DNA of 64,000 nucleotides, from positions 65,035 to 129,034 of IMG/VR virus record IMGVR_UViG_3300033153_006865, one strand, 5' to 3'. Origin of the DNA: a virus. Its lineage: Duplodnaviria > Heunggongvirae > Uroviricota > Caudoviricetes. The translations under genes were made by a program, and so were the position numbers. Position 1 is the first letter of the stretch. The number at the start of each line of letters is the position of its first letter. The notes below the pieces were generated by a model. That model was not told the origin of the DNA. It did no database searches and worked only from the letters and a program-made list of their open reading frames with translations. Below are positions 1 through 64,000 of this stretch, piece by piece.

Positions 1-368
1 TTTTTTGAGATATGTCCTTTGCTAGTATTAAACCTACTGGTAACTTTCTTGAGGTTGTCTGCTCTATTATTAAATATATCTCCATCGAAGTGGTCAATAA
101 CTTCGAGAAAACCTTGACTAAGTGAGTGTCCATGAAATGCATTAGCTACAAGTTTATGGACATGGAAGGTTTTTATCAGCCCCTTCTCACTTAGGGCCAC
201 TGCTAGATAGCCTGCTGATAAGGCAGGCTTAAGAATTCTCCCCTTAAAAGTTTGTATTACTCCATTACTACGTGTTATAACTCTTGCCAAGCTTTTAATA
301 TTACCTAGGTGTCCAGCTTGATAAAGTCCTTCATAACCTTCAATATTTTTCCACTCCTCTAATTCCAT
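1..368 (-). CDS. NUMOD4-HNH homing endonuclease (3' end beyond window start; not in ORF track)
   Basis: My translation from ATG at 368: MELEEWKNIEGYEGLYQAGHLGNIKSLAR (NUMOD4-type) ... FHVHKLVANAF ... IDHFDGDIFNNRADNL (HNH). Open to base 1. Confidence 0.9.
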   Translation of the reverse strand, partial: MELEEWKNIEGYEGLYQAGHLGNIKSLARVITRSNGVIQTFKGRILKPALSAGYLAVALSEKGLIKTFHVHKLVANAFHGHSLSQGFLEVIDHFDGDIFNNRADNLKKVTSRFNTSKGHISK

Positions 369-373
369 GACTG

Positions 374-405
374 CAAATATGGAAAATAAAGTTGGTATAT
401 ACAAG
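374..405 (-). promoter_or_regulatory. Weak Bacteroidota-type promoter for the HNH gene
   Basis: CTTG-N20-CATATTTG, then CAGTC-ATG; one mismatch in each box versus TTTG/TAnnTTTG. Confidence 0.4.
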
Positions 406-434
406 AAATCCCCGAGAAAGGTTCCCGAGGATTT
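406..434 (-). terminator. Hairpin terminator ending the cargo-gene block
   Basis: AAATCCTCGGGAA-CCT-TTCTCGGGGATTT: 13-bp stem with two G-U pairs followed by CTT, 20 nt past the 1897-aa stop. Confidence 0.65.
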
Positions 435-454
435 AAATTTTATTGTAAAAGTTG

Positions 455-3400
455 TTATTGAAATTCTGCAACTCCTGTCAAAGTGAGGCCGTTGAAAAAT
501 AAGTAGGAATCTACCTGTTTTTGAACATCTCCTAATTGATTGAATCTATTAAATATAGTTATCTTCTTGACAGTCTGATAAGACTCATTAAATTCTCCAA
601 TGGCAAGAAGTTTAACTGCCTTAAATGCATCGAGTGTCTTTTTTACTTGTATTAAGGGTTGATCGTAAATATCTGCTGGGGTGGCAAGAAGTAATCCGTG
701 GAAAAACGCACTCTGAGTTTCACTTGTTGTACGTAAGGCAATCAGTTGTGCAAAGTCTTCTAAATAGGAATCGTCATCGTCGTCAGCAGCAAGTAATGCA
801 TTTGTAAGGCCTACTAGTATTGCCATCCCTAGAAGATCAAATCCAAACCTTTTTAGATTTCTTCTTTCATGCTCTTCCATTTCTTCTCTTACCCTTTTAT
901 CTCCCTTTATTAGACCGGTTGCAAGTTTATGTACACTAGTTAAGGCCTTTATGTAGTGGCCTGATTCAATCTGACCTGTAGTTATGTTAAAGTGCCTACC
1001 TTTGAAACGTCTTGTAAGATTTAGTATAAACCAACTTCTGTGCATAAGGAATGCATTTGTCAAAGCATCTCTCTGAGCAGCAGTTTGATCAGCTGCTGAT
1101 ACTTGGGAATCTACGTTCTGTACAACGTGTGTAACCTTTGCTGAAATTCTATCACTAAGTTCATCAAATTCTTCTACAGAGTTTTCTGGAAATTTCTCCA
1201 TAAACTTACTTCCTATCTGAACACCTAAGTTTTTATCGATCTTAATATTGTCAAATAGGGTCTCAGTAATAGCATTCCACTCAGCCTTAATTGATGCTTC
1301 AGAAATTTTATTATCCTTTGCCTGTTTAACCTTCTTGAAATTATTATAAGATCTAAACTTACCACCATGAAATTTATGATCATGGAGAATAGATAATAAT
1401 ATTCTAGGGGTTGCTGGAAGATTAGCAAGTTTTGACATAGCAAACTGAGACTTACTTAACCCTCTTATTACTCTACTACTGGCTGATTGTTCTGTTCTAT
1501 CTTTTATGTCAACTATGCCATAAAACTCTAGTAGATGGTTCAAGTCTGAAGTCTTCTTAATATTACCAGATTCTGATACATAATCTACAATCATTCTTGG
1601 TAGAATTTTTCCTGCTTTTCTAGCTGCTGAGGAAGTGTAAAAATCTCCGGATACCCTATCAATTACGTTATTATAAATAGCTGTGGTAAGTGATGTTACA
1701 TCAACTAATGGATTCAAGGCCAAATTCGACTTCTGTATAGCCTTAGTTATCCCTTTAAACGTCTGGGTTAAATCAACTTCTGTACCAAACATTGGAACTT
1801 TAATAGCCCGAGTTTCTCTCACTCCATATAGGTGATGATCAACCATTTCCTGAGCCTTGCTATAATAATTTGAAGTTGCTCCTTTCTTATATATTTTATT
1901 TTTTAAAGTAGATAGTCCTGAATTTATTAAGTTTTGGTTACCAATCTTGTCTATAAGAGCTTTAAACTCCCTCTCAGAATTACTTCTTTCCTTATATCTA
2001 AGCGCAGCCTCATAATCTGTTATAGCTGCAGTAAATACATTTTCGGTAAGTATCTCTGAATTTTTTACTCTTTGTTGGAAATATTTTGGGATAATTCCTA
2101 CGGATAACTCTGATTGTGCTGCTCCTTCAATTTGCTCTCCATACTCTTTTTCATCAATTTTCGACTGGAAGAAATCTGTAAATGAGTCCTTTGCTGTTGC
2201 TACGTCAATAGATCCACTGACAATCTTTTCAATGGCCTTCTCCTTTCTTATCTGCGGTCTTAAGTATTTGTTGATAACTTGGGCATCTCCTTGTAATTCT
2301 AGTGACTCTTCCCGCATATTAACCATCCTCTGTAGAAACTCGTACTGGTCTACGTTTTTAGTTGGTGTGAGTGCTGAAAGATCGTCCTTTCCTAAATTTA
2401 TATAGTCTTCCTTTTTGATTCCAAACCTAGTAAAAAATTCATCATTTAAATATTTACTTAATTTTGGGGTTAGGGGAATGCCCTCTTTAAAGTTTTTATT
2501 CAAAAACTCCCCATTGTTTATGTCTTCACTCCATGTATAGTCTGGTGATATCTCTACATACTCAAGTCCTGGGAACTCTTCTAAGAATTGTTCCTTGTTT
2601 GCAATAAATTCCGAGAGTTTCACTTTACCTGACTTCAAGGCATTGATGCCCTCCGTATATCCAATTGGTTGAAATCTCCTAAAATAACTACCCACAAATC
2701 TTTTTGCATACTCATTTTTTAATGCTTCAACAGCTTCTTCAGTAGATGCCCCCTCTGGAACCACCCCCTCAGCTAAAGATTCTTGTAAAAAATTATCAAA
2801 AGAAGGTTTAAGGTACGTTTTTACCCCACTAAGTATATCCTCGATATCGATGGCAAAAGATTGTACCTTTACCGAATTATCCCTAGTCATGTGCTGTAGA
2901 GCAAATTCATACTCTGATAAACCACTTTCGATTAACATATCATGGAAATCCTGTGTCAACGCACCTTCTGATCCTGTAAAACCTGACTCTTCTTGCATAT
3001 CAAACGGAACATTGATAGCCTTTTTTACCTTAGCAAGCTCCGTATCCAACTCTATTATTCTGGCTTTATTATGGGCCGTCATATGATAGGCATCAGTCTC
3101 AATACTATTGTTGGATTTCTTATGTTGCTTAAGAATATCCTTTCTCAACCTTTGTAGACGCTGGTGTTCTGTAAGTAGCCTTCTCTTATCGGCTGCAGTC
3201 TCAGTGTCTAGGATACTTATATACTCTTCTGCTACCTCTGTAAACCCTTTTGTAGTTCCAATTCCCTCATAAAATTCACTTGTAAGACCAATAGATGCAT
3301 TGGCAAGTGCCCATTCATATGAAATTTCACCAGACTTTTCAAGCTGCTCTAATTTTTCTGAAAACTGTTTCAGTGGAGTATTAGTCTTTGACTCAGACTT

Positions 3401-6148
3401 CAACTCATTTCTATACAACATATCTAAGTTGAATAGATCTAATGCTCTTCTAGACTCAACTGTAAGATCCTCTAAGACTACACCGTCTTCCATAACTGTT
3501 ACATCTCCTGTATAGTCTGGATCAATGGCGAATGGCATAAACTCTTTTTGAGAAATTGTTAAATCTGATGAATTAACTCTATTTAGGCCTTCTTTTAAAT
3601 CTCCTGCATTATTAAATGCACTCTTCTGTGACTGATGATTCCGATAAGCATTCCTTTGTACCACTTTATCTGCCTCAGTAAATTTACTTTGGTCAATAGT
3701 ACCATCTTCGTTTTGATACTTCTTTTTTATGGTGAACATGCTACTGTTCTTCTTATTAATATAGTCTTGAGTATTCTTATCTATATTAGCATCTTTAAAC
3801 CTCTTCTCTCTTTGATCGTAGTGGGCATCAGTATTTCTACGCTCAGTCCCTTCAGTATTTCTCCATTCCTTGATTTGATCTCTGTAAGAGTTGATTAACT
3901 CATCGGATTTAAGTACATTGGCTGGTGTGGTTCCTTCCCTTAACTTCTCAGCCTCCTCTACAGAAATTTCTAAAAGATCTGCTATAATTTGGTTCTCTTT
4001 ATCGGTGAGATCTTTTTCATACTTATCCCAGTTCAATGGTGATAGATAATAAAATGAATTCTTGTTTATGATATCCTTTTGGTGCTCTAATAGTCCTTTT
4101 TCGTCTATCTCCTGGATCTCTGTGTTCAACCTGTTCTTAAGAGCTTTTCTGACCTTTTGGTTGATCATGTTTACTTTTCTGGAAAGTAGCTGTATCAATG
4201 GGTTCTTACTTTGTGACGCTATTCCAAACATTTTTGCAAGCCACCCAATATCATTTATGTTTCCCTCAACATGTCCTCTGAACTCTTTCTGTTCGGCATC
4301 GGTCATATCAAACTCATCCACCACATCACTAACCATCTTTTCGATGTAAGCCTCGTTATCCTTTACCAACTCCGGTTTAATCTTGGCTATCTTTGTGTTG
4401 AGTTCGTCCGTTACAGATGATAACTGGTCAAACAATTTCTTATTTTTATCCTCTAAAGTTAATTTGCCAACACTATTTCTTAGGTTATTAACCATAGTTA
4501 TCAACACATCATTAAGTGAATGAGCAGTGTTTATGTCTTTTTGAGATATTACTTCTCCTGTAGAAGTAGCATGTTTAATAGCTGCCTCAATGGTTTCAGT
4601 TTGGTCAGCTGCAATCCCTACAACCACATTAAGGGAGGACATAATAGTATTCTCATTAATGGAATCATTTAGTCCCTCCAGTTCTGACAAACTAGGGGCT
4701 TGTTGCTTTAATACATTTTTGTGTAAATCTTCAATTACCCTCTTTGCAACACTAAGTTGACCTGCAATACTCTTATGCTTCGTATCCATAGCATTATAAA
4801 AGAATGCTTCAGATCCTTCAAGATTATTCTGGAAGTCGTCTTTTGTTTGAGTTATGATACTATCAGCGATACGATCATTTAACTTTTTTAATGTACGTGT
4901 GTGTGAAGGGGTTACTTTCCCAGTAACTAAATTTACAACACTTTGCCAAAGCTCTCTAAGTCTTTCGATTAAAGTAGTTTGTTGAGGAGAAGCATTTTCT
5001 GTACTGAACTTGTTGATAATTTGAGCCTTCAAAGTTTTACCAAGAATCTCTTTTCTTACCTGATCTTCTAGTCCAACACCTTCAAAAAATTGGGAATACT
5101 TCTCTCTATAAAACTCTGCAAATTCTGCATACTCTTTTGTTTGGTGAACAAGTGCTAATGCACCAGCAATAGAGTTTTGGTCGCTATACATCTCAATAGC
5201 GATGTGTGCAACTTCCTCTGCGAGATCTTCGGATACATCAGCTTTATCTTTTAAAGCTACAACCTTGTTTGCAATATCCGCCAATGCTTCAATGTCTGGA
5301 TCTTGTCCATGTTTATTCCTATAAGTCTCTCTATATGAATCTAAGGTTGTGGTGGTGAATCCGACACTTTTCAAAAATCCCATTAAGGAATTTGTAATAC
5401 CTTTTACGTCTGTGTCTGGCTTCTTTTGTACAGATTCTTGCCTTGTTAATTGTCTTACTGGATCAACCTTTACCTTGTACTCATAAAGTAAATCAGCTTT
5501 ATTTTTAATGTTTTTGTTCCCCTTAACATGTTGTGGAATATCTTCTATACGAATAGGTTTTTTACCCTCCGGAACTTCCATTTCTGTTAACTCATTGTTG
5601 AATTCAATAGTAAGTGTGCCGTCCCCATGTTGCTCCACTCTACCTTCTCCAATAGTGTTTCGTAGTTCATTCTCAGCCATTAAAGCAGTGACAATTTTTG
5701 TATCTTCGAATAATCCTTTCCCTATAAAACGAATAGACCCATCTGATTGGATAGATCTCTGTGCAGATAAATACCCCTGCTGAACAGCTGAGGATAAAAA
5801 TTTGTTTCTCATTGAAGAGTCTGTAGAAAAAATGCCTATAGGAAGGAATACTTCGCTTGATGGGATTTTGAATCCCATTTGTACATCCCCTGATATGCTA
5901 TCGATCAACAGTTCCTCTAGATTGTCATACTCCTTCCCTCCGGATTTGTAAAACAAGTCCGGCTCTTTACCCTCAAAGAGTTTATTTATCGATGGGGATA
6001 AAGCATTCATGTACAATTTCAAGGATGTGTTCCCATCTGCCATGAATAAATTGCTGTGGATTTTATCAAATAATGCCGACCTCTTTCCTTGAGGATTTTT
6101 TACTGATATGATTTCTCCCGAGGGAGAATAATTAATTTTACAAGCCAT
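455..6148 (-). CDS. Giant virion cargo/ejection protein (1897 aa) with degenerate zincin-like motif
   Basis: Last gene of the post-muzzle giant-gene cluster; largely helical and charged; LAEEVAHIAIE motif; hydrophobic segment near C-end (FGFDLLGMAILVGLTNALLA); single Cys at residue 3. Confidence 0.7.
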   Translation of the reverse strand: MACKINYSPSGEIISVKNPQGKRSALFDKIHSNLFMADGNTSLKLYMNALSPSINKLFEGKEPDLFYKSGGKEYDNLEELLIDSISGDVQMGFKIPSSEVFLPIGIFSTDSSMRNKFLSSAVQQGYLSAQRSIQSDGSIRFIGKGLFEDTKIVTALMAENELRNTIGEGRVEQHGDGTLTIEFNNELTEMEVPEGKKPIRIEDIPQHVKGNKNIKNKADLLYEYKVKVDPVRQLTRQESVQKKPDTDVKGITNSLMGFLKSVGFTTTTLDSYRETYRNKHGQDPDIEALADIANKVVALKDKADVSEDLAEEVAHIAIEMYSDQNSIAGALALVHQTKEYAEFAEFYREKYSQFFEGVGLEDQVRKEILGKTLKAQIINKFSTENASPQQTTLIERLRELWQSVVNLVTGKVTPSHTRTLKKLNDRIADSIITQTKDDFQNNLEGSEAFFYNAMDTKHKSIAGQLSVAKRVIEDLHKNVLKQQAPSLSELEGLNDSINENTIMSSLNVVVGIAADQTETIEAAIKHATSTGEVISQKDINTAHSLNDVLITMVNNLRNSVGKLTLEDKNKKLFDQLSSVTDELNTKIAKIKPELVKDNEAYIEKMVSDVVDEFDMTDAEQKEFRGHVEGNINDIGWLAKMFGIASQSKNPLIQLLSRKVNMINQKVRKALKNRLNTEIQEIDEKGLLEHQKDIINKNSFYYLSPLNWDKYEKDLTDKENQIIADLLEISVEEAEKLREGTTPANVLKSDELINSYRDQIKEWRNTEGTERRNTDAHYDQREKRFKDANIDKNTQDYINKKNSSMFTIKKKYQNEDGTIDQSKFTEADKVVQRNAYRNHQSQKSAFNNAGDLKEGLNRVNSSDLTISQKEFMPFAIDPDYTGDVTVMEDGVVLEDLTVESRRALDLFNLDMLYRNELKSESKTNTPLKQFSEKLEQLEKSGEISYEWALANASIGLTSEFYEGIGTTKGFTEVAEEYISILDTETAADKRRLLTEHQRLQRLRKDILKQHKKSNNSIETDAYHMTAHNKARIIELDTELAKVKKAINVPFDMQEESGFTGSEGALTQDFHDMLIESGLSEYEFALQHMTRDNSVKVQSFAIDIEDILSGVKTYLKPSFDNFLQESLAEGVVPEGASTEEAVEALKNEYAKRFVGSYFRRFQPIGYTEGINALKSGKVKLSEFIANKEQFLEEFPGLEYVEISPDYTWSEDINNGEFLNKNFKEGIPLTPKLSKYLNDEFFTRFGIKKEDYINLGKDDLSALTPTKNVDQYEFLQRMVNMREESLELQGDAQVINKYLRPQIRKEKAIEKIVSGSIDVATAKDSFTDFFQSKIDEKEYGEQIEGAAQSELSVGIIPKYFQQRVKNSEILTENVFTAAITDYEAALRYKERSNSEREFKALIDKIGNQNLINSGLSTLKNKIYKKGATSNYYSKAQEMVDHHLYGVRETRAIKVPMFGTEVDLTQTFKGITKAIQKSNLALNPLVDVTSLTTAIYNNVIDRVSGDFYTSSAARKAGKILPRMIVDYVSESGNIKKTSDLNHLLEFYGIVDIKDRTEQSASSRVIRGLSKSQFAMSKLANLPATPRILLSILHDHKFHGGKFRSYNNFKKVKQAKDNKISEASIKAEWNAITETLFDNIKIDKNLGVQIGSKFMEKFPENSVEEFDELSDRISAKVTHVVQNVDSQVSAADQTAAQRDALTNAFLMHRSWFILNLTRRFKGRHFNITTGQIESGHYIKALTSVHKLATGLIKGDKRVREEMEEHERRNLKRFGFDLLGMAILVGLTNALLAADDDDDSYLEDFAQLIALRTTSETQSAFFHGLLLATPADIYDQPLIQVKKTLDAFKAVKLLAIGEFNESYQTVKKITIFNRFNQLGDVQKQVDSYLFFNGLTLTGVAEFQ

Positions 6149-6154
6149 GTTGTT

Positions 6155-6565
6155 TTATTTTCCTCTGTAAACTGTTGCAAATCTGTCGAATAAACGATTC
6201 TTTGTTACTACTGTTAATATTTTTACACTGTCTCCAAGTAGGACCAGCTCTAAATCGACTGATGAGGTTGGTTTATTATCGACCCTCCTTATTTTGTAAA
6301 TAAGCCCTTCTATATCTGAGACTTTTACTAAGTCAAAAATACGGTACTTCCTCTCGTAGGTTCCAACTTGAATAACATCCCCTTTTATAAGTCTGTCCTT
6401 AAGCCCAATGAATGTTGTACTCCCCTTTTTGAAAATCGTTTTTGTGACCTTTGTAGTAGCAATTCTAACAGTGTGGAGCATAGTAAGATCGTTGACTGAC
6501 TTGTCAACCCCAGGCCACTGTGTTTCCTTAATTATTAATGTTTCTTTATTACTATGCACACTCAT
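6155..6565 (-). CDS. Hypothetical protein (136 aa), beta-rich, inside the cargo cluster
   Basis: Fills the gap between two giant genes; overlaps the 843-aa stop by 14 nt. Confidence 0.65.
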   Translation of the reverse strand: MSVHSNKETLIIKETQWPGVDKSVNDLTMLHTVRIATTKVTKTIFKKGSTTFIGLKDRLIKGDVIQVGTYERKYRIFDLVKVSDIEGLIYKIRRVDNKPTSSVDLELVLLGDSVKILTVVTKNRLFDRFATVYRGK

Positions 6566-9083
6566 TTATTGTTTCTTGTATTAAAGATTCCTCACTAGGA
6601 GTATACAAAGGTAACATTTCTATCGAGGATTCCAAAATAGTTGAATAGTTTTCAATACTAATCTTCTGGCTGCTGGACTTAAACTCCTCCCTCAAAGTCC
6701 TTGCTCCAGTATCTGAAATATCAACAACTTCTTTTAGACTTTCAGCTATTCTCTTGGCAGCAGGGGTTGCCTTGCTGTCATGGTGAAAATTCCTACCCTC
6801 CCTACTCGCTTTAGCATATGCCCTTAACATCAACTCAGTGCCTATACCATGCCCTTTGTGACCGTCAGAAACCCCAAACGAATCAGCAAAATAAGCTCCG
6901 TCAAAAGTCTCTTTAAACCTAAATGAGCCCACTCTTACTCCATTCCTTGATGCAATTATTGAAGTACCGTCCTCTATAAAAGTGTGGCTGTCGTCTTTTA
7001 ATTTTGAATACTTCTTCAAGCGTGGGTTTAGCGGGTCTGCTATTCTAGCCTCTTTCTTTTTAAACTGTTCAAAATCTGTTTTGCTTTCAAATCCTGAATA
7101 CTTATCAAAAACTTTTCTAGCATCTGTTTTATCAAAATCGAAATTCAAACTAGATGTATAATAAACAGGATCTTGAGCCGTAGTTATTTTTGAGTATAAT
7201 TCTGCTCCCTCTTTTGATAAAGACTTTCTGTAAAGCTGCCCATCTACTTTTATGAAGTCATTTACATTAGATGGTGTTACTACAAATCCTTTATCAACCT
7301 TATAGTGACTTTTATATTCACTTACCGATCTAGGATTATTTAATACGTAAAGGTCATTATTTACAACTGGGTTAGAGTTGTAGGTTAAATGATTCATTTC
7401 GGAAGATCTTTTTAAGGTTATGTAGTCCTTAAGTTCCTGTTCAAACTCTATACCTTCAATAGATTGTAGACTCTCGGAAAGTGTTATATCATTATCCAAG
7501 ATATCGAATTTAGATAAGACCCCTCTAAAGATGGGGGAGTCTTCAGCTTTTTCCTTGAGAATGTAGCTGTAGAAATCCGAGATAAAATTCATCTTAAGAT
7601 ACTCCTCATTTGTCTTTATATTTATCAATCCGCCAATGTCTACAGACCTTGATATTGGCTTGTGATTAAATGCAACCTGGTACGCAGATAGTAACTCTAC
7701 ATTTCTAAAATCTGCTCCAGTGTCTCTTGTCATTAAGTAACTGGAAATATCTTCTAATACTGAAATTTTGTTATCAGTTCCATCTTTTAGGGGTATGTCT
7801 AAGTTATCATCCATTACCTCTTGATATAAAAACTCTTTTATATCATTTACATCAGCTCCTTGGTCAACTTTATGATAAAGATCCTCTCCTATTTTTATTA
7901 ATCCAAATTCATCAAACAGTGTGTTTTCAGATTGATTTGATTTAAGGGTTATAATATTATATCCTAGGTAGGCATTATCTAGTCTGGCAGTTGCTCCTTT
8001 ATTTACTGTTGGGGCTAATGCCTCCATTCTTGTAGAAAAGTCTGATATGGTTCTATCATTTATTCCCTGTAACATCTCAATGGCACTAGCTACAACTTCT
8101 ATAACCTCATCTCTTTGAATGGAGCTGTTTGCAATGCCTACAACATCTACTCCAATCTTTGCAAAATCTAGTTCAATCTCGTTTAGGATTTTCTTGATTA
8201 AGTCTTGGTTGGCTTCCCATACCTGTGGGTCAAGAGTATTTAAATAGTCATACTGAGCCTCTACTAATACCGTATTTTCATCTCTTTTTATAGTATTTTT
8301 TACAGTAGTATATCTAGTATTATTCTCTTGGCTCAATTGTCCATCTCTTATTGAAAGGACGGGGATTGATTTAATATCCTTTAGTTTATTAAGTAGGGCT
8401 TTGGCAAATTCTGCATCTTCCTCAAATGCTTCGGCTAATCCCTCATAAGGCATCTCCTGGAGTTTGTTTAATAAATCTACTTCATCAGTAAAATTCTTTA
8501 CTGTATTTTTAATAATTTGATCGATTTCTTGTTGGGAAACTCTCTCTGATGAGCCAAAAACTGTCCTCCTTGTTGGATCAGTATAGTATGTGCCCTGTCT
8601 TCCAGTAGTGACTTCAAAATCTTCTATAGATAACTGCCCCTGAACTTTACTCATCATACTGCCTACCTTTAATAAATCAATGTCAAGAAGGTCTTCTCTG
8701 GTATATAAACCTGAAGATATTGCTCTTGTAGTATTAATCTCTAAAGTTCCGTTTGGTTTGAAGATGTCAATTAGGGTTTTATGAAGTTTTGATAAGGAGC
8801 CAATGTTACTTCGTTCCATAAAATCCTTCACTTCCAATCTTTCTGATGGGTATAAATTATTATCTTCTGCCTGCGCTGCATCAAAATACTTTAGTAGATC
8901 TTGCATTGATGCTTGTTCTCCGCCTAAATTCTCATCAAAGGCTGTAGCATACGCATTCAATGCCATAGTCTGATCATTCAATAAATCTAATAGATTTGCA
9001 TACAACTCTGAAGGTTGTCCATTCTCTTTTGTTACATGTGCAGTTCCATCTGCTGAGTACGATATTTTACAGGCTAATCCCAT
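6552..9083 (-). CDS. Virion cargo protein (843 aa) with C-terminal GNAT acetyltransferase domain
   Basis: C-terminal ...IIASRNGVRVGSFRF...FADSFGVSDGHKGHGIGTELMLRAY...ATPAAKRIAESL matches GNAT motifs A/B; N-terminus paralogous to the 1897-aa protein. Confidence 0.7.
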   Translation of the reverse strand: MGLACKISYSADGTAHVTKENGQPSELYANLLDLLNDQTMALNAYATAFDENLGGEQASMQDLLKYFDAAQAEDNNLYPSERLEVKDFMERSNIGSLSKLHKTLIDIFKPNGTLEINTTRAISSGLYTREDLLDIDLLKVGSMMSKVQGQLSIEDFEVTTGRQGTYYTDPTRRTVFGSSERVSQQEIDQIIKNTVKNFTDEVDLLNKLQEMPYEGLAEAFEEDAEFAKALLNKLKDIKSIPVLSIRDGQLSQENNTRYTTVKNTIKRDENTVLVEAQYDYLNTLDPQVWEANQDLIKKILNEIELDFAKIGVDVVGIANSSIQRDEVIEVVASAIEMLQGINDRTISDFSTRMEALAPTVNKGATARLDNAYLGYNIITLKSNQSENTLFDEFGLIKIGEDLYHKVDQGADVNDIKEFLYQEVMDDNLDIPLKDGTDNKISVLEDISSYLMTRDTGADFRNVELLSAYQVAFNHKPISRSVDIGGLINIKTNEEYLKMNFISDFYSYILKEKAEDSPIFRGVLSKFDILDNDITLSESLQSIEGIEFEQELKDYITLKRSSEMNHLTYNSNPVVNNDLYVLNNPRSVSEYKSHYKVDKGFVVTPSNVNDFIKVDGQLYRKSLSKEGAELYSKITTAQDPVYYTSSLNFDFDKTDARKVFDKYSGFESKTDFEQFKKKEARIADPLNPRLKKYSKLKDDSHTFIEDGTSIIASRNGVRVGSFRFKETFDGAYFADSFGVSDGHKGHGIGTELMLRAYAKASREGRNFHHDSKATPAAKRIAESLKEVVDISDTGARTLREEFKSSSQKISIENYSTILESSIEMLPLYTPSEESLIQETINECA

Positions 9084-9086
9084 ATA

Positions 9087-12000
9087 TTAACAAGGTTTTT
9101 TTATAAAGTTGATTAAGTCAGATACACCTTTTCCAGCTGTTTTCTTCTTGATATTATCCTCTACTTCTTCTGATTGTACAACTTCCGAAATTGTGGTGTT
9201 CACCTCTGTGAAATCCATTTGTACCTTTGGAGAGTGTAGCGGATCTTTAAGGTTTAAGTCTGTGGTAACGCCAGACTTAATAATAGTTTCTATTGATACA
9301 CTGGGGTCAATCCAAGAATCAAGGCTATTAAAGTAATCAATTGCCCCTAATTGTGCAAGCTTTTCACCAAAAAACTTATCGTTTAGATTTGTTTTCCCAT
9401 ACGCTGCAAAAGAGTTTCCTGATTCCTTAATATCTATACCTCTGAGTGCCATAAACTTATTCAACTCAGCTGCCTTATCCGCAGGAGTGAAGTTCGGGTT
9501 ATTGTAAACGGCACTAAATTTTGAATTGTCAGGAGCTTCCTGAGTAACAACAGTCACTGGATATGCAATTCTAGTTGCACCTTTTTGAATTACAATAAAT
9601 GGATGCTTAGTATTAGTACTGTCCTTCTTTTTATTAGTTATAAAAGTTGTGTCAATACCTTGCTCCTTAGATTGAGTAAATATTTTTCCTTGAGAAATAT
9701 ATCCAATATCTTTTATACTTGAAATATCTTCGGTTGCAATTTGCTTACTCTCAACAGAGACAGTAGCTCCCTCTTTTACGAAATTTAAATTTGGGTGTCC
9801 AACTAAAACTTTCTTTACTTTTACCCCGGTAATATCCAGCTGCTGGTCAATACCTACATCAACTAATTCATCCAAAAGTTGATCATTATTTGCAATCTCA
9901 TTTCTAATTGAGTCAAACTTTGCAGCATCAATACTATTTATGGCAGTTGGTCTGATTCCCTTAAGAACAGCCAAAATATTACCTTGTTTATCCTTTACTC
10001 GAATTACGAGACTTCTTCTCATTTCCTCACGTAACTTCTTGAGTTTCCTAGGTTTGTTTCTGGCATTTTTATATGCTTCAATAAATCCTGCCTCACCTTT
10101 TCGCTCCCTATTCCAGCCATCTTCTGGAGAGACTTCAAGAACCAAATCATCTCCTTTGACTGCATCATATATGGCATCTGGGCTCATTTGTGTCCCAAAA
10201 TCTTCGCTAAAGTCTGTCGTCAATGCCTTGGTTGATAACTCATCTGTCTTTAGTACCACACTATAATTGGAGGGTAGGGATTCATTTGTTGCCAAAATAG
10301 AAATGGGTGAATTCTTATTGATTGTTTCAACATCCTCATCCTTGATGATAGTGTTGCCTTGATCATTGATCGTAATAGGTACTGCAAACCCAATCTGATC
10401 TAAAAGACCTTCAGGTGTTATCCCTGATATCTCTACTGCATCCTCTGTCTTAATAGCAGTTACCCCATGATAAGTTTGTCCATAAGAGTATCTTGCTGTT
10501 CTTGGGGAGTCTGTAAAGCTAATCTGGGATAAAGTCTCTGATGTGGTGGTTGCGCCTACATTTTCTACCTCAGTAATTGGTGTCTCCTCTAATACAATTT
10601 TTTGTCTTACTAAATCACTCATTCTAAGTCCCTCGATTACAGTCCCTGTAAGGTCGGTCCACTGGTCAAGGGTTACCTCTAAATCTTCAAGTTCAAAAAC
10701 TTCCTCCTCGGTAAGATCTGTTATTTCCCTCTTTTTTATTAGGGAGTTCATCCTTTTGTAATCAGCACTTTTAAGTATGGGAATAATTTCACCTTTAGAC
10801 GATGTTATCTCTGACGTTAGCTTCTTTATGGTGAGTTCCCGCTCAATAAATTTTGGATAATTCTCTTGTATTTGTAAATCTTCTGCAGATTCTATCTGCT
10901 CGCCTTTAGTTATCTTATCAACCAACTGTCTGGCTTTCTTGTGGTCCCCTGCTTCCGCCTCTTGCTCAACCTCCTGGGCTTTCGCCTGTTCCAGTTTATC
11001 TTCAAGCCCTTTGACCAGTTCTGGATTTTTATTTATATCTCTTACAGAATCAATTTCCTTACCAACTTTGGTTAGTATATCATTAATTACATCAAGGCTG
11101 GTCAAATCCTTCCCTTCTGGATTTATACGTTGAATCAAAGCCACCGTATCACCCTCTAAAGGATTTTCTCCAGTGGACTTTTGAGAAGTAATAATAGGAG
11201 ACTCATCTTGGATATTTTCTAATTCTTGAACAAGTTTACCATATCCAAGTTGGATTCTTATAATAGATTCCATTCTAAATTTTTCTCTATCAGATAAATC
11301 TTGTGATTCAAACTGAGATTCAATCTGCTCCATTACAGTACCTTCCCCTCTAAACCCTGTTAGTCTTAAGGATTCATCAATTTTTGCCTCATTCTCTTTA
11401 ATGATTTTACGGAAGTCTTCTGACATAACGTACTCCTTTCCAAGTATCATTTTTCTTAGTCCCTTCCCCTCTTTTCCAGAGAAAAAATCTGTTGCGAGCA
11501 TCCTTTGAAACCCTGTGGTCATCTCGTTGTGAGAGTCGGCATTTAATTTATATTGCTCTAAAAGATTTGTGAGTATTTGTGCATCTGCCTGTCTCCCGTT
11601 TCTTTCTAATGAATTAGCAAAATCCTGTATTCTATCAATTCTGTCCAAGGATTCAATTATACCACCAACTGATTCAATAGAGTCCTCACGATCTAACGTC
11701 AAGTTCTGTCCTCTTAAATCATTATCAAACTCTTCAGTTATATCTGCAATCTCCTGATTTAATTCAGCTACTTTTTGATTTGTTCTGACCAGTTTCTCAC
11801 TAGCCCTTTCGTACCTTTTCTGTCTAACCTCTGGTGAAAATTTCCTACCTCCAGTATTTATCCCAGCGACCTCTTGTGCATTCCTTACTGCTTGCTTCTC
11901 AAGGTCACGTAGTGCTCTTTTCTTTCTTCTCAGTCCTTGAGCCTTAGTCTTCTTTTCCTTAGATAGGTTATTATAGTGTTCCAGAAGCCCAAATGATCCC

Positions 12001-13949
12001 GACTCTCCTAGAAGATCATCAATCTGAGTTCCTATATCTTTAGCTGCAACAAGTCCTGCCTTTCCTGCTACGATGTTCATTACTAATGCATCGGCAATCT
12101 GCTGAGTGTTTCCTTTAGAGTCTTTAATATTCTCTAGCCCTAGAGACTCTACCGTTCTAGTTGCAAATTTGTAGTCTTTAAGAGTCGTACTAAACTGCTC
12201 TTTCAAAGCTGATTTATACTCCCTCACTCCCTCAGTACCTCCAAGTACCTCTGCCTGCTCATCTGATATGTCCATACCGTCTATAACAGCCTCAAACCCC
12301 TCAGTAATTTGACCATGGGACTTTATTGATTCATGAGATTTTATAAACTGAACTTGAAATACCGCATCTAAAGCATCTGTAGATCTATTCTCAGATTGCT
12401 CTTGTTCTATGACTCTACCAATATTTGCCTGTGCAGTTGAAGCTTTTGCACGGCGCATTAGATCCGCTGTACCATTGTTCAATACGTCAACTTGGGCTTC
12501 CTTGGTTTTTCTTACTGATGAATAACTCCCTTTTCCAAATCCCGCAGGAAGTTGTCCTGTGAGACTCCCCCCCATAAAACCAATCAACATACCTAATCCA
12601 ATCTCTTTCCAGCCTTCCTTGGTAGTATACTGATCATGGAAGGCTTCTGATAGACTTGCCCACATACCAATAGTATCTTCCTGATCTGGGTTGTACTGTG
12701 CTGCCAGATAGTTTTGCATAGTCTTTCCTGCAACTCCTTGAAGGCCTTCTTCATAAAGGCCCTCCACTGCAGGTTTCCCTAAGATGAAGTATCCATTCCC
12801 TAAAATTTTACTCCTTTTCGAGGCCTGTGTCAATACCGCCTTAGTCCCAATCCCACCTTTGACATTGAGTCCAATCAATCTGTTGCCAAAATTATTAAGT
12901 CTTTTTGCTGTCTGTGTCCCAATATTGAAAGTCTTGCCAAACATTACAGCATTTGATACACTAAGAATAGCCATATTCACCCCATACACATAGTTTGCGC
13001 TAGTGACAGCTTTACCCATGAACTCTTTTGCCTCCTCTGCTGAAGGTGGTCTTCCGTTAAGTTCTTCAAAGCTGCCATAGAAATTATCTACAGCTGTATG
13101 TAAATTATGACGGGCTTCCATTCCAGCTTCAAAGTTTGATGTTCTGACTAAGAATGTTCCAGTCTTAAGAAGATCTCCTCCGGATTTGATAAAATTTGCT
13201 TTTTCTACCCCCCTTAAGAAATTTGCTCCTCCAATAGTCCTCTCACCAACCTCTTTAACCCCCTTCTTAAAAAGTTTTTTTGCACCAAGTTTCAAAGAAA
13301 ATTTTGCAAGACTGCCTCCTACTGTAGCCCCCCCAGTTGCAACACCAAGTAGAAGATCTGGTATAAGGGCTCCTCCTACAAATGCTATTCCTCCCATGAA
13401 ATCATTTGCCCAAAAATTAGCCGTTCCAAGACTTTCAAGAAATCCTGCTGACTTCTGCTCATCTGTATAGTAATTTGGGAGATTGTTGTCTAACTTTGTA
13501 TTATAGTCATCCATCATGTGTGCGAAATCATTATCCCACACATACCTCATATCACCATTTGCAATGCCTTGGACTACACCAATGGCTGTGCCTACTACAG
13601 AATCAAATGCATATCCAAATGTCTTTGCAGCTGCTTTATTAATCCCATGAAAGATCTGCTCATTAGCAGATTGTTGTCTGGCTAACCTGTCCTCATTACC
13701 AGTCTGTCCTAAGAAGTTTTCATACTTAGCCACATAAGATCCATCATGTAGTTGAGTATAGATGGCCCTTGGATCTACATCGAAGTCTTCAAATTTTATT
13801 GTGGGTGCTGTGATTGATTGGTATGCTGCATCAGAGTACGACTGTGCTCCAACCGGCTGTAAATCGGTAGATGATCCTGAAGTGCCATCTGGGTTATGGA
13901 TACGTCTAAGTTCCTCTACAATATCTACTGTATTTTTTACTACTGGCAT
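9087..13949 (-). CDS. Giant virion cargo/ejection protein (1620 aa) with Gly-rich membrane-type segments
   Basis: Hydrophobic stretches FMGGIAFVGGALIPDLLLGVATGGATVGG and IGLGMLIGFMGG; long coiled coils; only Cys is the last residue. Confidence 0.7.
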   Translation of the reverse strand: MPVVKNTVDIVEELRRIHNPDGTSGSSTDLQPVGAQSYSDAAYQSITAPTIKFEDFDVDPRAIYTQLHDGSYVAKYENFLGQTGNEDRLARQQSANEQIFHGINKAAAKTFGYAFDSVVGTAIGVVQGIANGDMRYVWDNDFAHMMDDYNTKLDNNLPNYYTDEQKSAGFLESLGTANFWANDFMGGIAFVGGALIPDLLLGVATGGATVGGSLAKFSLKLGAKKLFKKGVKEVGERTIGGANFLRGVEKANFIKSGGDLLKTGTFLVRTSNFEAGMEARHNLHTAVDNFYGSFEELNGRPPSAEEAKEFMGKAVTSANYVYGVNMAILSVSNAVMFGKTFNIGTQTAKRLNNFGNRLIGLNVKGGIGTKAVLTQASKRSKILGNGYFILGKPAVEGLYEEGLQGVAGKTMQNYLAAQYNPDQEDTIGMWASLSEAFHDQYTTKEGWKEIGLGMLIGFMGGSLTGQLPAGFGKGSYSSVRKTKEAQVDVLNNGTADLMRRAKASTAQANIGRVIEQEQSENRSTDALDAVFQVQFIKSHESIKSHGQITEGFEAVIDGMDISDEQAEVLGGTEGVREYKSALKEQFSTTLKDYKFATRTVESLGLENIKDSKGNTQQIADALVMNIVAGKAGLVAAKDIGTQIDDLLGESGSFGLLEHYNNLSKEKKTKAQGLRRKKRALRDLEKQAVRNAQEVAGINTGGRKFSPEVRQKRYERASEKLVRTNQKVAELNQEIADITEEFDNDLRGQNLTLDREDSIESVGGIIESLDRIDRIQDFANSLERNGRQADAQILTNLLEQYKLNADSHNEMTTGFQRMLATDFFSGKEGKGLRKMILGKEYVMSEDFRKIIKENEAKIDESLRLTGFRGEGTVMEQIESQFESQDLSDREKFRMESIIRIQLGYGKLVQELENIQDESPIITSQKSTGENPLEGDTVALIQRINPEGKDLTSLDVINDILTKVGKEIDSVRDINKNPELVKGLEDKLEQAKAQEVEQEAEAGDHKKARQLVDKITKGEQIESAEDLQIQENYPKFIERELTIKKLTSEITSSKGEIIPILKSADYKRMNSLIKKREITDLTEEEVFELEDLEVTLDQWTDLTGTVIEGLRMSDLVRQKIVLEETPITEVENVGATTTSETLSQISFTDSPRTARYSYGQTYHGVTAIKTEDAVEISGITPEGLLDQIGFAVPITINDQGNTIIKDEDVETINKNSPISILATNESLPSNYSVVLKTDELSTKALTTDFSEDFGTQMSPDAIYDAVKGDDLVLEVSPEDGWNRERKGEAGFIEAYKNARNKPRKLKKLREEMRRSLVIRVKDKQGNILAVLKGIRPTAINSIDAAKFDSIRNEIANNDQLLDELVDVGIDQQLDITGVKVKKVLVGHPNLNFVKEGATVSVESKQIATEDISSIKDIGYISQGKIFTQSKEQGIDTTFITNKKKDSTNTKHPFIVIQKGATRIAYPVTVVTQEAPDNSKFSAVYNNPNFTPADKAAELNKFMALRGIDIKESGNSFAAYGKTNLNDKFFGEKLAQLGAIDYFNSLDSWIDPSVSIETIIKSGVTTDLNLKDPLHSPKVQMDFTEVNTTISEVVQSEEVEDNIKKKTAGKGVSDLINFIKKPC

Positions 13950-13954
13950 GTCGG

Positions 13955-16789
13955 TTATTGGGATTTAGCTTTTTCTTTAAGACCTTGGGTTTTAATACTA
14001 TTAAGATATGATGCAAACGCATTTTCTATAAATATTCTCGGTTCAATAAACATCCTCTCCCTTTCCGCCTCTGTAAACCTGGGCTCTCTTGTGTTATACG
14101 AGAATACCTGTTTATCTCCTAGTTTTATTTGTACAGAATATGTTCCAGAAGTGTTTGGGACCAAGTTGAAGTCGTATTGTCCATCTTCGAAGGCAGCAAG
14201 TGTGCTTTTGTAAGTAGTTGCGTATCCAGGTGTCAACTCCTCGTTTATTGTAGTGTATAAATCTGTTACAACCTCGTCGGTAAATATAGGATTTGGATAA
14301 CTTGCTTTATCATAGTTAAGGGGGTTCTCACTGTCAAAGGTGTGATTCCCCAAAGGGATAGTTTTTGCACTCTCTCCTTGGCTTGCATCATACGGAAATG
14401 TACTGGTGTCAAATCCTCCAACTACTCCAGCCCTCAAAAGTTCTGACTCTGCTGCTGATGTAGTTACGACTCTATATATTGCTGCTCCGGCATTAATTTG
14501 CTTTGTGGTATTTTTAAGTCTGTAGGAAATATTCAACTTTCCAGAATATGTCCCGTCTGAATTATATCTCTTACTGATATTTATAGCATCTTTAAAATCG
14601 GCCTCTAATATTCCAGCCTTTGCTTTTAAGCTTTCGTACCCCTTAGTATCTGGTGTGAACGTGTATTTATAGGAAGATGCTAACTTCTCATCTGTTACTG
14701 CATATACATCAGAGGATATTTTATTTATGTGCTGGAAACCATCTTTCATAACTAAATCTAAACCTAGTTGTTTTTCATCAGATATTGCAGCTTGTATAGC
14801 AGGGTCTATACTACCAAGGTATAAGAATCTCTGAGCTCTGGCAGTTGTTAAATCACTTGTGGTGAATTCATTAAGCCAGAAATCGTCTACAGAATTTACT
14901 GTAGAAAAAGAGTTAGGGAAATGTTCTCCCTCCGAAGCAATAGTTTGGGCATCAATTTTACCTCTGCTACCTGCTCCTAGCTTAGACTTTAACTTATCTA
15001 CATATTGTCGTGTTAACTCTCTATCTGATTCAGATATTGAATCATCAGCAAGAAGGTGTAGTCCTATGTACATCTCCATTGTAAGTTCATCTGCCTCTGA
15101 ATTTAAATCCCTTGTTAGAAGTTCTTTGTAACTGTTTCTTCCACTATTTTGTAACTCTACATATGTCAGCTGCCCATCAATCTCTTCTATCTTAAAATTG
15201 AAATTTGGAACCTCCTCATCAAAGTCTATTCCAGGGTTTACCCCTCTTGCACTTATACTAAGAGAAGTATACATTGTTTCTATCATAGAATGCATCCCAT
15301 CGAATGCCCTCTCTTTAACTGCACTAGTCTTTACAATATTCTCCCGATAATCTTCAAGTGTTTTAAGGTTGTCTAAAACTGAGATTTTCTTTTCTTTCCC
15401 GTCCTTGCCTATTAAAGTTATGTTGGTTCTCCCATTTAAGTTATTCAACTGGTCTAAGAATTCTGGATCCATTAGAGCATCTGGATCAAGGCCTGCGTCT
15501 GTCATTAAAGTCGACACATTTTTTATCATTGCCTTTTCTCTACCTAGGTTTCTCTCAACAAAATTAGATAATTCCCCAACAGTTGGTACTGCTATCTGAG
15601 GCCCCCTTTTAGGATCTAATAGTGCCTTCCCTTCCTCCTCTTTTTGGAATTTAGCTACATCTAATTGAAACTTTCTCTCACTTAAGCTTTCGGACACAAG
15701 ACTCTTTCTTCGACTCTCATTGTAATTCTTTAGTTTCAAATCATAATTGGCATTTGCTACCTGAGTTGCATCCACCTTTGTTTCGATAACTCTAGGGGCA
15801 TATGAATAGGTATCTAAAATATTATTTTTGAATCTTCGATTGTGAAGAGTTGAATATACAGCCTCTCTTCCACTTGTATTATAAAGATTTTCAAAAGAGT
15901 TACTTCTTATGCCATCCCTTTGGTCCCTCCACCCCTCAATAGCTGTATCATACTTTGCCTTTTCTGCATCACTGCTAACCTCGCCCCTAGCTATTTTTAG
16001 TGCGTCGATCATTTCATTGGCTTGGCTAAGTCGAGGCTGATTATAACCATCATACATGTCCTTCAATATCTCATCTGGTAGTTGATCATATATCCCCCAG
16101 GCATCGATGTTCATCTGCCTTTGATCTCCGCTATCAAATAGGAACTCTAAAGCTTGCTCCATCTGCCCTCTGTCAACAGCCTCATTTGTTTCTATAGATC
16201 TGAAATATCCTTGTTGTGGTCCAGTAGATATCCATTTTGCCTTCAGTGACTTTTGAAGATCAGGAAGATTGTCTAATATCTTCTTTCCAAGGTCTCTGTA
16301 CTCAATGACTCCCCCGCCACCCTTATACTTTGACCCGACTTTTTCATCTTTTAACCACGCATTAGATGCTCTATTAGCGTAGGAATGATTTGTTTGGTTG
16401 TATAATGCAGGTTTATCTGTCTTAAGTTTTTCCCATGCAGATTGTTCACTTCTTAATCTCGCTGTTGAGACAATAGCGGTTTGTACATTCTCGTCGACTA
16501 CTTCTGATAACTTTGACACTAACCCATCAGTGAAGTTGCTGTCAGATAAATCTAACGCAGAGTACTTATCAATAATACCTTTTGCAGTTTGGAGCCTATT
16601 CTCAGTGTATTCCTTGTCCTGATCCTTCGCTATATCTATGAATGTGAGACTATCATAAACATTTTGAAGCTTGGCTCTGTTCGCATTAAGTGCCCCCTGC
16701 TTGGCCTGCAAGGCTGTACTGATTAACTGTAAGTTGGGTCTGTATAACTCCTGAGAGTAATTATGTAAAATGGAATATGCTGATGCCAT
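13955..16789 (-). CDS. Virion cargo protein (944 aa)
   Basis: Position in cargo cluster; N-terminal Y-x-P...ALQAKQ helical start; no Cys. Confidence 0.65.
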   Translation of the reverse strand: MASAYSILHNYSQELYRPNLQLISTALQAKQGALNANRAKLQNVYDSLTFIDIAKDQDKEYTENRLQTAKGIIDKYSALDLSDSNFTDGLVSKLSEVVDENVQTAIVSTARLRSEQSAWEKLKTDKPALYNQTNHSYANRASNAWLKDEKVGSKYKGGGGVIEYRDLGKKILDNLPDLQKSLKAKWISTGPQQGYFRSIETNEAVDRGQMEQALEFLFDSGDQRQMNIDAWGIYDQLPDEILKDMYDGYNQPRLSQANEMIDALKIARGEVSSDAEKAKYDTAIEGWRDQRDGIRSNSFENLYNTSGREAVYSTLHNRRFKNNILDTYSYAPRVIETKVDATQVANANYDLKLKNYNESRRKSLVSESLSERKFQLDVAKFQKEEEGKALLDPKRGPQIAVPTVGELSNFVERNLGREKAMIKNVSTLMTDAGLDPDALMDPEFLDQLNNLNGRTNITLIGKDGKEKKISVLDNLKTLEDYRENIVKTSAVKERAFDGMHSMIETMYTSLSISARGVNPGIDFDEEVPNFNFKIEEIDGQLTYVELQNSGRNSYKELLTRDLNSEADELTMEMYIGLHLLADDSISESDRELTRQYVDKLKSKLGAGSRGKIDAQTIASEGEHFPNSFSTVNSVDDFWLNEFTTSDLTTARAQRFLYLGSIDPAIQAAISDEKQLGLDLVMKDGFQHINKISSDVYAVTDEKLASSYKYTFTPDTKGYESLKAKAGILEADFKDAINISKRYNSDGTYSGKLNISYRLKNTTKQINAGAAIYRVVTTSAAESELLRAGVVGGFDTSTFPYDASQGESAKTIPLGNHTFDSENPLNYDKASYPNPIFTDEVVTDLYTTINEELTPGYATTYKSTLAAFEDGQYDFNLVPNTSGTYSVQIKLGDKQVFSYNTREPRFTEAERERMFIEPRIFIENAFASYLNSIKTQGLKEKAKSQ

Positions 16790-16802
16790 AACTATTTGAT
16801 TT

Positions 16803-16874
16803 TCAGTACGTTAGGGAAAAAACATTCAGTTGCTCCTCCAAATTTGTTATTATGTCTGGATTAAATTGTCTCAT
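16803..16874 (-). CDS. Possible small ORF/uORF (23 aa, MRQFNPDIITNLEEQLNVFSLTY)
   Basis: ATG 16874 to TGA 16803, lying between a consensus promoter and the 944-aa gene. Confidence 0.3.
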   Translation of the reverse strand: MRQFNPDIITNLEEQLNVFSLTY

Positions 16875-16889
16875 TATCAATGATGGATA

Positions 16890-16920
16890 CAAACATAGTG
16901 AAATTACTGATGCCTGCAAA
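16890..16920 (-). promoter_or_regulatory. Bacteroidota housekeeping-sigma-type promoter
   Basis: Perfect TTTG-N19-TATGTTTG in the intergenic gap upstream of the 944-aa gene. Confidence 0.75.
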
Positions 16921-16940
16921 ACCAATTGGTAAATATTTGA

Positions 16941-19205
16941 TTAAAACTGTAATCCTGTCCCAACTAAGTTGCTTCTGTCTTTAAGTCTGAACTCTCCCGT
17001 TGGGTCATAATCTACAGTGGCTCCTGAATAACCTAAATCATAATCTGGTGTTAGTGTGTTTAATAAGTTGAGGTCCTGTTGGTTTCTAAAATCTGCTGTA
17101 TTAATTCTTCTCAGCTCATCAAAATATCTCAAATATTCCTCTCGAGTGTTGGCTTTTGCTGTCATCTGCCTCTGCTCGAAGCTGAGTGCGTTACCTAATT
17201 CAGCCTGTTCCTCTCTACCTGATTGTCCTATATTAAATAAACTGGCTGAAGCTTGATTCTGAGCGTTTACCACGTTAGCCTTGTGGATTGAATCATTAAT
17301 ACTCTTTTGGTAATTTGCATGGAGTCCTGCTAATGCTGCTGCCCTCTGTGGGGGTGGTAAATGGTCCATCTGTGCTGATGCAAATCTTAAAGCTTCATCT
17401 GCTTGCTGCTTCTGACTCTCAATTCCGACCCTTACTGGATCTATTCTTTGTAACTTCAGGTCTCCTCTAAGGTGTGCTGCAAGTGGTGATGGAGGTAGTG
17501 GTGTCTGGTCTGGTGCTGCAAATCTTGTTGGTATTTTTTTTCTTGGTAGTTCTGTTATGCTATCAATTATGGGCTCTCCCTCTGGGCCTACAATAACCTC
17601 TTCCTCTTCTAAGGGTTTAATCAACTCTACTGGTGCTGCACCCTCGAAAGAGTTCAGAGTAAAATCTGACCCCTCTCCTTGTAGCTTACTGATCTCATTT
17701 AACCTCCCTATAGACGATTCACCTAATGTCACATCTCCATCATCAACAGCCTTTTTTAACTGGTTTACTGTAAAGATGTTTTTTGCCTCTAAATCTTTTA
17801 ATTCATCTGGGGTTACAATATCAATACCCATGTTAAACCTTCCCGAGGTAAACTGACCTAGTTTACTATCAAGACCTCTGGCGATGCTTTCATCAAAAGT
17901 TTCATTTTTTACAAAGTTTTGTGCCACTTCAATCTGTTCTGGAGAAAAATTGTTCGGGTTATCCATAATAACCTGGGCTGTTGCCTTCATCCGGTCATTA
18001 GCTTTATTTTGAAAATTTTCAACTTGTTTTTGCGTTTTAGAAAAGTCAATATCCTCATTGTACTGAATATTTCCATCCTCGTCAAAAGTTACTCCAAATA
18101 CATCCTCAGCAGCAACTATGTCTGGAAAATTTCTATATAAAGAGGAAAGTACCTGAGGTATATTATCTTTTGTAATCTTTCCAAATCCTTCGGCTGTTCT
18201 TGATTGTTTCTCTCTTTTGAAATCCTCTCTATTTGAGAATTTGTGTTTACCTGTAGTTGTTTTGAACTTTACACCGTCTTTATCCTTACCTTTTGCAGCA
18301 TTCAACTGCTCTTGTATCTTTGTTTCCTCATCTGGGGTAATAGCTCCAGCATTTTTTAATATTTTAAAATCCTCTTCTGTTTTTACCCCTTCCCCTTTAA
18401 TAATCTCTACAAGGAGTAAATTTGCATCTTTTTGAGTTATCTCCCCTGCCGTAAGAGCCTTTTGTATATCCGACTTAGTCTTTGGCTCCCCATGTGTGCC
18501 TCCATTAGGATACTCCTTAGGCATAGCTTTTTTATACTCTACCATATAAAGTCCTTCCTTTTCTGTCAAATTGAACTCTTTTATTAAATCATTGAACTTT
18601 GATTCAGTTATGCCACCTTTTGCAAATATTTGCTCTTTTCTTGCTTTAAGGTCCTCAGCTCCATTCTGACTTGGTTTGTCATTCTCTTGGATAGTGAATA
18701 GTGTATCAAAGAATAGTCCCTTAATTTTTTCCTTTCCTTCTTTAGATTTTTCAACCCCTGAAATTTTTTCTGACAAGTACTGCTTATTAATGTTTAAAGT
18801 ACCTTTGTCATCAGTGCCTTCTAATTGCGTCTTCAACTCTTCGAACAATTCAGACTGCTCATTGTATAATCTCTTCAACCCTATCTTATCCACATACTTA
18901 TCTAATACTTTGGCATATGTATCCTTAGGGGAGACTTTGATATCAAACTCTTTACTAATACTTTTAGCCTGGGATGCGCTTATGGTAAGTTGGTCAGATA
19001 GTATTTTTGTCCCATCTGGTATATTGACATCTACTCCACCTTTCTTATGTGAATTTCCAATAGCCTTTACAGTCTCCTTATCAGGAAATTGTACATACTC
19101 CTTATTCTCTACTTCTGCATTTGCTTCCATAGGAGCCTTATCAGAGAGTCCTTGTAAAAATTCTCCAGTGAGTGTTTTTGATATTGGTGGGCGATTATCT
19201 GGCAT
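16941..19205 (-). CDS. crAss-like cargo protein (754 aa)
   Basis: N-terminal ANAEVENKEY...GNSHKKGGV motif, which I recognise from crAss-like cargo proteins; Gln/Ala-rich helical C-terminus; no Cys. Confidence 0.7.
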   Translation of the reverse strand: MPDNRPPISKTLTGEFLQGLSDKAPMEANAEVENKEYVQFPDKETVKAIGNSHKKGGVDVNIPDGTKILSDQLTISASQAKSISKEFDIKVSPKDTYAKVLDKYVDKIGLKRLYNEQSELFEELKTQLEGTDDKGTLNINKQYLSEKISGVEKSKEGKEKIKGLFFDTLFTIQENDKPSQNGAEDLKARKEQIFAKGGITESKFNDLIKEFNLTEKEGLYMVEYKKAMPKEYPNGGTHGEPKTKSDIQKALTAGEITQKDANLLLVEIIKGEGVKTEEDFKILKNAGAITPDEETKIQEQLNAAKGKDKDGVKFKTTTGKHKFSNREDFKREKQSRTAEGFGKITKDNIPQVLSSLYRNFPDIVAAEDVFGVTFDEDGNIQYNEDIDFSKTQKQVENFQNKANDRMKATAQVIMDNPNNFSPEQIEVAQNFVKNETFDESIARGLDSKLGQFTSGRFNMGIDIVTPDELKDLEAKNIFTVNQLKKAVDDGDVTLGESSIGRLNEISKLQGEGSDFTLNSFEGAAPVELIKPLEEEEVIVGPEGEPIIDSITELPRKKIPTRFAAPDQTPLPPSPLAAHLRGDLKLQRIDPVRVGIESQKQQADEALRFASAQMDHLPPPQRAAALAGLHANYQKSINDSIHKANVVNAQNQASASLFNIGQSGREEQAELGNALSFEQRQMTAKANTREEYLRYFDELRRINTADFRNQQDLNLLNTLTPDYDLGYSGATVDYDPTGEFRLKDRSNLVGTGLQF

Positions 19206-19209
19206 ATTT

Positions 19210-20244
19210 TTATCCTTTAAATAATTCCGAATACGTATTAACCTGTGGATTGACTTCCTTGTAGGTTCCTGTACCTGTGTCGAAATACTGATTATTATCT
19301 ACTTTGAGGTTTGTTATAGAATCTCCATTGGTAACTCCTCCGAATTCTAAGTAGGCCTTAAGCGCATCTTCACTGCTCTCCGTATAGTAGTTTCCCCCAG
19401 TAGCAAATAGTGGGAGCCCTTTTCTTGTCTGGATCTTATCCCTTCTTGGAGCAAATGTATTTCTTAATCTATCTGTTGCAGAAAAGTATCTCTCGTAGGA
19501 AGTTGTTCCGTCTGGATTGATGTACGGTTGTCCCGTATCTATATGGTAAGACCTATTGGCGAACCTTTCGTTGTCCCTCCTTTTATTATAAATAAGATTG
19601 TCTTTTTCATCTTCTCCATAGGTTCCCCCGTATGGGTATTTTTTCATCACCCCTCCATATTCAAAATACCCTCCAGTGAAGTTAGCATCAGAAGATTGTG
19701 GAGCTTCTATATACCTATTGTTTGTTCTCTTCTCATTATAGAAATCTTGTACTTCATTACTTCTCTTTTGTGTTGCAAAGTTAGACAACCCTGTTCTAGC
19801 TGCCCCTAGAGCAAAAGATCCAATAGACCCTGCTAATCCAAGTCCCCTCCCTTTTGCACCTTTTTCCATCCCTGCAAACCTTCCTATATTAGCTGCTTTT
19901 GTTTCAAGGTTATACCCTCCTGGATTTAAAAGGGTTGCCTGATCAAGATAGCTGTCTTTATCCTCAGGCTGGGCTGTTTCACCCTCTCCTGTGGGAGTTA
20001 TGAATTGCCTTTGGGAGTCAGTCGGAAAAGATGAATATTGATCTTTAGGTAGCCCCTCCTTGGTTGGGAAAGACGTATACTGGTCTTGAGGTGTACCCCC
20101 TCCGTTAATATCGTCTGATGTATCCCCTATATCTGCAGTTTTTAATGATGCTCCTGCTAGTGACGTTGTTGAAGTAACAAGTTGGGTGGCCTCCTCTCTA
20201 GAAATCCCTAATAATTCTTGAAGACGTAAAATTTTTTCTTCCAT
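19210..20244 (-). CDS. Cargo-type protein (344 aa) with repeated (F/Y/L)xxGG motifs
   Basis: FEYGG, YPYGG, FATGG, LEFGG; Gly-rich segment GRGLGLAGSIGSFALGAA. Confidence 0.65.
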   Translation of the reverse strand: MEEKILRLQELLGISREEATQLVTSTTSLAGASLKTADIGDTSDDINGGGTPQDQYTSFPTKEGLPKDQYSSFPTDSQRQFITPTGEGETAQPEDKDSYLDQATLLNPGGYNLETKAANIGRFAGMEKGAKGRGLGLAGSIGSFALGAARTGLSNFATQKRSNEVQDFYNEKRTNNRYIEAPQSSDANFTGGYFEYGGVMKKYPYGGTYGEDEKDNLIYNKRRDNERFANRSYHIDTGQPYINPDGTTSYERYFSATDRLRNTFAPRRDKIQTRKGLPLFATGGNYYTESSEDALKAYLEFGGVTNGDSITNLKVDNNQYFDTGTGTYKEVNPQVNTYSELFKG

Positions 20245-20248
20245 GGTG

Positions 20249-20286
20249 TAAATTTAATGATTAAGTACGAGACTTAAAAATAGATT
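20249..20286 (-). promoter_or_regulatory. Promoter, probably leaderless
   Basis: AATCTATTTT-N20-TAAATTTA-CACC-ATG. Confidence 0.55.
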
Positions 20287-20290
20287 ATTT

Positions 20291-21178
20291 TTATTGATAT
20301 TTAAAGATACTCGGCAATTTCGGCAATGCCGTTTGAATGTCAATTCCCTCCAGTGGATTTATCTGCTTAGTCTGTCTTCTGCCTAGGTTTTGCTTTCTTT
20401 TTTTATAGAGAGCTTCATCCCTTTCGTGAGCTGCTCCCAGTGTCTTTAAAAAATCCTGCTGACGTTTGCTCTTCTCGTCCTGAACTTTTTTTAGCTGCTT
20501 TCTTGCATCTGATTCTTTGTCCTTTTTCTTGTTTATTTCAACCTTTTCCTCCTCCTTTTTTACCTGCTCTATAAACAACATAGAGGCTTGGTCTGCGGGT
20601 ACAACTACTTCCCCACCTAATCCAGTGGGGCCTACAGGTATAGTCATTAATCCAGTATTCGCAACGTTTTTAATCCTATTTCTATTAATCGTTTGTCCCT
20701 TCTGTGGTTTACTATAGTCGTATGTGGGATTCTGATTAATAAAAGCGTGGACCGGCTGCGTGTTATCAAAATTATTAAATCTTGTTTGTACTTTCTTATA
20801 AAGGGCTGAATCTTTTCCAATATGAAAATGTGGTCCAGTCCCTTTGGACTTCTTAAGAGCTTCTGGATCTGTTTCATCAAGGATACCCAGTTTGTACTTA
20901 TTCATCAATGTAAGGCCTTCTTGAGTGTTGTACAAATATTCATATACATCAGCATTCTCTTTTCCAATATCAATAGCATCACCTTTATGATGGTGTGAAG
21001 ACTCTCCACTTGGTGAGAAATCCCTTTTACCAGAAGTTATGCGGAGGCTGGGAAATAGTACCAGAAGTCCATTATAAAAACCAGTTAAATCATCAGACAA
21101 TCCATCTACAGCGTGATTATGGCCGGAATGGGAGTCTTTCTCCCTCTGTGGATCGGTATTTGTTTTTTCTTTAGCCAT
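20291..21178 (-). CDS. Peptidase M15-like (DD-peptidase/LAS fold) peptidoglycan hydrolase with coiled-coil tail
   Basis: ITSGKR...SSHHHKGDAIDI (S-x-H-x-x-G-x-A-x-D) and GPHFHI (H-x-H) zinc-ligand motifs. Confidence 0.8.
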   Translation of the reverse strand: MAKEKTNTDPQREKDSHSGHNHAVDGLSDDLTGFYNGLLVLFPSLRITSGKRDFSPSGESSHHHKGDAIDIGKENADVYEYLYNTQEGLTLMNKYKLGILDETDPEALKKSKGTGPHFHIGKDSALYKKVQTRFNNFDNTQPVHAFINQNPTYDYSKPQKGQTINRNRIKNVANTGLMTIPVGPTGLGGEVVVPADQASMLFIEQVKKEEEKVEINKKKDKESDARKQLKKVQDEKSKRQQDFLKTLGAAHERDEALYKKRKQNLGRRQTKQINPLEGIDIQTALPKLPSIFKYQ

Positions 21179-21202
21179 GTTTTAGTTTACGATAGTAAAT
21201 TT

Positions 21203-24200
21203 TTAGTTTTCTTTATAATCTCGCTTATCAGCTCCGAATCTATATATATATTTGTACCTACTTTCTTTGTCTTGCTCCAGTCTCAGCATAAAATGGTCTC
21301 CAACCATTCTGTCTTTGAACATCGGAGCGTAAGTCAACAACTTATGGTTTAGGTCTTTGCCAACTTGTGTGCAATCATTTAACCAAATGGGCAGTCCCGA
21401 TCTCTCGTTTTTTACAGAATTGTACAAGTGATTAAATGAATACTTGCCTGCGATTTCTGATTGCAAAATACTGATGGATGCTGAATTATGCTTTGGGTAT
21501 ACCAGACTTTGACTCAAGTCATTGTTGTCATGATGGACTAGTTCTAACTGGCCTGTATTCTGATAAGTGTTATATATTACTGCCTTATTAAAACCTTGGC
21601 CCACTATGTCAGTAAAGTCATACTTATTGTAATATTTCCTAACATCCATCCAATACTCAATATCATGTATTGTCGAATTGACAAGTTTACTCCCTGATAA
21701 GGGTGACTCAATAATAAATGGATAAAGGTCTCCATAAAATACTTGATATGAGCTTAAAAATGGTAAATGGGACCACAGCCCTAAATGAGAATCTTTTGTT
21801 GAGTAGTTGATCCCTGTCTGAAAATAGTTAGTGTACCCTATGTAATAATTTGGCTTGAACGAGTAGTAAGATATCCACAACTTAGTAAGTGGGCTATACG
21901 CCACTGTAAACGAGCAATCCTCAAACACTGTTCTGTCAGTAAGAAGGACTTCTCTACCTTCATGATAAAATCTGCCTTCAAGAAATTCAACACCAGATAC
22001 TATGGTTTTATAATCTAGTTTAGTAATAAATATACGCTTGGTTCTTGAATCCCACCCCATAGTCAATCCAAGTCCTTTAAATGAATTGTCTAAATCCCTC
22101 TGAGTTAGGCCACTTACACTATTGGTGATTTTAAAAGGCAGGTGTTCCTTAAACCACTTCTCAACCCCGTCAGTGATTTGAGATAGGCCTTTCCCATTTG
22201 GCTCTAGTTTAAATACTTCTCCTCTTTTAGCATCTGCCCAAAAGTGCCCAAACTCACAACTTACTTTTGCTGTGTGCTGTGTGCCAGCATATCCTAAATC
22301 AGTCTTATTAAAGTTGATATTCCTCCCACTAAATATGCCCCCCGAACCTAATTTAGCTTGATCTCCTGTAAGTCTGTCCCTCAACACATCAATACTATTA
22401 AACAGGGTTATTCCATTCTCAAACCTTCCTAGTATCTGCCCGGATTCAATAGCATCCATATCAATTAAATTACCATTTGATGTTGGAAACTGATAGGTAT
22501 CAAATGCTTTATAAATTAACCAAGAGTCTCGTAAATCTTCCGACCTGTCCTGGACTGAGTATATTACACTATTCTCAAGGTTATTTAATCTATCCCATAT
22601 TTCTCTGCTGTAGTCAACTGGTAAGATCTGCGATCCATTAGTTGTTGGTGATGTAGAATATACATCATTATAATAATATCTATTTGGTTCTCTGATTGAT
22701 ACGTCACTTTCCTGAGTAAATTTAATAACATCTCCGAAATTAGGATAAAAATCCTCCGCAGCTTCTCTTTGAGCATACCTGTAATTAGAGTTTATAGTAC
22801 TCTCAGCTAAAAAGTGTGGAAACCCATAAGAGAATAAAAAGAACTTAGCTGGTGGTTTTACATAAAAATCACCTGGTCTGTTATCAGAACTGGCTGTAGT
22901 TAGGTTAAATGATGATAAATTATCAGGGAATATTGTCCCTGCAAGATTAAATGTATCATCATCAGATAGTTCATAATTTAGAAAAAACCTACCAAAGACT
23001 CCATCTGGATTGATATTGTAATAATCAGAATATTTAAATGGTGTAAGTGGTGCGAGTCCATGAGCATTTGTAGTAAAGAAAGGTAGTTTCCTTTTTACCG
23101 AAAATCTGGAAATGTAAGTATCTCCACCAAAAATTCCTTCACAGCCTTGTGATATTTTGTTCACATCTCCACAATATCCTGTACTTAACCAGGTTACTGA
23201 GTGGATTGCCCCATATTGAGACGGAAGATATTGTTTTAGAGAAACATATGGTGATGCTGCTCCTCCATCAATTGCCCCACTTTTACCTGTTCCATCATAT
23301 ACTTTTCTAGTTCCGGTAGAGGCATTTAATGAACCATTCTCCTTAGATATATGAGCTTGTGGGTAGGATATGTCATAAGGTGCTGTATCTAAAAATACGG
23401 AGGTTTCTCTACTTTCGTTGTTTATCTTATGCCTGTCCCCACTTATTTCATTTGGTACTTCCCATCTACCTTCTCTTAAATAGGTTGATGCTGATACTCC
23501 TCTAAGGGTGCTGTCTGATACACTATTTGGCAGAAAGGCATTATAATGTCCTACAGTGGCACTATAGTAAGCAAATTGTTGTGGGGATCCTAAATTCTTT
23601 ATCGTATTTAACCACTCATATCTCAATTTACCTGTTTTAAGTGCTGATGTGAGCCCAATGGCAACAGCTCCTACAACAGCTGCTGCTACAGATATTGGGG
23701 CAGAAAGACCCCCAGTACCTCCTAAAGTTATTATTTCTGCAATTTCAACTGCTACGTCTAAAACTACTTCTGCAATAGCTAAAGCTAAAGCTACATTTAA
23801 AGCGCTTTGCCCTAATATTACATAGGTGGGGTGATCCTCTACAATATCAAAGAAAGTCTGTGAAACACCAGATTGATACCCCTCAATCTTCATTTCAGGT
23901 GGGAGTGTGGGTTGGTGTAAGTGGACATCAGGTGAGTGAAAGGTATATTTATCGTTACCTACTCCTCCCCTTCTGTGGGGAACGTTGCCATTCAAGTTAT
24001 CTACCCCAATATCATTTAACGGATAGTTAGGATAAAGAACTGATTCAGTACTCTGTCCATTATTCTCCGTATACTCATACATATCAAATAATAAACCTTT
24101 CGCAATAATAGATCTATGAGTTGTCCTATCTCCTCTGTATACCTCGTAACTTGTTATATTATTTCGCTCTTCTAATGAAATCAAATTATTGTTGACTGCA

Positions 24201-27133
24201 ATATCTAAGAACGTTCTGACTGCCTCTGGGTCTAATGAGAATCCAATAGGGAATATATAGCTTTCCTTAAATCCAACTGCTGCCTGAGCTCCACTCATAA
24301 ATGGCACTATAGTTGAGCAAGGAAACTTATAATGCCGAATTGGTTTGTCTCTAAAATCTACATCACTCCCTAGTATATACTTACCATTAGAGTCTACCCC
24401 TTGTGAATAATATTCTTCAAACTCCTGCTTCATAGAGTTTGGAATATCGTTTTCATCTATTCCTAGTGTAGATGAATCATACAACTCCCCGTTGCAAGGA
24501 TATTTAATATTTGACTCCCAGTGTGAAAATAGCCCATACTGATGGGGGGTGGGATCACACTCTGTTCCAGAAATAGTTTCAATATTACAGCTAGCCTTGT
24601 AAGTTTGCCTTTTTCCAAAAGTGAGGTCTGAAAATGTAACTTCCTCCTGATACTCCAATAATCTATAATAGGCATTAAAACATCCTGGAGGGGGTGTCAA
24701 CGTAAAATTCTGTTGTGTAAAAACTATCCTCACCTTTATAGGTGAGTCTATTACTACATAAACATTCCCGGAAAAATCATTTGCATCAAAAGTGATATAT
24801 TTATTAGGGTCATTAGCAGCCGTAACATCGGATACTATCTTAGTATATTGTGGTAAATGGGCAGTGCTGCTTTCCCCATCAAATACTGTTATCCGCACTG
24901 AATTGCCTGAGTTATCATCTCCGGCTGTAGGTATAATATATGACATTTCAAAAGAGACAAAAGGTTGTCCTGAGAATGGTATTTTATACCAAAGTCCATT
25001 CGTGTGTACTTTGTTAGTGTATCCTGGTGAAGATGTTAATGATGTAAATTGAGTCTGAAGTTGGCCTATTCCAGTTGTGGATCCTCCATCTTGTAAAAAT
25101 ACGGTGTTGTCTGCTTGGGGTAAACCAAGTTCAATTGGAAATACTGCAGAGACAGGGGATGTATTACTAAAGAAATTATTTTTCTTGTACACTACACTCA
25201 GAGGTAGCATGAAATCGTCTACAAAATCTTGGTCTATTACTTGTGGCGATACCTCTTGTCTACAAGAAGCTGGAGGTGTTGGCCTACTAAGGTCACCAAC
25301 TGGTATAAGTACCTCTTCTGTTTCAGACTGTGCTGTGCCTAAAGCAATCATCTCTTCGGATGTTAGTTCGATATCAGTACAATTATTTGGAAAGGTTGGT
25401 TCACACCCCTCTTCAAATTCTGATGGGTCGCTTAATATGTCTCTCACCTCTTGCCAATTTGAACCAGTGGTCGTTAAAATTGAGTCGACGTTGTTATTAA
25501 TGTACGTCTCAATAGGGAGCCCGGATGTGTTGACTACTATAGTTCCGGTATTAATAGTACTTAGAACAGAGATGTCTCCGTTAGATTCTGATACAAAACA
25601 GGACAGCTCCTCTTCCGTTACGATTCCTGACGATTGCCCTGTTGCTGCACCTGGGCATGTTCCAATAATTGAAGCAGTATTTTCATATTGCCATCTTTTA
25701 TCCCTTCCTGTTGCAGAACACTCACCTAACCCATTTAAGATTGATTGGACATTGTTTGAACTCTCTGAAAAACCATTCTCAAAATCCTCAATTTCAGAAG
25801 CTTTTGGTGGTCTTGGTATGAATGGAAATAAATCGGTCTCTACCCCCCCCTTCCCGAAAAACTTTATTGCTGCAGGGACTACTTCATCTCTCATATAAGA
25901 TCTAAAGTTAGCTACTTCGACTCCATCTTTATATATAGATTCTTTTGCTTGTACAGTCTGCCACTTAACAAAGCCTCCTAATAGGTTTACTATTGGTTGA
26001 AGATTTATAGATCTGTTCGCCTCCAATCCATATTGATATAGATATCCATCTCCTGCTGCCAGCCCTTTTGCCTTTGTATAAGAAGGTCTTCTGGCTATTA
26101 TATCATTAAGTGGAATATTTGGATTTCCTGAAAGACTAGATATGGTAATAGTATTCGTATCAATAGGGAATACACCATAATCAAAAATACTGGTTGTTGC
26201 ATCAAGTCCATTTCTATAGACTACAGCTATTTTAAAAAAATCATACAATTTATCAAGGCCTAGTATATCAATTGAAATGGCTAGATTAGTCTCGTAGTCT
26301 AAATTTGTTTGGTCTAAAATATTATTGTTTCTATCGTGTATAGGAATTTGATTTGTCTTTGCATAGTAATTAGAAACCTCTTCGCCTCTGAATGAAGAAT
26401 ACGCAATCAGCACCTCGTACATGCCTGCTCTAAGGTTTCCTCCTCCCTGTATGGTACTAGGTGTTAGACACGGCTTCTCAAACAATGGAAATATTCTCAT
26501 ACTTTCACATTGTAAACAAGTTTGGGTTGTCTCAGAAGTGCATGCCTCTGCAGTCTCAGTGTATTGATCCAAATGATCAAGGTCAATAAGCCTTTGTGGG
26601 TTTAAGAAGTCTGTAAAATATAACTTCTTTCCAGTACGTTCGTGTTTTATAATAATGTTACTTTCGTGTATTGGATAGTCTATACTAAATGCTAGACATC
26701 CAGCTCCTTCTTCACACTCATCATTAAGCAAAGTTGTATATTTACATATGGCTGTTTGGGTAGTTTGTTCTAGTGGGTTTTCAATAATAACAGTTATGTT
26801 ACAGTCACATTCTTTTTCTATTGGCTCTAGCCCCTGAATATCTTGGAAGCTGTTGATAAATCCGATCTCTGATACTCCTGTGGTGGGGTCTACTAGAATA
26901 AAGTACGTCACATCATCTACAGGATCAAACTTGTGTCCAATAACCTTAGAACCTGATTTAAATCCTGTACAATAAATATTTGATGGTTCATTTTGAAGAT
27001 TTACTTGTCCATGCCCATGTTCATCGTGGAAGTTACCATTGAGCATAAAAGAGTACTCAACTTGGTCTAAATCGAATATTGCCTTATCTCTATTCATCCC
27101 CTTTTTGGGGGCTGTTTGTCTCTTCTCTATCAT
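21203..27133 (-). CDS. Tail stabilisation/muzzle protein (1976 aa)
   Basis: N-terminal NLQNEPSN and C-terminal GTQH...FGHFWADAKRG motifs; crAss-like position after ring-IHF-ring and before the cargo genes. Confidence 0.75.
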   Translation of the reverse strand: MIEKRQTAPKKGMNRDKAIFDLDQVEYSFMLNGNFHDEHGHGQVNLQNEPSNIYCTGFKSGSKVIGHKFDPVDDVTYFILVDPTTGVSEIGFINSFQDIQGLEPIEKECDCNITVIIENPLEQTTQTAICKYTTLLNDECEEGAGCLAFSIDYPIHESNIIIKHERTGKKLYFTDFLNPQRLIDLDHLDQYTETAEACTSETTQTCLQCESMRIFPLFEKPCLTPSTIQGGGNLRAGMYEVLIAYSSFRGEEVSNYYAKTNQIPIHDRNNNILDQTNLDYETNLAISIDILGLDKLYDFFKIAVVYRNGLDATTSIFDYGVFPIDTNTITISSLSGNPNIPLNDIIARRPSYTKAKGLAAGDGYLYQYGLEANRSINLQPIVNLLGGFVKWQTVQAKESIYKDGVEVANFRSYMRDEVVPAAIKFFGKGGVETDLFPFIPRPPKASEIEDFENGFSESSNNVQSILNGLGECSATGRDKRWQYENTASIIGTCPGAATGQSSGIVTEEELSCFVSESNGDISVLSTINTGTIVVNTSGLPIETYINNNVDSILTTTGSNWQEVRDILSDPSEFEEGCEPTFPNNCTDIELTSEEMIALGTAQSETEEVLIPVGDLSRPTPPASCRQEVSPQVIDQDFVDDFMLPLSVVYKKNNFFSNTSPVSAVFPIELGLPQADNTVFLQDGGSTTGIGQLQTQFTSLTSSPGYTNKVHTNGLWYKIPFSGQPFVSFEMSYIIPTAGDDNSGNSVRITVFDGESSTAHLPQYTKIVSDVTAANDPNKYITFDANDFSGNVYVVIDSPIKVRIVFTQQNFTLTPPPGCFNAYYRLLEYQEEVTFSDLTFGKRQTYKASCNIETISGTECDPTPHQYGLFSHWESNIKYPCNGELYDSSTLGIDENDIPNSMKQEFEEYYSQGVDSNGKYILGSDVDFRDKPIRHYKFPCSTIVPFMSGAQAAVGFKESYIFPIGFSLDPEAVRTFLDIAVNNNLISLEERNNITSYEVYRGDRTTHRSIIAKGLLFDMYEYTENNGQSTESVLYPNYPLNDIGVDNLNGNVPHRRGGVGNDKYTFHSPDVHLHQPTLPPEMKIEGYQSGVSQTFFDIVEDHPTYVILGQSALNVALALAIAEVVLDVAVEIAEIITLGGTGGLSAPISVAAAVVGAVAIGLTSALKTGKLRYEWLNTIKNLGSPQQFAYYSATVGHYNAFLPNSVSDSTLRGVSASTYLREGRWEVPNEISGDRHKINNESRETSVFLDTAPYDISYPQAHISKENGSLNASTGTRKVYDGTGKSGAIDGGAASPYVSLKQYLPSQYGAIHSVTWLSTGYCGDVNKISQGCEGIFGGDTYISRFSVKRKLPFFTTNAHGLAPLTPFKYSDYYNINPDGVFGRFFLNYELSDDDTFNLAGTIFPDNLSSFNLTTASSDNRPGDFYVKPPAKFFLFSYGFPHFLAESTINSNYRYAQREAAEDFYPNFGDVIKFTQESDVSIREPNRYYYNDVYSTSPTTNGSQILPVDYSREIWDRLNNLENSVIYSVQDRSEDLRDSWLIYKAFDTYQFPTSNGNLIDMDAIESGQILGRFENGITLFNSIDVLRDRLTGDQAKLGSGGIFSGRNINFNKTDLGYAGTQHTAKVSCEFGHFWADAKRGEVFKLEPNGKGLSQITDGVEKWFKEHLPFKITNSVSGLTQRDLDNSFKGLGLTMGWDSRTKRIFITKLDYKTIVSGVEFLEGRFYHEGREVLLTDRTVFEDCSFTVAYSPLTKLWISYYSFKPNYYIGYTNYFQTGINYSTKDSHLGLWSHLPFLSSYQVFYGDLYPFIIESPLSGSKLVNSTIHDIEYWMDVRKYYNKYDFTDIVGQGFNKAVIYNTYQNTGQLELVHHDNNDLSQSLVYPKHNSASISILQSEIAGKYSFNHLYNSVKNERSGLPIWLNDCTQVGKDLNHKLLTYAPMFKDRMVGDHFMLRLEQDKESRYKYIYRFGADKRDYKEN

Positions 27134-27140
27134 TACTAAA

Positions 27141-28019
27141 TTACTTTCTAGTTAACAGGCTTTCATACTGAAATGATTCCTGTTGATTCAATCGTTGCCA
27201 CCTTCTCATAGTTCTTGGTGATATCTTACTCATTTTAAACTCATTTGATGCCTCCTTTAAATGAATTCGTTCTTGCTCTGCATATATTGGATACACAGCC
27301 TGTAGGCCTATTGCATCTCTGTTTGCGATAAGGTTCTCAGCCAATTTCCTTTTTACTCGATACTCTAGATAAGATTCTAAATGACCAAGTTTAGTATTGG
27401 GGATCTCAATTTTCCCCTCACTATCCATTGGTAGCCCGTAATACATCATGTAAATGTCCCCTTTATTGAAGTTGGCTTGGAGCCTGAAATCAATAATTAC
27501 AATCTCGTTTGGGTTGTCTACTACATACCTGTTTCTACACTTACTGTGGCAGTTATTTTTATGAAATGCTTTACCTAAAGTCAGCAAGGGTTGCCTCTTA
27601 TAATAAAATTGGGCCGCTTTCTTCTTTTTGAAAAAGAAGTTTTCCTTGATTATATTCTCAGTTTTCTCAACACAAGATGGATCGCACTCATTCCATTTTT
27701 CTCCATACGTTGTCCTCTCTGTATAAAAATGAGAGTTTTGCAACTCATGTTCCTCAATCTCTGGATTTCTAAAGAACCCAGCTGGCTCACAAAGGTAAGC
27801 TGCATATAAAGTTTTAAAATTCTCTGGGAGTTCTGCATACCCATCTATGACTTCCACAACTGTTTCGTGTAAATCAGTAATATCGTTGCCAAATCGCTTT
27901 ATGCCAAGAACTATCTCTCGGTACATAGTGCCCTCGTCAAGTAGGCCTACATCTGCATATTTACTGAGATCTGATTTTATCTCTGCGATTAATCCATCAA
28001 CATTACTTTCTTGTCGCAT
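27141..28019 (-). CDS. Tail ring/tubular protein (292 aa)
   Basis: Synteny (adjacent to muzzle); ...RLQANF.KG..Y..YY.LP.D..G...IP pattern. Confidence 0.55.
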   Translation of the reverse strand: MRQESNVDGLIAEIKSDLSKYADVGLLDEGTMYREIVLGIKRFGNDITDLHETVVEVIDGYAELPENFKTLYAAYLCEPAGFFRNPEIEEHELQNSHFYTERTTYGEKWNECDPSCVEKTENIIKENFFFKKKKAAQFYYKRQPLLTLGKAFHKNNCHSKCRNRYVVDNPNEIVIIDFRLQANFNKGDIYMMYYGLPMDSEGKIEIPNTKLGHLESYLEYRVKRKLAENLIANRDAIGLQAVYPIYAEQERIHLKEASNEFKMSKISPRTMRRWQRLNQQESFQYESLLTRK

Positions 28020-28020
28020 C

Positions 28021-28479
28021 TTATATTTGTTTTAGTGTATTAGTGTACATCCGGTACTTTCCACCTTCTTTCAGTTTTCTACAAAGCTCCTGCTTAATAT
28101 TATTACAAAATGTCTTATCCATTGTCCAAGCCTGGAGAGTCCTTACTTTTGGTTTAAAGGGCAGAAATGTGGGAAAATACATGTGATGGTTAGTGTGGTA
28201 ATTATAACCCTCTTCAATCCCACCTTCCTTCTTTATCCCAAAAGTACCTTTCCTTGGTGGCATCCAAATAAAAAAGTATCCTAGTTCTTCAACTATGACA
28301 CCTCCAGGATAATCTGTGACTCCTTGTCCTATATGCTTACAGATACAATCTATAATTTTCCTTAATTCTTCTCTATTACTTACTTTGTTCTTGTCCAGTA
28401 TTTTATTATAGGCCCTATACTCTGTATAAATAGAGTGGTGCTGTAATTTAATACCACTTACTAGCCGGTTTAGTGCCAT
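28021..28479 (-). CDS. IHF/HU-like protein in tail module
   Basis: Two helices (EELRKIIDCICKHIGQGV) then GVIVEELGYF strand; between two ring genes as in crAss-like phages. Confidence 0.55.
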   Translation of the reverse strand: MALNRLVSGIKLQHHSIYTEYRAYNKILDKNKVSNREELRKIIDCICKHIGQGVTDYPGGVIVEELGYFFIWMPPRKGTFGIKKEGGIEEGYNYHTNHHMYFPTFLPFKPKVRTLQAWTMDKTFCNNIKQELCRKLKEGGKYRMYTNTLKQI

Positions 28480-28480
28480 A

Positions 28481-29194
28481 TTAATTTGTTGTTTTGGTTT
28501 TTTCGTGCCCGTCTAAATTTGGGTTCTCGTCAGAAATAGAGGACCTATAGAAACTTGCTACCTCATTTATCGTCTCTTGTAGTACTAGGTCCATAAACCT
28601 GTCTGGACATACAAAATCCGTATCCCAGTTTGAACACTCAAATGAATCTATAGTGGTATCTGCTCCACAGGTTGATAATTTTGATGCCTCGACTTTGTCA
28701 AGAGTAATCATATCTATATCAACCAAATGGGCATTTGATCCTGGTAAGTATAGATACCCGTCCTTAAGATAATAGTATCTTACATTTCCTCTGTTATAAA
28801 TTCTTCTACGTCTGTTGTGTCTTGCGTATTGACTGGGAGTTGTGAAATCATACTCTAGGCTTTCATCAATATTAGTTATTCTGGTGATTCCTGATCCCAC
28901 TTTTCCAAAAATTCCTTCAGGGAGTTTTTTACAACTCTTCATCAACTTGTTGCATAACTTAAATTCAACTATACCGCAATCTCTTGATGTAATCCTCTCC
29001 ATGGCAAAACATTGGATATTAGTCTTTATCCCCTCCTCTCTAGACAAGGTTAACTCATCTAATTTCTGTGAAAGAAGAAACCTAGCTTTAGTTCGACCAA
29101 TACCTAGTATATATCTCCCACTGATGTGGCTATCTTTTGATAAAAACTTACCACCATTTACTACCCTAGAAACAAACTCTTTATTGGAAATCAT
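28481..29194 (-). CDS. Tail ring/tubular protein (237 aa)
   Basis: YYYLKDGYLYLP and DFVCPDRFMDLVLQETINE...DENPN motifs; synteny. Confidence 0.65.
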   Translation of the reverse strand: MISNKEFVSRVVNGGKFLSKDSHISGRYILGIGRTKARFLLSQKLDELTLSREEGIKTNIQCFAMERITSRDCGIVEFKLCNKLMKSCKKLPEGIFGKVGSGITRITNIDESLEYDFTTPSQYARHNRRRRIYNRGNVRYYYLKDGYLYLPGSNAHLVDIDMITLDKVEASKLSTCGADTTIDSFECSNWDTDFVCPDRFMDLVLQETINEVASFYRSSISDENPNLDGHEKTKTTN

Positions 29195-29198
29195 GTGT

Positions 29199-29236
29199 CA
29201 AATATAATGAATGTTTACTACACCTTAAAAAAGATT
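29199..29236 (-). promoter_or_regulatory. Promoter, probably leaderless
   Basis: AATCTTTTTT-N20-TATATTTG-ACAC-ATG. Confidence 0.65.
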
Positions 29237-29249
29237 ACTTTTCACTCCA

Positions 29250-29281
29250 TAAAAGCCCCACCAAACTAATGATGGGGCTAG
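29250..29281 (-). terminator. Rho-independent terminator
   Basis: AGCCCCATCA-TTAGTT-TGGTGGGGCT followed by TTTAT. Confidence 0.75.
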
Positions 29282-29282
29282 A

Positions 29283-29315
29283 GGAGGTCGGTAAAACCAA
29301 CCAAAAACGACCTCC
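29283..29315. repeat. Second hairpin directly adjacent to the terminator
   Basis: GGAGGTCG-N17-CGACCTCC, perfect 8-bp inverted repeat. Confidence 0.7.
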
Positions 29316-29505
29316 ATATATTTCTTCCCCACTCCTCCAAAAACTAGTTATGTTGTTAACATCCTCCTACTGAAATCGGCGGCACTAGTGATTATTCCTT
29401 AGGCACAGCCAGCTCTATAACACTGTCTACTATAGGTTTACAATTTTATACGGCCCTTATTGTAGAATAAATAAAATTACTTATAACTGCTCCACTTCTA
29501 ATCAT

Positions 29506-29919
29506 TTATTCTATTATCAAATCAGCAATAGTCAACCCATAAAATCCTCCACTACCAATCATAATTTTTGCGACCTTTAACAGTTCTTCTATCTCCTTTC
29601 CTATAGTAGTTGTTTCAGTAAAGGTTAACTCGGCAGTAATCACATCAAGTTCAGCTTGTGTGACTGGGTTTTTATAATTTGGGTCACCAATTACTTTTGT
29701 ATGGGTTGTTATTTGTTCATGACTCTCAAGAAATTCAGGGTCTTCTGCAGTTCCAGATCCAACTATTGCTTCTGTTATCGTAGAGCTAATAAATTTTATA
29801 ACATATCTTTGTTGATCGATTAGAACAGTCTTCTCAAAACTGTGGAATAGTATATTACTTGTTAAGCCAGGCTCACTAGCATTAATAATTTTTGGTATTG
29901 ACGTTCTTATTTGTTTCAT
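29506..29919 (-). CDS. Hypothetical protein (137 aa) after tail fibre gene, possibly a fibre chaperone
   Basis: ORF track; position only. Confidence 0.55.
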   Translation of the reverse strand: MKQIRTSIPKIINASEPGLTSNILFHSFEKTVLIDQQRYVIKFISSTITEAIVGSGTAEDPEFLESHEQITTHTKVIGDPNYKNPVTQAELDVITAELTFTETTTIGKEIEELLKVAKIMIGSGGFYGLTIADLIIE

Positions 29920-29938
29920 GTTATTTTATTTTTTATTT

Positions 29939-32914
29939 TTAAATTGATCCTCCACTATAGTACCATCTTGTTCCATAATAAGTATACTCAATAACGTCAT
30001 TTTGTTTTAGTGTTTTGCTGGCAGCGGTATTGCCATTAACAAATCTATTGGATTCTGTCGATGCTACATCTTCGTTGGTGAACACTATGTCATCAGCACT
30101 GGTGTTCATAAAAGTGACTTTTTTACCTTGTTTACCATCAGTGAATCCAGTGACGTTTATAGAGGCAGCGGCAGTGTTGTCTAATGGAACAAATGATTTA
30201 CCTACAACAGCTAAATTGTTTGTGGTGGCAGCAACCACAGTAAGAGACGGTTTAATGGATATGTCACCAACTATATCAACCATAGTATCTGGTGAAGATG
30301 TCCCAAACCCTATTGTGTCACTACTCTGCTTTAGAAAAAACAATTTATTATTTGTTAATCCCTCAAGTCTTACATTCCCCCCTTCAACCCTTAATAGATC
30401 GGTAGATGATGGCGCTACTCCAATACCCACATTCCCTGTTTGAATATGCAAGCCATAAGTTTCTGATTCCAAAGAAGTGGTTAAAGTACCTAGTCTATAC
30501 AAATCAATAGTTCCTTGACCTTGACCCTGTACTGAGAATTCATAAGCTTTAGAATCTGGCGATGCAACCCTGCCTCCTCTACCTGTAATAGTAGCTCTTG
30601 AATAACCACCTGTTACAAAAGCTGAAATTTCAATAATTCCAGATGGTGCATAAGCATTCTCTATACCCCATTTTATTTTTTTAGGTGGGTAACCTAAATC
30701 TCCGGTATAAGTGCTGTATATTGATCCGTCTCTCTGTATGCTTGTGTAATCTGGATTAGAGCCATTAGTAAAGTTAATCGAATCAACTGGTGAAGCGTTG
30801 ATAGCGTCTGGTGCTAAAAACTCTAGTATATTATTACCAACTGTAACAATAGTGTCAACGATTAAAGAGTCGCTTCCTGTATAAATACCGTTACCGTTCG
30901 CAACAGGCCTATATGTTCCGTCATCTGCTAGGAACAACGACCCTCCTCCACTACTAATAACATTCGAGGCAGCGTGTGCAAAGAAAACTGGATCCGATTC
31001 AGTGAATGGATTTAAATAAGTGGCTACTCCTGCTAGATCTATCCAATAGGTGAATATGGCAGGATTTCCTGGAGTATCGTCACCGGTATAATAAATTAAT
31101 CCATCTTTAAATACACTTGTTGCAGAAAAAATAGCTATTTCAGCTTCAGTTGGCTTGCCTGCTAAAGCTGGAGAAACAGTTGTGTCATCAGCAAATAATC
31201 TTGTTAGTCCTATTGTGCTAATGGCTGTCCATGTTCCTTCCTCTACTACATTGAATACAAGCCCTGATACTCCAAAAGCAGTACGTCTGTACAATGTTCG
31301 ATGTCCTGTAGTAGGTGATACAGCAGTCACCTCTTGGTTCTGTAAGTACTCTGTAGAGGCAGACCAGTTTGTTATAATATCAACCGAAGATAAGTTTTCA
31401 ATCAAAGTGGCAACACCCTCTGAATCAATCCAATATATTCTAGTGGCTGGGCTGCCAGGTAAATCATCTCCGGTATAATAAATTAATCCATCTCGGAATA
31501 CACTCGTTGCGGCAAAAATAGTGATCTCTGATTCAGTAGGGGAGCCTACTAAAGCTGGAGAAACAGTTGTGTCATCAGCATGAAATTTTGCTCTGCCTAT
31601 TGTACTAATAGCTGTCCAATTTAATTCTTCAGCTATGTTAAATATAAGTCCTGATATCCCAGGGGTTGTACGCCTGTATAGTGTTCTATGTGATGTTGAC
31701 GGTGATATAGCCGTTATCCCTTGATTTATTACATAGGTTGTAGAAGCTTCCCAGTCATTAATTATGCCTGAACCTCCTGCTGCTCCTACTATTATTGTAG
31801 TAGAATCATTATCCTCATTTGTATAGGTATAGGTGCCATCCCCATTATCTACTAAAGTAGTAATAGACTCAAGGATATCCACTTCAATGCCTCCACCATC
31901 TGTGTGTGTAGCTATTACTTTACCTGCAAGTTGAACTTGAACAAGTGTAGATATGTCACCTATTGGTAAATACTGTGCCCCATCCCATAGAAAAGTCTCT
32001 CCAGTATCATCTGCCACATACATAATGTTCAAATCTCCTGTGGTAGGAAAAGCAGCAAAATTTACAGCATGTTTAATTCCTCCAACTCCTCTCCAGACTC
32101 CATCCTCATAAAGTCTAAATTCCTCTCTGCTGGTGCTGTATTTAAGCATACCATTCACAGGGGCGGTGATTTCCGTGTCTGGATCCGCTGACCCCGGAAC
32201 TATGAATGCTCCATCTACATCTGTCACCAAGAGGATATTATTACCTGCTCCTGTAGAAGTTATAGTTCGACCTGCTGAGGTTTCAGAAAATACTCCGGTA
32301 ACATTTGTAGCCTTTACACCTCCTATAGTTTCTGTATAACTACTAACCACATTAACTAAATAGAATTGCAGTTGATCAAGTGTGAGTCCGAATGAATTAC
32401 CTGTGAGTGTTCTATCTGAATTTATTAAAATTCCATCATCTGTATAGATATTCGTTAAAACACCTTCTGCCAAATTCGCTTGAATTGCCATAAAATGTTC
32501 TGGTAAGGTTGCGTCATCAATAAGGGCTATCAACATATCTCCTGGGGATAGAGAATCATCGCCTGACTCTAGGCCAGTAATAGTTCCTGCTACAGAAATT
32601 CTATACCAATCACCAGCCTCTATGCTCGAATCCGGTGCATTTTCTAAGTCTACCCCTGTACCTGCAGTGGGGACTAGTCCACTTGATGCATCATGTGTTC
32701 CAGCAAATGTTCCAAACTTGTTAAGATCTTCAGCGAATACTATTTGTCTGACATCTCCTCCAATGAAAGAATATACATGATTATCTGTTGTCAACTGCCA
32801 AATTCTGCCTTCAAACAACTCAGCTGGTATTGGGTGGGCACCTAGCTTATCAAGAGATACATTCAGTATTTCTTGAGCATTCATGTTTAGATTAACATAC
32901 TGCTTATTCTCCAT
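29939..32914 (-). CDS. Tail fibre/spike protein (991 aa) with an internal 129-aa duplication
   Basis: Acidic, beta-rich; C-terminal NVGIG...IGFGTSSP repeats; two CBM5/12-like W-x-A-x-x-x-Y-x-x-N modules. Confidence 0.7.
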   Translation of the reverse strand: MENKQYVNLNMNAQEILNVSLDKLGAHPIPAELFEGRIWQLTTDNHVYSFIGGDVRQIVFAEDLNKFGTFAGTHDASSGLVPTAGTGVDLENAPDSSIEAGDWYRISVAGTITGLESGDDSLSPGDMLIALIDDATLPEHFMAIQANLAEGVLTNIYTDDGILINSDRTLTGNSFGLTLDQLQFYLVNVVSSYTETIGGVKATNVTGVFSETSAGRTITSTGAGNNILLVTDVDGAFIVPGSADPDTEITAPVNGMLKYSTSREEFRLYEDGVWRGVGGIKHAVNFAAFPTTGDLNIMYVADDTGETFLWDGAQYLPIGDISTLVQVQLAGKVIATHTDGGGIEVDILESITTLVDNGDGTYTYTNEDNDSTTIIVGAAGGSGIINDWEASTTYVINQGITAISPSTSHRTLYRRTTPGISGLIFNIAEELNWTAISTIGRAKFHADDTTVSPALVGSPTESEITIFAATSVFRDGLIYYTGDDLPGSPATRIYWIDSEGVATLIENLSSVDIITNWSASTEYLQNQEVTAVSPTTGHRTLYRRTAFGVSGLVFNVVEEGTWTAISTIGLTRLFADDTTVSPALAGKPTEAEIAIFSATSVFKDGLIYYTGDDTPGNPAIFTYWIDLAGVATYLNPFTESDPVFFAHAASNVISSGGGSLFLADDGTYRPVANGNGIYTGSDSLIVDTIVTVGNNILEFLAPDAINASPVDSINFTNGSNPDYTSIQRDGSIYSTYTGDLGYPPKKIKWGIENAYAPSGIIEISAFVTGGYSRATITGRGGRVASPDSKAYEFSVQGQGQGTIDLYRLGTLTTSLESETYGLHIQTGNVGIGVAPSSTDLLRVEGGNVRLEGLTNNKLFFLKQSSDTIGFGTSSPDTMVDIVGDISIKPSLTVVAATTNNLAVVGKSFVPLDNTAAASINVTGFTDGKQGKKVTFMNTSADDIVFTNEDVASTESNRFVNGNTAASKTLKQNDVIEYTYYGTRWYYSGGSI
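31013..31765 (-). repeat. Tandem 387-bp (129-aa) coding duplication
   Basis: Copies ~31400-31765 and ~31013-31378; identical TAAAGCTGGAGAAACAGTTGTGTCATCAGCA blocks 387 nt apart. Confidence 0.9.
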
Positions 32915-32944
32915 TTAATTGTGTATTTTATTTAATTCTTTTTA

Positions 32945-33928
32945 TTAGTATTTTACTACAACCTTTACATTAATTAGGTTAACGTTTGATCCTATTATAA
33001 AATCATTTCCTGATGCCGTTATTAGTAACCCCGGGGTAATAACTATGCCACTAGAATCGTATATAGTTATAATCGTATCCTCTGCTGTATTAGGTAATAC
33101 TATTCCCGGCACTGTTAAAACAAATGGTACATTTTGTATCAAGGTTATTGTATCTTCAAAGTTACTTACTGGTACCACACTTAAAAAGTGTCCATTGACT
33201 GTTACGACTCCAGCATCATTAGTTACAGTGATTAAAATTGATGAATTTCCTGGTATTGTTAATCCAGGAGTGGATAAATCCGCAATTGTACCCCCTGTTC
33301 TTAAAAATGCACCTGCAACGTTTATAAACGATAACAACCTACTTGCAGAAGTTGTATTAACAAGTAGGTACGTATAGTCATCTTCTGTGTTATGGTTTAG
33401 TCCGTCTATCAACATATCACCTGTTGACTCAAACCAAATCTCCCTCTTGTTAGAAGTAGTTGGATCTAACGATATTTGAGTTGGGGCTGCATGTTTAAGT
33501 GTCTGATGCTTAAATCTTGGAAAGTCTGCAGGGTCAAAATTAGGGGTTAGTGCAACCCATATATCTCCTCCTCCATCATTTGCAAATACGCTTAAAACAT
33601 CAGTATCTGTGTCGTACCAAGTGTCTCCCAATATAGGAGAGTTGTGGGGTGCGGGTCCTGATGAATGTTGACCGATTTCAAATGTAACATCTGTACCTGC
33701 CCCATTTGAGTGGGTTGCTGTACCATTTCCGTTATTAACGAGTGCAGATACTGATCCTTCATCTCCACTAAATATAGGATTGGTTACATACTCAGAAATA
33801 ATGATTATTACAGTGTCTAGGTCTTGACCAGAAGTTATCCCCAGTTCTGGAATATCCGGTCCAGTATATCTAGATGGGCAACTAGATAGGCAACTTGAAC
33901 ATCCTGAAGTACATTTATCACAACTCAT
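32945..33928 (-). CDS. Tail-associated structural protein (327 aa), Cys-rich N-terminus
   Basis: MSCDKCTSGCSSCLSSCPSRYTGPDI; GDTWYD...DIWV module; Ig-like end. Confidence 0.6.
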   Translation of the reverse strand: MSCDKCTSGCSSCLSSCPSRYTGPDIPELGITSGQDLDTVIIIISEYVTNPIFSGDEGSVSALVNNGNGTATHSNGAGTDVTFEIGQHSSGPAPHNSPILGDTWYDTDTDVLSVFANDGGGDIWVALTPNFDPADFPRFKHQTLKHAAPTQISLDPTTSNKREIWFESTGDMLIDGLNHNTEDDYTYLLVNTTSASRLLSFINVAGAFLRTGGTIADLSTPGLTIPGNSSILITVTNDAGVVTVNGHFLSVVPVSNFEDTITLIQNVPFVLTVPGIVLPNTAEDTIITIYDSSGIVITPGLLITASGNDFIIGSNVNLINVKVVVKY

Positions 33929-33938
33929 ATTAAATATT

Positions 33939-35465
33939 TTATATAGCAGCTACTGCTGCTATGATTTCTTCATCTGTTACTGAACTTGGTAGAGGATATG
34001 AAACCGATATTGGTACACGAAATCCTCCAAAATTTGACGGTGTCGAACCATCAAAAGTTGCTGGGTATTGTTTAGAGGACTCTATAATATCTCTCTTATC
34101 CACCCCTTTAGAAAAAGATCCTCTATACGAACTATAATCTATAGCTGCATCCCCTACTAACACATTTGATATAATACCTTGATACAGAGGTGAGTTCTTA
34201 ATAGCATCCCCTACTCCAGCCTGTTCAGCCTCGGCTATGGAACCAATTCTTAATCTTCCATCACTTCGTAGTGTTACACTAGAAAGTATAGTAGATAGTA
34301 AAAGACTTCCTACACCTAGTCTATCACGGACAGGTCTTGTTATAATTTGGTTTCTGGTTATAGTTACATTTTCAGCAGGTAATAAAGCTGCAGGTAATAT
34401 AGGGGCTACTGATTGAAGTGCTGTGTTGTCTGGTATGTATCCTCCTTCCGGGCCTCTAAATACATCCACGGAAGTACTGTGTCGATTGTAATACTCAGAA
34501 GCATCTGGTATTAATACAGTCAATGACCCCTCTGTTGCTAGAGGTATTAAAAGGTCCCCTTCAATTTTTACAGTCCTTCCTACTACAGTTATTCTTGGAG
34601 AAGGTTGACCATCTAAGTCGGCCATTCCGAAGCCAGCGGTTAGGAGATACGGAGGGAGTTCTTTTATTTCATACCCTTCTATAACATCATTAGTTACGTC
34701 AAGTTCATCATTACAGCAGCTAGGGTTGGTAACGGTAAATGTTCCTAGTATACAAGACCCCCCGTATATTGTATAGGTATCAGTTGCTCCAGCCACTCCA
34801 GCAACACTAAGAACTGAAACTGGATTACCAGCTGCATCTTCCTTTATAGTGACTACTGGTGTATAACTAACGTGGTCAATACCAGTTCCTTGAACAACAT
34901 CAAATGTTCCCAGGCTTATTGTAGCCCCTGCATCCCCCCATACAGTATATGTATCTGTCTGCCCTGTTTCACAATCTGCTGAAGTGGTTGATGTTAGCGA
35001 AACGTGGTCTATACTTTCTCCATCAGTTCCATTATAGACTATAAATGTACCAATACTTACTGTCTCTGCAGTGTCTGCCCACATTGTATACGTATCAAAA
35101 AATCCGGATTGAGAAGCTAGTCCATTGGGTGCATTTGTAGACGTAAACGAGACATGATCAATACCTTGTCCATCGGCTCCATCATCTCCCACTGGTAAAT
35201 CTTGGGCAATATTACAAATTGCTGTATTAATCTTTGAGATTATGTTCTCCAAGTTGTCTCCTGGTTCAACATCTATACAATCGTATGCCAGACCATCATG
35301 TGTGGCACATGTCAATGATGCAAGTTTAACTTCACAGCCACATCCAGTTTCACATGGATCGCTGCATCCACATTTTGAGCAGCCCGTATCAGAGCTATAG
35401 TAACCTTCGTTTCCGCATGAGTTGCATGTGTTGCATGTGTTGCATGAGTGACAGTCTGTTGACAT
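33939..35465 (-). CDS. Tail fibre-like protein (508 aa), Cys-rich N-terminus and three IDHVS...DTYT...GTF repeats
   Basis: Repeats read directly in translation; short collagen-like GDDGADGQG. Confidence 0.65.
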   Translation of the reverse strand: MSTDCHSCNTCNTCNSCGNEGYYSSDTGCSKCGCSDPCETGCGCEVKLASLTCATHDGLAYDCIDVEPGDNLENIISKINTAICNIAQDLPVGDDGADGQGIDHVSFTSTNAPNGLASQSGFFDTYTMWADTAETVSIGTFIVYNGTDGESIDHVSLTSTTSADCETGQTDTYTVWGDAGATISLGTFDVVQGTGIDHVSYTPVVTIKEDAAGNPVSVLSVAGVAGATDTYTIYGGSCILGTFTVTNPSCCNDELDVTNDVIEGYEIKELPPYLLTAGFGMADLDGQPSPRITVVGRTVKIEGDLLIPLATEGSLTVLIPDASEYYNRHSTSVDVFRGPEGGYIPDNTALQSVAPILPAALLPAENVTITRNQIITRPVRDRLGVGSLLLSTILSSVTLRSDGRLRIGSIAEAEQAGVGDAIKNSPLYQGIISNVLVGDAAIDYSSYRGSFSKGVDKRDIIESSKQYPATFDGSTPSNFGGFRVPISVSYPLPSSVTDEEIIAAVAAI

Positions 35466-35486
35466 ATTAATTATTTTATTTCGTTA

Positions 35487-35900
35487 TTATGCGCTTATTT
35501 GAATCCACAAGTCATTAACACCGTCATTTGAATACATGTGCAATGTACTATCGTTTGGGTTGAACCAGGTGTCTCCAATACAATTTGGAGCTACTGGGGT
35601 AGTAGCGGCTACAATATGGACCGGAGCTTTTTTGAAAGTGTATTCTGTTCCATCAGGTCTTGTAAATTTGACACTGCAATCACCTTCATCAGCAATGTTC
35701 ACCTTGTTCAATTTAACATTTAGTGCTTGTATATATTGACGAACTTTACGCATCCAAAATGTTAAGGTTCTCCCTTTAGCTACTTGAAAATATAAATCGG
35801 CCTCTGCTGTATTGACACAATTTGTACTGACTATCTCTTCACACTCAACTTCGGAATTATCTACTATTGGTAAATTGGTATCTAGGCATTTATCTAGCAT
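35487..35900 (-). CDS. Tail-associated protein (137 aa)
   Basis: IVSTNCV module shared with neighbour; GDTWFN...DLWI module shared with the 327-aa protein. Confidence 0.6.
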   Translation of the reverse strand: MLDKCLDTNLPIVDNSEVECEEIVSTNCVNTAEADLYFQVAKGRTLTFWMRKVRQYIQALNVKLNKVNIADEGDCSVKFTRPDGTEYTFKKAPVHIVAATTPVAPNCIGDTWFNPNDSTLHMYSNDGVNDLWIQISA

Positions 35901-35904
35901 CCTA

Positions 35905-36351
35905 TTAAGGGTTTTGTGAATTATTAATTAATAATTGAAGGAGGCCAGCAAGTGTAGTGGGCTGATCTCCACATTCCTCTACCAAATTTCCTAAGTCTAG
36001 TCCCACACAGTCAATTAATTGGCTGTATATTAGTGGGCAATCGCTTTCATCCACTTGAGTTACCATTCCTGATAGCTCACAGATTTTTGCTTCAATTGCT
36101 TCCAGTGCCTCTTTTACACGTAGCTTTCCACCTACTAAGGAATAGTCTATACATGAATCTCCTAGGTTCTCCAGATCTAGGGATTCGTTTATCTTGTTTA
36201 ACTCTAAATTGATGTCCTCTATAACATCTGTTACAGATGGATCATCACACTCAGTTAATTCAGTGTTTGCATGAAAAGTTCCAACATACTCTACGCAGTT
36301 GGAGCTGACAATTCTTCCACAAGTTTTCTTTAGTTTATCTTGGCAACTCAT
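35905..36351 (-). CDS. Tail-associated Cys-rich protein (148 aa)
   Basis: IVSSNCVEYVG module; coiled-coil LEAIEAKICEL. Confidence 0.6.
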   Translation of the reverse strand: MSCQDKLKKTCGRIVSSNCVEYVGTFHANTELTECDDPSVTDVIEDINLELNKINESLDLENLGDSCIDYSLVGGKLRVKEALEAIEAKICELSGMVTQVDESDCPLIYSQLIDCVGLDLGNLVEECGDQPTTLAGLLQLLINNSQNP

Positions 36352-36609
36352 CTATAACTCTTGTATGTTTCTTATCCCTTTGGTAATTATCGTTTCTCTT
36401 AATGCGAGTTTGTCACAGTTGTTTATGTAACATAAATCTCCACATATCATCCTTTGGGCTCTTAAAACTTCTCTCATGTCTTCATGACATATGCACCCAA
36501 TTTCAAACCTTAAATATTTAATGAGATTGACAGAGTCTTCTACAAAATGCTTGGCGAGTACCTCACTTGTAGGAAGATTTTCTTCGTTAAATATACTTTG
36601 TGTACTCAT
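36352..36609 (-). CDS. Hypothetical protein (85 aa)
   Basis: Abuts the next gene with no gap; A-rich upstream context. Confidence 0.6.
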   Translation of the reverse strand: MSTQSIFNEENLPTSEVLAKHFVEDSVNLIKYLRFEIGCICHEDMREVLRAQRMICGDLCYINNCDKLALRETIITKGIRNIQEL

Positions 36610-36629
36610 TATTTACATATTCTATCAGT

Positions 36630-36662
36630 GTAGTTGATGTTCAGACTCTGGACATCAACTAC
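36630..36662. repeat. Long hairpin without U-tract
   Basis: GTAGTTGATGT-N11-ACATCAACTAC, perfect 11-bp stem overlapping a stop codon. Confidence 0.8.
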
Positions 36663-37204
36663 CTTGCTGACACCCACACATTACTATTACAATCTGAACA
36701 CCCCTTTAAATCATCAAAAGCCTCTTGCGCGGTTTCCCATGCCATCCCAGCTCCTTTAACGAGTCCCATCCTAAGATGAGCATGAGCCCCTGCCAGCAAA
36801 AACTCAATTTCAGTTACTTTATCAACAAAGTTTCTCCAATTTGTAGAATCCTTATTCTCAATATAAAGCTTATCTAATTCCATTTGGAAGAGGTCTGTCT
36901 TCAAATAGTGCCTCTGCATGAAATATTTATCTGGTGACGCCTTTACAGTAAAAGTATAAATCCCATCTGATAAAGCTTCTTTGTTAGCATCTTCACAGTT
37001 GGGGCAAGTAATACCTAAAATAGTACTATTAAAAACATTTGTCTTATGTTGGTCAAAATAGAATGTTTTGCATTTATCAAAACCCGGAAAGATAATCTCG
37101 ATAATAGTAGGCTTCCCCTCACTTGTCCCCCACACAGACAAATCACTTATTCTTATGTGGTGGGTGTCAGATGCTATAAAGAAGTCTATTTGTGGTAAAG
37201 CCAT
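36659..37204 (-). CDS. crAss-like tail-region protein (possible tail hub); start moved to ATG 37204
   Basis: IRISDLSVW...PTIIEIIFPG pattern; the track's TTG start (37210) lies inside the promoter -7 box. Confidence 0.55.
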   Translation of the reverse strand: MALPQIDFFIASDTHHIRISDLSVWGTSEGKPTIIEIIFPGFDKCKTFYFDQHKTNVFNSTILGITCPNCEDANKEALSDGIYTFTVKASPDKYFMQRHYLKTDLFQMELDKLYIENKDSTNWRNFVDKVTEIEFLLAGAHAHLRMGLVKGAGMAWETAQEAFDDLKGCSDCNSNVWVSAR

Positions 37205-37207
37205 GCG

Positions 37208-37245
37208 CAAATATAATTACAAGTTACCGAAAACACAAAAACATT
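37208..37245 (-). promoter_or_regulatory. Promoter, probably leaderless
   Basis: AATGTTTTTG-N20-TATATTTG-CGC-ATG. Confidence 0.7.
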
Positions 37246-37260
37246 ACTTTCTACTCTATA

Positions 37261-37545
37261 TTACTTTTTCTTTAATCTTTTTCTAGAGGGTTGTTTTTTA
37301 GTCTGCCCTTTTCCTCTTGCCTTCCTATCCCCTGGCATATCAGATTTTGAACCTCTGTTTACACTTCTGGGTTTAACCCTAGCTCCATTCTTAGTATGAG
37401 ATATGTCCTTCTTATCGCCCTTCTTCACCTTGCCGGCTTTTTCTGCCTCCTTCCTTAGCCTATTCCGTTCGGCCCTCTTTTTCTTCTGCTTAGTTGAGGA
37501 TTGAAATTTTGAATACTCCTTTTTATAGTTTCTCTTTGCTGGCAT
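37261..37545 (-). CDS. Highly basic HNH-like protein (94 aa), shortened core
   Basis: RNYKKEY...RAERNRLR...GKVKKGDKKDISH...VKPRSVNR; 38 of 94 residues K/R. Confidence 0.55.
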   Translation of the reverse strand: MPAKRNYKKEYSKFQSSTKQKKKRAERNRLRKEAEKAGKVKKGDKKDISHTKNGARVKPRSVNRGSKSDMPGDRKARGKGQTKKQPSRKRLKKK

Positions 37546-37554
37546 GTTATAAGT

Positions 37555-38370
37555 TTAAATACTCTCGACTCTAATTATAGCATTAAACAAAACTTTAGCT
37601 ACTCTCTCTTTTCCCCTTCTGCTCATAAGAATCTTGCACTCAATTAGGTTAGTGTGGAACATTGACTCCAATAGTACTGATCTTCCGTTTGTCTGTATAA
37701 GTACTGCAAACTTGGCCTCTTTATCTAAATCTCCGTCAGAGTCATCCGACCTTCTTTTAAGTTCTGGAAACTCTTTCCCCATCTCCTCGATTAATATATC
37801 AGCTATAGGATCACTTAACGTTTGTCCTGGTGATGTAAATACTTCATATCCATGTGCCGACTCTTTCTTATAACCGTTGGAGTGTATTGCCCATAATATA
37901 GAATCCCTTTTCTCCTCTTCCTCATTGGCGATTTTTACCCTTCTACTTAATGATAAATCTGTTGGGTTGGAGGGATCCACTGTATAACAGTGGTCGATTT
38001 TTACCTCGGTCAACATCTTACCTAAAATAGCTGCAATCTCTCTGTTACCTTGTCCTTCAAAATATTGTGTCCCATCGGGCCAAATACCCGATCTCTTTCC
38101 ACCTGTTGTATAAACTCCGTCATCATCTACTCCTCCATGACCTGGGTCCAATACATGTACATATTTGCTTAAGTTTTTAACAGGTGGTTTACTTGTTAAA
38201 CTGTCTGTGGATTCCGGTGGCAATGATTGCTCCAGCGGCCACTTTAACCCATCCTTTTTGAAACCATTTCTTATCATCCTTAAAAACATAAGAGGATATT
38301 CCTTCAACTTTGATATGGGGGTTTGAATTGGTAGTTGCGACGATGAATTCATTCTTTTTAAATATTCCAT
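37555..38370 (-). CDS. N-acetylmuramoyl-L-alanine amidase endolysin (Amidase_3 type); true start uncertain
   Basis: HVLDPGHGG, E-G-N-R, L..RV..AN, AIHSN, G-Y-E and VLLE motifs. Confidence 0.9.
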   Translation of the reverse strand: MEYLKRMNSSSQLPIQTPISKLKEYPLMFLRMIRNGFKKDGLKWPLEQSLPPESTDSLTSKPPVKNLSKYVHVLDPGHGGVDDDGVYTTGGKRSGIWPDGTQYFEGQGNREIAAILGKMLTEVKIDHCYTVDPSNPTDLSLSRRVKIANEEEEKRDSILWAIHSNGYKKESAHGYEVFTSPGQTLSDPIADILIEEMGKEFPELKRRSDDSDGDLDKEAKFAVLIQTNGRSVLLESMFHTNLIECKILMSRRGKERVAKVLFNAIIRVESI

Positions 38371-38845
38371 TTTTTTTAGTCCCTAGTGTTACTGTGGTTC
38401 GATTTGGAAATGATAGTGATAAGATGTGTATTCCGGAATTGTCTACAAATCCCTCAATACTAAATGTTGAGTCTTGCCCAGAATCAAAATCCTCCTTGAA
38501 TGCAGTATCGCATGGAATCTCAACAGGGATAAATGTAGAGTCGATAACATATCTTGTATCAATAATAGTTACTACTTTTGGCTTCTTAATTTTTATATTA
38601 TCGATGTAATCTACCAGGGAGTCATTTAAAATCTTAAGGGTTTCTAAATTCGTTTGGAGAACTTCGTTTTTGTGCACTACTGTACCATCCTTTGCTCTAT
38701 ACTCTTTCTGAGAATGTTTATAGTTGATGACTTCCCCTACATTAGATATGATGGATTTTTCTCCAGAGCATTTTCCAAGGTAGAATGTAATAGCTACAAG
38801 GGTTGTTATAACTAAAATCTGTTTGATCAGCTTATTGTGGTTCAT
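38189..38845 (-). CDS. Spanin-like membrane protein (218 aa)
   Basis: N-terminal hydrophobic helix ending LGKC, beta-rich middle, C-terminal KKWFQKGWVKVAAGAIIATGI; within the lysis cassette. Confidence 0.5.
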   Translation of the reverse strand: MNHNKLIKQILVITTLVAITFYLGKCSGEKSIISNVGEVINYKHSQKEYRAKDGTVVHKNEVLQTNLETLKILNDSLVDYIDNIKIKKPKVVTIIDTRYVIDSTFIPVEIPCDTAFKEDFDSGQDSTFSIEGFVDNSGIHILSLSFPNRTTVTLGTKKNGIFKKNEFIVATTNSNPHIKVEGISSYVFKDDKKWFQKGWVKVAAGAIIATGIHRQFNK

Positions 38846-38854
38846 AGGGGTTAT

Positions 38855-39052
38855 TTAACCTTGTGAATCTTCCTCAGGATCTGGGCATGGATCTGGGCAT
38901 GGATCTGGGCATTTCTTATTCAACACCTCGTCTAACTTCTTATGTATAGAGTCAATATCTACTCTCAAAAGGTTCTGCCCTTCTTCAATTAGTTTTAGGG
39001 TGTCAGGCTCCTTAAAGAACTTCAGGGATTTAAGTCGTTGTCTCCAGTCCAT
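38855..39052 (-). CDS. Small lysis-cassette protein (65 aa) with (CPDP)3 tail
   Basis: TAATG coupling to the upstream holin-like gene; coiled coil then CPDPCPDPCPDP. Confidence 0.6.
   Translation of the reverse strand: MDWRQRLKSLKFFKEPDTLKLIEEGQNLLRVDIDSIHKKLDEVLNKKCPDPCPDPCPDPEEDSQG
38877..38912. repeat. 12-bp tandem repeat x3 (GGATCTGGGCAT)
   Basis: Read directly; encodes the CPDP repeats on the minus strand. Confidence 0.9.
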
Positions 39053-39423
39053 TATCCTTTATCTTTTAGGGTGTCAAGCCTTATTAATAATTCCGCATTT
39101 TGCTTAATAAGTTCCTTATTCTGTCTGATTAACGTCACATTCTCAGCCTTAATAGTTGCATTCTCAGCAATAAGCTCTTCCACACGTTCTCTTAAAAAGA
39201 GGATGTCTTCTCTCATTTCGTCTTGCCTATCTATAAGGTTTCGCCTAAAAGCTACTTCTGGTTCGTTTTCATCATCCCTTTTATCCTTCTTATTTAAAGA
39301 ATACTGCTGGTACAATTTCAATATAGCTCCTCCTCCTACAAGACCTATTACAGCCAGTATGATACCTCCAATGTCTATTCCTTCTGGTGCCAGTTCTATT
39401 GCTGCTACTATTATACTACTCAT
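39052..39423 (-). CDS. Holin-like single-TM protein with coiled-coil C-terminus
   Basis: IGGIILAVIGLVGGGAILKLY TM segment; first gene of the lysis cassette. Confidence 0.5.
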   Translation of the reverse strand: MSSIIVAAIELAPEGIDIGGIILAVIGLVGGGAILKLYQQYSLNKKDKRDDENEPEVAFRRNLIDRQDEMREDILFLRERVEELIAENATIKAENVTLIRQNKELIKQNAELLIRLDTLKDKG

Positions 39424-39527
39424 TTCTTAATACTGTTTTTATTTACACTAGTTAATTTCAGCTAGATGTTCTAAACCAGTTCTGATCTCCACTTCTCTAC
39501 AATTCCTCTCACCTTGTGTCTTATTAT

Positions 39528-39689
39528 TTATAAAGTTTGTTCTATTGCTTGCAACTCTCCGATCGTCACACTAGCGTTTATTGAGTCTATTGTTGCTTGG
39601 TCTTCAATATGCTTTACCCTCAATAAAGCATACATGTATATTTTATATCCTTCTACTGTTGCTAAATCGAACTTTTCTATACTTTGCAT
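39528..39689 (-). CDS. Small protein (53 aa, not in track), possible tail-fibre chaperone
   Basis: MQSIEKFDLATVEGYKIYMYALLRVKHIEDQATIDSINASVTIGELQAIEQTL; starts 6 nt after the fibre stop. Confidence 0.6.
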   Translation of the reverse strand: MQSIEKFDLATVEGYKIYMYALLRVKHIEDQATIDSINASVTIGELQAIEQTL

Positions 39690-39694
39690 AATAA

Positions 39695-41563
39695 TTAATT
39701 ATAAGTGAATGTACTTGCTTTTAAATAAGTTGCTACGTTATTATCTATTTGACTAAATACTTCTATATTTATAACATCATAAGGAGCAATCGTACTTCCA
39801 AATGTTAATGTTTTTAATTCCCAAGTAAGATCAGCAGTTGCTAATATAGTTACTGCATTAATAGTTGAATCAACTACATCATTTATCCATGCTGTCATAA
39901 CATGTGAATCTACCGCTCCATTTCTTCTTACCCATATTTTTAATTGACCTCCTGAAACATATCCTTTTGGAACTACCAAATCATCTACAATAAATGATGT
40001 TTGATTATCTCCACCGCCTAATGCTCTAATTGTAATTTCATTACCAACAAAAATCAATGAGTTTGTTGCTGTCCCTCCTGCGCTAATAAATGAGGAAGTG
40101 TGCATTACAACATCATTGGTTCCTCCAGCAGCCTCCTTCCATATAGCAGCACCAGTACTGGCATCTAAGCATGAGTATTTTTTCTTGTTTGTTATATCAA
40201 ACCATTCGGAACCTATAGAATAACCTTCTGTATTATCATCACTAACTGTCGGAGCCGTGGTTGCATCTAGCTTATCTAATATTATAGCCTGTGTATATTG
40301 TAATGTGTTTAAGTGATATCGTTCAGTTGCTATACCTCCCTGTATGCCTGCCAATCCATTATGTGTTGTAGCTTGACTAGATACGAATTGTCTTTCAAAC
40401 GCACTTAATACATCATCAAAATTCGTAGCTCCTTTTTCATAAACAACTAAACCTATTAATGACCCTAATCCGCTTATTATGGAAGGTATATTAGTAGGTA
40501 TTGTTGCATTTTTAGCAGATGCTAAATCAGGATACTCTTGCTGCCCTCTTAAAACTGCTAATTCAGACGGAGAGTCATTAATAATATACACCCAAGAAAC
40601 TCCGTACTTATTGTTACCTATTGTAGTTTGTACTCCATTATTGTCCCAAAGTGTATTGTTTATCTGTTTCTCACCTGTAGTTTTGACAAATCCGCTCGGC
40701 GTATCTTGATAGTATAAGGTATATACATTTTCATTTGCTGTTCCAGCTACTGATGTGTCAAAAGCAACATGCAATATTTGCTTGACCATAAAATAGAAAG
40801 ACCCTTCTGTTACTGATATATTTCTAGTCCCTGATTCACTTAAAGCTGTTCCACCTTCTGAATGTATGAATCTACTAAAGTCAAAAAACAACCTTCTAAC
40901 TTTAGTGGATATGTCAATGTTTTGCTCTCTAGCATCAATCTCTTTTATAGTTGCATTATCTATATCTAAGTATACTACATAAGCTAAGCATTTCTCTAAA
41001 CAGTTGAATGATGAAGGAGAGGTAGAGGCGACAAATTGAGGAGTGCCTGAGTTCCAATCTAAATAAACATAATTAATAGCATCTGGAGTTAACGCAAGAT
41101 TCTCTTGTACGGTTACTTCTACTGCATATATCGATTCGTGTGGATCGGGTAAGGCTCTCAATAATGCATAACCTGCTTCTATATCTATCGTACCATCAAC
41201 ATTATCTATTAAATCACAACCATGAACTACTCCTGCACTAGCTATATGATTTATAACTTCTTGTAAATTATCTATATGAGAAGGGTCTCCTACTTTAAGG
41301 CTAGGAGTATAGGGAACTTCTGAAAACCCATCTACAGATTTATCAAAAACGTCTAGTAATTTTTTTTTCTCTTCATCTGTGAAAGCGTTGGTGTCTGGAT
41401 TTGACTCATAAAGAGTTTTAATTTCAGTTGGAGGCAGTGCTACACCACCATCTAATAGAGAATCTACATCCGATCTAAGGCCTAAAATATCCTTACAAAG
41501 GCACGAGAGCTTATTGCCTAGCCTAAGTATATTCCTACGTAGTAATGCTATCTGTTTATTCAT
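39695..41563 (-). CDS. Tail fibre/spike-like protein (622 aa)
   Basis: APTVSDDNTEGYSIGSEWFD...YSCLDASTGAAIW fibre motif; beta-rich C-terminal domain. Confidence 0.65.
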   Translation of the reverse strand: MNKQIALLRRNILRLGNKLSCLCKDILGLRSDVDSLLDGGVALPPTEIKTLYESNPDTNAFTDEEKKKLLDVFDKSVDGFSEVPYTPSLKVGDPSHIDNLQEVINHIASAGVVHGCDLIDNVDGTIDIEAGYALLRALPDPHESIYAVEVTVQENLALTPDAINYVYLDWNSGTPQFVASTSPSSFNCLEKCLAYVVYLDIDNATIKEIDAREQNIDISTKVRRLFFDFSRFIHSEGGTALSESGTRNISVTEGSFYFMVKQILHVAFDTSVAGTANENVYTLYYQDTPSGFVKTTGEKQINNTLWDNNGVQTTIGNNKYGVSWVYIINDSPSELAVLRGQQEYPDLASAKNATIPTNIPSIISGLGSLIGLVVYEKGATNFDDVLSAFERQFVSSQATTHNGLAGIQGGIATERYHLNTLQYTQAIILDKLDATTAPTVSDDNTEGYSIGSEWFDITNKKKYSCLDASTGAAIWKEAAGGTNDVVMHTSSFISAGGTATNSLIFVGNEITIRALGGGDNQTSFIVDDLVVPKGYVSGGQLKIWVRRNGAVDSHVMTAWINDVVDSTINAVTILATADLTWELKTLTFGSTIAPYDVINIEVFSQIDNNVATYLKASTFTYN

Positions 41564-41598
41564 TTCTTTAGGTAATTGAATTTAAAGGCTTTGTGGTG

Positions 41599-41636
41599 TA
41601 AACTTAATAAATAATTTGAATTTATCAAAAAAGATT
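41599..41636 (-). promoter_or_regulatory. Promoter with extended upstream box
   Basis: AATCTTTTTTG-N19-TAAGTTTA-CACC. Confidence 0.65.
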
Positions 41637-41649
41637 GATTTCTATAACA

Positions 41650-41681
41650 TAGAAAAGGGAGACCATTTCTAGTCTCCCTTT
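41650..41681 (-). terminator. Rho-independent terminator after the auxiliary capsid gene
   Basis: AAAGGGAGAC-N8-GTCTCCCTTT perfect stem, then TCT. Confidence 0.8.
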
Positions 41682-41702
41682 CATTACTATGATAAAACAA
41701 TA

Positions 41703-43994
41703 TTATCCGAATGCTTTAACAGTGTTAACACCTGCATTAGATGCTAAGTCGTTAAGCAAATCTTCAACAGCATTGTGTCGTCCAACTTCAACATAAATAC
41801 CATAATCGATATTATCTGAAATTCTTTGTCCAAACGACTGTGTTGAAGCAGATGGATTAACTTGAAGAGTGTAGTGTACGTACTGTACAGTTTGATCCTC
41901 TAAGTTAGATATCTCTCCTCTAAGAAGTCTCCCAAGGTAATCTTTGTAATCATACCCTCTGAAATAGGCTCTGCTTTCGTTCTCCATATCTCGCATATTA
42001 CCTGCAAGGTGAGTACGTTCAACCCAACGAGAAATCTGTGTTGTTTTGAAGGTTCCTGTAGGGATTCTTCCAATACCTTCTCTAATCTCCTCTGGATAGC
42101 CAGCTGCTATTCTTACTTTTGTAGAAGTCTCAACAAATCCAACTCGATCTCTCAATGCTTCTTCGGCATTTAAAGTAAAAGTTTTACCTTTAACCCTAAT
42201 TCCACATAAACATTCTCCTGAAGGAAGTAAGCTATTTGCATCTACTAGTACCCATTCTTCTCCATCATAAGCTTCTGGTGCTTCTGTCTTGTAGTAGTCC
42301 TTAAATATATCATCACATTCATCACATACAATATCAGACACAACTGTAATGTTGTAACGAGTTTGACAAGCTACACTTCCACCAATTTCTGTAACTGCTC
42401 CAAGTGTTCCCGCTAAATCTGTAGCTGTGTTTACTATTGTTGGTAAAACCCATCCATCTACTGGACCTGTTATGGTCAATACCCCCGCTGCTTCTGAAAT
42501 TGTGTAGTCAGAACCAGTTTCAATATTAGACTCTTCAGCAACTACAAAGTTGGTTGCTGTAGTTCCAAGATCTGTAACGAACGTAATATTGTAAACATTT
42601 CCTTCAATTGTAATATCTGCTGATCCAGTCGCACCTGTAAGTGTTAAATCTACAGTATTTGTCCCTCCTGGAGCCAATGCTACAGTCTCTTGGTATGCTG
42701 CTTGGAGTTCTCCTAATCTAGTGGCTCCACATTCCGTATCTGGAAGTGTTAATGTATAGTCTTGCTCAACAACATTACAAGTATCACCTACAACCCAGGC
42801 GATATTTGTTATTGTTCCATTTTCACAGATGGCTTCAACATTTCCGAGGTTGTCAAGTGTAGCTGATGCAGTACTTGCATCCGTTGTAAGGAATGTAGCG
42901 ATCTCAGCACTTGTAAGTGCATCATTAAGTATTACTGTATAGAACCCAATTCCTGCAGAAGTCCCATCTGCTTTTTCCGCTGTACCTGCAACTGCTCCTG
43001 GCAATGCTTGAACAACCGCTGTTTTATCAACACCGTTATCTTCAATAGTTACGGCATAAAGAACACCTTCATCAGTCGCTGTATATCCAGCTGGACATGT
43101 ATCACACCCTTTTATGATTGAAGCAAGTGATTGTGCATAATCTGTTGGTGCTCCAGAAGCATTAGGTAATAACACTTGATATGTAGACGTTGCGCCAATG
43201 CGTTCAACTCTAATAACTTGTGTGTCGTATTGCTGTGCAACTAATGCCAGAGCTGAATCGGTTCCTGTATCACAAACCTCTAAAATGTAGAAGTCATAAG
43301 CAATCTCAGTAAGGACTGCATCACTATCACAACTAAATACTGGAGTAATATCAACAAATTTATCCACGGTGACTCCACCTGCTAATTGCTTATTCTTTAA
43401 TCTTTCAATTGCTTCAATTGTAATTGCCTTACAATCAATTTCATTAGTACAGTCGTCACAATTACCACAATTGTCTAATGGATCACAACTTGGTATCTCT
43501 ACATTTATAGAGACAAGTTCTGTTGCTTCTCTTCCCCCCATCAACGGGCTATCTGCTCCTCTGTATGCAATAGCATCTCCGGAAAGCTCCATAGTCATTC
43601 GGAAATACGAATCTCCTGACTTAAAGTCAAACGCTGTGCTCGGATCAATACCATTATATCCAATGATTACCTCATCCACTGTTTGCTCAGTATGTTTTGG
43701 AGTAGATACTCTTAAGTCAACGATATCGTCCAATGAGAATTGGACAGTAGATTGAGCCTTGTCCGTATGAGATCGGTCTGGTCGTTTTTTACTGACCCCT
43801 AAACGAAGTTCAAGATCTTTAGCACTTTTCTTCTTTCCAGCAGTTGTAGTAAGTACAGCTACACCGTCTACTGTAGACTTCTTCGTGTCAATAAGAGCAA
43901 GCTGCCCTTTCGCTAGGTTCAAAGAACCTCCTGTTAGTTTCACAGCACCTCCAATTAAGAAGAAGTCTCTGTCAAACGGATTATGTAAACCCAT
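41703..43994 (-). CDS. Major structural protein (763 aa), crAss-like auxiliary capsid-type with Ig-like inserts
   Basis: Own promoter and terminator; acidic, Thr/Ala-rich; position two genes after the MCP-adjacent gene. Confidence 0.55.
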   Translation of the reverse strand: MGLHNPFDRDFFLIGGAVKLTGGSLNLAKGQLALIDTKKSTVDGVAVLTTTAGKKKSAKDLELRLGVSKKRPDRSHTDKAQSTVQFSLDDIVDLRVSTPKHTEQTVDEVIIGYNGIDPSTAFDFKSGDSYFRMTMELSGDAIAYRGADSPLMGGREATELVSINVEIPSCDPLDNCGNCDDCTNEIDCKAITIEAIERLKNKQLAGGVTVDKFVDITPVFSCDSDAVLTEIAYDFYILEVCDTGTDSALALVAQQYDTQVIRVERIGATSTYQVLLPNASGAPTDYAQSLASIIKGCDTCPAGYTATDEGVLYAVTIEDNGVDKTAVVQALPGAVAGTAEKADGTSAGIGFYTVILNDALTSAEIATFLTTDASTASATLDNLGNVEAICENGTITNIAWVVGDTCNVVEQDYTLTLPDTECGATRLGELQAAYQETVALAPGGTNTVDLTLTGATGSADITIEGNVYNITFVTDLGTTATNFVVAEESNIETGSDYTISEAAGVLTITGPVDGWVLPTIVNTATDLAGTLGAVTEIGGSVACQTRYNITVVSDIVCDECDDIFKDYYKTEAPEAYDGEEWVLVDANSLLPSGECLCGIRVKGKTFTLNAEEALRDRVGFVETSTKVRIAAGYPEEIREGIGRIPTGTFKTTQISRWVERTHLAGNMRDMENESRAYFRGYDYKDYLGRLLRGEISNLEDQTVQYVHYTLQVNPSASTQSFGQRISDNIDYGIYVEVGRHNAVEDLLNDLASNAGVNTVKAFG

Positions 43995-44076
43995 AGTTTC
44001 TGTTATTTTTAAATTAAAATTTGATTATTTGTATGAGATAAATCTCTGCGTATAGAACATACGACTTATTTGACTG

Positions 44077-44114
44077 TAAATATATAAACAGTATTTTGAA
44101 TATCAAAAAAGATT
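44077..44114 (-). promoter_or_regulatory. Promoter with extended upstream box
   Basis: AATCTTTTTTG-N19-TATATTTA-CAGT; nearly identical in layout to 41599-41636. Confidence 0.7.
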
Positions 44115-44124
44115 GAGATTTGTT

Positions 44125-44790
44125 TTATATTATACTAAACAATCTGTCTTTATTAAGCTGGTATGCTGCTGAATCATTATTGTTAGCAGAGAATTGTTTT
44201 GCCATTGCTAGTAGTATTCTTCTAACAGCCTTATCTTGTAATTCTGGGCCTTCTGTAGTGGAGGCTGCTCCATCTGTGTGAACATATCCTACTATATCTA
44301 CTTGTTTTGGCTCTCTATAATAAGAGAGTAAGACTTCAGTGATCTCAAAATCCTTTTTAAAGACTGTTATCCCTTTTGAAGTGAAGGTGTAAAATGTCTC
44401 TTCCCAGTCTACTGAAGGTTCGTTATACTTATCATGGTAAAGTTCTTCTGTATTATCGGATTTAACTTCCCAGGTCTTAAGCTTTGTTTTCCCACAGTCC
44501 CCCTTTGCAAATACTTGTAAGTTAGAGTGGTCAAAATAATCCTTTGGTAGGGTGTAGTCAGTGTGGGTTGGTCTAGTCCCCGCACTGACTAATAGCTTAT
44601 CCATTACTAAGAGTGGTGATATATAACGAATTGTATCATCATTTTTCTTCTCAAGTATCCACTCTATGTATTTTGTTTGGGTACTATTATAAGTAAGGAT
44701 GAACCGAGGTTTATCAACATTGATGTTGTTGTTGGTATTATTCCTGTTTACCAATTGTAAAAACTCTACGTATGCATCCTCTATTTTCAT
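44125..44790 (-). CDS. Head-tail ring/adaptor protein (221 aa)
   Basis: FLQLVNR...FILTYN...YTLPKDY...LSYYREPKQV pattern; crAss-like synteny. Confidence 0.6.
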   Translation of the reverse strand: MKIEDAYVEFLQLVNRNNTNNNINVDKPRFILTYNSTQTKYIEWILEKKNDDTIRYISPLLVMDKLLVSAGTRPTHTDYTLPKDYFDHSNLQVFAKGDCGKTKLKTWEVKSDNTEELYHDKYNEPSVDWEETFYTFTSKGITVFKKDFEITEVLLSYYREPKQVDIVGYVHTDGAASTTEGPELQDKAVRRILLAMAKQFSANNNDSAAYQLNKDRLFSII

Positions 44791-45749
44791 TCTTCAAATA
44801 GTAAATCATTTTTAACATTCTCAAGGTCGGCCTCTTTGGATATTCTCCCTGCTGCACTCTTAAGATCTTTACCTACCTCAATATCTTTGTAATAGATAAT
44901 ACCATCTGTAATAGATAAATCTCCTCCCTTACGTACTTTATTCTTAAGAATTGAATATAATTCAATTTTCGCTTTTCCAGATTCCTTCTTCATGTCATCA
45001 AGTACCATGTTGAAAGTCTTAAGGTTATTTACATTCGATAGGTATTGCTTAAACACTCCTTGTAGAGCTTCCTCTGAAGTCTCAGTAGCAATCTCCATAC
45101 CTAAGTATCTTAATACTTTGTAAAGCATCTCCTTATCAGTGTAAAGCATTTTTTGGAATGCTCCAATAGCCTTAAACTCGGTAGATGCATCTTGATCTCT
45201 TTTCTTAATATCTTTGTTGACATCTGATATTCTAAATGCTGCTCCATTGAAAGTTGTATCCCCTTCTAAATGTGTTGGTACTAATTGCCTTCGCATAAAA
45301 GCGAAATATAGATGAAGGACATCTACTGGACTCTCTGTTCTAAAAACTCTTCCCTCCCAAACTCTAAATGGTGTTTTCTCAATAGATTTGTCATCTGTAT
45401 GACTCATTGCTTTGTCATCTCCAACAACTTTTCTGTACGGCTCCAAAACATTTTCTACAAGAACCTCTACTTTCTCTTCTGATTCTTCTGTGGTCAATCC
45501 TTGATAACAAGGAGATAACGAATAAAACCCTGTATCCCATGATCCAATTCCTCGTGCTGCTCCTTCAGCTTGCTTAAATAGACAATAAAAAGTATCACCT
45601 ACACCTTCTGATGGAAGTTTTGTGGAGCCCATTTCCTGGTATCCGGTTGGTGCATCTAAGTCTGGTCTATGTTGGACAGTGTAGAGTGAGTTTTTTCTCA
45701 CTTTGAATCCGTGTAGCTCAAAGAGGACTTCTTTATCTTTTTCTGGCAT
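44787..45749 (-). CDS. Conserved capsid-module protein following MCP; start moved to ATG 45749 (MPEKDK)
   Basis: The track's TTG start falls inside a promoter; ATGA-type overlap with the next gene. Confidence 0.6.
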   Translation of the reverse strand: MPEKDKEVLFELHGFKVRKNSLYTVQHRPDLDAPTGYQEMGSTKLPSEGVGDTFYCLFKQAEGAARGIGSWDTGFYSLSPCYQGLTTEESEEKVEVLVENVLEPYRKVVGDDKAMSHTDDKSIEKTPFRVWEGRVFRTESPVDVLHLYFAFMRRQLVPTHLEGDTTFNGAAFRISDVNKDIKKRDQDASTEFKAIGAFQKMLYTDKEMLYKVLRYLGMEIATETSEEALQGVFKQYLSNVNNLKTFNMVLDDMKKESGKAKIELYSILKNKVRKGGDLSITDGIIYYKDIEVGKDLKSAAGRISKEADLENVKNDLLFEE

Positions 45750-45764
45750 ATTATTGATTTTCAA

Positions 45765-45802
45765 CAAAAATAGAGTTTTAAGTATAGCTTGCAAAAAACA
45801 TT
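45765..45802 (-). promoter_or_regulatory. Bacteroidota-type promoter
   Basis: AATGTTTTTTG-N19-TATTTTTG. Confidence 0.75.
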
Positions 45803-45816
45803 AGGATTTATTCTAT

Positions 45817-45849
45817 AAACAAAAAGGCCTAAACTAATGCTTAGGCCTT
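45817..45849 (-). terminator. Rho-independent terminator after MCP
   Basis: AAGGCCTAA-N8-TTAGGCCTT followed by TTTGTTT. Confidence 0.85.
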
Positions 45850-45871
45850 GTTATATATAAACTATTAAATT

Positions 45872-47569
45872 TTAGTTCTCGCTGTTTTGCAACTCAATAA
45901 TAATGTAACGAGTAGTATCTAGGATTAACGCTGCTGATTGAGACGTTGCCCAGAATGCTCTGCCCATGTGCTTCAATGAACTTACGATATTAGAAGTTTG
46001 GCCTCCATTCTCCATACGTCCTTGCTCGTAACCATATACCATATGAGCTCCCTCAGGCTTGATATAATAAATGTTAGAACGAGTATTACCTCCTTCAACT
46101 AAACTGGCTCCTTTAACCTTATTAGATACATTACTGTATTCAGCTTTGGTTGCATCCCAAATAACAAGTGAGTGGGAAGTGTGAGCTTCGCCTTCACCAT
46201 ACATTCCTGAAGAGAAACGATCAGCTAACGGTTGGTAATCCAATGAATCATCATGAATAACTTCGACTCTACCAATTCCTGGGAATAATACAGATTGAAT
46301 AACAACTGCTTGCATTTTTAGATCATCAAGTTTTCCAGAGAATACTTTGTCAACTTGTGCATCTGTACCTAACATTCCAGCTGGAAGTGATCCTAGCTGA
46401 GATATAGCCTCTGAACGGAATAAGTTAAGAACGTTTTGGTATGCAAACCATCCAGCTTTAAATCTAAGAACACGATCTTTTGGATTGATCTTGGAATTCT
46501 TAAATATGTAAGAAGAAGCTTCATGAATATGATCCAATGTGATTCCTCCTGGCTTAGGATATTTGATAAGCTTTCCCCTACGTAATTGGTGCCAAACACC
46601 TTCGTTGACACGCTTAACTCCATTTGCTGATTGGATAGTTGCTGCCTTGGCAAATAACAACTGGTAGGCTTCCATCATAGCTAACTCCATAAGAGCTAAG
46701 TACTCAAGAGTAGCACCAATCTTCATGTTACCTTTACGATAGTTACCATCTTTACCCATTTTTGCAAGGAAGAACATCTCACGAGATTTTCCACCAAGAG
46801 TATTAAGCCCCTCTTCAATAGAGTCTCTCATATCATCTGCAAAAGCAGTCATCCCCGGTACTTTCATACGGGCAGCCTTAGCTGTTGTGAAAGTCTCAAC
46901 ACCTCTAGGAGATCCTAGCAAGAATTCGTTAGTGATTGATCCAGTAGGATTTTTAATCATTGTGATTGAAGAGAATGCCGTATCATACTCAGCAAGTACG
47001 TGACCAATTTTCATCCAAGAAATACCAGCACGAAGTTTCTCTTTCGGAAACCACTTAGTCCTATCATTCGTAGAGAATAACACAACGTGTTTATAGTGCT
47101 CACCGACCTTCTCAACTTCATGGTCTGAAGAAACTATAACTTGTTGACCGTATTGCGGATCATAAGTTAAAATATCATTCTTAGCAAACTCTCTGTTCAA
47201 GATAATTTCGAAGGAGCTTTCATCAATACCTGGAAACTCAAATAAATCAGAAGTGTCGATAGCAGTATAACACTTGCTCTTCCCCCTGTTTACTGGTAAG
47301 TCATAAGTAATTGATTCGCCTTCTGAACATTCTAACACTGCAGAATCTTCGAAAAGGTCTTTCATAAATGGCATCGATACATCGTGAGTGGTGCTGAACA
47401 AGTTGATCATCCCTAGATGCTTCTTATGTGAAGCTCCTTCATCGTCCATTAAATAAGCCGATACTCTAGATGCGTCTAGCCAGCCTAGAGTTTTCATTTC
47501 CTTCGAACTAGTGAATCCAATTACTGAATCGCCGTTAAGGACCTCTCTGATGTCAAACGTATTTTCCAT
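45872..47569 (-). CDS. Major capsid protein (565 aa)
   Basis: terminase-portal-scaffold-MCP order of crAss-like phages; size; strong terminator downstream. Sequence motif not independently diagnostic. Confidence 0.75.
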   Translation of the reverse strand: MENTFDIREVLNGDSVIGFTSSKEMKTLGWLDASRVSAYLMDDEGASHKKHLGMINLFSTTHDVSMPFMKDLFEDSAVLECSEGESITYDLPVNRGKSKCYTAIDTSDLFEFPGIDESSFEIILNREFAKNDILTYDPQYGQQVIVSSDHEVEKVGEHYKHVVLFSTNDRTKWFPKEKLRAGISWMKIGHVLAEYDTAFSSITMIKNPTGSITNEFLLGSPRGVETFTTAKAARMKVPGMTAFADDMRDSIEEGLNTLGGKSREMFFLAKMGKDGNYRKGNMKIGATLEYLALMELAMMEAYQLLFAKAATIQSANGVKRVNEGVWHQLRRGKLIKYPKPGGITLDHIHEASSYIFKNSKINPKDRVLRFKAGWFAYQNVLNLFRSEAISQLGSLPAGMLGTDAQVDKVFSGKLDDLKMQAVVIQSVLFPGIGRVEVIHDDSLDYQPLADRFSSGMYGEGEAHTSHSLVIWDATKAEYSNVSNKVKGASLVEGGNTRSNIYYIKPEGAHMVYGYEQGRMENGGQTSNIVSSLKHMGRAFWATSQSAALILDTTRYIIIELQNSEN

Positions 47570-47595
47570 TGTCTAAATTATATTTGTGTTTATTT

Positions 47596-48624
47596 TTAAA
47601 AAGTTTTCTGTTTTAATTTGTTAAAGTCAATCTCATCTCCACCTTCTCCAATGTTTGACTTAGTATTCTTTTTAGTAGTTGTACCTGCAGTACCTTTCCT
47701 AATTAACTTTAGTTTTGAAGCTGTTTTAAGTTGAGTCTTCTTTTTAACTCCGCTTCCAACCTGCTTCATAAATTCATCCTCATCTAAAAGGAATAGTGCC
47801 ATCTTTGCCGCTTTCACTGGGTCAGACTTTAACTTGAAATAAAGATCATCGATTTCGAATTGTCCTTTGTCTCCTAATCTAGTCGCCTTCTTTACAACTT
47901 GATCTTTTAGAGAATCATTCATCTCGAATTGATTCATGTTTTCTCTCAGTTCCTTTTTATACCTTTTAAGGATTCCAGCTCTCTTCTTCTTGTCTTCATC
48001 AGCTTGAGCCTCTACAGCTTTTGACTGATTCTCTACAGCTGTTCTAAGTTCCGCCTCAGAAGTTTCTGCTGTTTCCTTTAATATACCTTCGGTCTCATAT
48101 GCTTTTATTAGTCGAGAGATATCGGGATCGCTGTGCTGTCCTCCTGCTGCCAATCTCATGTAGATTGCCTTCTTTTGATCAACTGGCTTCTCTAAGTCCA
48201 ATGCATCTAATGGGTCAAGTGTGTTAACCTTTGATGCAATTAATCCAGAGATATCTCCTCCATTCTGGTCAATTTCAAGAAGCCTTTGTGCAAACTCGGA
48301 TACTTTTGACTTATCAATCTTATCCTTCTTTGCTTCTTCTTCAATCTGATCTATCCTGTTTGTCAGTATGTTGACATACATTTCCTGGTCTAGCTCTAAA
48401 TCTGCAATAGCTACTTCTACTTCTTCTCCTTTATCATCTTCTTGGATGATGTGGGTGATTGTATCACCTATAATACTTTTTAAAGAAGCTTTAAGATTTT
48501 TAGAAGCTTCAGTTTCATTTTCCAATGCTTCTGCTTCCTTCTTCTCTCTAGCTAACTTTTCCTCAGCAGTTTCATTCTCCAGTGCTTCTCTTGCCGCTTT
48601 TTCCTCAGCAGTTTCCTGATTCAT
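47596..48624 (-). CDS. Scaffold-position protein, C-terminal part (342 aa)
   Basis: Acidic, helical; between portal and MCP; its ATG is created at a duplication junction. Confidence 0.65.
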   Translation of the reverse strand: MNQETAEEKAAREALENETAEEKLAREKKEAEALENETEASKNLKASLKSIIGDTITHIIQEDDKGEEVEVAIADLELDQEMYVNILTNRIDQIEEEAKKDKIDKSKVSEFAQRLLEIDQNGGDISGLIASKVNTLDPLDALDLEKPVDQKKAIYMRLAAGGQHSDPDISRLIKAYETEGILKETAETSEAELRTAVENQSKAVEAQADEDKKKRAGILKRYKKELRENMNQFEMNDSLKDQVVKKATRLGDKGQFEIDDLYFKLKSDPVKAAKMALFLLDEDEFMKQVGSGVKKKTQLKTASKLKLIRKGTAGTTTKKNTKSNIGEGGDEIDFNKLKQKTF

Positions 48625-48670
48625 TCTCCAGTGCTTCTCTTGCCGCTTTTTCCTCAGCAGTTTCCTGATT
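48573..48670. repeat. Exact 49-bp tandem duplication causing a frameshift
   Basis: 48573-48621 equals 48622-48670; partial third copy at ~48557-48572. Confidence 0.95.
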
Positions 48671-48886
48671 TTCAGCTTCTAACCTAGCTATCTTCTCCGC
48701 TTCAGTTTCCTGTGGACCATTTAGTTCAAAAAAGTCGTCAGTTCCTTTATAATTAGGATCAGCTTTTCTTAGTTTCTCTTCAGCTTCCCTTTTAGCTTGG
48801 TCTGGGTCAGGTTGACCAATATTCTTAGACATCATTGATGCTATATCAAGTACTTCAGCATCTTCGGTTCCATTCTCTTTTTCCAT
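48605..48886 (-). CDS. Scaffold-position protein, N-terminal part (93 aa)
   Basis: Ends NQETAEEKAAREALENE-SGNC; joins the 342-aa ORF into one 413-aa ORF if one 49-bp copy is removed. Confidence 0.7.
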   Translation of the reverse strand: MEKENGTEDAEVLDIASMMSKNIGQPDPDQAKREAEEKLRKADPNYKGTDDFFELNGPQETEAEKIARLEAENQETAEEKAAREALENESGNC

Positions 48887-48888
48887 GG

Positions 48889-48920
48889 CAAATATATTGT
48901 TTGGTTTTTAAAATTGCAAA
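48889..48920 (-). promoter_or_regulatory. Promoter abutting the scaffold-gene ATG
   Basis: TTTG-N20-TATATTTG-CC-ATG. Confidence 0.6.
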
Positions 48921-48984
48921 TATGTTGCTTTATGTTAAATGTTATAATGTTTCAATAAACATATAATTATCTCCAATATTTATT

Positions 48985-49009
48985 ATTAGAATATATTATA
49001 TATTCTAAT
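48985..49009. repeat. AT-rich palindrome over the portal stop codon
   Basis: ATTAGAATATAT-T-ATATATTCTAAT, 12-bp arms. Confidence 0.6.
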
Positions 49010-51773
49010 TTTTATTAACTGTGGCAATAAATTCATTACTTTTTCTCTGCTTTATTTTCTCTTCTAATTCTCTGGTCTTCAGCTTAAGTTCCTCCATCCT
49101 ACGGTTCTTCTCTTCGGTGTCTTTTAGCTCCCCTGCCTTGAATTTATTTATGTCCATCTCCTGGTCATGTAGTTGTTTATTCTCTTTCAGAGCAATGTCA
49201 GCTGCTCTCTCAATAGCTCTAAACCCTGCTTCATCTGATTTCTTATCGGCTGCTCTACCCGTTGCTTGTATTTCTGCAACTTGTATTTTGGCAATTCTAT
49301 CTTTTTGTTTCGATTCTTCTTCTCGTTCCCAATTAAATTGATCAGCCTGTTTCTTAGACTCAATCTGTTCCATAACAGCATTATTCTGTTGTGCTGTTGA
49401 TTCATTCTGCTGCTTAATTCTTCTTTCGGTTGCAACTCTGGCTATTTCCACTGCCTCTGACATTGCGTCAGAAGATATAAGTTTGGCAATCTCAAGTGTA
49501 TCAGATCCAATAGTATTTGTATTAAGTAGGTACGACTTGTAAGTCTCCAACTGTTTTCTCTTCCCAGAGTCCTGAGTGGCAATAAGTCCAATTCTCCTTA
49601 ATGGGAAATCCGGATCAGTCATTTTAAGGAATGCAACTGAGCCATCTGATTTTGTATAATATAAAGAAGTGTCCTTGTTATTTGATTGACAATATTGGGC
49701 TACAGACAAATGTAATTCTAAAGCTCCTTTAACAAATAGGTTAAAAGTCTCAAAAATATCTGCTGTCTGAGCGTATCCTGCCTCCTGGCTCTGTTTCACC
49801 CCTTCTGCAGTCTTATAATCATTTGGCTGATTAAGTTGCGGTGGTGTTATACCAACTACCTCATAGGCCTTACTTTTAGTAAACTCTGCTATTCTTATCC
49901 TATCATTAATCTGGGTGGAGTTACTTAAATTATATGTAGCAAACTGATTGTGTAATCCTCTCCCATCTGGGGTGGTTGCTGTTGGCATAATTCCAACATT
50001 TTTAGCTACGTTCCTTAACGCCATTAACGCCTCTTCTGCATCTCCCCACTCATCATATTCAGATGGAATCAAGTCTGTATCCATTAAAAAAAACATTCCT
50101 AACTCTTTCTCCAAGAGAGAGTATACCTGATTCATGGCTAAATTATGCTTTGCTTGCCATGGTTCAATCTTTGATGCTACACTGGCGTTTCCTATAATAC
50201 CTGCTACAGGTAGTAGTACCTCAAAATCGCTGTCACCTTTAATCTGATGTTCACACTCATTTACATATAAATATAAAGGATAATTTAGATTTTCTGATTG
50301 AATCTTAACTCCCTCATAAACGACTGGTCTGTACACCCATTTAAGTGTACCTGGTTCAAAATCTTCTACGATCTCTACTAGAGATTCTGTGAACTTTTGG
50401 GTAATGTTATTCTCTCTAAGAAAGTCTTTTAGTATATCTTCGGTGACTTCTTCCGTCACAACCATACCTGATTCATCTATATAAGTCAAATACCCCCATA
50501 AATCATATGCTCTGAAATAAACCTCTGTAACCTGGCATAAATCTAATCTGTGCTCAAAATCACTTCTTAATATCTCAGCATACCCTCTGTATCTTCCATG
50601 ATGATCTCCTTGTAGTCTTGGTAAGAATCTTTCATTTTCTGATGTTGTTCCATCATCGTTGAACAATGTCTGGACTCCCATTGGAATATTTAGGTCCTCT
50701 TGTAAAGCTAGGTAGAAATTATAATCTGAGTAGTTGGAGAAAGGTACTTTAGCCTGAGTATTGAAGTTACTAGAGATAGACTTTTCAATAGATCCAGATT
50801 TTCCTAAAAACCCATCAAAATATCCATCTCCTGTTACAAACGCTTTCCAGTCGTCTCTACCTCCTAAAAGTTCTTTTTGTTTTCTTGAATCAATCTTATG
50901 TCCATATCTTCTAATACATTCAGCAGGTGTGTAAAACTGGAGTCTCCCCACATACTCCCCTTTCTGAACTTGCTTCGACTCAATCTCTTTTGAAAAGAAA
51001 GCTCCTTTTGGATCCCATCTCTCAGGATCATATTCATCCTGTCCGATTCGGAAATGCCTAAAACATCTCCCTGATAAAAGGTAATCTTTAATTTCCTCTT
51101 TCTCTAATTCGTTGAAGTTTTTTGATTCTTTGTCCTTTTCTAATACCGCCTCTCCCCAAAGAATCCCTAATGTTTTAAAAGTACTAGAGGTGGCTCTGAA
51201 TGTATCCTTTGGTGTAAAAGCTTCCCTTGCTTGATCCAGTTGCTGCATATATTGTTGCTGCTCTTCTGGATTGTCAAACTCTCTCCCATCTGGATCAAAT
51301 CCAGCCTTGGCTAAGGCCATATCTACAGTGTTCTTTATTACACCTTCAAGTAAATCTTTTGCTTGATCATTTTTGTGACGGAGAAATTCATTTTGGGCAA
51401 TTTCGCCTATGTCTGTAACATGGAATTTATCACGGAAATTTAAATACTGCCCTGTTAATCCATTAATAATAATCCCTAATACATCGTGGTGACGCAAGAA
51501 GCTTGGAATTCCTACTCCATCTAACATTCCTTGTAAATCAGACATGTGTGGGGCAACTTGACTTAGCTCTTGATAGGAAAGTTTACCTTCATAAGCTCTA
51601 TAGTAATCTGTAAAAGATAAGTTCTCATGAAATTGGTCTACAGCAATATGCTCAAATGCATCAAGCATACTTTCTTTCCAAGCTTTTGATTGCTTTACTG
51701 TCTTTGACACCGTGGTGGGTGGCAATTCATAAGTGTTGTATGAACGGTTGTAAATATTAGAAGGAAACCCCAT
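49005..51773 (-). CDS. Portal protein; start moved to ATG 51773
   Basis: Follows terminase; ~920 aa with long coiled-coil C-terminus; KEEIKDYLLSGRCF, EVYFRAY, YEGVKI patterns. Confidence 0.8.
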   Translation of the reverse strand: MGFPSNIYNRSYNTYELPPTTVSKTVKQSKAWKESMLDAFEHIAVDQFHENLSFTDYYRAYEGKLSYQELSQVAPHMSDLQGMLDGVGIPSFLRHHDVLGIIINGLTGQYLNFRDKFHVTDIGEIAQNEFLRHKNDQAKDLLEGVIKNTVDMALAKAGFDPDGREFDNPEEQQQYMQQLDQAREAFTPKDTFRATSSTFKTLGILWGEAVLEKDKESKNFNELEKEEIKDYLLSGRCFRHFRIGQDEYDPERWDPKGAFFSKEIESKQVQKGEYVGRLQFYTPAECIRRYGHKIDSRKQKELLGGRDDWKAFVTGDGYFDGFLGKSGSIEKSISSNFNTQAKVPFSNYSDYNFYLALQEDLNIPMGVQTLFNDDGTTSENERFLPRLQGDHHGRYRGYAEILRSDFEHRLDLCQVTEVYFRAYDLWGYLTYIDESGMVVTEEVTEDILKDFLRENNITQKFTESLVEIVEDFEPGTLKWVYRPVVYEGVKIQSENLNYPLYLYVNECEHQIKGDSDFEVLLPVAGIIGNASVASKIEPWQAKHNLAMNQVYSLLEKELGMFFLMDTDLIPSEYDEWGDAEEALMALRNVAKNVGIMPTATTPDGRGLHNQFATYNLSNSTQINDRIRIAEFTKSKAYEVVGITPPQLNQPNDYKTAEGVKQSQEAGYAQTADIFETFNLFVKGALELHLSVAQYCQSNNKDTSLYYTKSDGSVAFLKMTDPDFPLRRIGLIATQDSGKRKQLETYKSYLLNTNTIGSDTLEIAKLISSDAMSEAVEIARVATERRIKQQNESTAQQNNAVMEQIESKKQADQFNWEREEESKQKDRIAKIQVAEIQATGRAADKKSDEAGFRAIERAADIALKENKQLHDQEMDINKFKAGELKDTEEKNRRMEELKLKTRELEEKIKQRKSNEFIATVNKN

Positions 51774-51779
51774 AAGTGG

Positions 51780-51817
51780 CAAATATCCACATAATTTACC
51801 TATGGTACAAAAAGATT
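51780..51817 (-). promoter_or_regulatory. Possible portal promoter
   Basis: AATCTTTTTG-N20-GATATTTG-CCACTT-ATG; first base of the -7 box deviates. Confidence 0.45.
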
Positions 51818-51832
51818 AGAAAACCTACTATA

Positions 51833-53926
51833 TTAGAACGGGTTGATTCTTTGGTTTTTTCTTTTGTCTCCCTTTTGTGGAGAAGGGCTCCGCATACCAT
51901 ATGGATTTTTTCCAGTAAGTCTTTGCTTCCTTGCAAACTCCTTTTCTGACAATGTGGCTTTTTGCTTCCTTGATTTTGGTGTGATTCCCTTCTTATCAAG
52001 TTCTCTGGCCTGAACTAGTGCATGACTGAATCCATCAATCCTGTCAAAATTTCCACCCTTAAAATAGCTTACCACCTCCTTAAGTAAATCAATATCGTCT
52101 AAAAACTCTATTCCGTATTTTATTATCTGATTCCCCTCTTCATCCAACCCTACCACATGTTCCTCCCAGCACATATCTACAAAAAGATTGAATCTGTATT
52201 CATTATTTCCTACTGTAGGGTAGAGACCAAATTTAGTAACTCCTGTATACTTTCCAGTACTTGAAGATGATGTGAAAGACAGTGCTGGATATAACCATTG
52301 AAAATGCTCATTCTTATCTTCCAAGAACTGCTTGAAGCCCATGTCGACTGCCTCTATTAACATTTTTGCATTAAACGCCTTTATTATCCTCTCCCCAGTT
52401 ATAAAGAAATCTCTCATCCTTGCTGGCCTAGAGGTATAACTTGCTGCTATGGTCTCACATGGTTGATTTGGTTCCAAATTTCTACGTTTTATAACGTACA
52501 GTGCCCCAAGAGAATCAGTTTCACTGACATCCAACTTATATCCATCTAATCCACTCACATACATGTTATCTGGTGGGGCTACTTCGGGAAGTTCACCAAA
52601 CAAGATTGTTGGTGCATCAATTGGTCCACCAGGGTGGCTTACTGCTGCTCTTTTTTTACTTACGAACTCAGCTCTAGATTTACTTCTATCTTTTATAATC
52701 TCAATGTCCTTTCCAATTTTTCCTGTCTGCTCCAACTCAACTATCCTTCTATTAGCTACCGCTACAGGGAATGGGTTTGTACTCTCCGTTAAAAAGCAAT
52801 GGGCTGTTTTCGTCGGATAGTACATCCGATATTTATTCTTACTGGTCTCAGTTTTAAGCTTCTCATACTCATCTTCAATATATTGTGATGCCGCTGTCCA
52901 ATCTGTTACATTTATATCAATGTTGCCAAGGTCAGGATGTACTATCCCTAAATGCTCTTGTAAGGATATTTTTATTTTTGGTACAGACAGTCTGTAGGAC
53001 ATTTGAGCTGGTGTGAATGTTCCAAACGGGGTGTTCTTAGATTCTTCCCAGGTAATTGATTCTTCAGGACAAGATCTGTCCAGTCTGTCCCAGTTCATCA
53101 TTAATAAATTATACTCAGAGGGGTTCTCTAAAATCTCCTTTGCATCTTTTGATAGAACTTGATTACCTCCCGTGCCCGCGAGTGTGTGCACAAGCTTGGC
53201 TCCATATTGAGTTTTGAATGATGGAATGGCCGACTGTAAAACCCCCTTAGGAGAAAACTTCCCGAACTCATCTATTATAAATCCTACAGGTGATAGTCCA
53301 GCACCTTTTTCTGACTCACTTTTTCCTCCCTTATTTGCATTTGTAATAGATATTCTAGAGTGAATATGTTTTGTATTGTTTTTCTCCTTTACTCCAAATT
53401 CTATTTTCGAGGACCAGTCTGTTACAAGTCTTGGTAAATAAAATGCTGGATGCATGTTTGTAAATGTAGTCTCCAACAATGCTGATATGGCACTTAAATC
53501 ACCCTCACTACCCCCAATTATTGATGTAGTACCATTAGGCTTAATTGTAGCCAGCCAATTGCTCAAAGATGTTAATACTGTAGATTTACTCACACCCCTA
53601 CTTCCAAAAAGACACATACCTAAAGACTTCTCCTCTGCTTCATGGTATGTATCAATTGTGTAGATGATGTTGTCATCAAGAGGGGGGCACATTATTTTCT
53701 CCTGGCCGTCTTTATGAGGTATTGGTGTTTGGAAATAATTTAAATGAAAATACAACCACGGATGAATAAAGTACCCACCAATAGTTACTCCATCGGTGAT
53801 CTTCCTTTTCTCTTCTTCATAAAAATCAAGGGCATGTTTTTTTTGTTCAAAAAAATGTTTGTTGGGCTCAAACCGTGGCTTGTCCTTCATATTAATAAAC
53901 ATTTCTTTTGAAGATAAAATTCCCAT
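51833..53926 (-). CDS. terL: Terminase large subunit
   Basis: Walker A-like FGSRGVSKS, Walker B FIIDEFGK, motif III LAGTGG, nuclease acidic residues SGLDGY and DRIDGF. Confidence 0.9.
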   Translation of the reverse strand: MGILSSKEMFINMKDKPRFEPNKHFFEQKKHALDFYEEEKRKITDGVTIGGYFIHPWLYFHLNYFQTPIPHKDGQEKIMCPPLDDNIIYTIDTYHEAEEKSLGMCLFGSRGVSKSTVLTSLSNWLATIKPNGTTSIIGGSEGDLSAISALLETTFTNMHPAFYLPRLVTDWSSKIEFGVKEKNNTKHIHSRISITNANKGGKSESEKGAGLSPVGFIIDEFGKFSPKGVLQSAIPSFKTQYGAKLVHTLAGTGGNQVLSKDAKEILENPSEYNLLMMNWDRLDRSCPEESITWEESKNTPFGTFTPAQMSYRLSVPKIKISLQEHLGIVHPDLGNIDINVTDWTAASQYIEDEYEKLKTETSKNKYRMYYPTKTAHCFLTESTNPFPVAVANRRIVELEQTGKIGKDIEIIKDRSKSRAEFVSKKRAAVSHPGGPIDAPTILFGELPEVAPPDNMYVSGLDGYKLDVSETDSLGALYVIKRRNLEPNQPCETIAASYTSRPARMRDFFITGERIIKAFNAKMLIEAVDMGFKQFLEDKNEHFQWLYPALSFTSSSSTGKYTGVTKFGLYPTVGNNEYRFNLFVDMCWEEHVVGLDEEGNQIIKYGIEFLDDIDLLKEVVSYFKGGNFDRIDGFSHALVQARELDKKGITPKSRKQKATLSEKEFARKQRLTGKNPYGMRSPSPQKGDKRKNQRINPF

Positions 53927-53996
53927 TTATTTGTTTTGAATATCAATTATTCCCTTGGTGTATATCTCCATCTGTAGCCTCCCTCGAATTCCGTAC

Positions 53997-54100
53997 TCAT
54001 TTGCAGTACACTCTCAGTCTGTCTTTGGTGTTCTTGTGTTTAGAAAAATCTTCCGATGACTTCTCCTCACCACATTTTGTACAAACTTTATTTTCCACAT
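53997..54100 (-). pseudogene. Remnant of a zinc-finger (CxxC...CxxC) homing-endonuclease N-terminus
   Basis: VENKVCTKCGEEKSSEDFSKHKNTKDRLRVYCK-stop; the ATG at 54100 is out of frame with it. Confidence 0.6.
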
Positions 54101-54128
54101 AACAAAAAAATTCTACTGCACTAGCAAT

Positions 54129-54605
54129 TTACTTAAATGTATCGTATAAAGCTTTTAATCCCTCTTTAGATGAAATCTTTTTATCCAACCCTTTTTTAAT
54201 ACTGTCTGCGATTGGGGTGTCTACAAGAATAACCTCTCCCTTTTCCATTGTATATACGTACGGTGAGCCTTCTGCTAACATTTGATTTAGTGCTGTCGTA
54301 TCGATCTCTGGAAGCCCTAAGTCTAAGTCCAACATTACAGACATTTGATAAAACTCATAAATTGCATTTGATATATGCTGTAAATTCTGATGCATTATTA
54401 CCATGTGGTAATGCGATGATATGTGCTTTACTAGACTGTCTGAAACATCTTCAAAACCTCCCTCACCCTTCTTTGCGTGTTCCGTAATAAAAACTGAAGT
54501 AACTTTAACAGCCTCTGCATTAGATCTTACCTCCTTTTGGAATACTCCTACCTCCTTTATAAAGCCCATTAGTTTCGATTTGATATAATTTTTTGTTTTT
54601 TCCAT
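54129..54605 (-). CDS. Hypothetical helical protein (158 aa)
   Basis: ORF track; tight packing with neighbours. Confidence 0.65.
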   Translation of the reverse strand: MEKTKNYIKSKLMGFIKEVGVFQKEVRSNAEAVKVTSVFITEHAKKGEGGFEDVSDSLVKHISSHYHMVIMHQNLQHISNAIYEFYQMSVMLDLDLGLPEIDTTALNQMLAEGSPYVYTMEKGEVILVDTPIADSIKKGLDKKISSKEGLKALYDTFK

Positions 54606-54606
54606 A

Positions 54607-54828
54607 TTACACTAAGTCTTCTATTTCATTATTAATTGCGGTGTCTAATCCTGAGTACACTAAATCATCAGTGAGCTTTAGCAAATCCCCCTTACTGTTA
54701 ATATTTATCTTAGTTGGGGAATTGGTTATAATACTGTGCAACATTTCCCCAAATGTATACTCCGGGTGTTCCTTATTAAACCTCTTTATCTTCTCAATAA
54801 TTAGTGGCTTTCGGTTTATTAGTGACAT
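54607..54828 (-). CDS. Hypothetical protein (73 aa)
   Basis: ORF track; HPEYTFGEML pattern; tight packing. Confidence 0.65.
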   Translation of the reverse strand: MSLINRKPLIIEKIKRFNKEHPEYTFGEMLHSIITNSPTKININSKGDLLKLTDDLVYSGLDTAINNEIEDLV

Positions 54829-54832
54829 ATTT

Positions 54833-55516
54833 TTATGTTTTTATCATTTTAAAATTTATTAGGGCCTGTCTTTCTTTATTAGAATTATCCCCTTCAGAGT
54901 AATTAATTGTGACAGTTTTAAGAATGCTGACACCCTTCGTAAATCTAGAAGTAGATATATTGATGCTAAACTCGATTGTGTTTTCGTCAATAACTTCTTG
55001 TTCAGCAACTGTACACCCACATCCAATCTTGAAGTTTATTACTTTTAATCCTCCTGGTCTAGTGAGTCTAAATTTAAAATTTACAACTGGTTTAGTAACT
55101 TTATCTGCATTAAAGACGAATCTATTTTCTGCAAGTTGCAGTGTAATATTTTCTGGATCTAAGTTTTCAATAGTAAGTTTACTATCAACCTCACTTGTTG
55201 ATTTAATAGCCCCCCACTTTGGGGGTGTTCTTCTAGGATCATCAACTGGAAGTTCTACCATCCCACAGACAGACTCTTTCATAGAGGCCTTCCTGTCAAT
55301 ACAACAGCCACAACCATCACAAAGTGGGCCGCCTAGGCAAACTGTATCTCTTACTAACCTCCTAGAAAACTTAAGCTTTTCATCCGGGATACCCTTAGAG
55401 TTTAACGGACAAGTCTCACAGATGGCAATCCTTGATTGATACCAAACCTCATCTACTGGAAGAGGTTCTAAATTTGCCTTGATTATCGATTTTGCTTTAC
55501 TGACTATTTTTTTCAT
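54833..55516 (-). CDS. Cys-rich Zn-binding domain fused to DUF1573-like Ig domain
   Basis: RIAICETCPLN...CDGCGCCIDRK...C...KW, then LKVINFKIGCGCTVAE. Confidence 0.55.
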   Translation of the reverse strand: MKKIVSKAKSIIKANLEPLPVDEVWYQSRIAICETCPLNSKGIPDEKLKFSRRLVRDTVCLGGPLCDGCGCCIDRKASMKESVCGMVELPVDDPRRTPPKWGAIKSTSEVDSKLTIENLDPENITLQLAENRFVFNADKVTKPVVNFKFRLTRPGGLKVINFKIGCGCTVAEQEVIDENTIEFSINISTSRFTKGVSILKTVTINYSEGDNSNKERQALINFKMIKT

Positions 55517-55946
55517 TTTGATATTTTTCTAATTCAACTATACCCATGCCTTTTCTGAAATACATATTGCCAAAACGTGTCTTACCTCCGTGATAAGAAA
55601 AGTTCTTCATTTCAGGGTACTTTGATCTAATAAAATCATTCTTACTTGAGAGGCTATCTTTTACTTTCTGTTGATTTGGGGAAAGTGTGTGACCTTTTTC
55701 CTCTAAGTCTTTTAGTTTCTCTGTCATTATAAATGCCCGTCTCACATTAGGGTACATATGCCCTACGTGTGGAATTTGTATCTGGCAAATTTCTTCTTTC
55801 TCTGACAGATGATTGATCCAGTGAGCAAAAAATTTTACATGACCTTTTACTACAGCCTCTGATATCCCGAGTTCTTCAGCTACTTTTGATACCAATAATG
55901 GAGTGGTTAATATTTCAGAATTACTCTTACTGCCCATTCTTGCCAC
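55497..55946 (-). CDS. HU/IHF-like DNA-binding protein
   Basis: LLVSKVAEELGISEAVVKGHVKFF...IQIPHVGHM fits the HU fold pattern. Confidence 0.65.
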   Translation of the reverse strand: MARMGSKSNSEILTTPLLVSKVAEELGISEAVVKGHVKFFAHWINHLSEKEEICQIQIPHVGHMYPNVRRAFIMTEKLKDLEEKGHTLSPNQQKVKDSLSSKNDFIRSKYPEMKNFSYHGGKTRFGNMYFRKGMGIVELEKYQNEKNSQ

Positions 55947-56328
55947 GTTTTAGCCTAAATAAAACATAGCCTTCATCGGGGTCCTCCCCCTCAAGATAGG
56001 TTGAAAGCAGTTCGATATTTTTTGTTAGGTTGTTGATTCTGACATTACGTTGATCTTTATGCATCAGCCCCGATCTTCTAAGTTCCAGGTTCATACTGGC
56101 AATAGCTTTCTCATCTACTCCAAGCACTTCCTCAGCAAATTTCTTTGATTCTCTACTATATCCTCTCTGAACATATATTGCTAATAGTGTTATTAACTTA
56201 TCACGTAATATGGTAGGGGTGTCACCAACTGATTTTTGGTGACATGCGTATAGGAATATTATCTTCCGGAGCTTGTCAAAATCATCTGTGAAAACTATTG
56301 GTTTTGGGGAAAATACTCCGTTCTTCAA
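55927..56328 (-). CDS. Hypothetical protein, possible winged-helix DNA binder (TTG start uncertain)
   Basis: FAEEVLGVDEKAIASMNLELRRSGLMHK pattern. Confidence 0.5.
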   Translation of the reverse strand: MKNGVFSPKPIVFTDDFDKLRKIIFLYACHQKSVGDTPTILRDKLITLLAIYVQRGYSRESKKFAEEVLGVDEKAIASMNLELRRSGLMHKDQRNVRINNLTKNIELLSTYLEGEDPDEGYVLFRLKRGKNGQ

Positions 56329-56519
56329 GTCTATTGGTTTTTGTTACTGATTCCTGTTAGGAATCAAATGTAGGCTAAAAGAATTAATTGTGCAAACTTA
56401 TTAACATAATTTAACAAAACTGTGACAAACACGTTCGGAAAACACCTGGCTGGAAACCAACCAGAAATTAATATGGATACCTACTCAGTGGTAGTTATGC
56501 CCAAAAGCAACGCTCGGAA

Positions 56520-56810
56520 TTATCTGAGGCCATGGATTAAAATTGATCTAAACATCACCTCGATAGACTTTGCAGCCCTGTGTGATGGCATATCTCTGGA
56601 CTGCTCGTTCATTAAATAAAACTCATTACTTAAGCTAGTAAGCAACGGGGAGTTCCTTTGGATGTAATGATCTGGGAAAATGTTGTGGGGTAAAAGATTA
56701 ACCACCTCGATAAAATAACTGCCTTGAGCCATTTCTTCATTGGTATCATGTTCCCTAGAATATACGTAGTCTCTTTCAAAATCCTCTATTTTTTGGTTGT
56801 CTTGGTTCAT
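56520..56810 (-). CDS. Hypothetical protein (96 aa); start moved to ATG 56810
   Basis: The track's N-terminal extension is promoter sequence; MNQDNQKIEDFERD. Confidence 0.6.
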   Translation of the reverse strand: MNQDNQKIEDFERDYVYSREHDTNEEMAQGSYFIEVVNLLPHNIFPDHYIQRNSPLLTSLSNEFYLMNEQSRDMPSHRAAKSIEVMFRSILIHGLR

Positions 56811-56814
56811 AGGG

Positions 56815-56846
56815 CAAATATAGCCAAACCAACAAAAGCCACCAAA
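56815..56846 (-). promoter_or_regulatory. Leftward promoter of the virion block, probably leaderless
   Basis: TTTG-N20-TATATTTG-CCCT-ATG. Confidence 0.75.
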
Positions 56847-57100
56847 TTCATTGTAGAAAATCCCATTTAGAAAAATCAACATGCCGAAAGAGTTGCCCGT
56901 TAGATATATAATATTTTCCACGATATTTGATACTCCACACACCTAAAAACCCATTTTTGGGATTTGTCCAAATTTTTCCCTCGTGTGTTTAATTATTAAT
57001 ATATAGTTAATAATATATATATAATATTGATTATAAACTATAAAAACAATATCATATTACCCATGGCACTGTTAAAATCATATAAATTTTTCAAATACAT

Positions 57101-57132
57101 TTTGGTAGTCTGGTTTTTTATATGTATGTTTG
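57101..57132 (+). promoter_or_regulatory. Rightward promoter
   Basis: TTTG-N20-TATGTTTG, 8 nt before ATG 57141. Confidence 0.75.
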
Positions 57133-57140
57133 CAGACTTA

Positions 57141-57962
57141 ATGAAAAAACTACCGACGAAAACCTCCTTAGAACGGGGGGTTATATCTTTTAAAGAGGCT
57201 CTCGAAGTCCACACACACAAGCAAGAAGGGTATCACTTGGACAATGAGCACCATTTTGTCTCTGAGGCTAATCCTATTATGGTAGACCTCAAGGGTGTGA
57301 GTTTAATCAAGGTAAATTTTTTTGGGACTAACCCTGAGTATATAACAGAGTCAATGAGTAGAAATGTCTCAAACTTTGTTATACTTAACCCATACGTAAA
57401 AAAGCAGTACCTAATCCAAACTATTAGAAAGTTAGAAGTCAGTACCGGTTTTAAACCTCTCTCTGAAGAAGAGTTTGAAACTATTGTAAGAAAAATACTC
57501 CAGGCTAGAAGGGACGGCACGTTAAAATCTATTCCAAATAGGATATCAAGAAAAGCAATCTCTTTAAAGAAGTGCGCAAGAGGAGAATACGAAAAGGCAA
57601 AGAGGGAGAATAATAAAATCAAACTTTACAAAGTCATTGAGACTTGGGATTTTAAGAAGAGGAAGAAAATGTCAATCTCAAAATTGGCGAAACGTATGAA
57701 GCTGTCAGAGAGGACAATGAAGAGGTATTTCTCCCAAGACAAGAATTATAGAATACTTGTTGATAGCATAAATGAGGCTAGTGCAGATCTTATAGAGGTA
57801 TCAGCTATTGAATTGATACCTACAACCAATGGGAACCTCACTACATTTACCTTTGGTGATGAGGTTATTACCATCATGGTAATACCTTCTGGGCTACCCC
57901 AAGGAGACAAAGTCCTAGATGATAAGCCACCAGATGAAATTAATAAACTAGTGCCGTTCTAA
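57141..57962 (+). CDS. HTH DNA-binding protein (possible replication initiator or regulator); start moved to 57141
   Basis: KKMSISKLAKRMKLSERTMKRYF helix-turn-helix. Confidence 0.6.
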   Translation: MKKLPTKTSLERGVISFKEALEVHTHKQEGYHLDNEHHFVSEANPIMVDLKGVSLIKVNFFGTNPEYITESMSRNVSNFVILNPYVKKQYLIQTIRKLEVSTGFKPLSEEEFETIVRKILQARRDGTLKSIPNRISRKAISLKKCARGEYEKAKRENNKIKLYKVIETWDFKKRKKMSISKLAKRMKLSERTMKRYFSQDKNYRILVDSINEASADLIEVSAIELIPTTNGNLTTFTFGDEVITIMVIPSGLPQGDKVLDDKPPDEINKLVPF

Positions 57963-57989
57963 GGTAAATAATAACTAAAACTACAATTA

Positions 57990-58949
57990 ATGGGAGTATC
58001 AAAAGAAGCTCTGGCGAAGATCCAGAAACTGTATGGAAAAGAATCAGTTAGAAAAATGTCTGACACATCCACTGATGTAGAATTTTCATCATCAGGATCA
58101 CTTGAGTTAGACTACATAACCGGGGGAGGCTTCCCAAAAGGGAGAATAATAGAAGTCTATGGACCTGAGTCTTCTGGAAAAACAACATGTACCCTACATG
58201 CAATTGCTGAAGTACAAAAGGCTGGAGGCAATGCTGGCTTTATAGATGCTGAACATGCAATGGATCCAGCATACGCAGCCCAACTTGGAGTAAATGTGGG
58301 TGAGTTGGTTATTAGCCAACCTGATGACGGAGAGCAGGGGTTGAATATTGCAAAGGCTATGATTGAATCAGGAGAGTTCCAAATTGTAGTTATTGACTCT
58401 ACTAGTGCACTTGTCCCAAAATCTGAATTAGAAGGCGAGGTTGGAGATAGTGCAATGGGTAAACAAGCCCGGATGATGTCTCAAGCTTTGAGAATGATTA
58501 CAGCTGCGGCCAAAAATAATGGGTGTATTGTTATTTTCATATCCCAATTGAGGGAGAACATCGGCCCCTATGGCGGTCAGAAAATTGGTGTGGGAAATGC
58601 TATGAAGTTTTACGCTTCCCAAAGAATATCCATCAGAAAGTCTCAACCTATCATGGAAGGTGGTGAGGCAGTTGGACACACTATGATTTTTGAGACAAAA
58701 AAGAATAAAGTATACCCACCATTTAAAAACTGTGAGGTAATTCTACGATATGGAAAGGGCTATGATAGTGTTGGCGAAATCTTATCAGTAGGGGTTCAGT
58801 TAGAGATTTTGGAGAGGAAAGGAGCATGGTATGCCTATGAAGGTGAAAATATTGGGAATGGAAAGGAGAAGACAATTCAAATGTTAAATGACAACCCAGA
58901 GTTATTGGAAATTTTAAAAGGGAAAGTAACCGAAGCACTAAAACAATAA
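57990..58949 (+). CDS. recA: RecA recombinase
   Basis: GRIIEVYGPESSGKTT, AGFIDAEHAMDP, VVIDS, ARMMSQALR, FISQLRE, KFYASQR, KKNKVYPPF. Confidence 0.98.
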   Translation: MGVSKEALAKIQKLYGKESVRKMSDTSTDVEFSSSGSLELDYITGGGFPKGRIIEVYGPESSGKTTCTLHAIAEVQKAGGNAGFIDAEHAMDPAYAAQLGVNVGELVISQPDDGEQGLNIAKAMIESGEFQIVVIDSTSALVPKSELEGEVGDSAMGKQARMMSQALRMITAAAKNNGCIVIFISQLRENIGPYGGQKIGVGNAMKFYASQRISIRKSQPIMEGGEAVGHTMIFETKKNKVYPPFKNCEVILRYGKGYDSVGEILSVGVQLEILERKGAWYAYEGENIGNGKEKTIQMLNDNPELLEILKGKVTEALKQ

Positions 58950-58951
58950 TC

Positions 58952-59398
58952 ATGATTAACTGGAAATACAACGGGCTTGAAGTAAAAGATATATCAGATA
59001 TTCCAGAAGGAGCTGTTGGATTTATTTATTATGTAAGGAATCTGGATAATGATAAAATGTACATTGGGAAAAAGTCACTCCTCTCAACTAGAAAAAGAAA
59101 ATTTGGCAAAAAAGAGGCAGCTTTAGTAACTGACAAGAGGCTTAAGCTTTTTGAGATGGTGACAAAGGAGATGAAAGGCTGGCAAAAATATTGCGGATCC
59201 AATAAGTTACTTTCGGAAGATATCGATAATGGAGCAAACTATTATAAAGGTATTCTCCAGTACTGTTTTTCAAAAGCAGAGATGACTTACTATGAATTGA
59301 AACATCAAGTAGTAAATGGAGTTATTGAACCAGGGTCAAATTACTATAATGATAATTTATTAGGCAAGTTTTACCGAAAACACTTGGTAACAGAGTAA
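58952..59398 (+). CDS. GIY-YIG endonuclease (T4 DenA-like short form)
   Basis: GFIYYV-N...MYIGKK...WQKYCGS...YYELKHQ...YYNDNL. Confidence 0.8.
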   Translation: MINWKYNGLEVKDISDIPEGAVGFIYYVRNLDNDKMYIGKKSLLSTRKRKFGKKEAALVTDKRLKLFEMVTKEMKGWQKYCGSNKLLSEDIDNGANYYKGILQYCFSKAEMTYYELKHQVVNGVIEPGSNYYNDNLLGKFYRKHLVTE

Positions 59399-59400
59399 TA

Positions 59401-59432
59401 AAGTGGGGCCATTGAGCCTCATTTTTGTTTTT
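59401..59432 (+). terminator. Rho-independent terminator
   Basis: GTGGGGC-CATTGA-GCCTCAT (G-U pairs) then TTTTGTTTTT. Confidence 0.65.
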
Positions 59433-59444
59433 ATTTATTAATTT

Positions 59445-59476
59445 TTTGGAAGTGTGGATTTTTTACACTATGTTTG
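59445..59476 (+). promoter_or_regulatory. Promoter for the SSB-like gene
   Basis: AATTTTTTG-N20-TATGTTTG. Confidence 0.75.
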
Positions 59477-59529
59477 TAGTCACAAGTAAGAAGCGTAATA
59501 TAAACCAAACCAATAAAAAGAAACGCACT

Positions 59530-60447
59530 ATGAATATTTATTATCAATTAGAGTACGGAACAGGAAATTTATACCAATACTCAAAAACAGCTAAAGAAGG
59601 ACAAGGTTGGGAGCAACACACTTCAGAGAAAGGAACAATCTCTTTTAGAAATTATCTAAAAGTAGGTATGTTCGGAACTTACATGGGTGTGTCAATCAGG
59701 GAGTCAAATTTTAATAATCAGAAACAAGAGAACGTATCTATTAAATTTATCACACCAACCGGAGATATTGCATACGTACAGATGCCGCTATTCAACCAAA
59801 AAGGTGGCATAAATAGTTATGCCGAAAGCTTTATAGCTTACTTACCACACCTTCAAGTTGGGTATAACTATAGATTCTTCCCTTATAATATTAAGGATGA
59901 CGGAGAAGCTTATGGAAAAGTTGGTGTCTCAATTAAATATATCCTTGATGATTTTGAGACAATTAATGAAGCGTTCACTGTTGGAAGATTATCTTTTTCT
60001 TACTCAAAGAAAAATCCAGCAGTCGCTGGAGGATATGAAGCAGTTGCTGGAGATATTCCTCCAGTTACGTGGGAAGATGGTATCGGTGGGAAGATGAAAA
60101 TGAATTCCACAATCAAAGATAAATACCTATATGACACTTTGATGAATTTCAAGGTTGAGTTCGGAGGAAACGGACCAAAGACTACTACGGAGGGACCTGC
60201 ACCAACTGCATATATAAACACTGCTGATCAGGCAGCTCCGGCTCCTGTTCAACCAGCTCCTGTCCAAGCTGCACCAGCACCAGTACCAGTACCAGTACCA
60301 GTACCAGTACCAGTAGCTGTACCTGTACCTGTACCAGCACCAGCACCAGCACCAGCACCAGCACCAGCACCAGTACCAGTAGCTGTTGCTCCAGTAGCAG
60401 CCCCACAACCTGTCGGAAACATTTCATCAGACGACTTGCCATTTTAA
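59530..60447 (+). CDS. Single-stranded DNA-binding protein-like; start moved to ATG 59530
   Basis: Aromatic beta-rich N-domain, Pro/Val/Ala linker, acidic C-terminal tip SDDLPF; among recombination genes. Confidence 0.7.
   Translation: MNIYYQLEYGTGNLYQYSKTAKEGQGWEQHTSEKGTISFRNYLKVGMFGTYMGVSIRESNFNNQKQENVSIKFITPTGDIAYVQMPLFNQKGGINSYAESFIAYLPHLQVGYNYRFFPYNIKDDGEAYGKVGVSIKYILDDFETINEAFTVGRLSFSYSKKNPAVAGGYEAVAGDIPPVTWEDGIGGKMKMNSTIKDKYLYDTLMNFKVEFGGNGPKTTTEGPAPTAYINTADQAAPAPVQPAPVQAAPAPVPVPVPVPVPVAVPVPVPAPAPAPAPAPAPVPVAVAPVAAPQPVGNISSDDLPF
60270..60400 (+). repeat. Hexamer microsatellite (CCAGTA/CCAGCA/CCTGTA)
   Basis: Encodes PAPVPVPVPVPVPVAVPVPVPAPAPAPAPAPAPVPV. Confidence 0.9.
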
Positions 60448-60461
60448 AATAATATAATCAC

Positions 60462-60496
60462 AGAGGCTTGATAATAAATTTGTCAAGCCTCTTTTA
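60462..60496 (+). terminator. Rho-independent terminator after the SSB-like gene
   Basis: AGAGGCTTGA-N11-TCAAGCCTCT then TTT. Confidence 0.8.
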
Positions 60497-60510
60497 AAAA
60501 TCTAAAAACA

Positions 60511-60813
60511 ATGCCACCAAACGAAACAGCAACTCAAATAGACAAGGAAAAGGTTAAAAAAGATCAGGAGGGATATGAACTCAGGCACAGAATATTCGGA
60601 CAAATTGTTAAGGATCTTAAAAAGAGGCTCCCATCAAACTGCTCTCTTCTATCTAAATATAGAAGAGTGTCTGGAGAACATCAGATCCGAGCAATTATAA
60701 ATAAAACAGAGATTATATACACTGTACCTCAGAATTTGGAGTTTCATAAAGCACATATTAATGAACTGTTTAATCAACTAAGCGAAAAATGTTCCTCTGA
60801 TGTCGCAGCTTGA
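60511..60813 (+). CDS. Hypothetical protein (100 aa)
   Basis: ORF track; A-rich start context. Confidence 0.65.
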   Translation: MPPNETATQIDKEKVKKDQEGYELRHRIFGQIVKDLKKRLPSNCSLLSKYRRVSGEHQIRAIINKTEIIYTVPQNLEFHKAHINELFNQLSEKCSSDVAA

Positions 60814-60973
60814 GTCTAAAAAAATGTATGAGTCCCTGCTAGAGAGTGGGGACTTACTGGATTTATTCCCTATGTTATCTGGGGAATGGGATAAGGATGA
60901 AAAGGAGTTCAGGGTGCAGCAAAATCTGAACGACCAATTGGTTGATGATTTCGACCCTAACGAATTACTATAA
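60800..60973 (+). CDS. Small acidic protein (57 aa, not in track)
   Basis: MSQLESKKMYESLLESGDLLDLFPMLSGEWDKDEKEFRVQQNLNDQLVDDFDPNELL; fills the gap and ends 1 nt before the next ATG. Confidence 0.7.
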   Translation: MSQLESKKMYESLLESGDLLDLFPMLSGEWDKDEKEFRVQQNLNDQLVDDFDPNELL

Positions 60974-60974
60974 A

Positions 60975-62555
60975 ATGTCAAGAAAGAAGAGCCATAAGTT
61001 CGACATATCTAAAGTTGAACAGTTATGTAAGAATCAACCTAAGGGGGAGTTCAATGCCACAGATGTTGCAAGGAAATACTGCAAATCTAAAAATTTAGAC
61101 TATAGCGCCACCTTTGCCAGAAATATACAGAAGATAATCTCAAACCATGAGTTTCACATTGATTCTGTAAGTCCGAAAATCTCCAAGCAGTACACTACTG
61201 CCTGCAAAAGGGTATTCGTCCAAAAGAAGAGAAATACAATTATTACCTGGGCTCAAGCAAAGACACCAATACACGAAGGATTGTGGGAAAATATTAAAGC
61301 TTATGCAAAAAAGCATAAAGCAGAGATTATTGTAATACCAGGGACCTATCTTAACAATAACTCACAATACCAATTCAAAAGAGACTATGCTTGGGATGGC
61401 AGGTTAGATAAATACCTCTATGCCACAGAAGCAAACGTACACCCATTCTTATCTGTAGTAGCAGATACTGATGTTGTTCCAACAGCCAAAAGGCCACTAA
61501 ATGGATTTCATAGTGTAACCGGAATGGAGAGCAGTGTAATAGGCCACCCAAGACAACACATGCAGATTACCCCTACTATGAAAAATCGTAGGAGAAAATT
61601 TATGTTTACTACAGGCTCAGTCACTCTACCAAATTATAGAAAGGCAAGAGCTGGAAAGGAGGCAGCTGTAAACCATAAGATGGGATTCTTATTTGTAGAA
61701 AGTCTGAATGAGGAGAATTTTGTAGCTCGACATGTGAACTGTGAACCAGATGGGTCTTTTCAGGATCTTACTTGGAGAGTTGAGGGTGGAAAAGTTTCAC
61801 AACAGAGGGATTGGAGGGCTATGATTTTTGGTGATACTCATCTATCTAAGGAGGATCCACAGATGCTTGAAGAGGCGAGAAGACTTATAGGATTATCAAA
61901 CTGTGAACAAACAGTTTGGCATGATTTATTTGATGGGTATTCAATAAACCATCATCAATCAAAAGACCATGTTACTCAAGTTATAAAGGCTAAAAAAGGG
62001 TTACACAGTCTCCAAGGTGAGTTAGACAGGAGCTTCACATTTATAGAGGATTGGAAGGGTACAAACATGATCATAATACCATCAAATCATAATGATTGGC
62101 TCTGTAAGTGGGTACGACTAAACCAAGGAGTGAAAGATACTCACAATGCACCTCTGTTTAATAAGTTCCAATCCGTCCTTTTTGAGGAGGAAGCCCCTAA
62201 GGGCTTATATGCATATGCAGTTGAGGAGAAATTTGGAGATGAGGTGAATTGCCTCGAAAGAGATGTGTCGTATGAAGTGTGCGGATTCGAACTAAATAAT
62301 CATGGAGATTTGGGGTCCAATGGAGCAAAGGGGACACCTAATACTTTTGCCAAACTACCCCATCCAGTTGTGTCGGGAGATAAACATCACTGCTACACTT
62401 TAGACGAAGCTTACGGAGTGGGTGTATCAACGGTATTAGACCACGGCTATAATAGAGGAATGTCAAGCTGGGCTCAAAGTAATGGAGTAATTCTATCAAA
62501 TGGCCGATTCCAACACCTTCTATACTTTGATGGAAAATATACCAACTTGATTTAA
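60975..62555 (+). CDS. T5 A1-like metallophosphoesterase/nuclease; start moved to ATG 60975
   Basis: ITWAQAKT, VPTAKRPLNG, IGHPRQ, FTTGSVTLPNY...KARAGKEA (A1-like), plus FGDTH, HDLFDG, PSNHND, NHGD, GDKHH metal motifs. Confidence 0.75.
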   Translation: MSRKKSHKFDISKVEQLCKNQPKGEFNATDVARKYCKSKNLDYSATFARNIQKIISNHEFHIDSVSPKISKQYTTACKRVFVQKKRNTIITWAQAKTPIHEGLWENIKAYAKKHKAEIIVIPGTYLNNNSQYQFKRDYAWDGRLDKYLYATEANVHPFLSVVADTDVVPTAKRPLNGFHSVTGMESSVIGHPRQHMQITPTMKNRRRKFMFTTGSVTLPNYRKARAGKEAAVNHKMGFLFVESLNEENFVARHVNCEPDGSFQDLTWRVEGGKVSQQRDWRAMIFGDTHLSKEDPQMLEEARRLIGLSNCEQTVWHDLFDGYSINHHQSKDHVTQVIKAKKGLHSLQGELDRSFTFIEDWKGTNMIIIPSNHNDWLCKWVRLNQGVKDTHNAPLFNKFQSVLFEEEAPKGLYAYAVEEKFGDEVNCLERDVSYEVCGFELNNHGDLGSNGAKGTPNTFAKLPHPVVSGDKHHCYTLDEAYGVGVSTVLDHGYNRGMSSWAQSNGVILSNGRFQHLLYFDGKYTNLI

Positions 62556-62556
62556 A

Positions 62557-63105
62557 ATGGAAGTTTGGAAAGACATAAGAGAGGTGAAAGGGGTAGATTT
62601 TATTGGATTTTACCAAGTCAGCAGCTACGGGAGGGTTAGAAGTCTAGATAGGGTAACCCCTGATAATAGGAGTCTGAAAGGTAAGATATTATCACTGAGG
62701 AGGGCAAAAAAGTCTCCTCACAATAGGGTACATCTAGGTAAAAATGGAGTTCACAGAGAAGCAATTGTTAGTAGGCTTGTAGCTATCCACTTTATACCAA
62801 ACCCTGATAATAAGCTGTGTGCTTGTCACAAGGTAGAGTCTGACCCTATAAACGATCATGTAGACAACCTTTGGTGGGGAACTGTTCTGGAGAATATAGA
62901 AGACAAAGTTAAAAAAGGAAGGTCCGTAGGTGGAAATATTAAAATACCAGACTCTGAAATCCCAAAAATATGGGAGAGGCTGAGAGCAAAAGAATCTCCT
63001 AAAAGCATAGGAGAGGATTATGGAGTATTCCATACAGTTATCACTCGTATAAAAGGCGGTACGAGAAGAGGACGTGTAACATCAAAATTGAAACCATTAC
63101 AATAG
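62557..63105 (+). CDS. NUMOD4-HNH homing endonuclease
   Basis: EVWKDI...FYQVSSYGRVRSLDR; RLVAIHFIPNP...ACHK...DHVDNLWWGT..EN. Confidence 0.9.
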   Translation: MEVWKDIREVKGVDFIGFYQVSSYGRVRSLDRVTPDNRSLKGKILSLRRAKKSPHNRVHLGKNGVHREAIVSRLVAIHFIPNPDNKLCACHKVESDPINDHVDNLWWGTVLENIEDKVKKGRSVGGNIKIPDSEIPKIWERLRAKESPKSIGEDYGVFHTVITRIKGGTRRGRVTSKLKPLQ

Positions 63106-63128
63106 AACAAATTTAAAAATAACAAACT

Positions 63129-64000
63129 ATGAATGACATTCTTTTTAAAGAAGACTCAATAAACGCATTAAAAGTTGGGATAGACAAACTAGCAAAGACT
63201 GTGAGGATAACTGCCGGACCAATGGGTAAAAATGTAGTAATTGACAAAGGTAATGGGGCTACAGACATTACCAATGATGGAGTGACGGTAGCGAGATCAA
63301 TCACTTTATCAGATCCTGTTGAGAATATGGGGGCGCACATGGTAAAAGAAGTTGCCACTGATACCGAGACGATAGCAGGAGACGGAACCACAACGGCTAT
63401 TATATTACTTCAGGCAATGGTTGAAGGAGGTGTGAAACATGCTTCTCTTGGAAGCAACGTGATGGATATTAAGAAAGGAATGGATATAGCAGTACATCAG
63501 TTAGTAGCAGCTCTTGAGAAAGCAGCTGTATCGATTGACACTGATCCAAAGGCAGTAATTAAAGTGGCCACCATATCTGCAAACAATGATGAGACTCTTG
63601 GAAGTTTAATTGCTGAGGCATTTCACCATGTTGGAAACCATGGGGTCATTTCTGTGGAAAATTCAAATACAATCAAAACTGATTTAATGATTGTCGAAGG
63701 TATGAGAATTGATAGGGGGTGGATGTCTCCTTATTTCATGACCGATCAAAGAACCGGAGATGCTGTATTAGAGGACCCTTATATCTTAGTTACAGACTCG
63801 AAGATAATGAGTCCAATGGAATTGAATGCTGCAATTGAGCTTGTCCCGGAGGGATCCCCAATTGTGCTTTTCGTTGATGATATTGAAGCTACTGCCTTAT
63901 CTGGTATAATTTTATATCACACGCAGCAGAAATTAAACATGACCTGTGTAAAAACACCAGGATTTGGAGATTCAAAAATTGATCTTACAGGAGACTTATG
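63129..64000 (+). CDS. groEL: GroEL/Cpn60 chaperonin (runs off window; not in track)
   Basis: My translation: TAGPMGKNVVI, ITNDGVTVARSI, AGDGTTTA, ATISANND, EGMRIDRGWMSPYF, VKTPGFGD; open to 64000. Confidence 0.95.
   Translation, partial: MNDILFKEDSINALKVGIDKLAKTVRITAGPMGKNVVIDKGNGATDITNDGVTVARSITLSDPVENMGAHMVKEVATDTETIAGDGTTTAIILLQAMVEGGVKHASLGSNVMDIKKGMDIAVHQLVAALEKAAVSIDTDPKAVIKVATISANNDETLGSLIAEAFHHVGNHGVISVENSNTIKTDLMIVEGMRIDRGWMSPYFMTDQRTGDAVLEDPYILVTDSKIMSPMELNAAIELVPEGSPIVLFVDDIEATALSGIILYHTQQKLNMTCVKTPGFGDSKIDLTGDL

Follow-up and report, generated by a model that had tools for sequence, protein, structure and literature searches.

Eight minus-strand genes at positions 455-21178 of the window (the whole 64,000-nucleotide stretch of phage DNA analysed here) encode a cargo cluster of 6,833 residues in which the ORF translations hold 4 cysteines in total (Table 1). 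The window's 36 remaining ORFs, taken as the comparison set, contain 164 cysteines in 12,837 residues (1.28%); at this frequency ~87 cysteines would be expected in the 6,833 aa, the Poisson probability of four or fewer is 3e-32, and the chance of all four lying no more than 5 residues from a terminus is ~2e-8. The ORFs confirmed the count and the exact positions claimed in an earlier sequence-only reading: Cys1620 of protein A (codon 9090-9092; tail ...INFIKKPC), Cys5 (9069-9071; start MGLAC...) and Cys842 (6558-6560; end ...ETINECA) of protein B, and Cys3 of protein D (6140-6142; start MACKINYS...). No overlooked internal cysteine was found in the eight proteins, and the 136-, 944-, 754-, 344- and 295-aa members have none at all. 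The neighbouring tail-type genes, which the same reading had described as cysteine-rich, measure 1.3-3% cysteine. Its claim that each C-terminal cysteine is followed in gene order by a protein with an N-terminal cysteine held from A to B, but the step from B to D skips the 136-aa ORF. A and B are in frame with each other in the window.

Table 1. Genes and features of the cysteine-poor cargo cluster, in window coordinates
Feature	Coordinates	Strand	Description
Protein D (1897 aa)	455..6148	-	Sole cysteine Cys3
N-terminal module of D	5978..6148	-	AF2 model: beta-hairpin (residues 4-17), then three helices
Small conserved ORF (136 aa)	6155..6565	-	No cysteine; between B and D
Protein B (843 aa)	6552..9083	-	Middle link; Cys5 and Cys842 only
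GNAT acetyltransferase domain of B (residues 699-763)	6795..6989	-	PF00583, E 1e-5
N-terminal module of B (~57 aa)	8913..9083	-	Homologue of D's N-terminal module
Protein A (1620 aa)	9087..13949	-	Sole cysteine is the last residue, Cys1620
Four virion-type proteins (944, 754, 344 and 295 aa)	13955..21178	-	Cysteine-free; upstream of A

The family of the 136-aa ORF occupies the same position in most marine relatives; in the window the protein is ruled out as a thiol partner, as it lacks cysteine, and it is probably not involved in cysteine chemistry here. The four virion-type proteins upstream of A would stand outside the covalent chain proposed below because they have no terminal cysteine. The PF00583 match in B exceeds the curated cut-off, and the GNAT domain makes up the variable portion of this link, its cargo or effector. 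A Pfam search of the remaining cluster proteins gave no matches, nor did phmmer searches of A, B and D against the PDB.

The window genome was placed in the Lightbulbvirus / epsilon-crAss-like neighbourhood. Protein A is homologous to phi17:2 gp039, crAss001 gp47 (BLASTP with the 1620-aa protein, E 4e-19) and phi14:2 g067 (E 1.6e-9), and protein D to phi17:2 gp036, crAss001 gp49 (BLASTP with the 1897-aa protein, E 1.8e-10) and phi14:2 g065 (E 2.9e-9). A, B and D fall into one class with the 'RNA-polymerase-associated' trio of crAss-like phages, giant virion-packaged proteins (phi14:2 g067-g066-g065 and crAss001 gp47-gp50-gp49) in which the same terminal-cysteine pattern holds and which in some crAss-like phages are fused into one polyprotein (10.1101/2020.03.07.982082). 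The middle member differs: in the Crassvirales trio it is a two-barrel RNA polymerase (the vRNAP g066 of phi14:2, PDB 6vr4), whereas in the window it is the GNAT-bearing B, which has no BLAST match to phi14:2 g066 or crAss001 gp50 and no detectable similarity to the two-barrel RNA polymerase. We rejected B as a two-barrel virion RNA polymerase, as it lacks both such a match and a DFDxD motif, for which a search found chance, non-homologous matches only. In phi4:1, MS/MS underlies the annotation of the A, B and D homologues (gp035, gp037 and gp038) as virion proteins; judging by their class, A, B and D would be packaged in the virion and presumably ejected into the host.

Near absence of cysteine, a trait of N4/DEV-type ejection proteins, is found in the window's cargo proteins as well. 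The Schitoviridae ejection proteins (N4 gp50 vRNAP; DEV gp71-gp73) are likewise giant, cysteine-poor virion proteins ejected through the envelope, and their near-total loss of cysteine has been explained by the oxidising periplasm (PMC11445570). PHROG and Pfam matches of the cluster proteins provided no link to N4 gp50-gp52. Whereas the Schitoviridae proteins are reported to be without any conserved cysteine, those of the window keep one at each end that faces a junction.

A search for related loci with the 843-aa protein alone returned nothing, as did a megablast search of the phage collection with this region; the related loci were retrieved through an alignment of D N-termini. The terminal-cysteine rule is kept by hundreds of relatives, crAss-like gut phages included, and conservation extends to ~21% identity, into Crassvirales and a cyanophage. 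A single cysteine, within the last 5 residues, is present in 118/120 A homologues, with 1 internal cysteine per 216,577 residues over the family; 128/130 full-length D representatives (clustered at <=50% identity) carry a cysteine at residue 3-6, and 101 of the 128 have no other. Both terminal cysteines occur in 21/21 B-type proteins examined, which span 517-2571 aa with unrelated cargo and have 0.03% internal cysteine, and the family-wide internal frequencies are 0.0005-0.03%. The cysteines are confined to junction-facing ends, the outer ends always being without: 0/120 A proteins have one in the first 10 residues and 0/133 D proteins in the last 10. Two of the exceptions are accounted for, one A homologue being disrupted by a frameshift, with ...KKKDC at the end of the downstream piece, and one D homologue having a miscalled GTG start, correction of which restores MANSC. 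Two observations count against the chain reading: the A homologue P0246 lacks the terminal cysteine with no explanation, and at locus L003 the second cysteine of the 900-aa B sits 63 residues before the end.

The rule is also found in DAC15, crAss002 (a B-D fusion), cr4_1 (an A-B fusion) and the cyanophage Lbo-JY46; the final protein search returned close crAss001 relatives only (>=68% identity) and thus added depth, not breadth. Both TGT and TGC are used as cysteine codons, and the genes lie anywhere from overlapping to >200 nt apart, which together argue for selection at the protein level. An RNA-level junction signal containing the cysteine codon was rejected on the same mixture of codons and variable spacing and on the position of D, which in some relatives lies ~10 kb away or upstream. 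Stop-codon read-through from A to B was rejected as a general cause, as in phi17:2 the two genes overlap and are read in different frames.

The cysteine of the N-terminal module belongs to a very small invariant set, since across 51 aligned D N-termini M1, C3 and S24 alone are unchanged. When residues 1-120 of D, as modelled by AF2 (pLDDT 80), were compared with folds in the PDB and AFDB clusters, no significant match was found, so there is no support for deriving this coupler from a Hint, Ntn-hydrolase or thioredoxin-like ancestor, and Pfam matches on D N-termini were scattered and attributable to chance. K/R residues come after the N-terminal cysteine, and K/N/D residues precede the terminal cysteine of A. 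Such charged neighbours would make thiols on exposed ends reactive, which suits an alternative in which the terminal cysteines serve as processing or modification sites after ejection (for capture by a host periplasmic thiol oxidoreductase, for lipidation, or for catalysis of self-cleavage) and not as links between proteins; a zincin-like protease domain has moreover been reported in D homologues (10.1101/2020.03.07.982082). We hold this alternative to be very improbable. Neither a signal peptide nor a lipobox is present, the module matches no hydrolase or Hint fold, the cysteine does not sit at a fixed distance from the terminus (position 3-6 at the N-terminal end; 0-4 residues from the C-terminus, ~8 in crAss001 gp50), and the tracking of gene fusions and splits is left unexplained.

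That tracking is numerical: the counts of N-terminal and C-terminal cysteines follow gene splits and fusions, at 1:1, 2:2 and about 3:3. Most loci are 2:2, as is L089; L088, which has A and a B-D fusion, is 1:1; and L003, with an additional 792-aa link bearing Cys3 and Cys791, reaches about 3:3. At the joint of the B-D fusion P0066, both of the cysteine-bearing peptides are missing, as the fusion lacks ~35 residues from the end of the link and ~23 from the start of D. Cysteines at internal junctions were sought in ~21 extended or fused D representatives, and none was found. The A-B fusion cr4_1 gp26 keeps Cys 2180, roughly at the end of A; loss of cysteine upon fusion is therefore not absolute.

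These counts also bear on whether the terminal cysteines act separately, without any A-B-D chain. The N-terminal module could then be a signal that directs packaging or docking at the portal, capsid or scaffold, and the C-terminal cysteines could bind other virion parts, homodimerise or close B on itself. A module that is homologous in B and D could be a targeting signal, the adjoining tail and portal-vertex proteins are cysteine-rich, and inter-subunit disulfides are present among the structural proteins of crAss001 virions (PMC10172136). Taken alone, the matched cysteine numbers also fit a cyclised B plus an A-D link. Separate roles nevertheless leave unexplained why cysteines are restricted to junction-facing ends, why an extra link adds one N-terminal and one C-terminal cysteine, and why fusions lose both cysteine peptides at the joint but keep the outermost ones, and we consider them unlikely.

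Taken together, a model of end-to-end tethering of A, B and D, most likely via disulfides, emerges as the best reading of the sequence patterns, and we regard it as probable. The head-to-tail pairing put forward in the sequence-only reading is supported by the junction-facing placement of the cysteines, their matched numbers and the fusions that lack both cysteine peptides. Neither of the sequence-level outcomes which that reading named as refuting was observed: the terminal cysteines persist in very distant homologues, and the eight proteins hold no overlooked internal cysteine. In this model, cysteine would have been purged from A, B and D as in other ejected phage proteins, with one retained per end that faces the next protein. 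The C-terminal tail of A would meet the N-terminal module of B, and the tail of B the homologous module of D; each tail would dock on the module of the following protein, bringing about an inter-chain disulfide between the two thiols in the assembled or released virion. This would yield a single A-B-D thread of ~4,360 residues, the counterpart of the one-piece giant polyproteins that some relatives encode, and the reducing host cytoplasm would open the links and free the parts, including the GNAT enzyme of B. The docking, the disulfide bond, ejection as a single thread in a fixed order and reductive release are steps that we infer.

Structure prediction lends weak support to the pairing of D with the B tail. 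The complex of D residues 1-120 with the 70-aa tail of B scored 0.35, as against 0.00 for the best of 3 controls, a mark attained by 58/80 solved complexes and 2/110 mismatched pairs, although most passes at <=0.60 are false unless the pairing was likely beforehand. Contact agreement between the runs was at least 58%, and partner pLDDT was at least 48.

The same pairing evidence would fit equally well if the thiols of these head-to-tail partners were bridged by a shared metal ion, as a bis-thiolate or a four-cysteine site in an oligomer, or by some other covalent bridge. Two observations that speak against a disulfide favour such a bridge: the cytoplasm in which virions assemble is reducing, and the habitats of gut relatives are anoxic. 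A search of the phage genome for an Erv/ALR-type sulfhydryl oxidase, thioredoxin or glutaredoxin found none, which also favours it; with no phage oxidase and a reducing cytoplasm, oxidation would need to occur spontaneously or be driven by the host or the environment. Yet just two cysteines are available per junction, the invariant set of the N-terminal module includes no further metal ligand, and comparison of the tails found no conserved cysteine or histidine beyond the single cysteine. As disulfides do form in the virions of crAss001, a metal or other bridge appears quite unlikely to us, and disulfide tethering of A, B and D remains the preferred reading.

Polyvalent proteins, described by Iyer, Burroughs, Anand, de Souza and Aravind in 2017, are very large, multidomain, DNA-delivered proteins that carry ART-PolyVal, acetyltransferase and zincin-like peptidase domains, and cysteine and disulfide are absent from the text of that paper (PMC5512222). 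Each is a single chain that its own peptidase is believed to cleave, whereas the window encodes separate chains with proposed cysteine joins. Indirect signs of a polyvalent character are the GNAT domain of B, a conserved EExxHxxxE motif in D, a faint ART-PolyVal match in the additional link of L003 and, as a lead only, the resemblance of D to LPD38/LPD39/ART-PolyVal clusters in the Atlas; the window's own proteins gave no Pfam LPD or MPTase match above threshold. In di-chain toxins of the diphtheria and botulinum type, one disulfide holds two polypeptides together in translocation, and reduction in the target cytosol separates them. These toxins have no sequence or structural relation to the window's proteins, and their chains derive from a nicked precursor, not from separate genes.

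The papers examined on the Crassvirales trio do not mention the cysteine pattern, and our search for a published description of a terminal-cysteine link found none. We see about even odds that the cargo of crAss-like phages and their relatives, the Crassvirales vRNAP included, is packaged and injected as a redox-cleavable, disulfide-stitched 'pseudo-polyprotein', with the tail and the ~55-aa coupler as a portable connector. More remotely, the coupler might catalyse a true ligation or a thiol-exchange reaction.

The wider question is how podophages pack and inject megadaltons of protein, the crassvirus RNA polymerase included. Cryo-EM maps do not show this cargo. If true, a conserved covalent link would explain fixed stoichiometry and ordered exit through a narrow channel, as well as why the same module can be encoded by a single gene or by two, three or four, and reduction in the cytoplasm would provide a built-in release switch. 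With such a connector, these phages could break up, merge or exchange the effectors they inject and still retain one continuous thread, and the pair of tail and coupler could act as a natural connector for foreign cargo in the phage particles of laboratory strains.

The eight consecutive proteins of the cluster, among them the giant virion-type proteins A (1620 aa), B (843 aa) and D (1897 aa), possess four cysteines in 6,833 residues. A scripted count places these exactly where the sequence-only reading had put them: the last residue of A (9090-9092), residues 5 and 842 of B (9069-9071 and 6558-6560) and residue 3 of D (6140-6142). At the 1.28% Cys of the window's remaining 36 ORFs, ~87 would be expected in the cluster (Poisson P(<=4) = 3e-32); the chance that four randomly placed cysteines all lie <=5 residues from an end is about 2e-8. 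The neighbouring tail genes are indeed Cys-rich, as had been claimed, with 1.3-3% Cys in the adjacent tail-type genes. Beyond them lie two further Cys-free ORFs, for which PHROG and Pfam searches returned no match. The IMG/VR virus record to which the window belongs is 130 kb long and has terminal repeats.

Coordinates of features in the window and in related loci
Feature	Record	Position	Strand	Remark
Eight-protein cluster	window	455-21178	minus	consecutive: 295, 344, 754, 944, 1620, 843, 136, 1897 aa
A	window	9087-13949	minus	1620 aa
A-B junction	window	9081-9092	minus	genes in one frame; only the stop and one further codon between
B	window	6552-9083	minus	843 aa
GNAT acetyltransferase domain	window	6795-6989	minus	B residues 699-763, near B C-terminus
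136-aa ORF	window	6155-6565	minus	between B and D; conserved family, about 125 aa
D	window	455-6148	minus	1897 aa
Cys-free ORFs	window	29506-32914	minus	137 and 991 aa
674-aa protein	Leptolyngbya phage Lbo-JY46 (L103)	626-2650		upstream of A homologue
Extra 671-aa protein	L003	12705-14720		within chain region
D gene and cluster	L091	10001-26474		D gene upstream of cluster
D homologue	csAssE-Sib (L007, OR575929)	19190-25592		two CDS
gp33 start	crAss002 (L101)	7243		likely misannotated
gp26 and gp27	crAssphage cr4_1 (L102)	8524-27412		in-frame TAG codons

D and the upstream proteins match PHROG families labelled 'virion structural protein'. The cluster is syntenic with those of two Cellulophaga phages in the genus Lightbulbvirus, phi17:2 and phi4:1, with identities of about 21-24%; the phi4:1 proteins homologous to A, B and D (gp038, gp037 and gp035) carry MS/MS-based annotations as virion proteins. 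A and D are homologous to the Crassvirales 'RNA-polymerase-associated' virion proteins, A to crAss001 gp47 and phi14:2 g067, and D to crAss001 gp49 and phi14:2 g065. No similarity was found between B and the crassvirus RNA polymerase. The middle proteins of relatives, 517 to 2,571 aa long, carry cargo other than the GNAT domain of B, with a faint ART-PolyVal match in loci L003 and L089. D possesses an invariant block at residues about 291-371 (D291, A298, E311, E312, H315, Y347, Y351, E367, G370) with the motif EExxHxxxE; it may be the counterpart of a zincin-like peptidase domain that orthologues of phi14:2 gp65 are reported to contain (10.1101/2020.03.07.982082).

The terminal Cys pattern seen in this one sequence is conserved to an extreme degree. 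Among 120 A homologues (clusters at 90% identity), 118 have a Cys in the last five residues, the sole Cys in 117 of those, and across 216,577 residues the family has a single internal Cys; one of the two exceptions is a frameshifted gene, the downstream fragment of which ends ...KKKDC, followed by MGLKC. For D, searching representatives at <=50% identity gave 335 relatives, 130 of them full-length; 128 of these have a Cys at residue 3-6, unique within about 1,900-3,600 residues in 101. Of the two that do not, one has a miscalled start, where a GTG 17 codons upstream gives back MANSC. Despite their range of lengths and widely varied cargo, all B-type proteins examined (19 IMG/VR and metagenome loci, the window and csAssE-Sib) keep an N-terminal Cys together with a second one that lies 0-2 residues short of the C-terminus. 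The outer ends are devoid of Cys, in the first ten residues of A (0/120) and in the last ten of D (0/133). The terminal Cys are encoded by TGT as well as TGC, and the spacing between the genes runs from overlap to gaps of >200 nt, so that what is selected is the residue; an RNA signal as the selected trait was rejected.

The same rule extends to the Crassvirales and a cyanophage. In phi14:2, g067 (1,797 aa) ends in Cys, g066, the virion RNA polymerase (2,180 aa; PDB 6vr4), has Cys3 and Cys2179, and g065 (1,421 aa) has Cys3 only. crAss001 gp47 has Cys2339 of 2,341, gp50 has Cys5, one internal Cys and Cys2404 of 2,412, and gp49 has Cys5 only; both end Cys of gp50 are kept in 120/120 close relatives. 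DAC15 conforms. crAss002 encodes A and a protein in which B and D are fused and which probably begins MSC; in cr4_1, A and B are fused into one protein ending ...NCKGK, and the D protein that comes next starts MIC; and cyanophage Lbo-JY46 encodes a 1,552-aa A with a Cys end and a 2,748-aa fusion starting MSNC. The only Cys in the 674-aa protein of Lbo-JY46 is residue 5 (MKKKC...), and no C-terminal Cys partner is evident. Two public records are likely misannotated: the csAssE-Sib D homologue, divided between two CDS but a single intact 2,140-aa ORF in IMG/VR relatives, and crAss002 gp33, the start of which seems 32 codons too far upstream. The in-frame TAG codons of cr4_1 (38 in gp26, 18 in gp27) are consistent with TAG recoding in a Suoliviridae genome.

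Several observations bear on head-to-tail pairing. B and D have a clearly homologous N-terminal stretch of ~55 residues, sharing M-x(1-4)-C-[KR]-I-x-...-G-x-x-S-x-L-[FY]...; an AF2 model of this module (pLDDT 80) has a beta-hairpin followed by helices, and a fold search found no known relative. C-terminal and N-terminal Cys numbers remain matched as gene structure varies: 2:2 in most loci, L089 included, 1:1 in L088 (A and a natural B-D fusion), and about 3:3 in L003, which has an additional 792-aa link with Cys3 and Cys791. In the link-D fusion P0066, the joint lacks exactly the link's last ~35 and D's first ~23 residues, the two Cys-bearing peptides, and extended or fused D representatives have an internal-joint Cys in 0 of about 21. 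Were the terminal Cys docking sites for other virion parts, each with a separate role, or sites of modification or processing, both their restriction to junction-facing ends and their paired gain and loss with splits and fusions would be left unexplained. Matched numbers alone also fit B closed on itself together with an A-D link. A complex prediction for D(1-120) and the C-terminal 70 residues of B lends weak support to head-to-tail pairing: it scored 0.35 (best of three controls, 0.00), a level reached by 58/80 solved complexes and 2/110 mismatched pairs, although at so low a pass a guess that was not already likely will prove wrong more often than right. Runs share >=58% of contacts, with partner pLDDT >=48.

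Junctions vary among relatives. In phi17:2 the A and B genes overlap, and one stretch (TCATGTGCTAG) codes both junction Cys in two frames; an unrelated gene takes the place of the 136-aa ORF. That ORF, Cys-free in the window, has family members between B and D in most marine relatives, some with a Cys-rich C-terminal extension that is itself Cys-ended (L003 ...LLGDC, L013 ...RVGDC, L008 ...CNCKK). The only Cys of the extra L003 protein form a CxxC motif (residues 40, 43), and the second Cys of the preceding B lies 63 residues from its end. The A-B-D order is not universal, since in L091 D is encoded upstream of the Cys-free cluster, amid KilA-N and Bro-N genes; terminal Cys are kept there.

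Cys suppression is known in the ejected proteins of N4 and DEV, where it is ascribed to periplasm passage (PMC11445570). The crAss001 atlas describes structural inter-subunit disulfides within the virion; gp47, gp49 and gp50 appear there as unresolved cargo, with no comment on their Cys (PMC10172136); the polyvalent-protein paper (PMC5512222) and a 2026 N4 paper do not mention the pattern. Terminal Cys pairs were not found described in the literature searched, which took in few subscription journals.

Several points argue against a disulfide-linked chain: virions assemble in a reducing cytoplasm, and searches for a thiol oxidase, thioredoxin or glutaredoxin of the phage detected none; the gut relatives are found in oxygen-free habitats; one junction Cys is retained in the cr4_1 A-B fusion; and the C-terminus of L003 B is atypical. 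In a rival reading, a metal or other bridge would join the same partners. Taken together, the best reading of the sequences is that A, B and D are tethered head to tail through their terminal Cys, most likely by inter-chain disulfides; the tethered proteins would constitute a pseudo-polyprotein, the equivalent of the fused forms.
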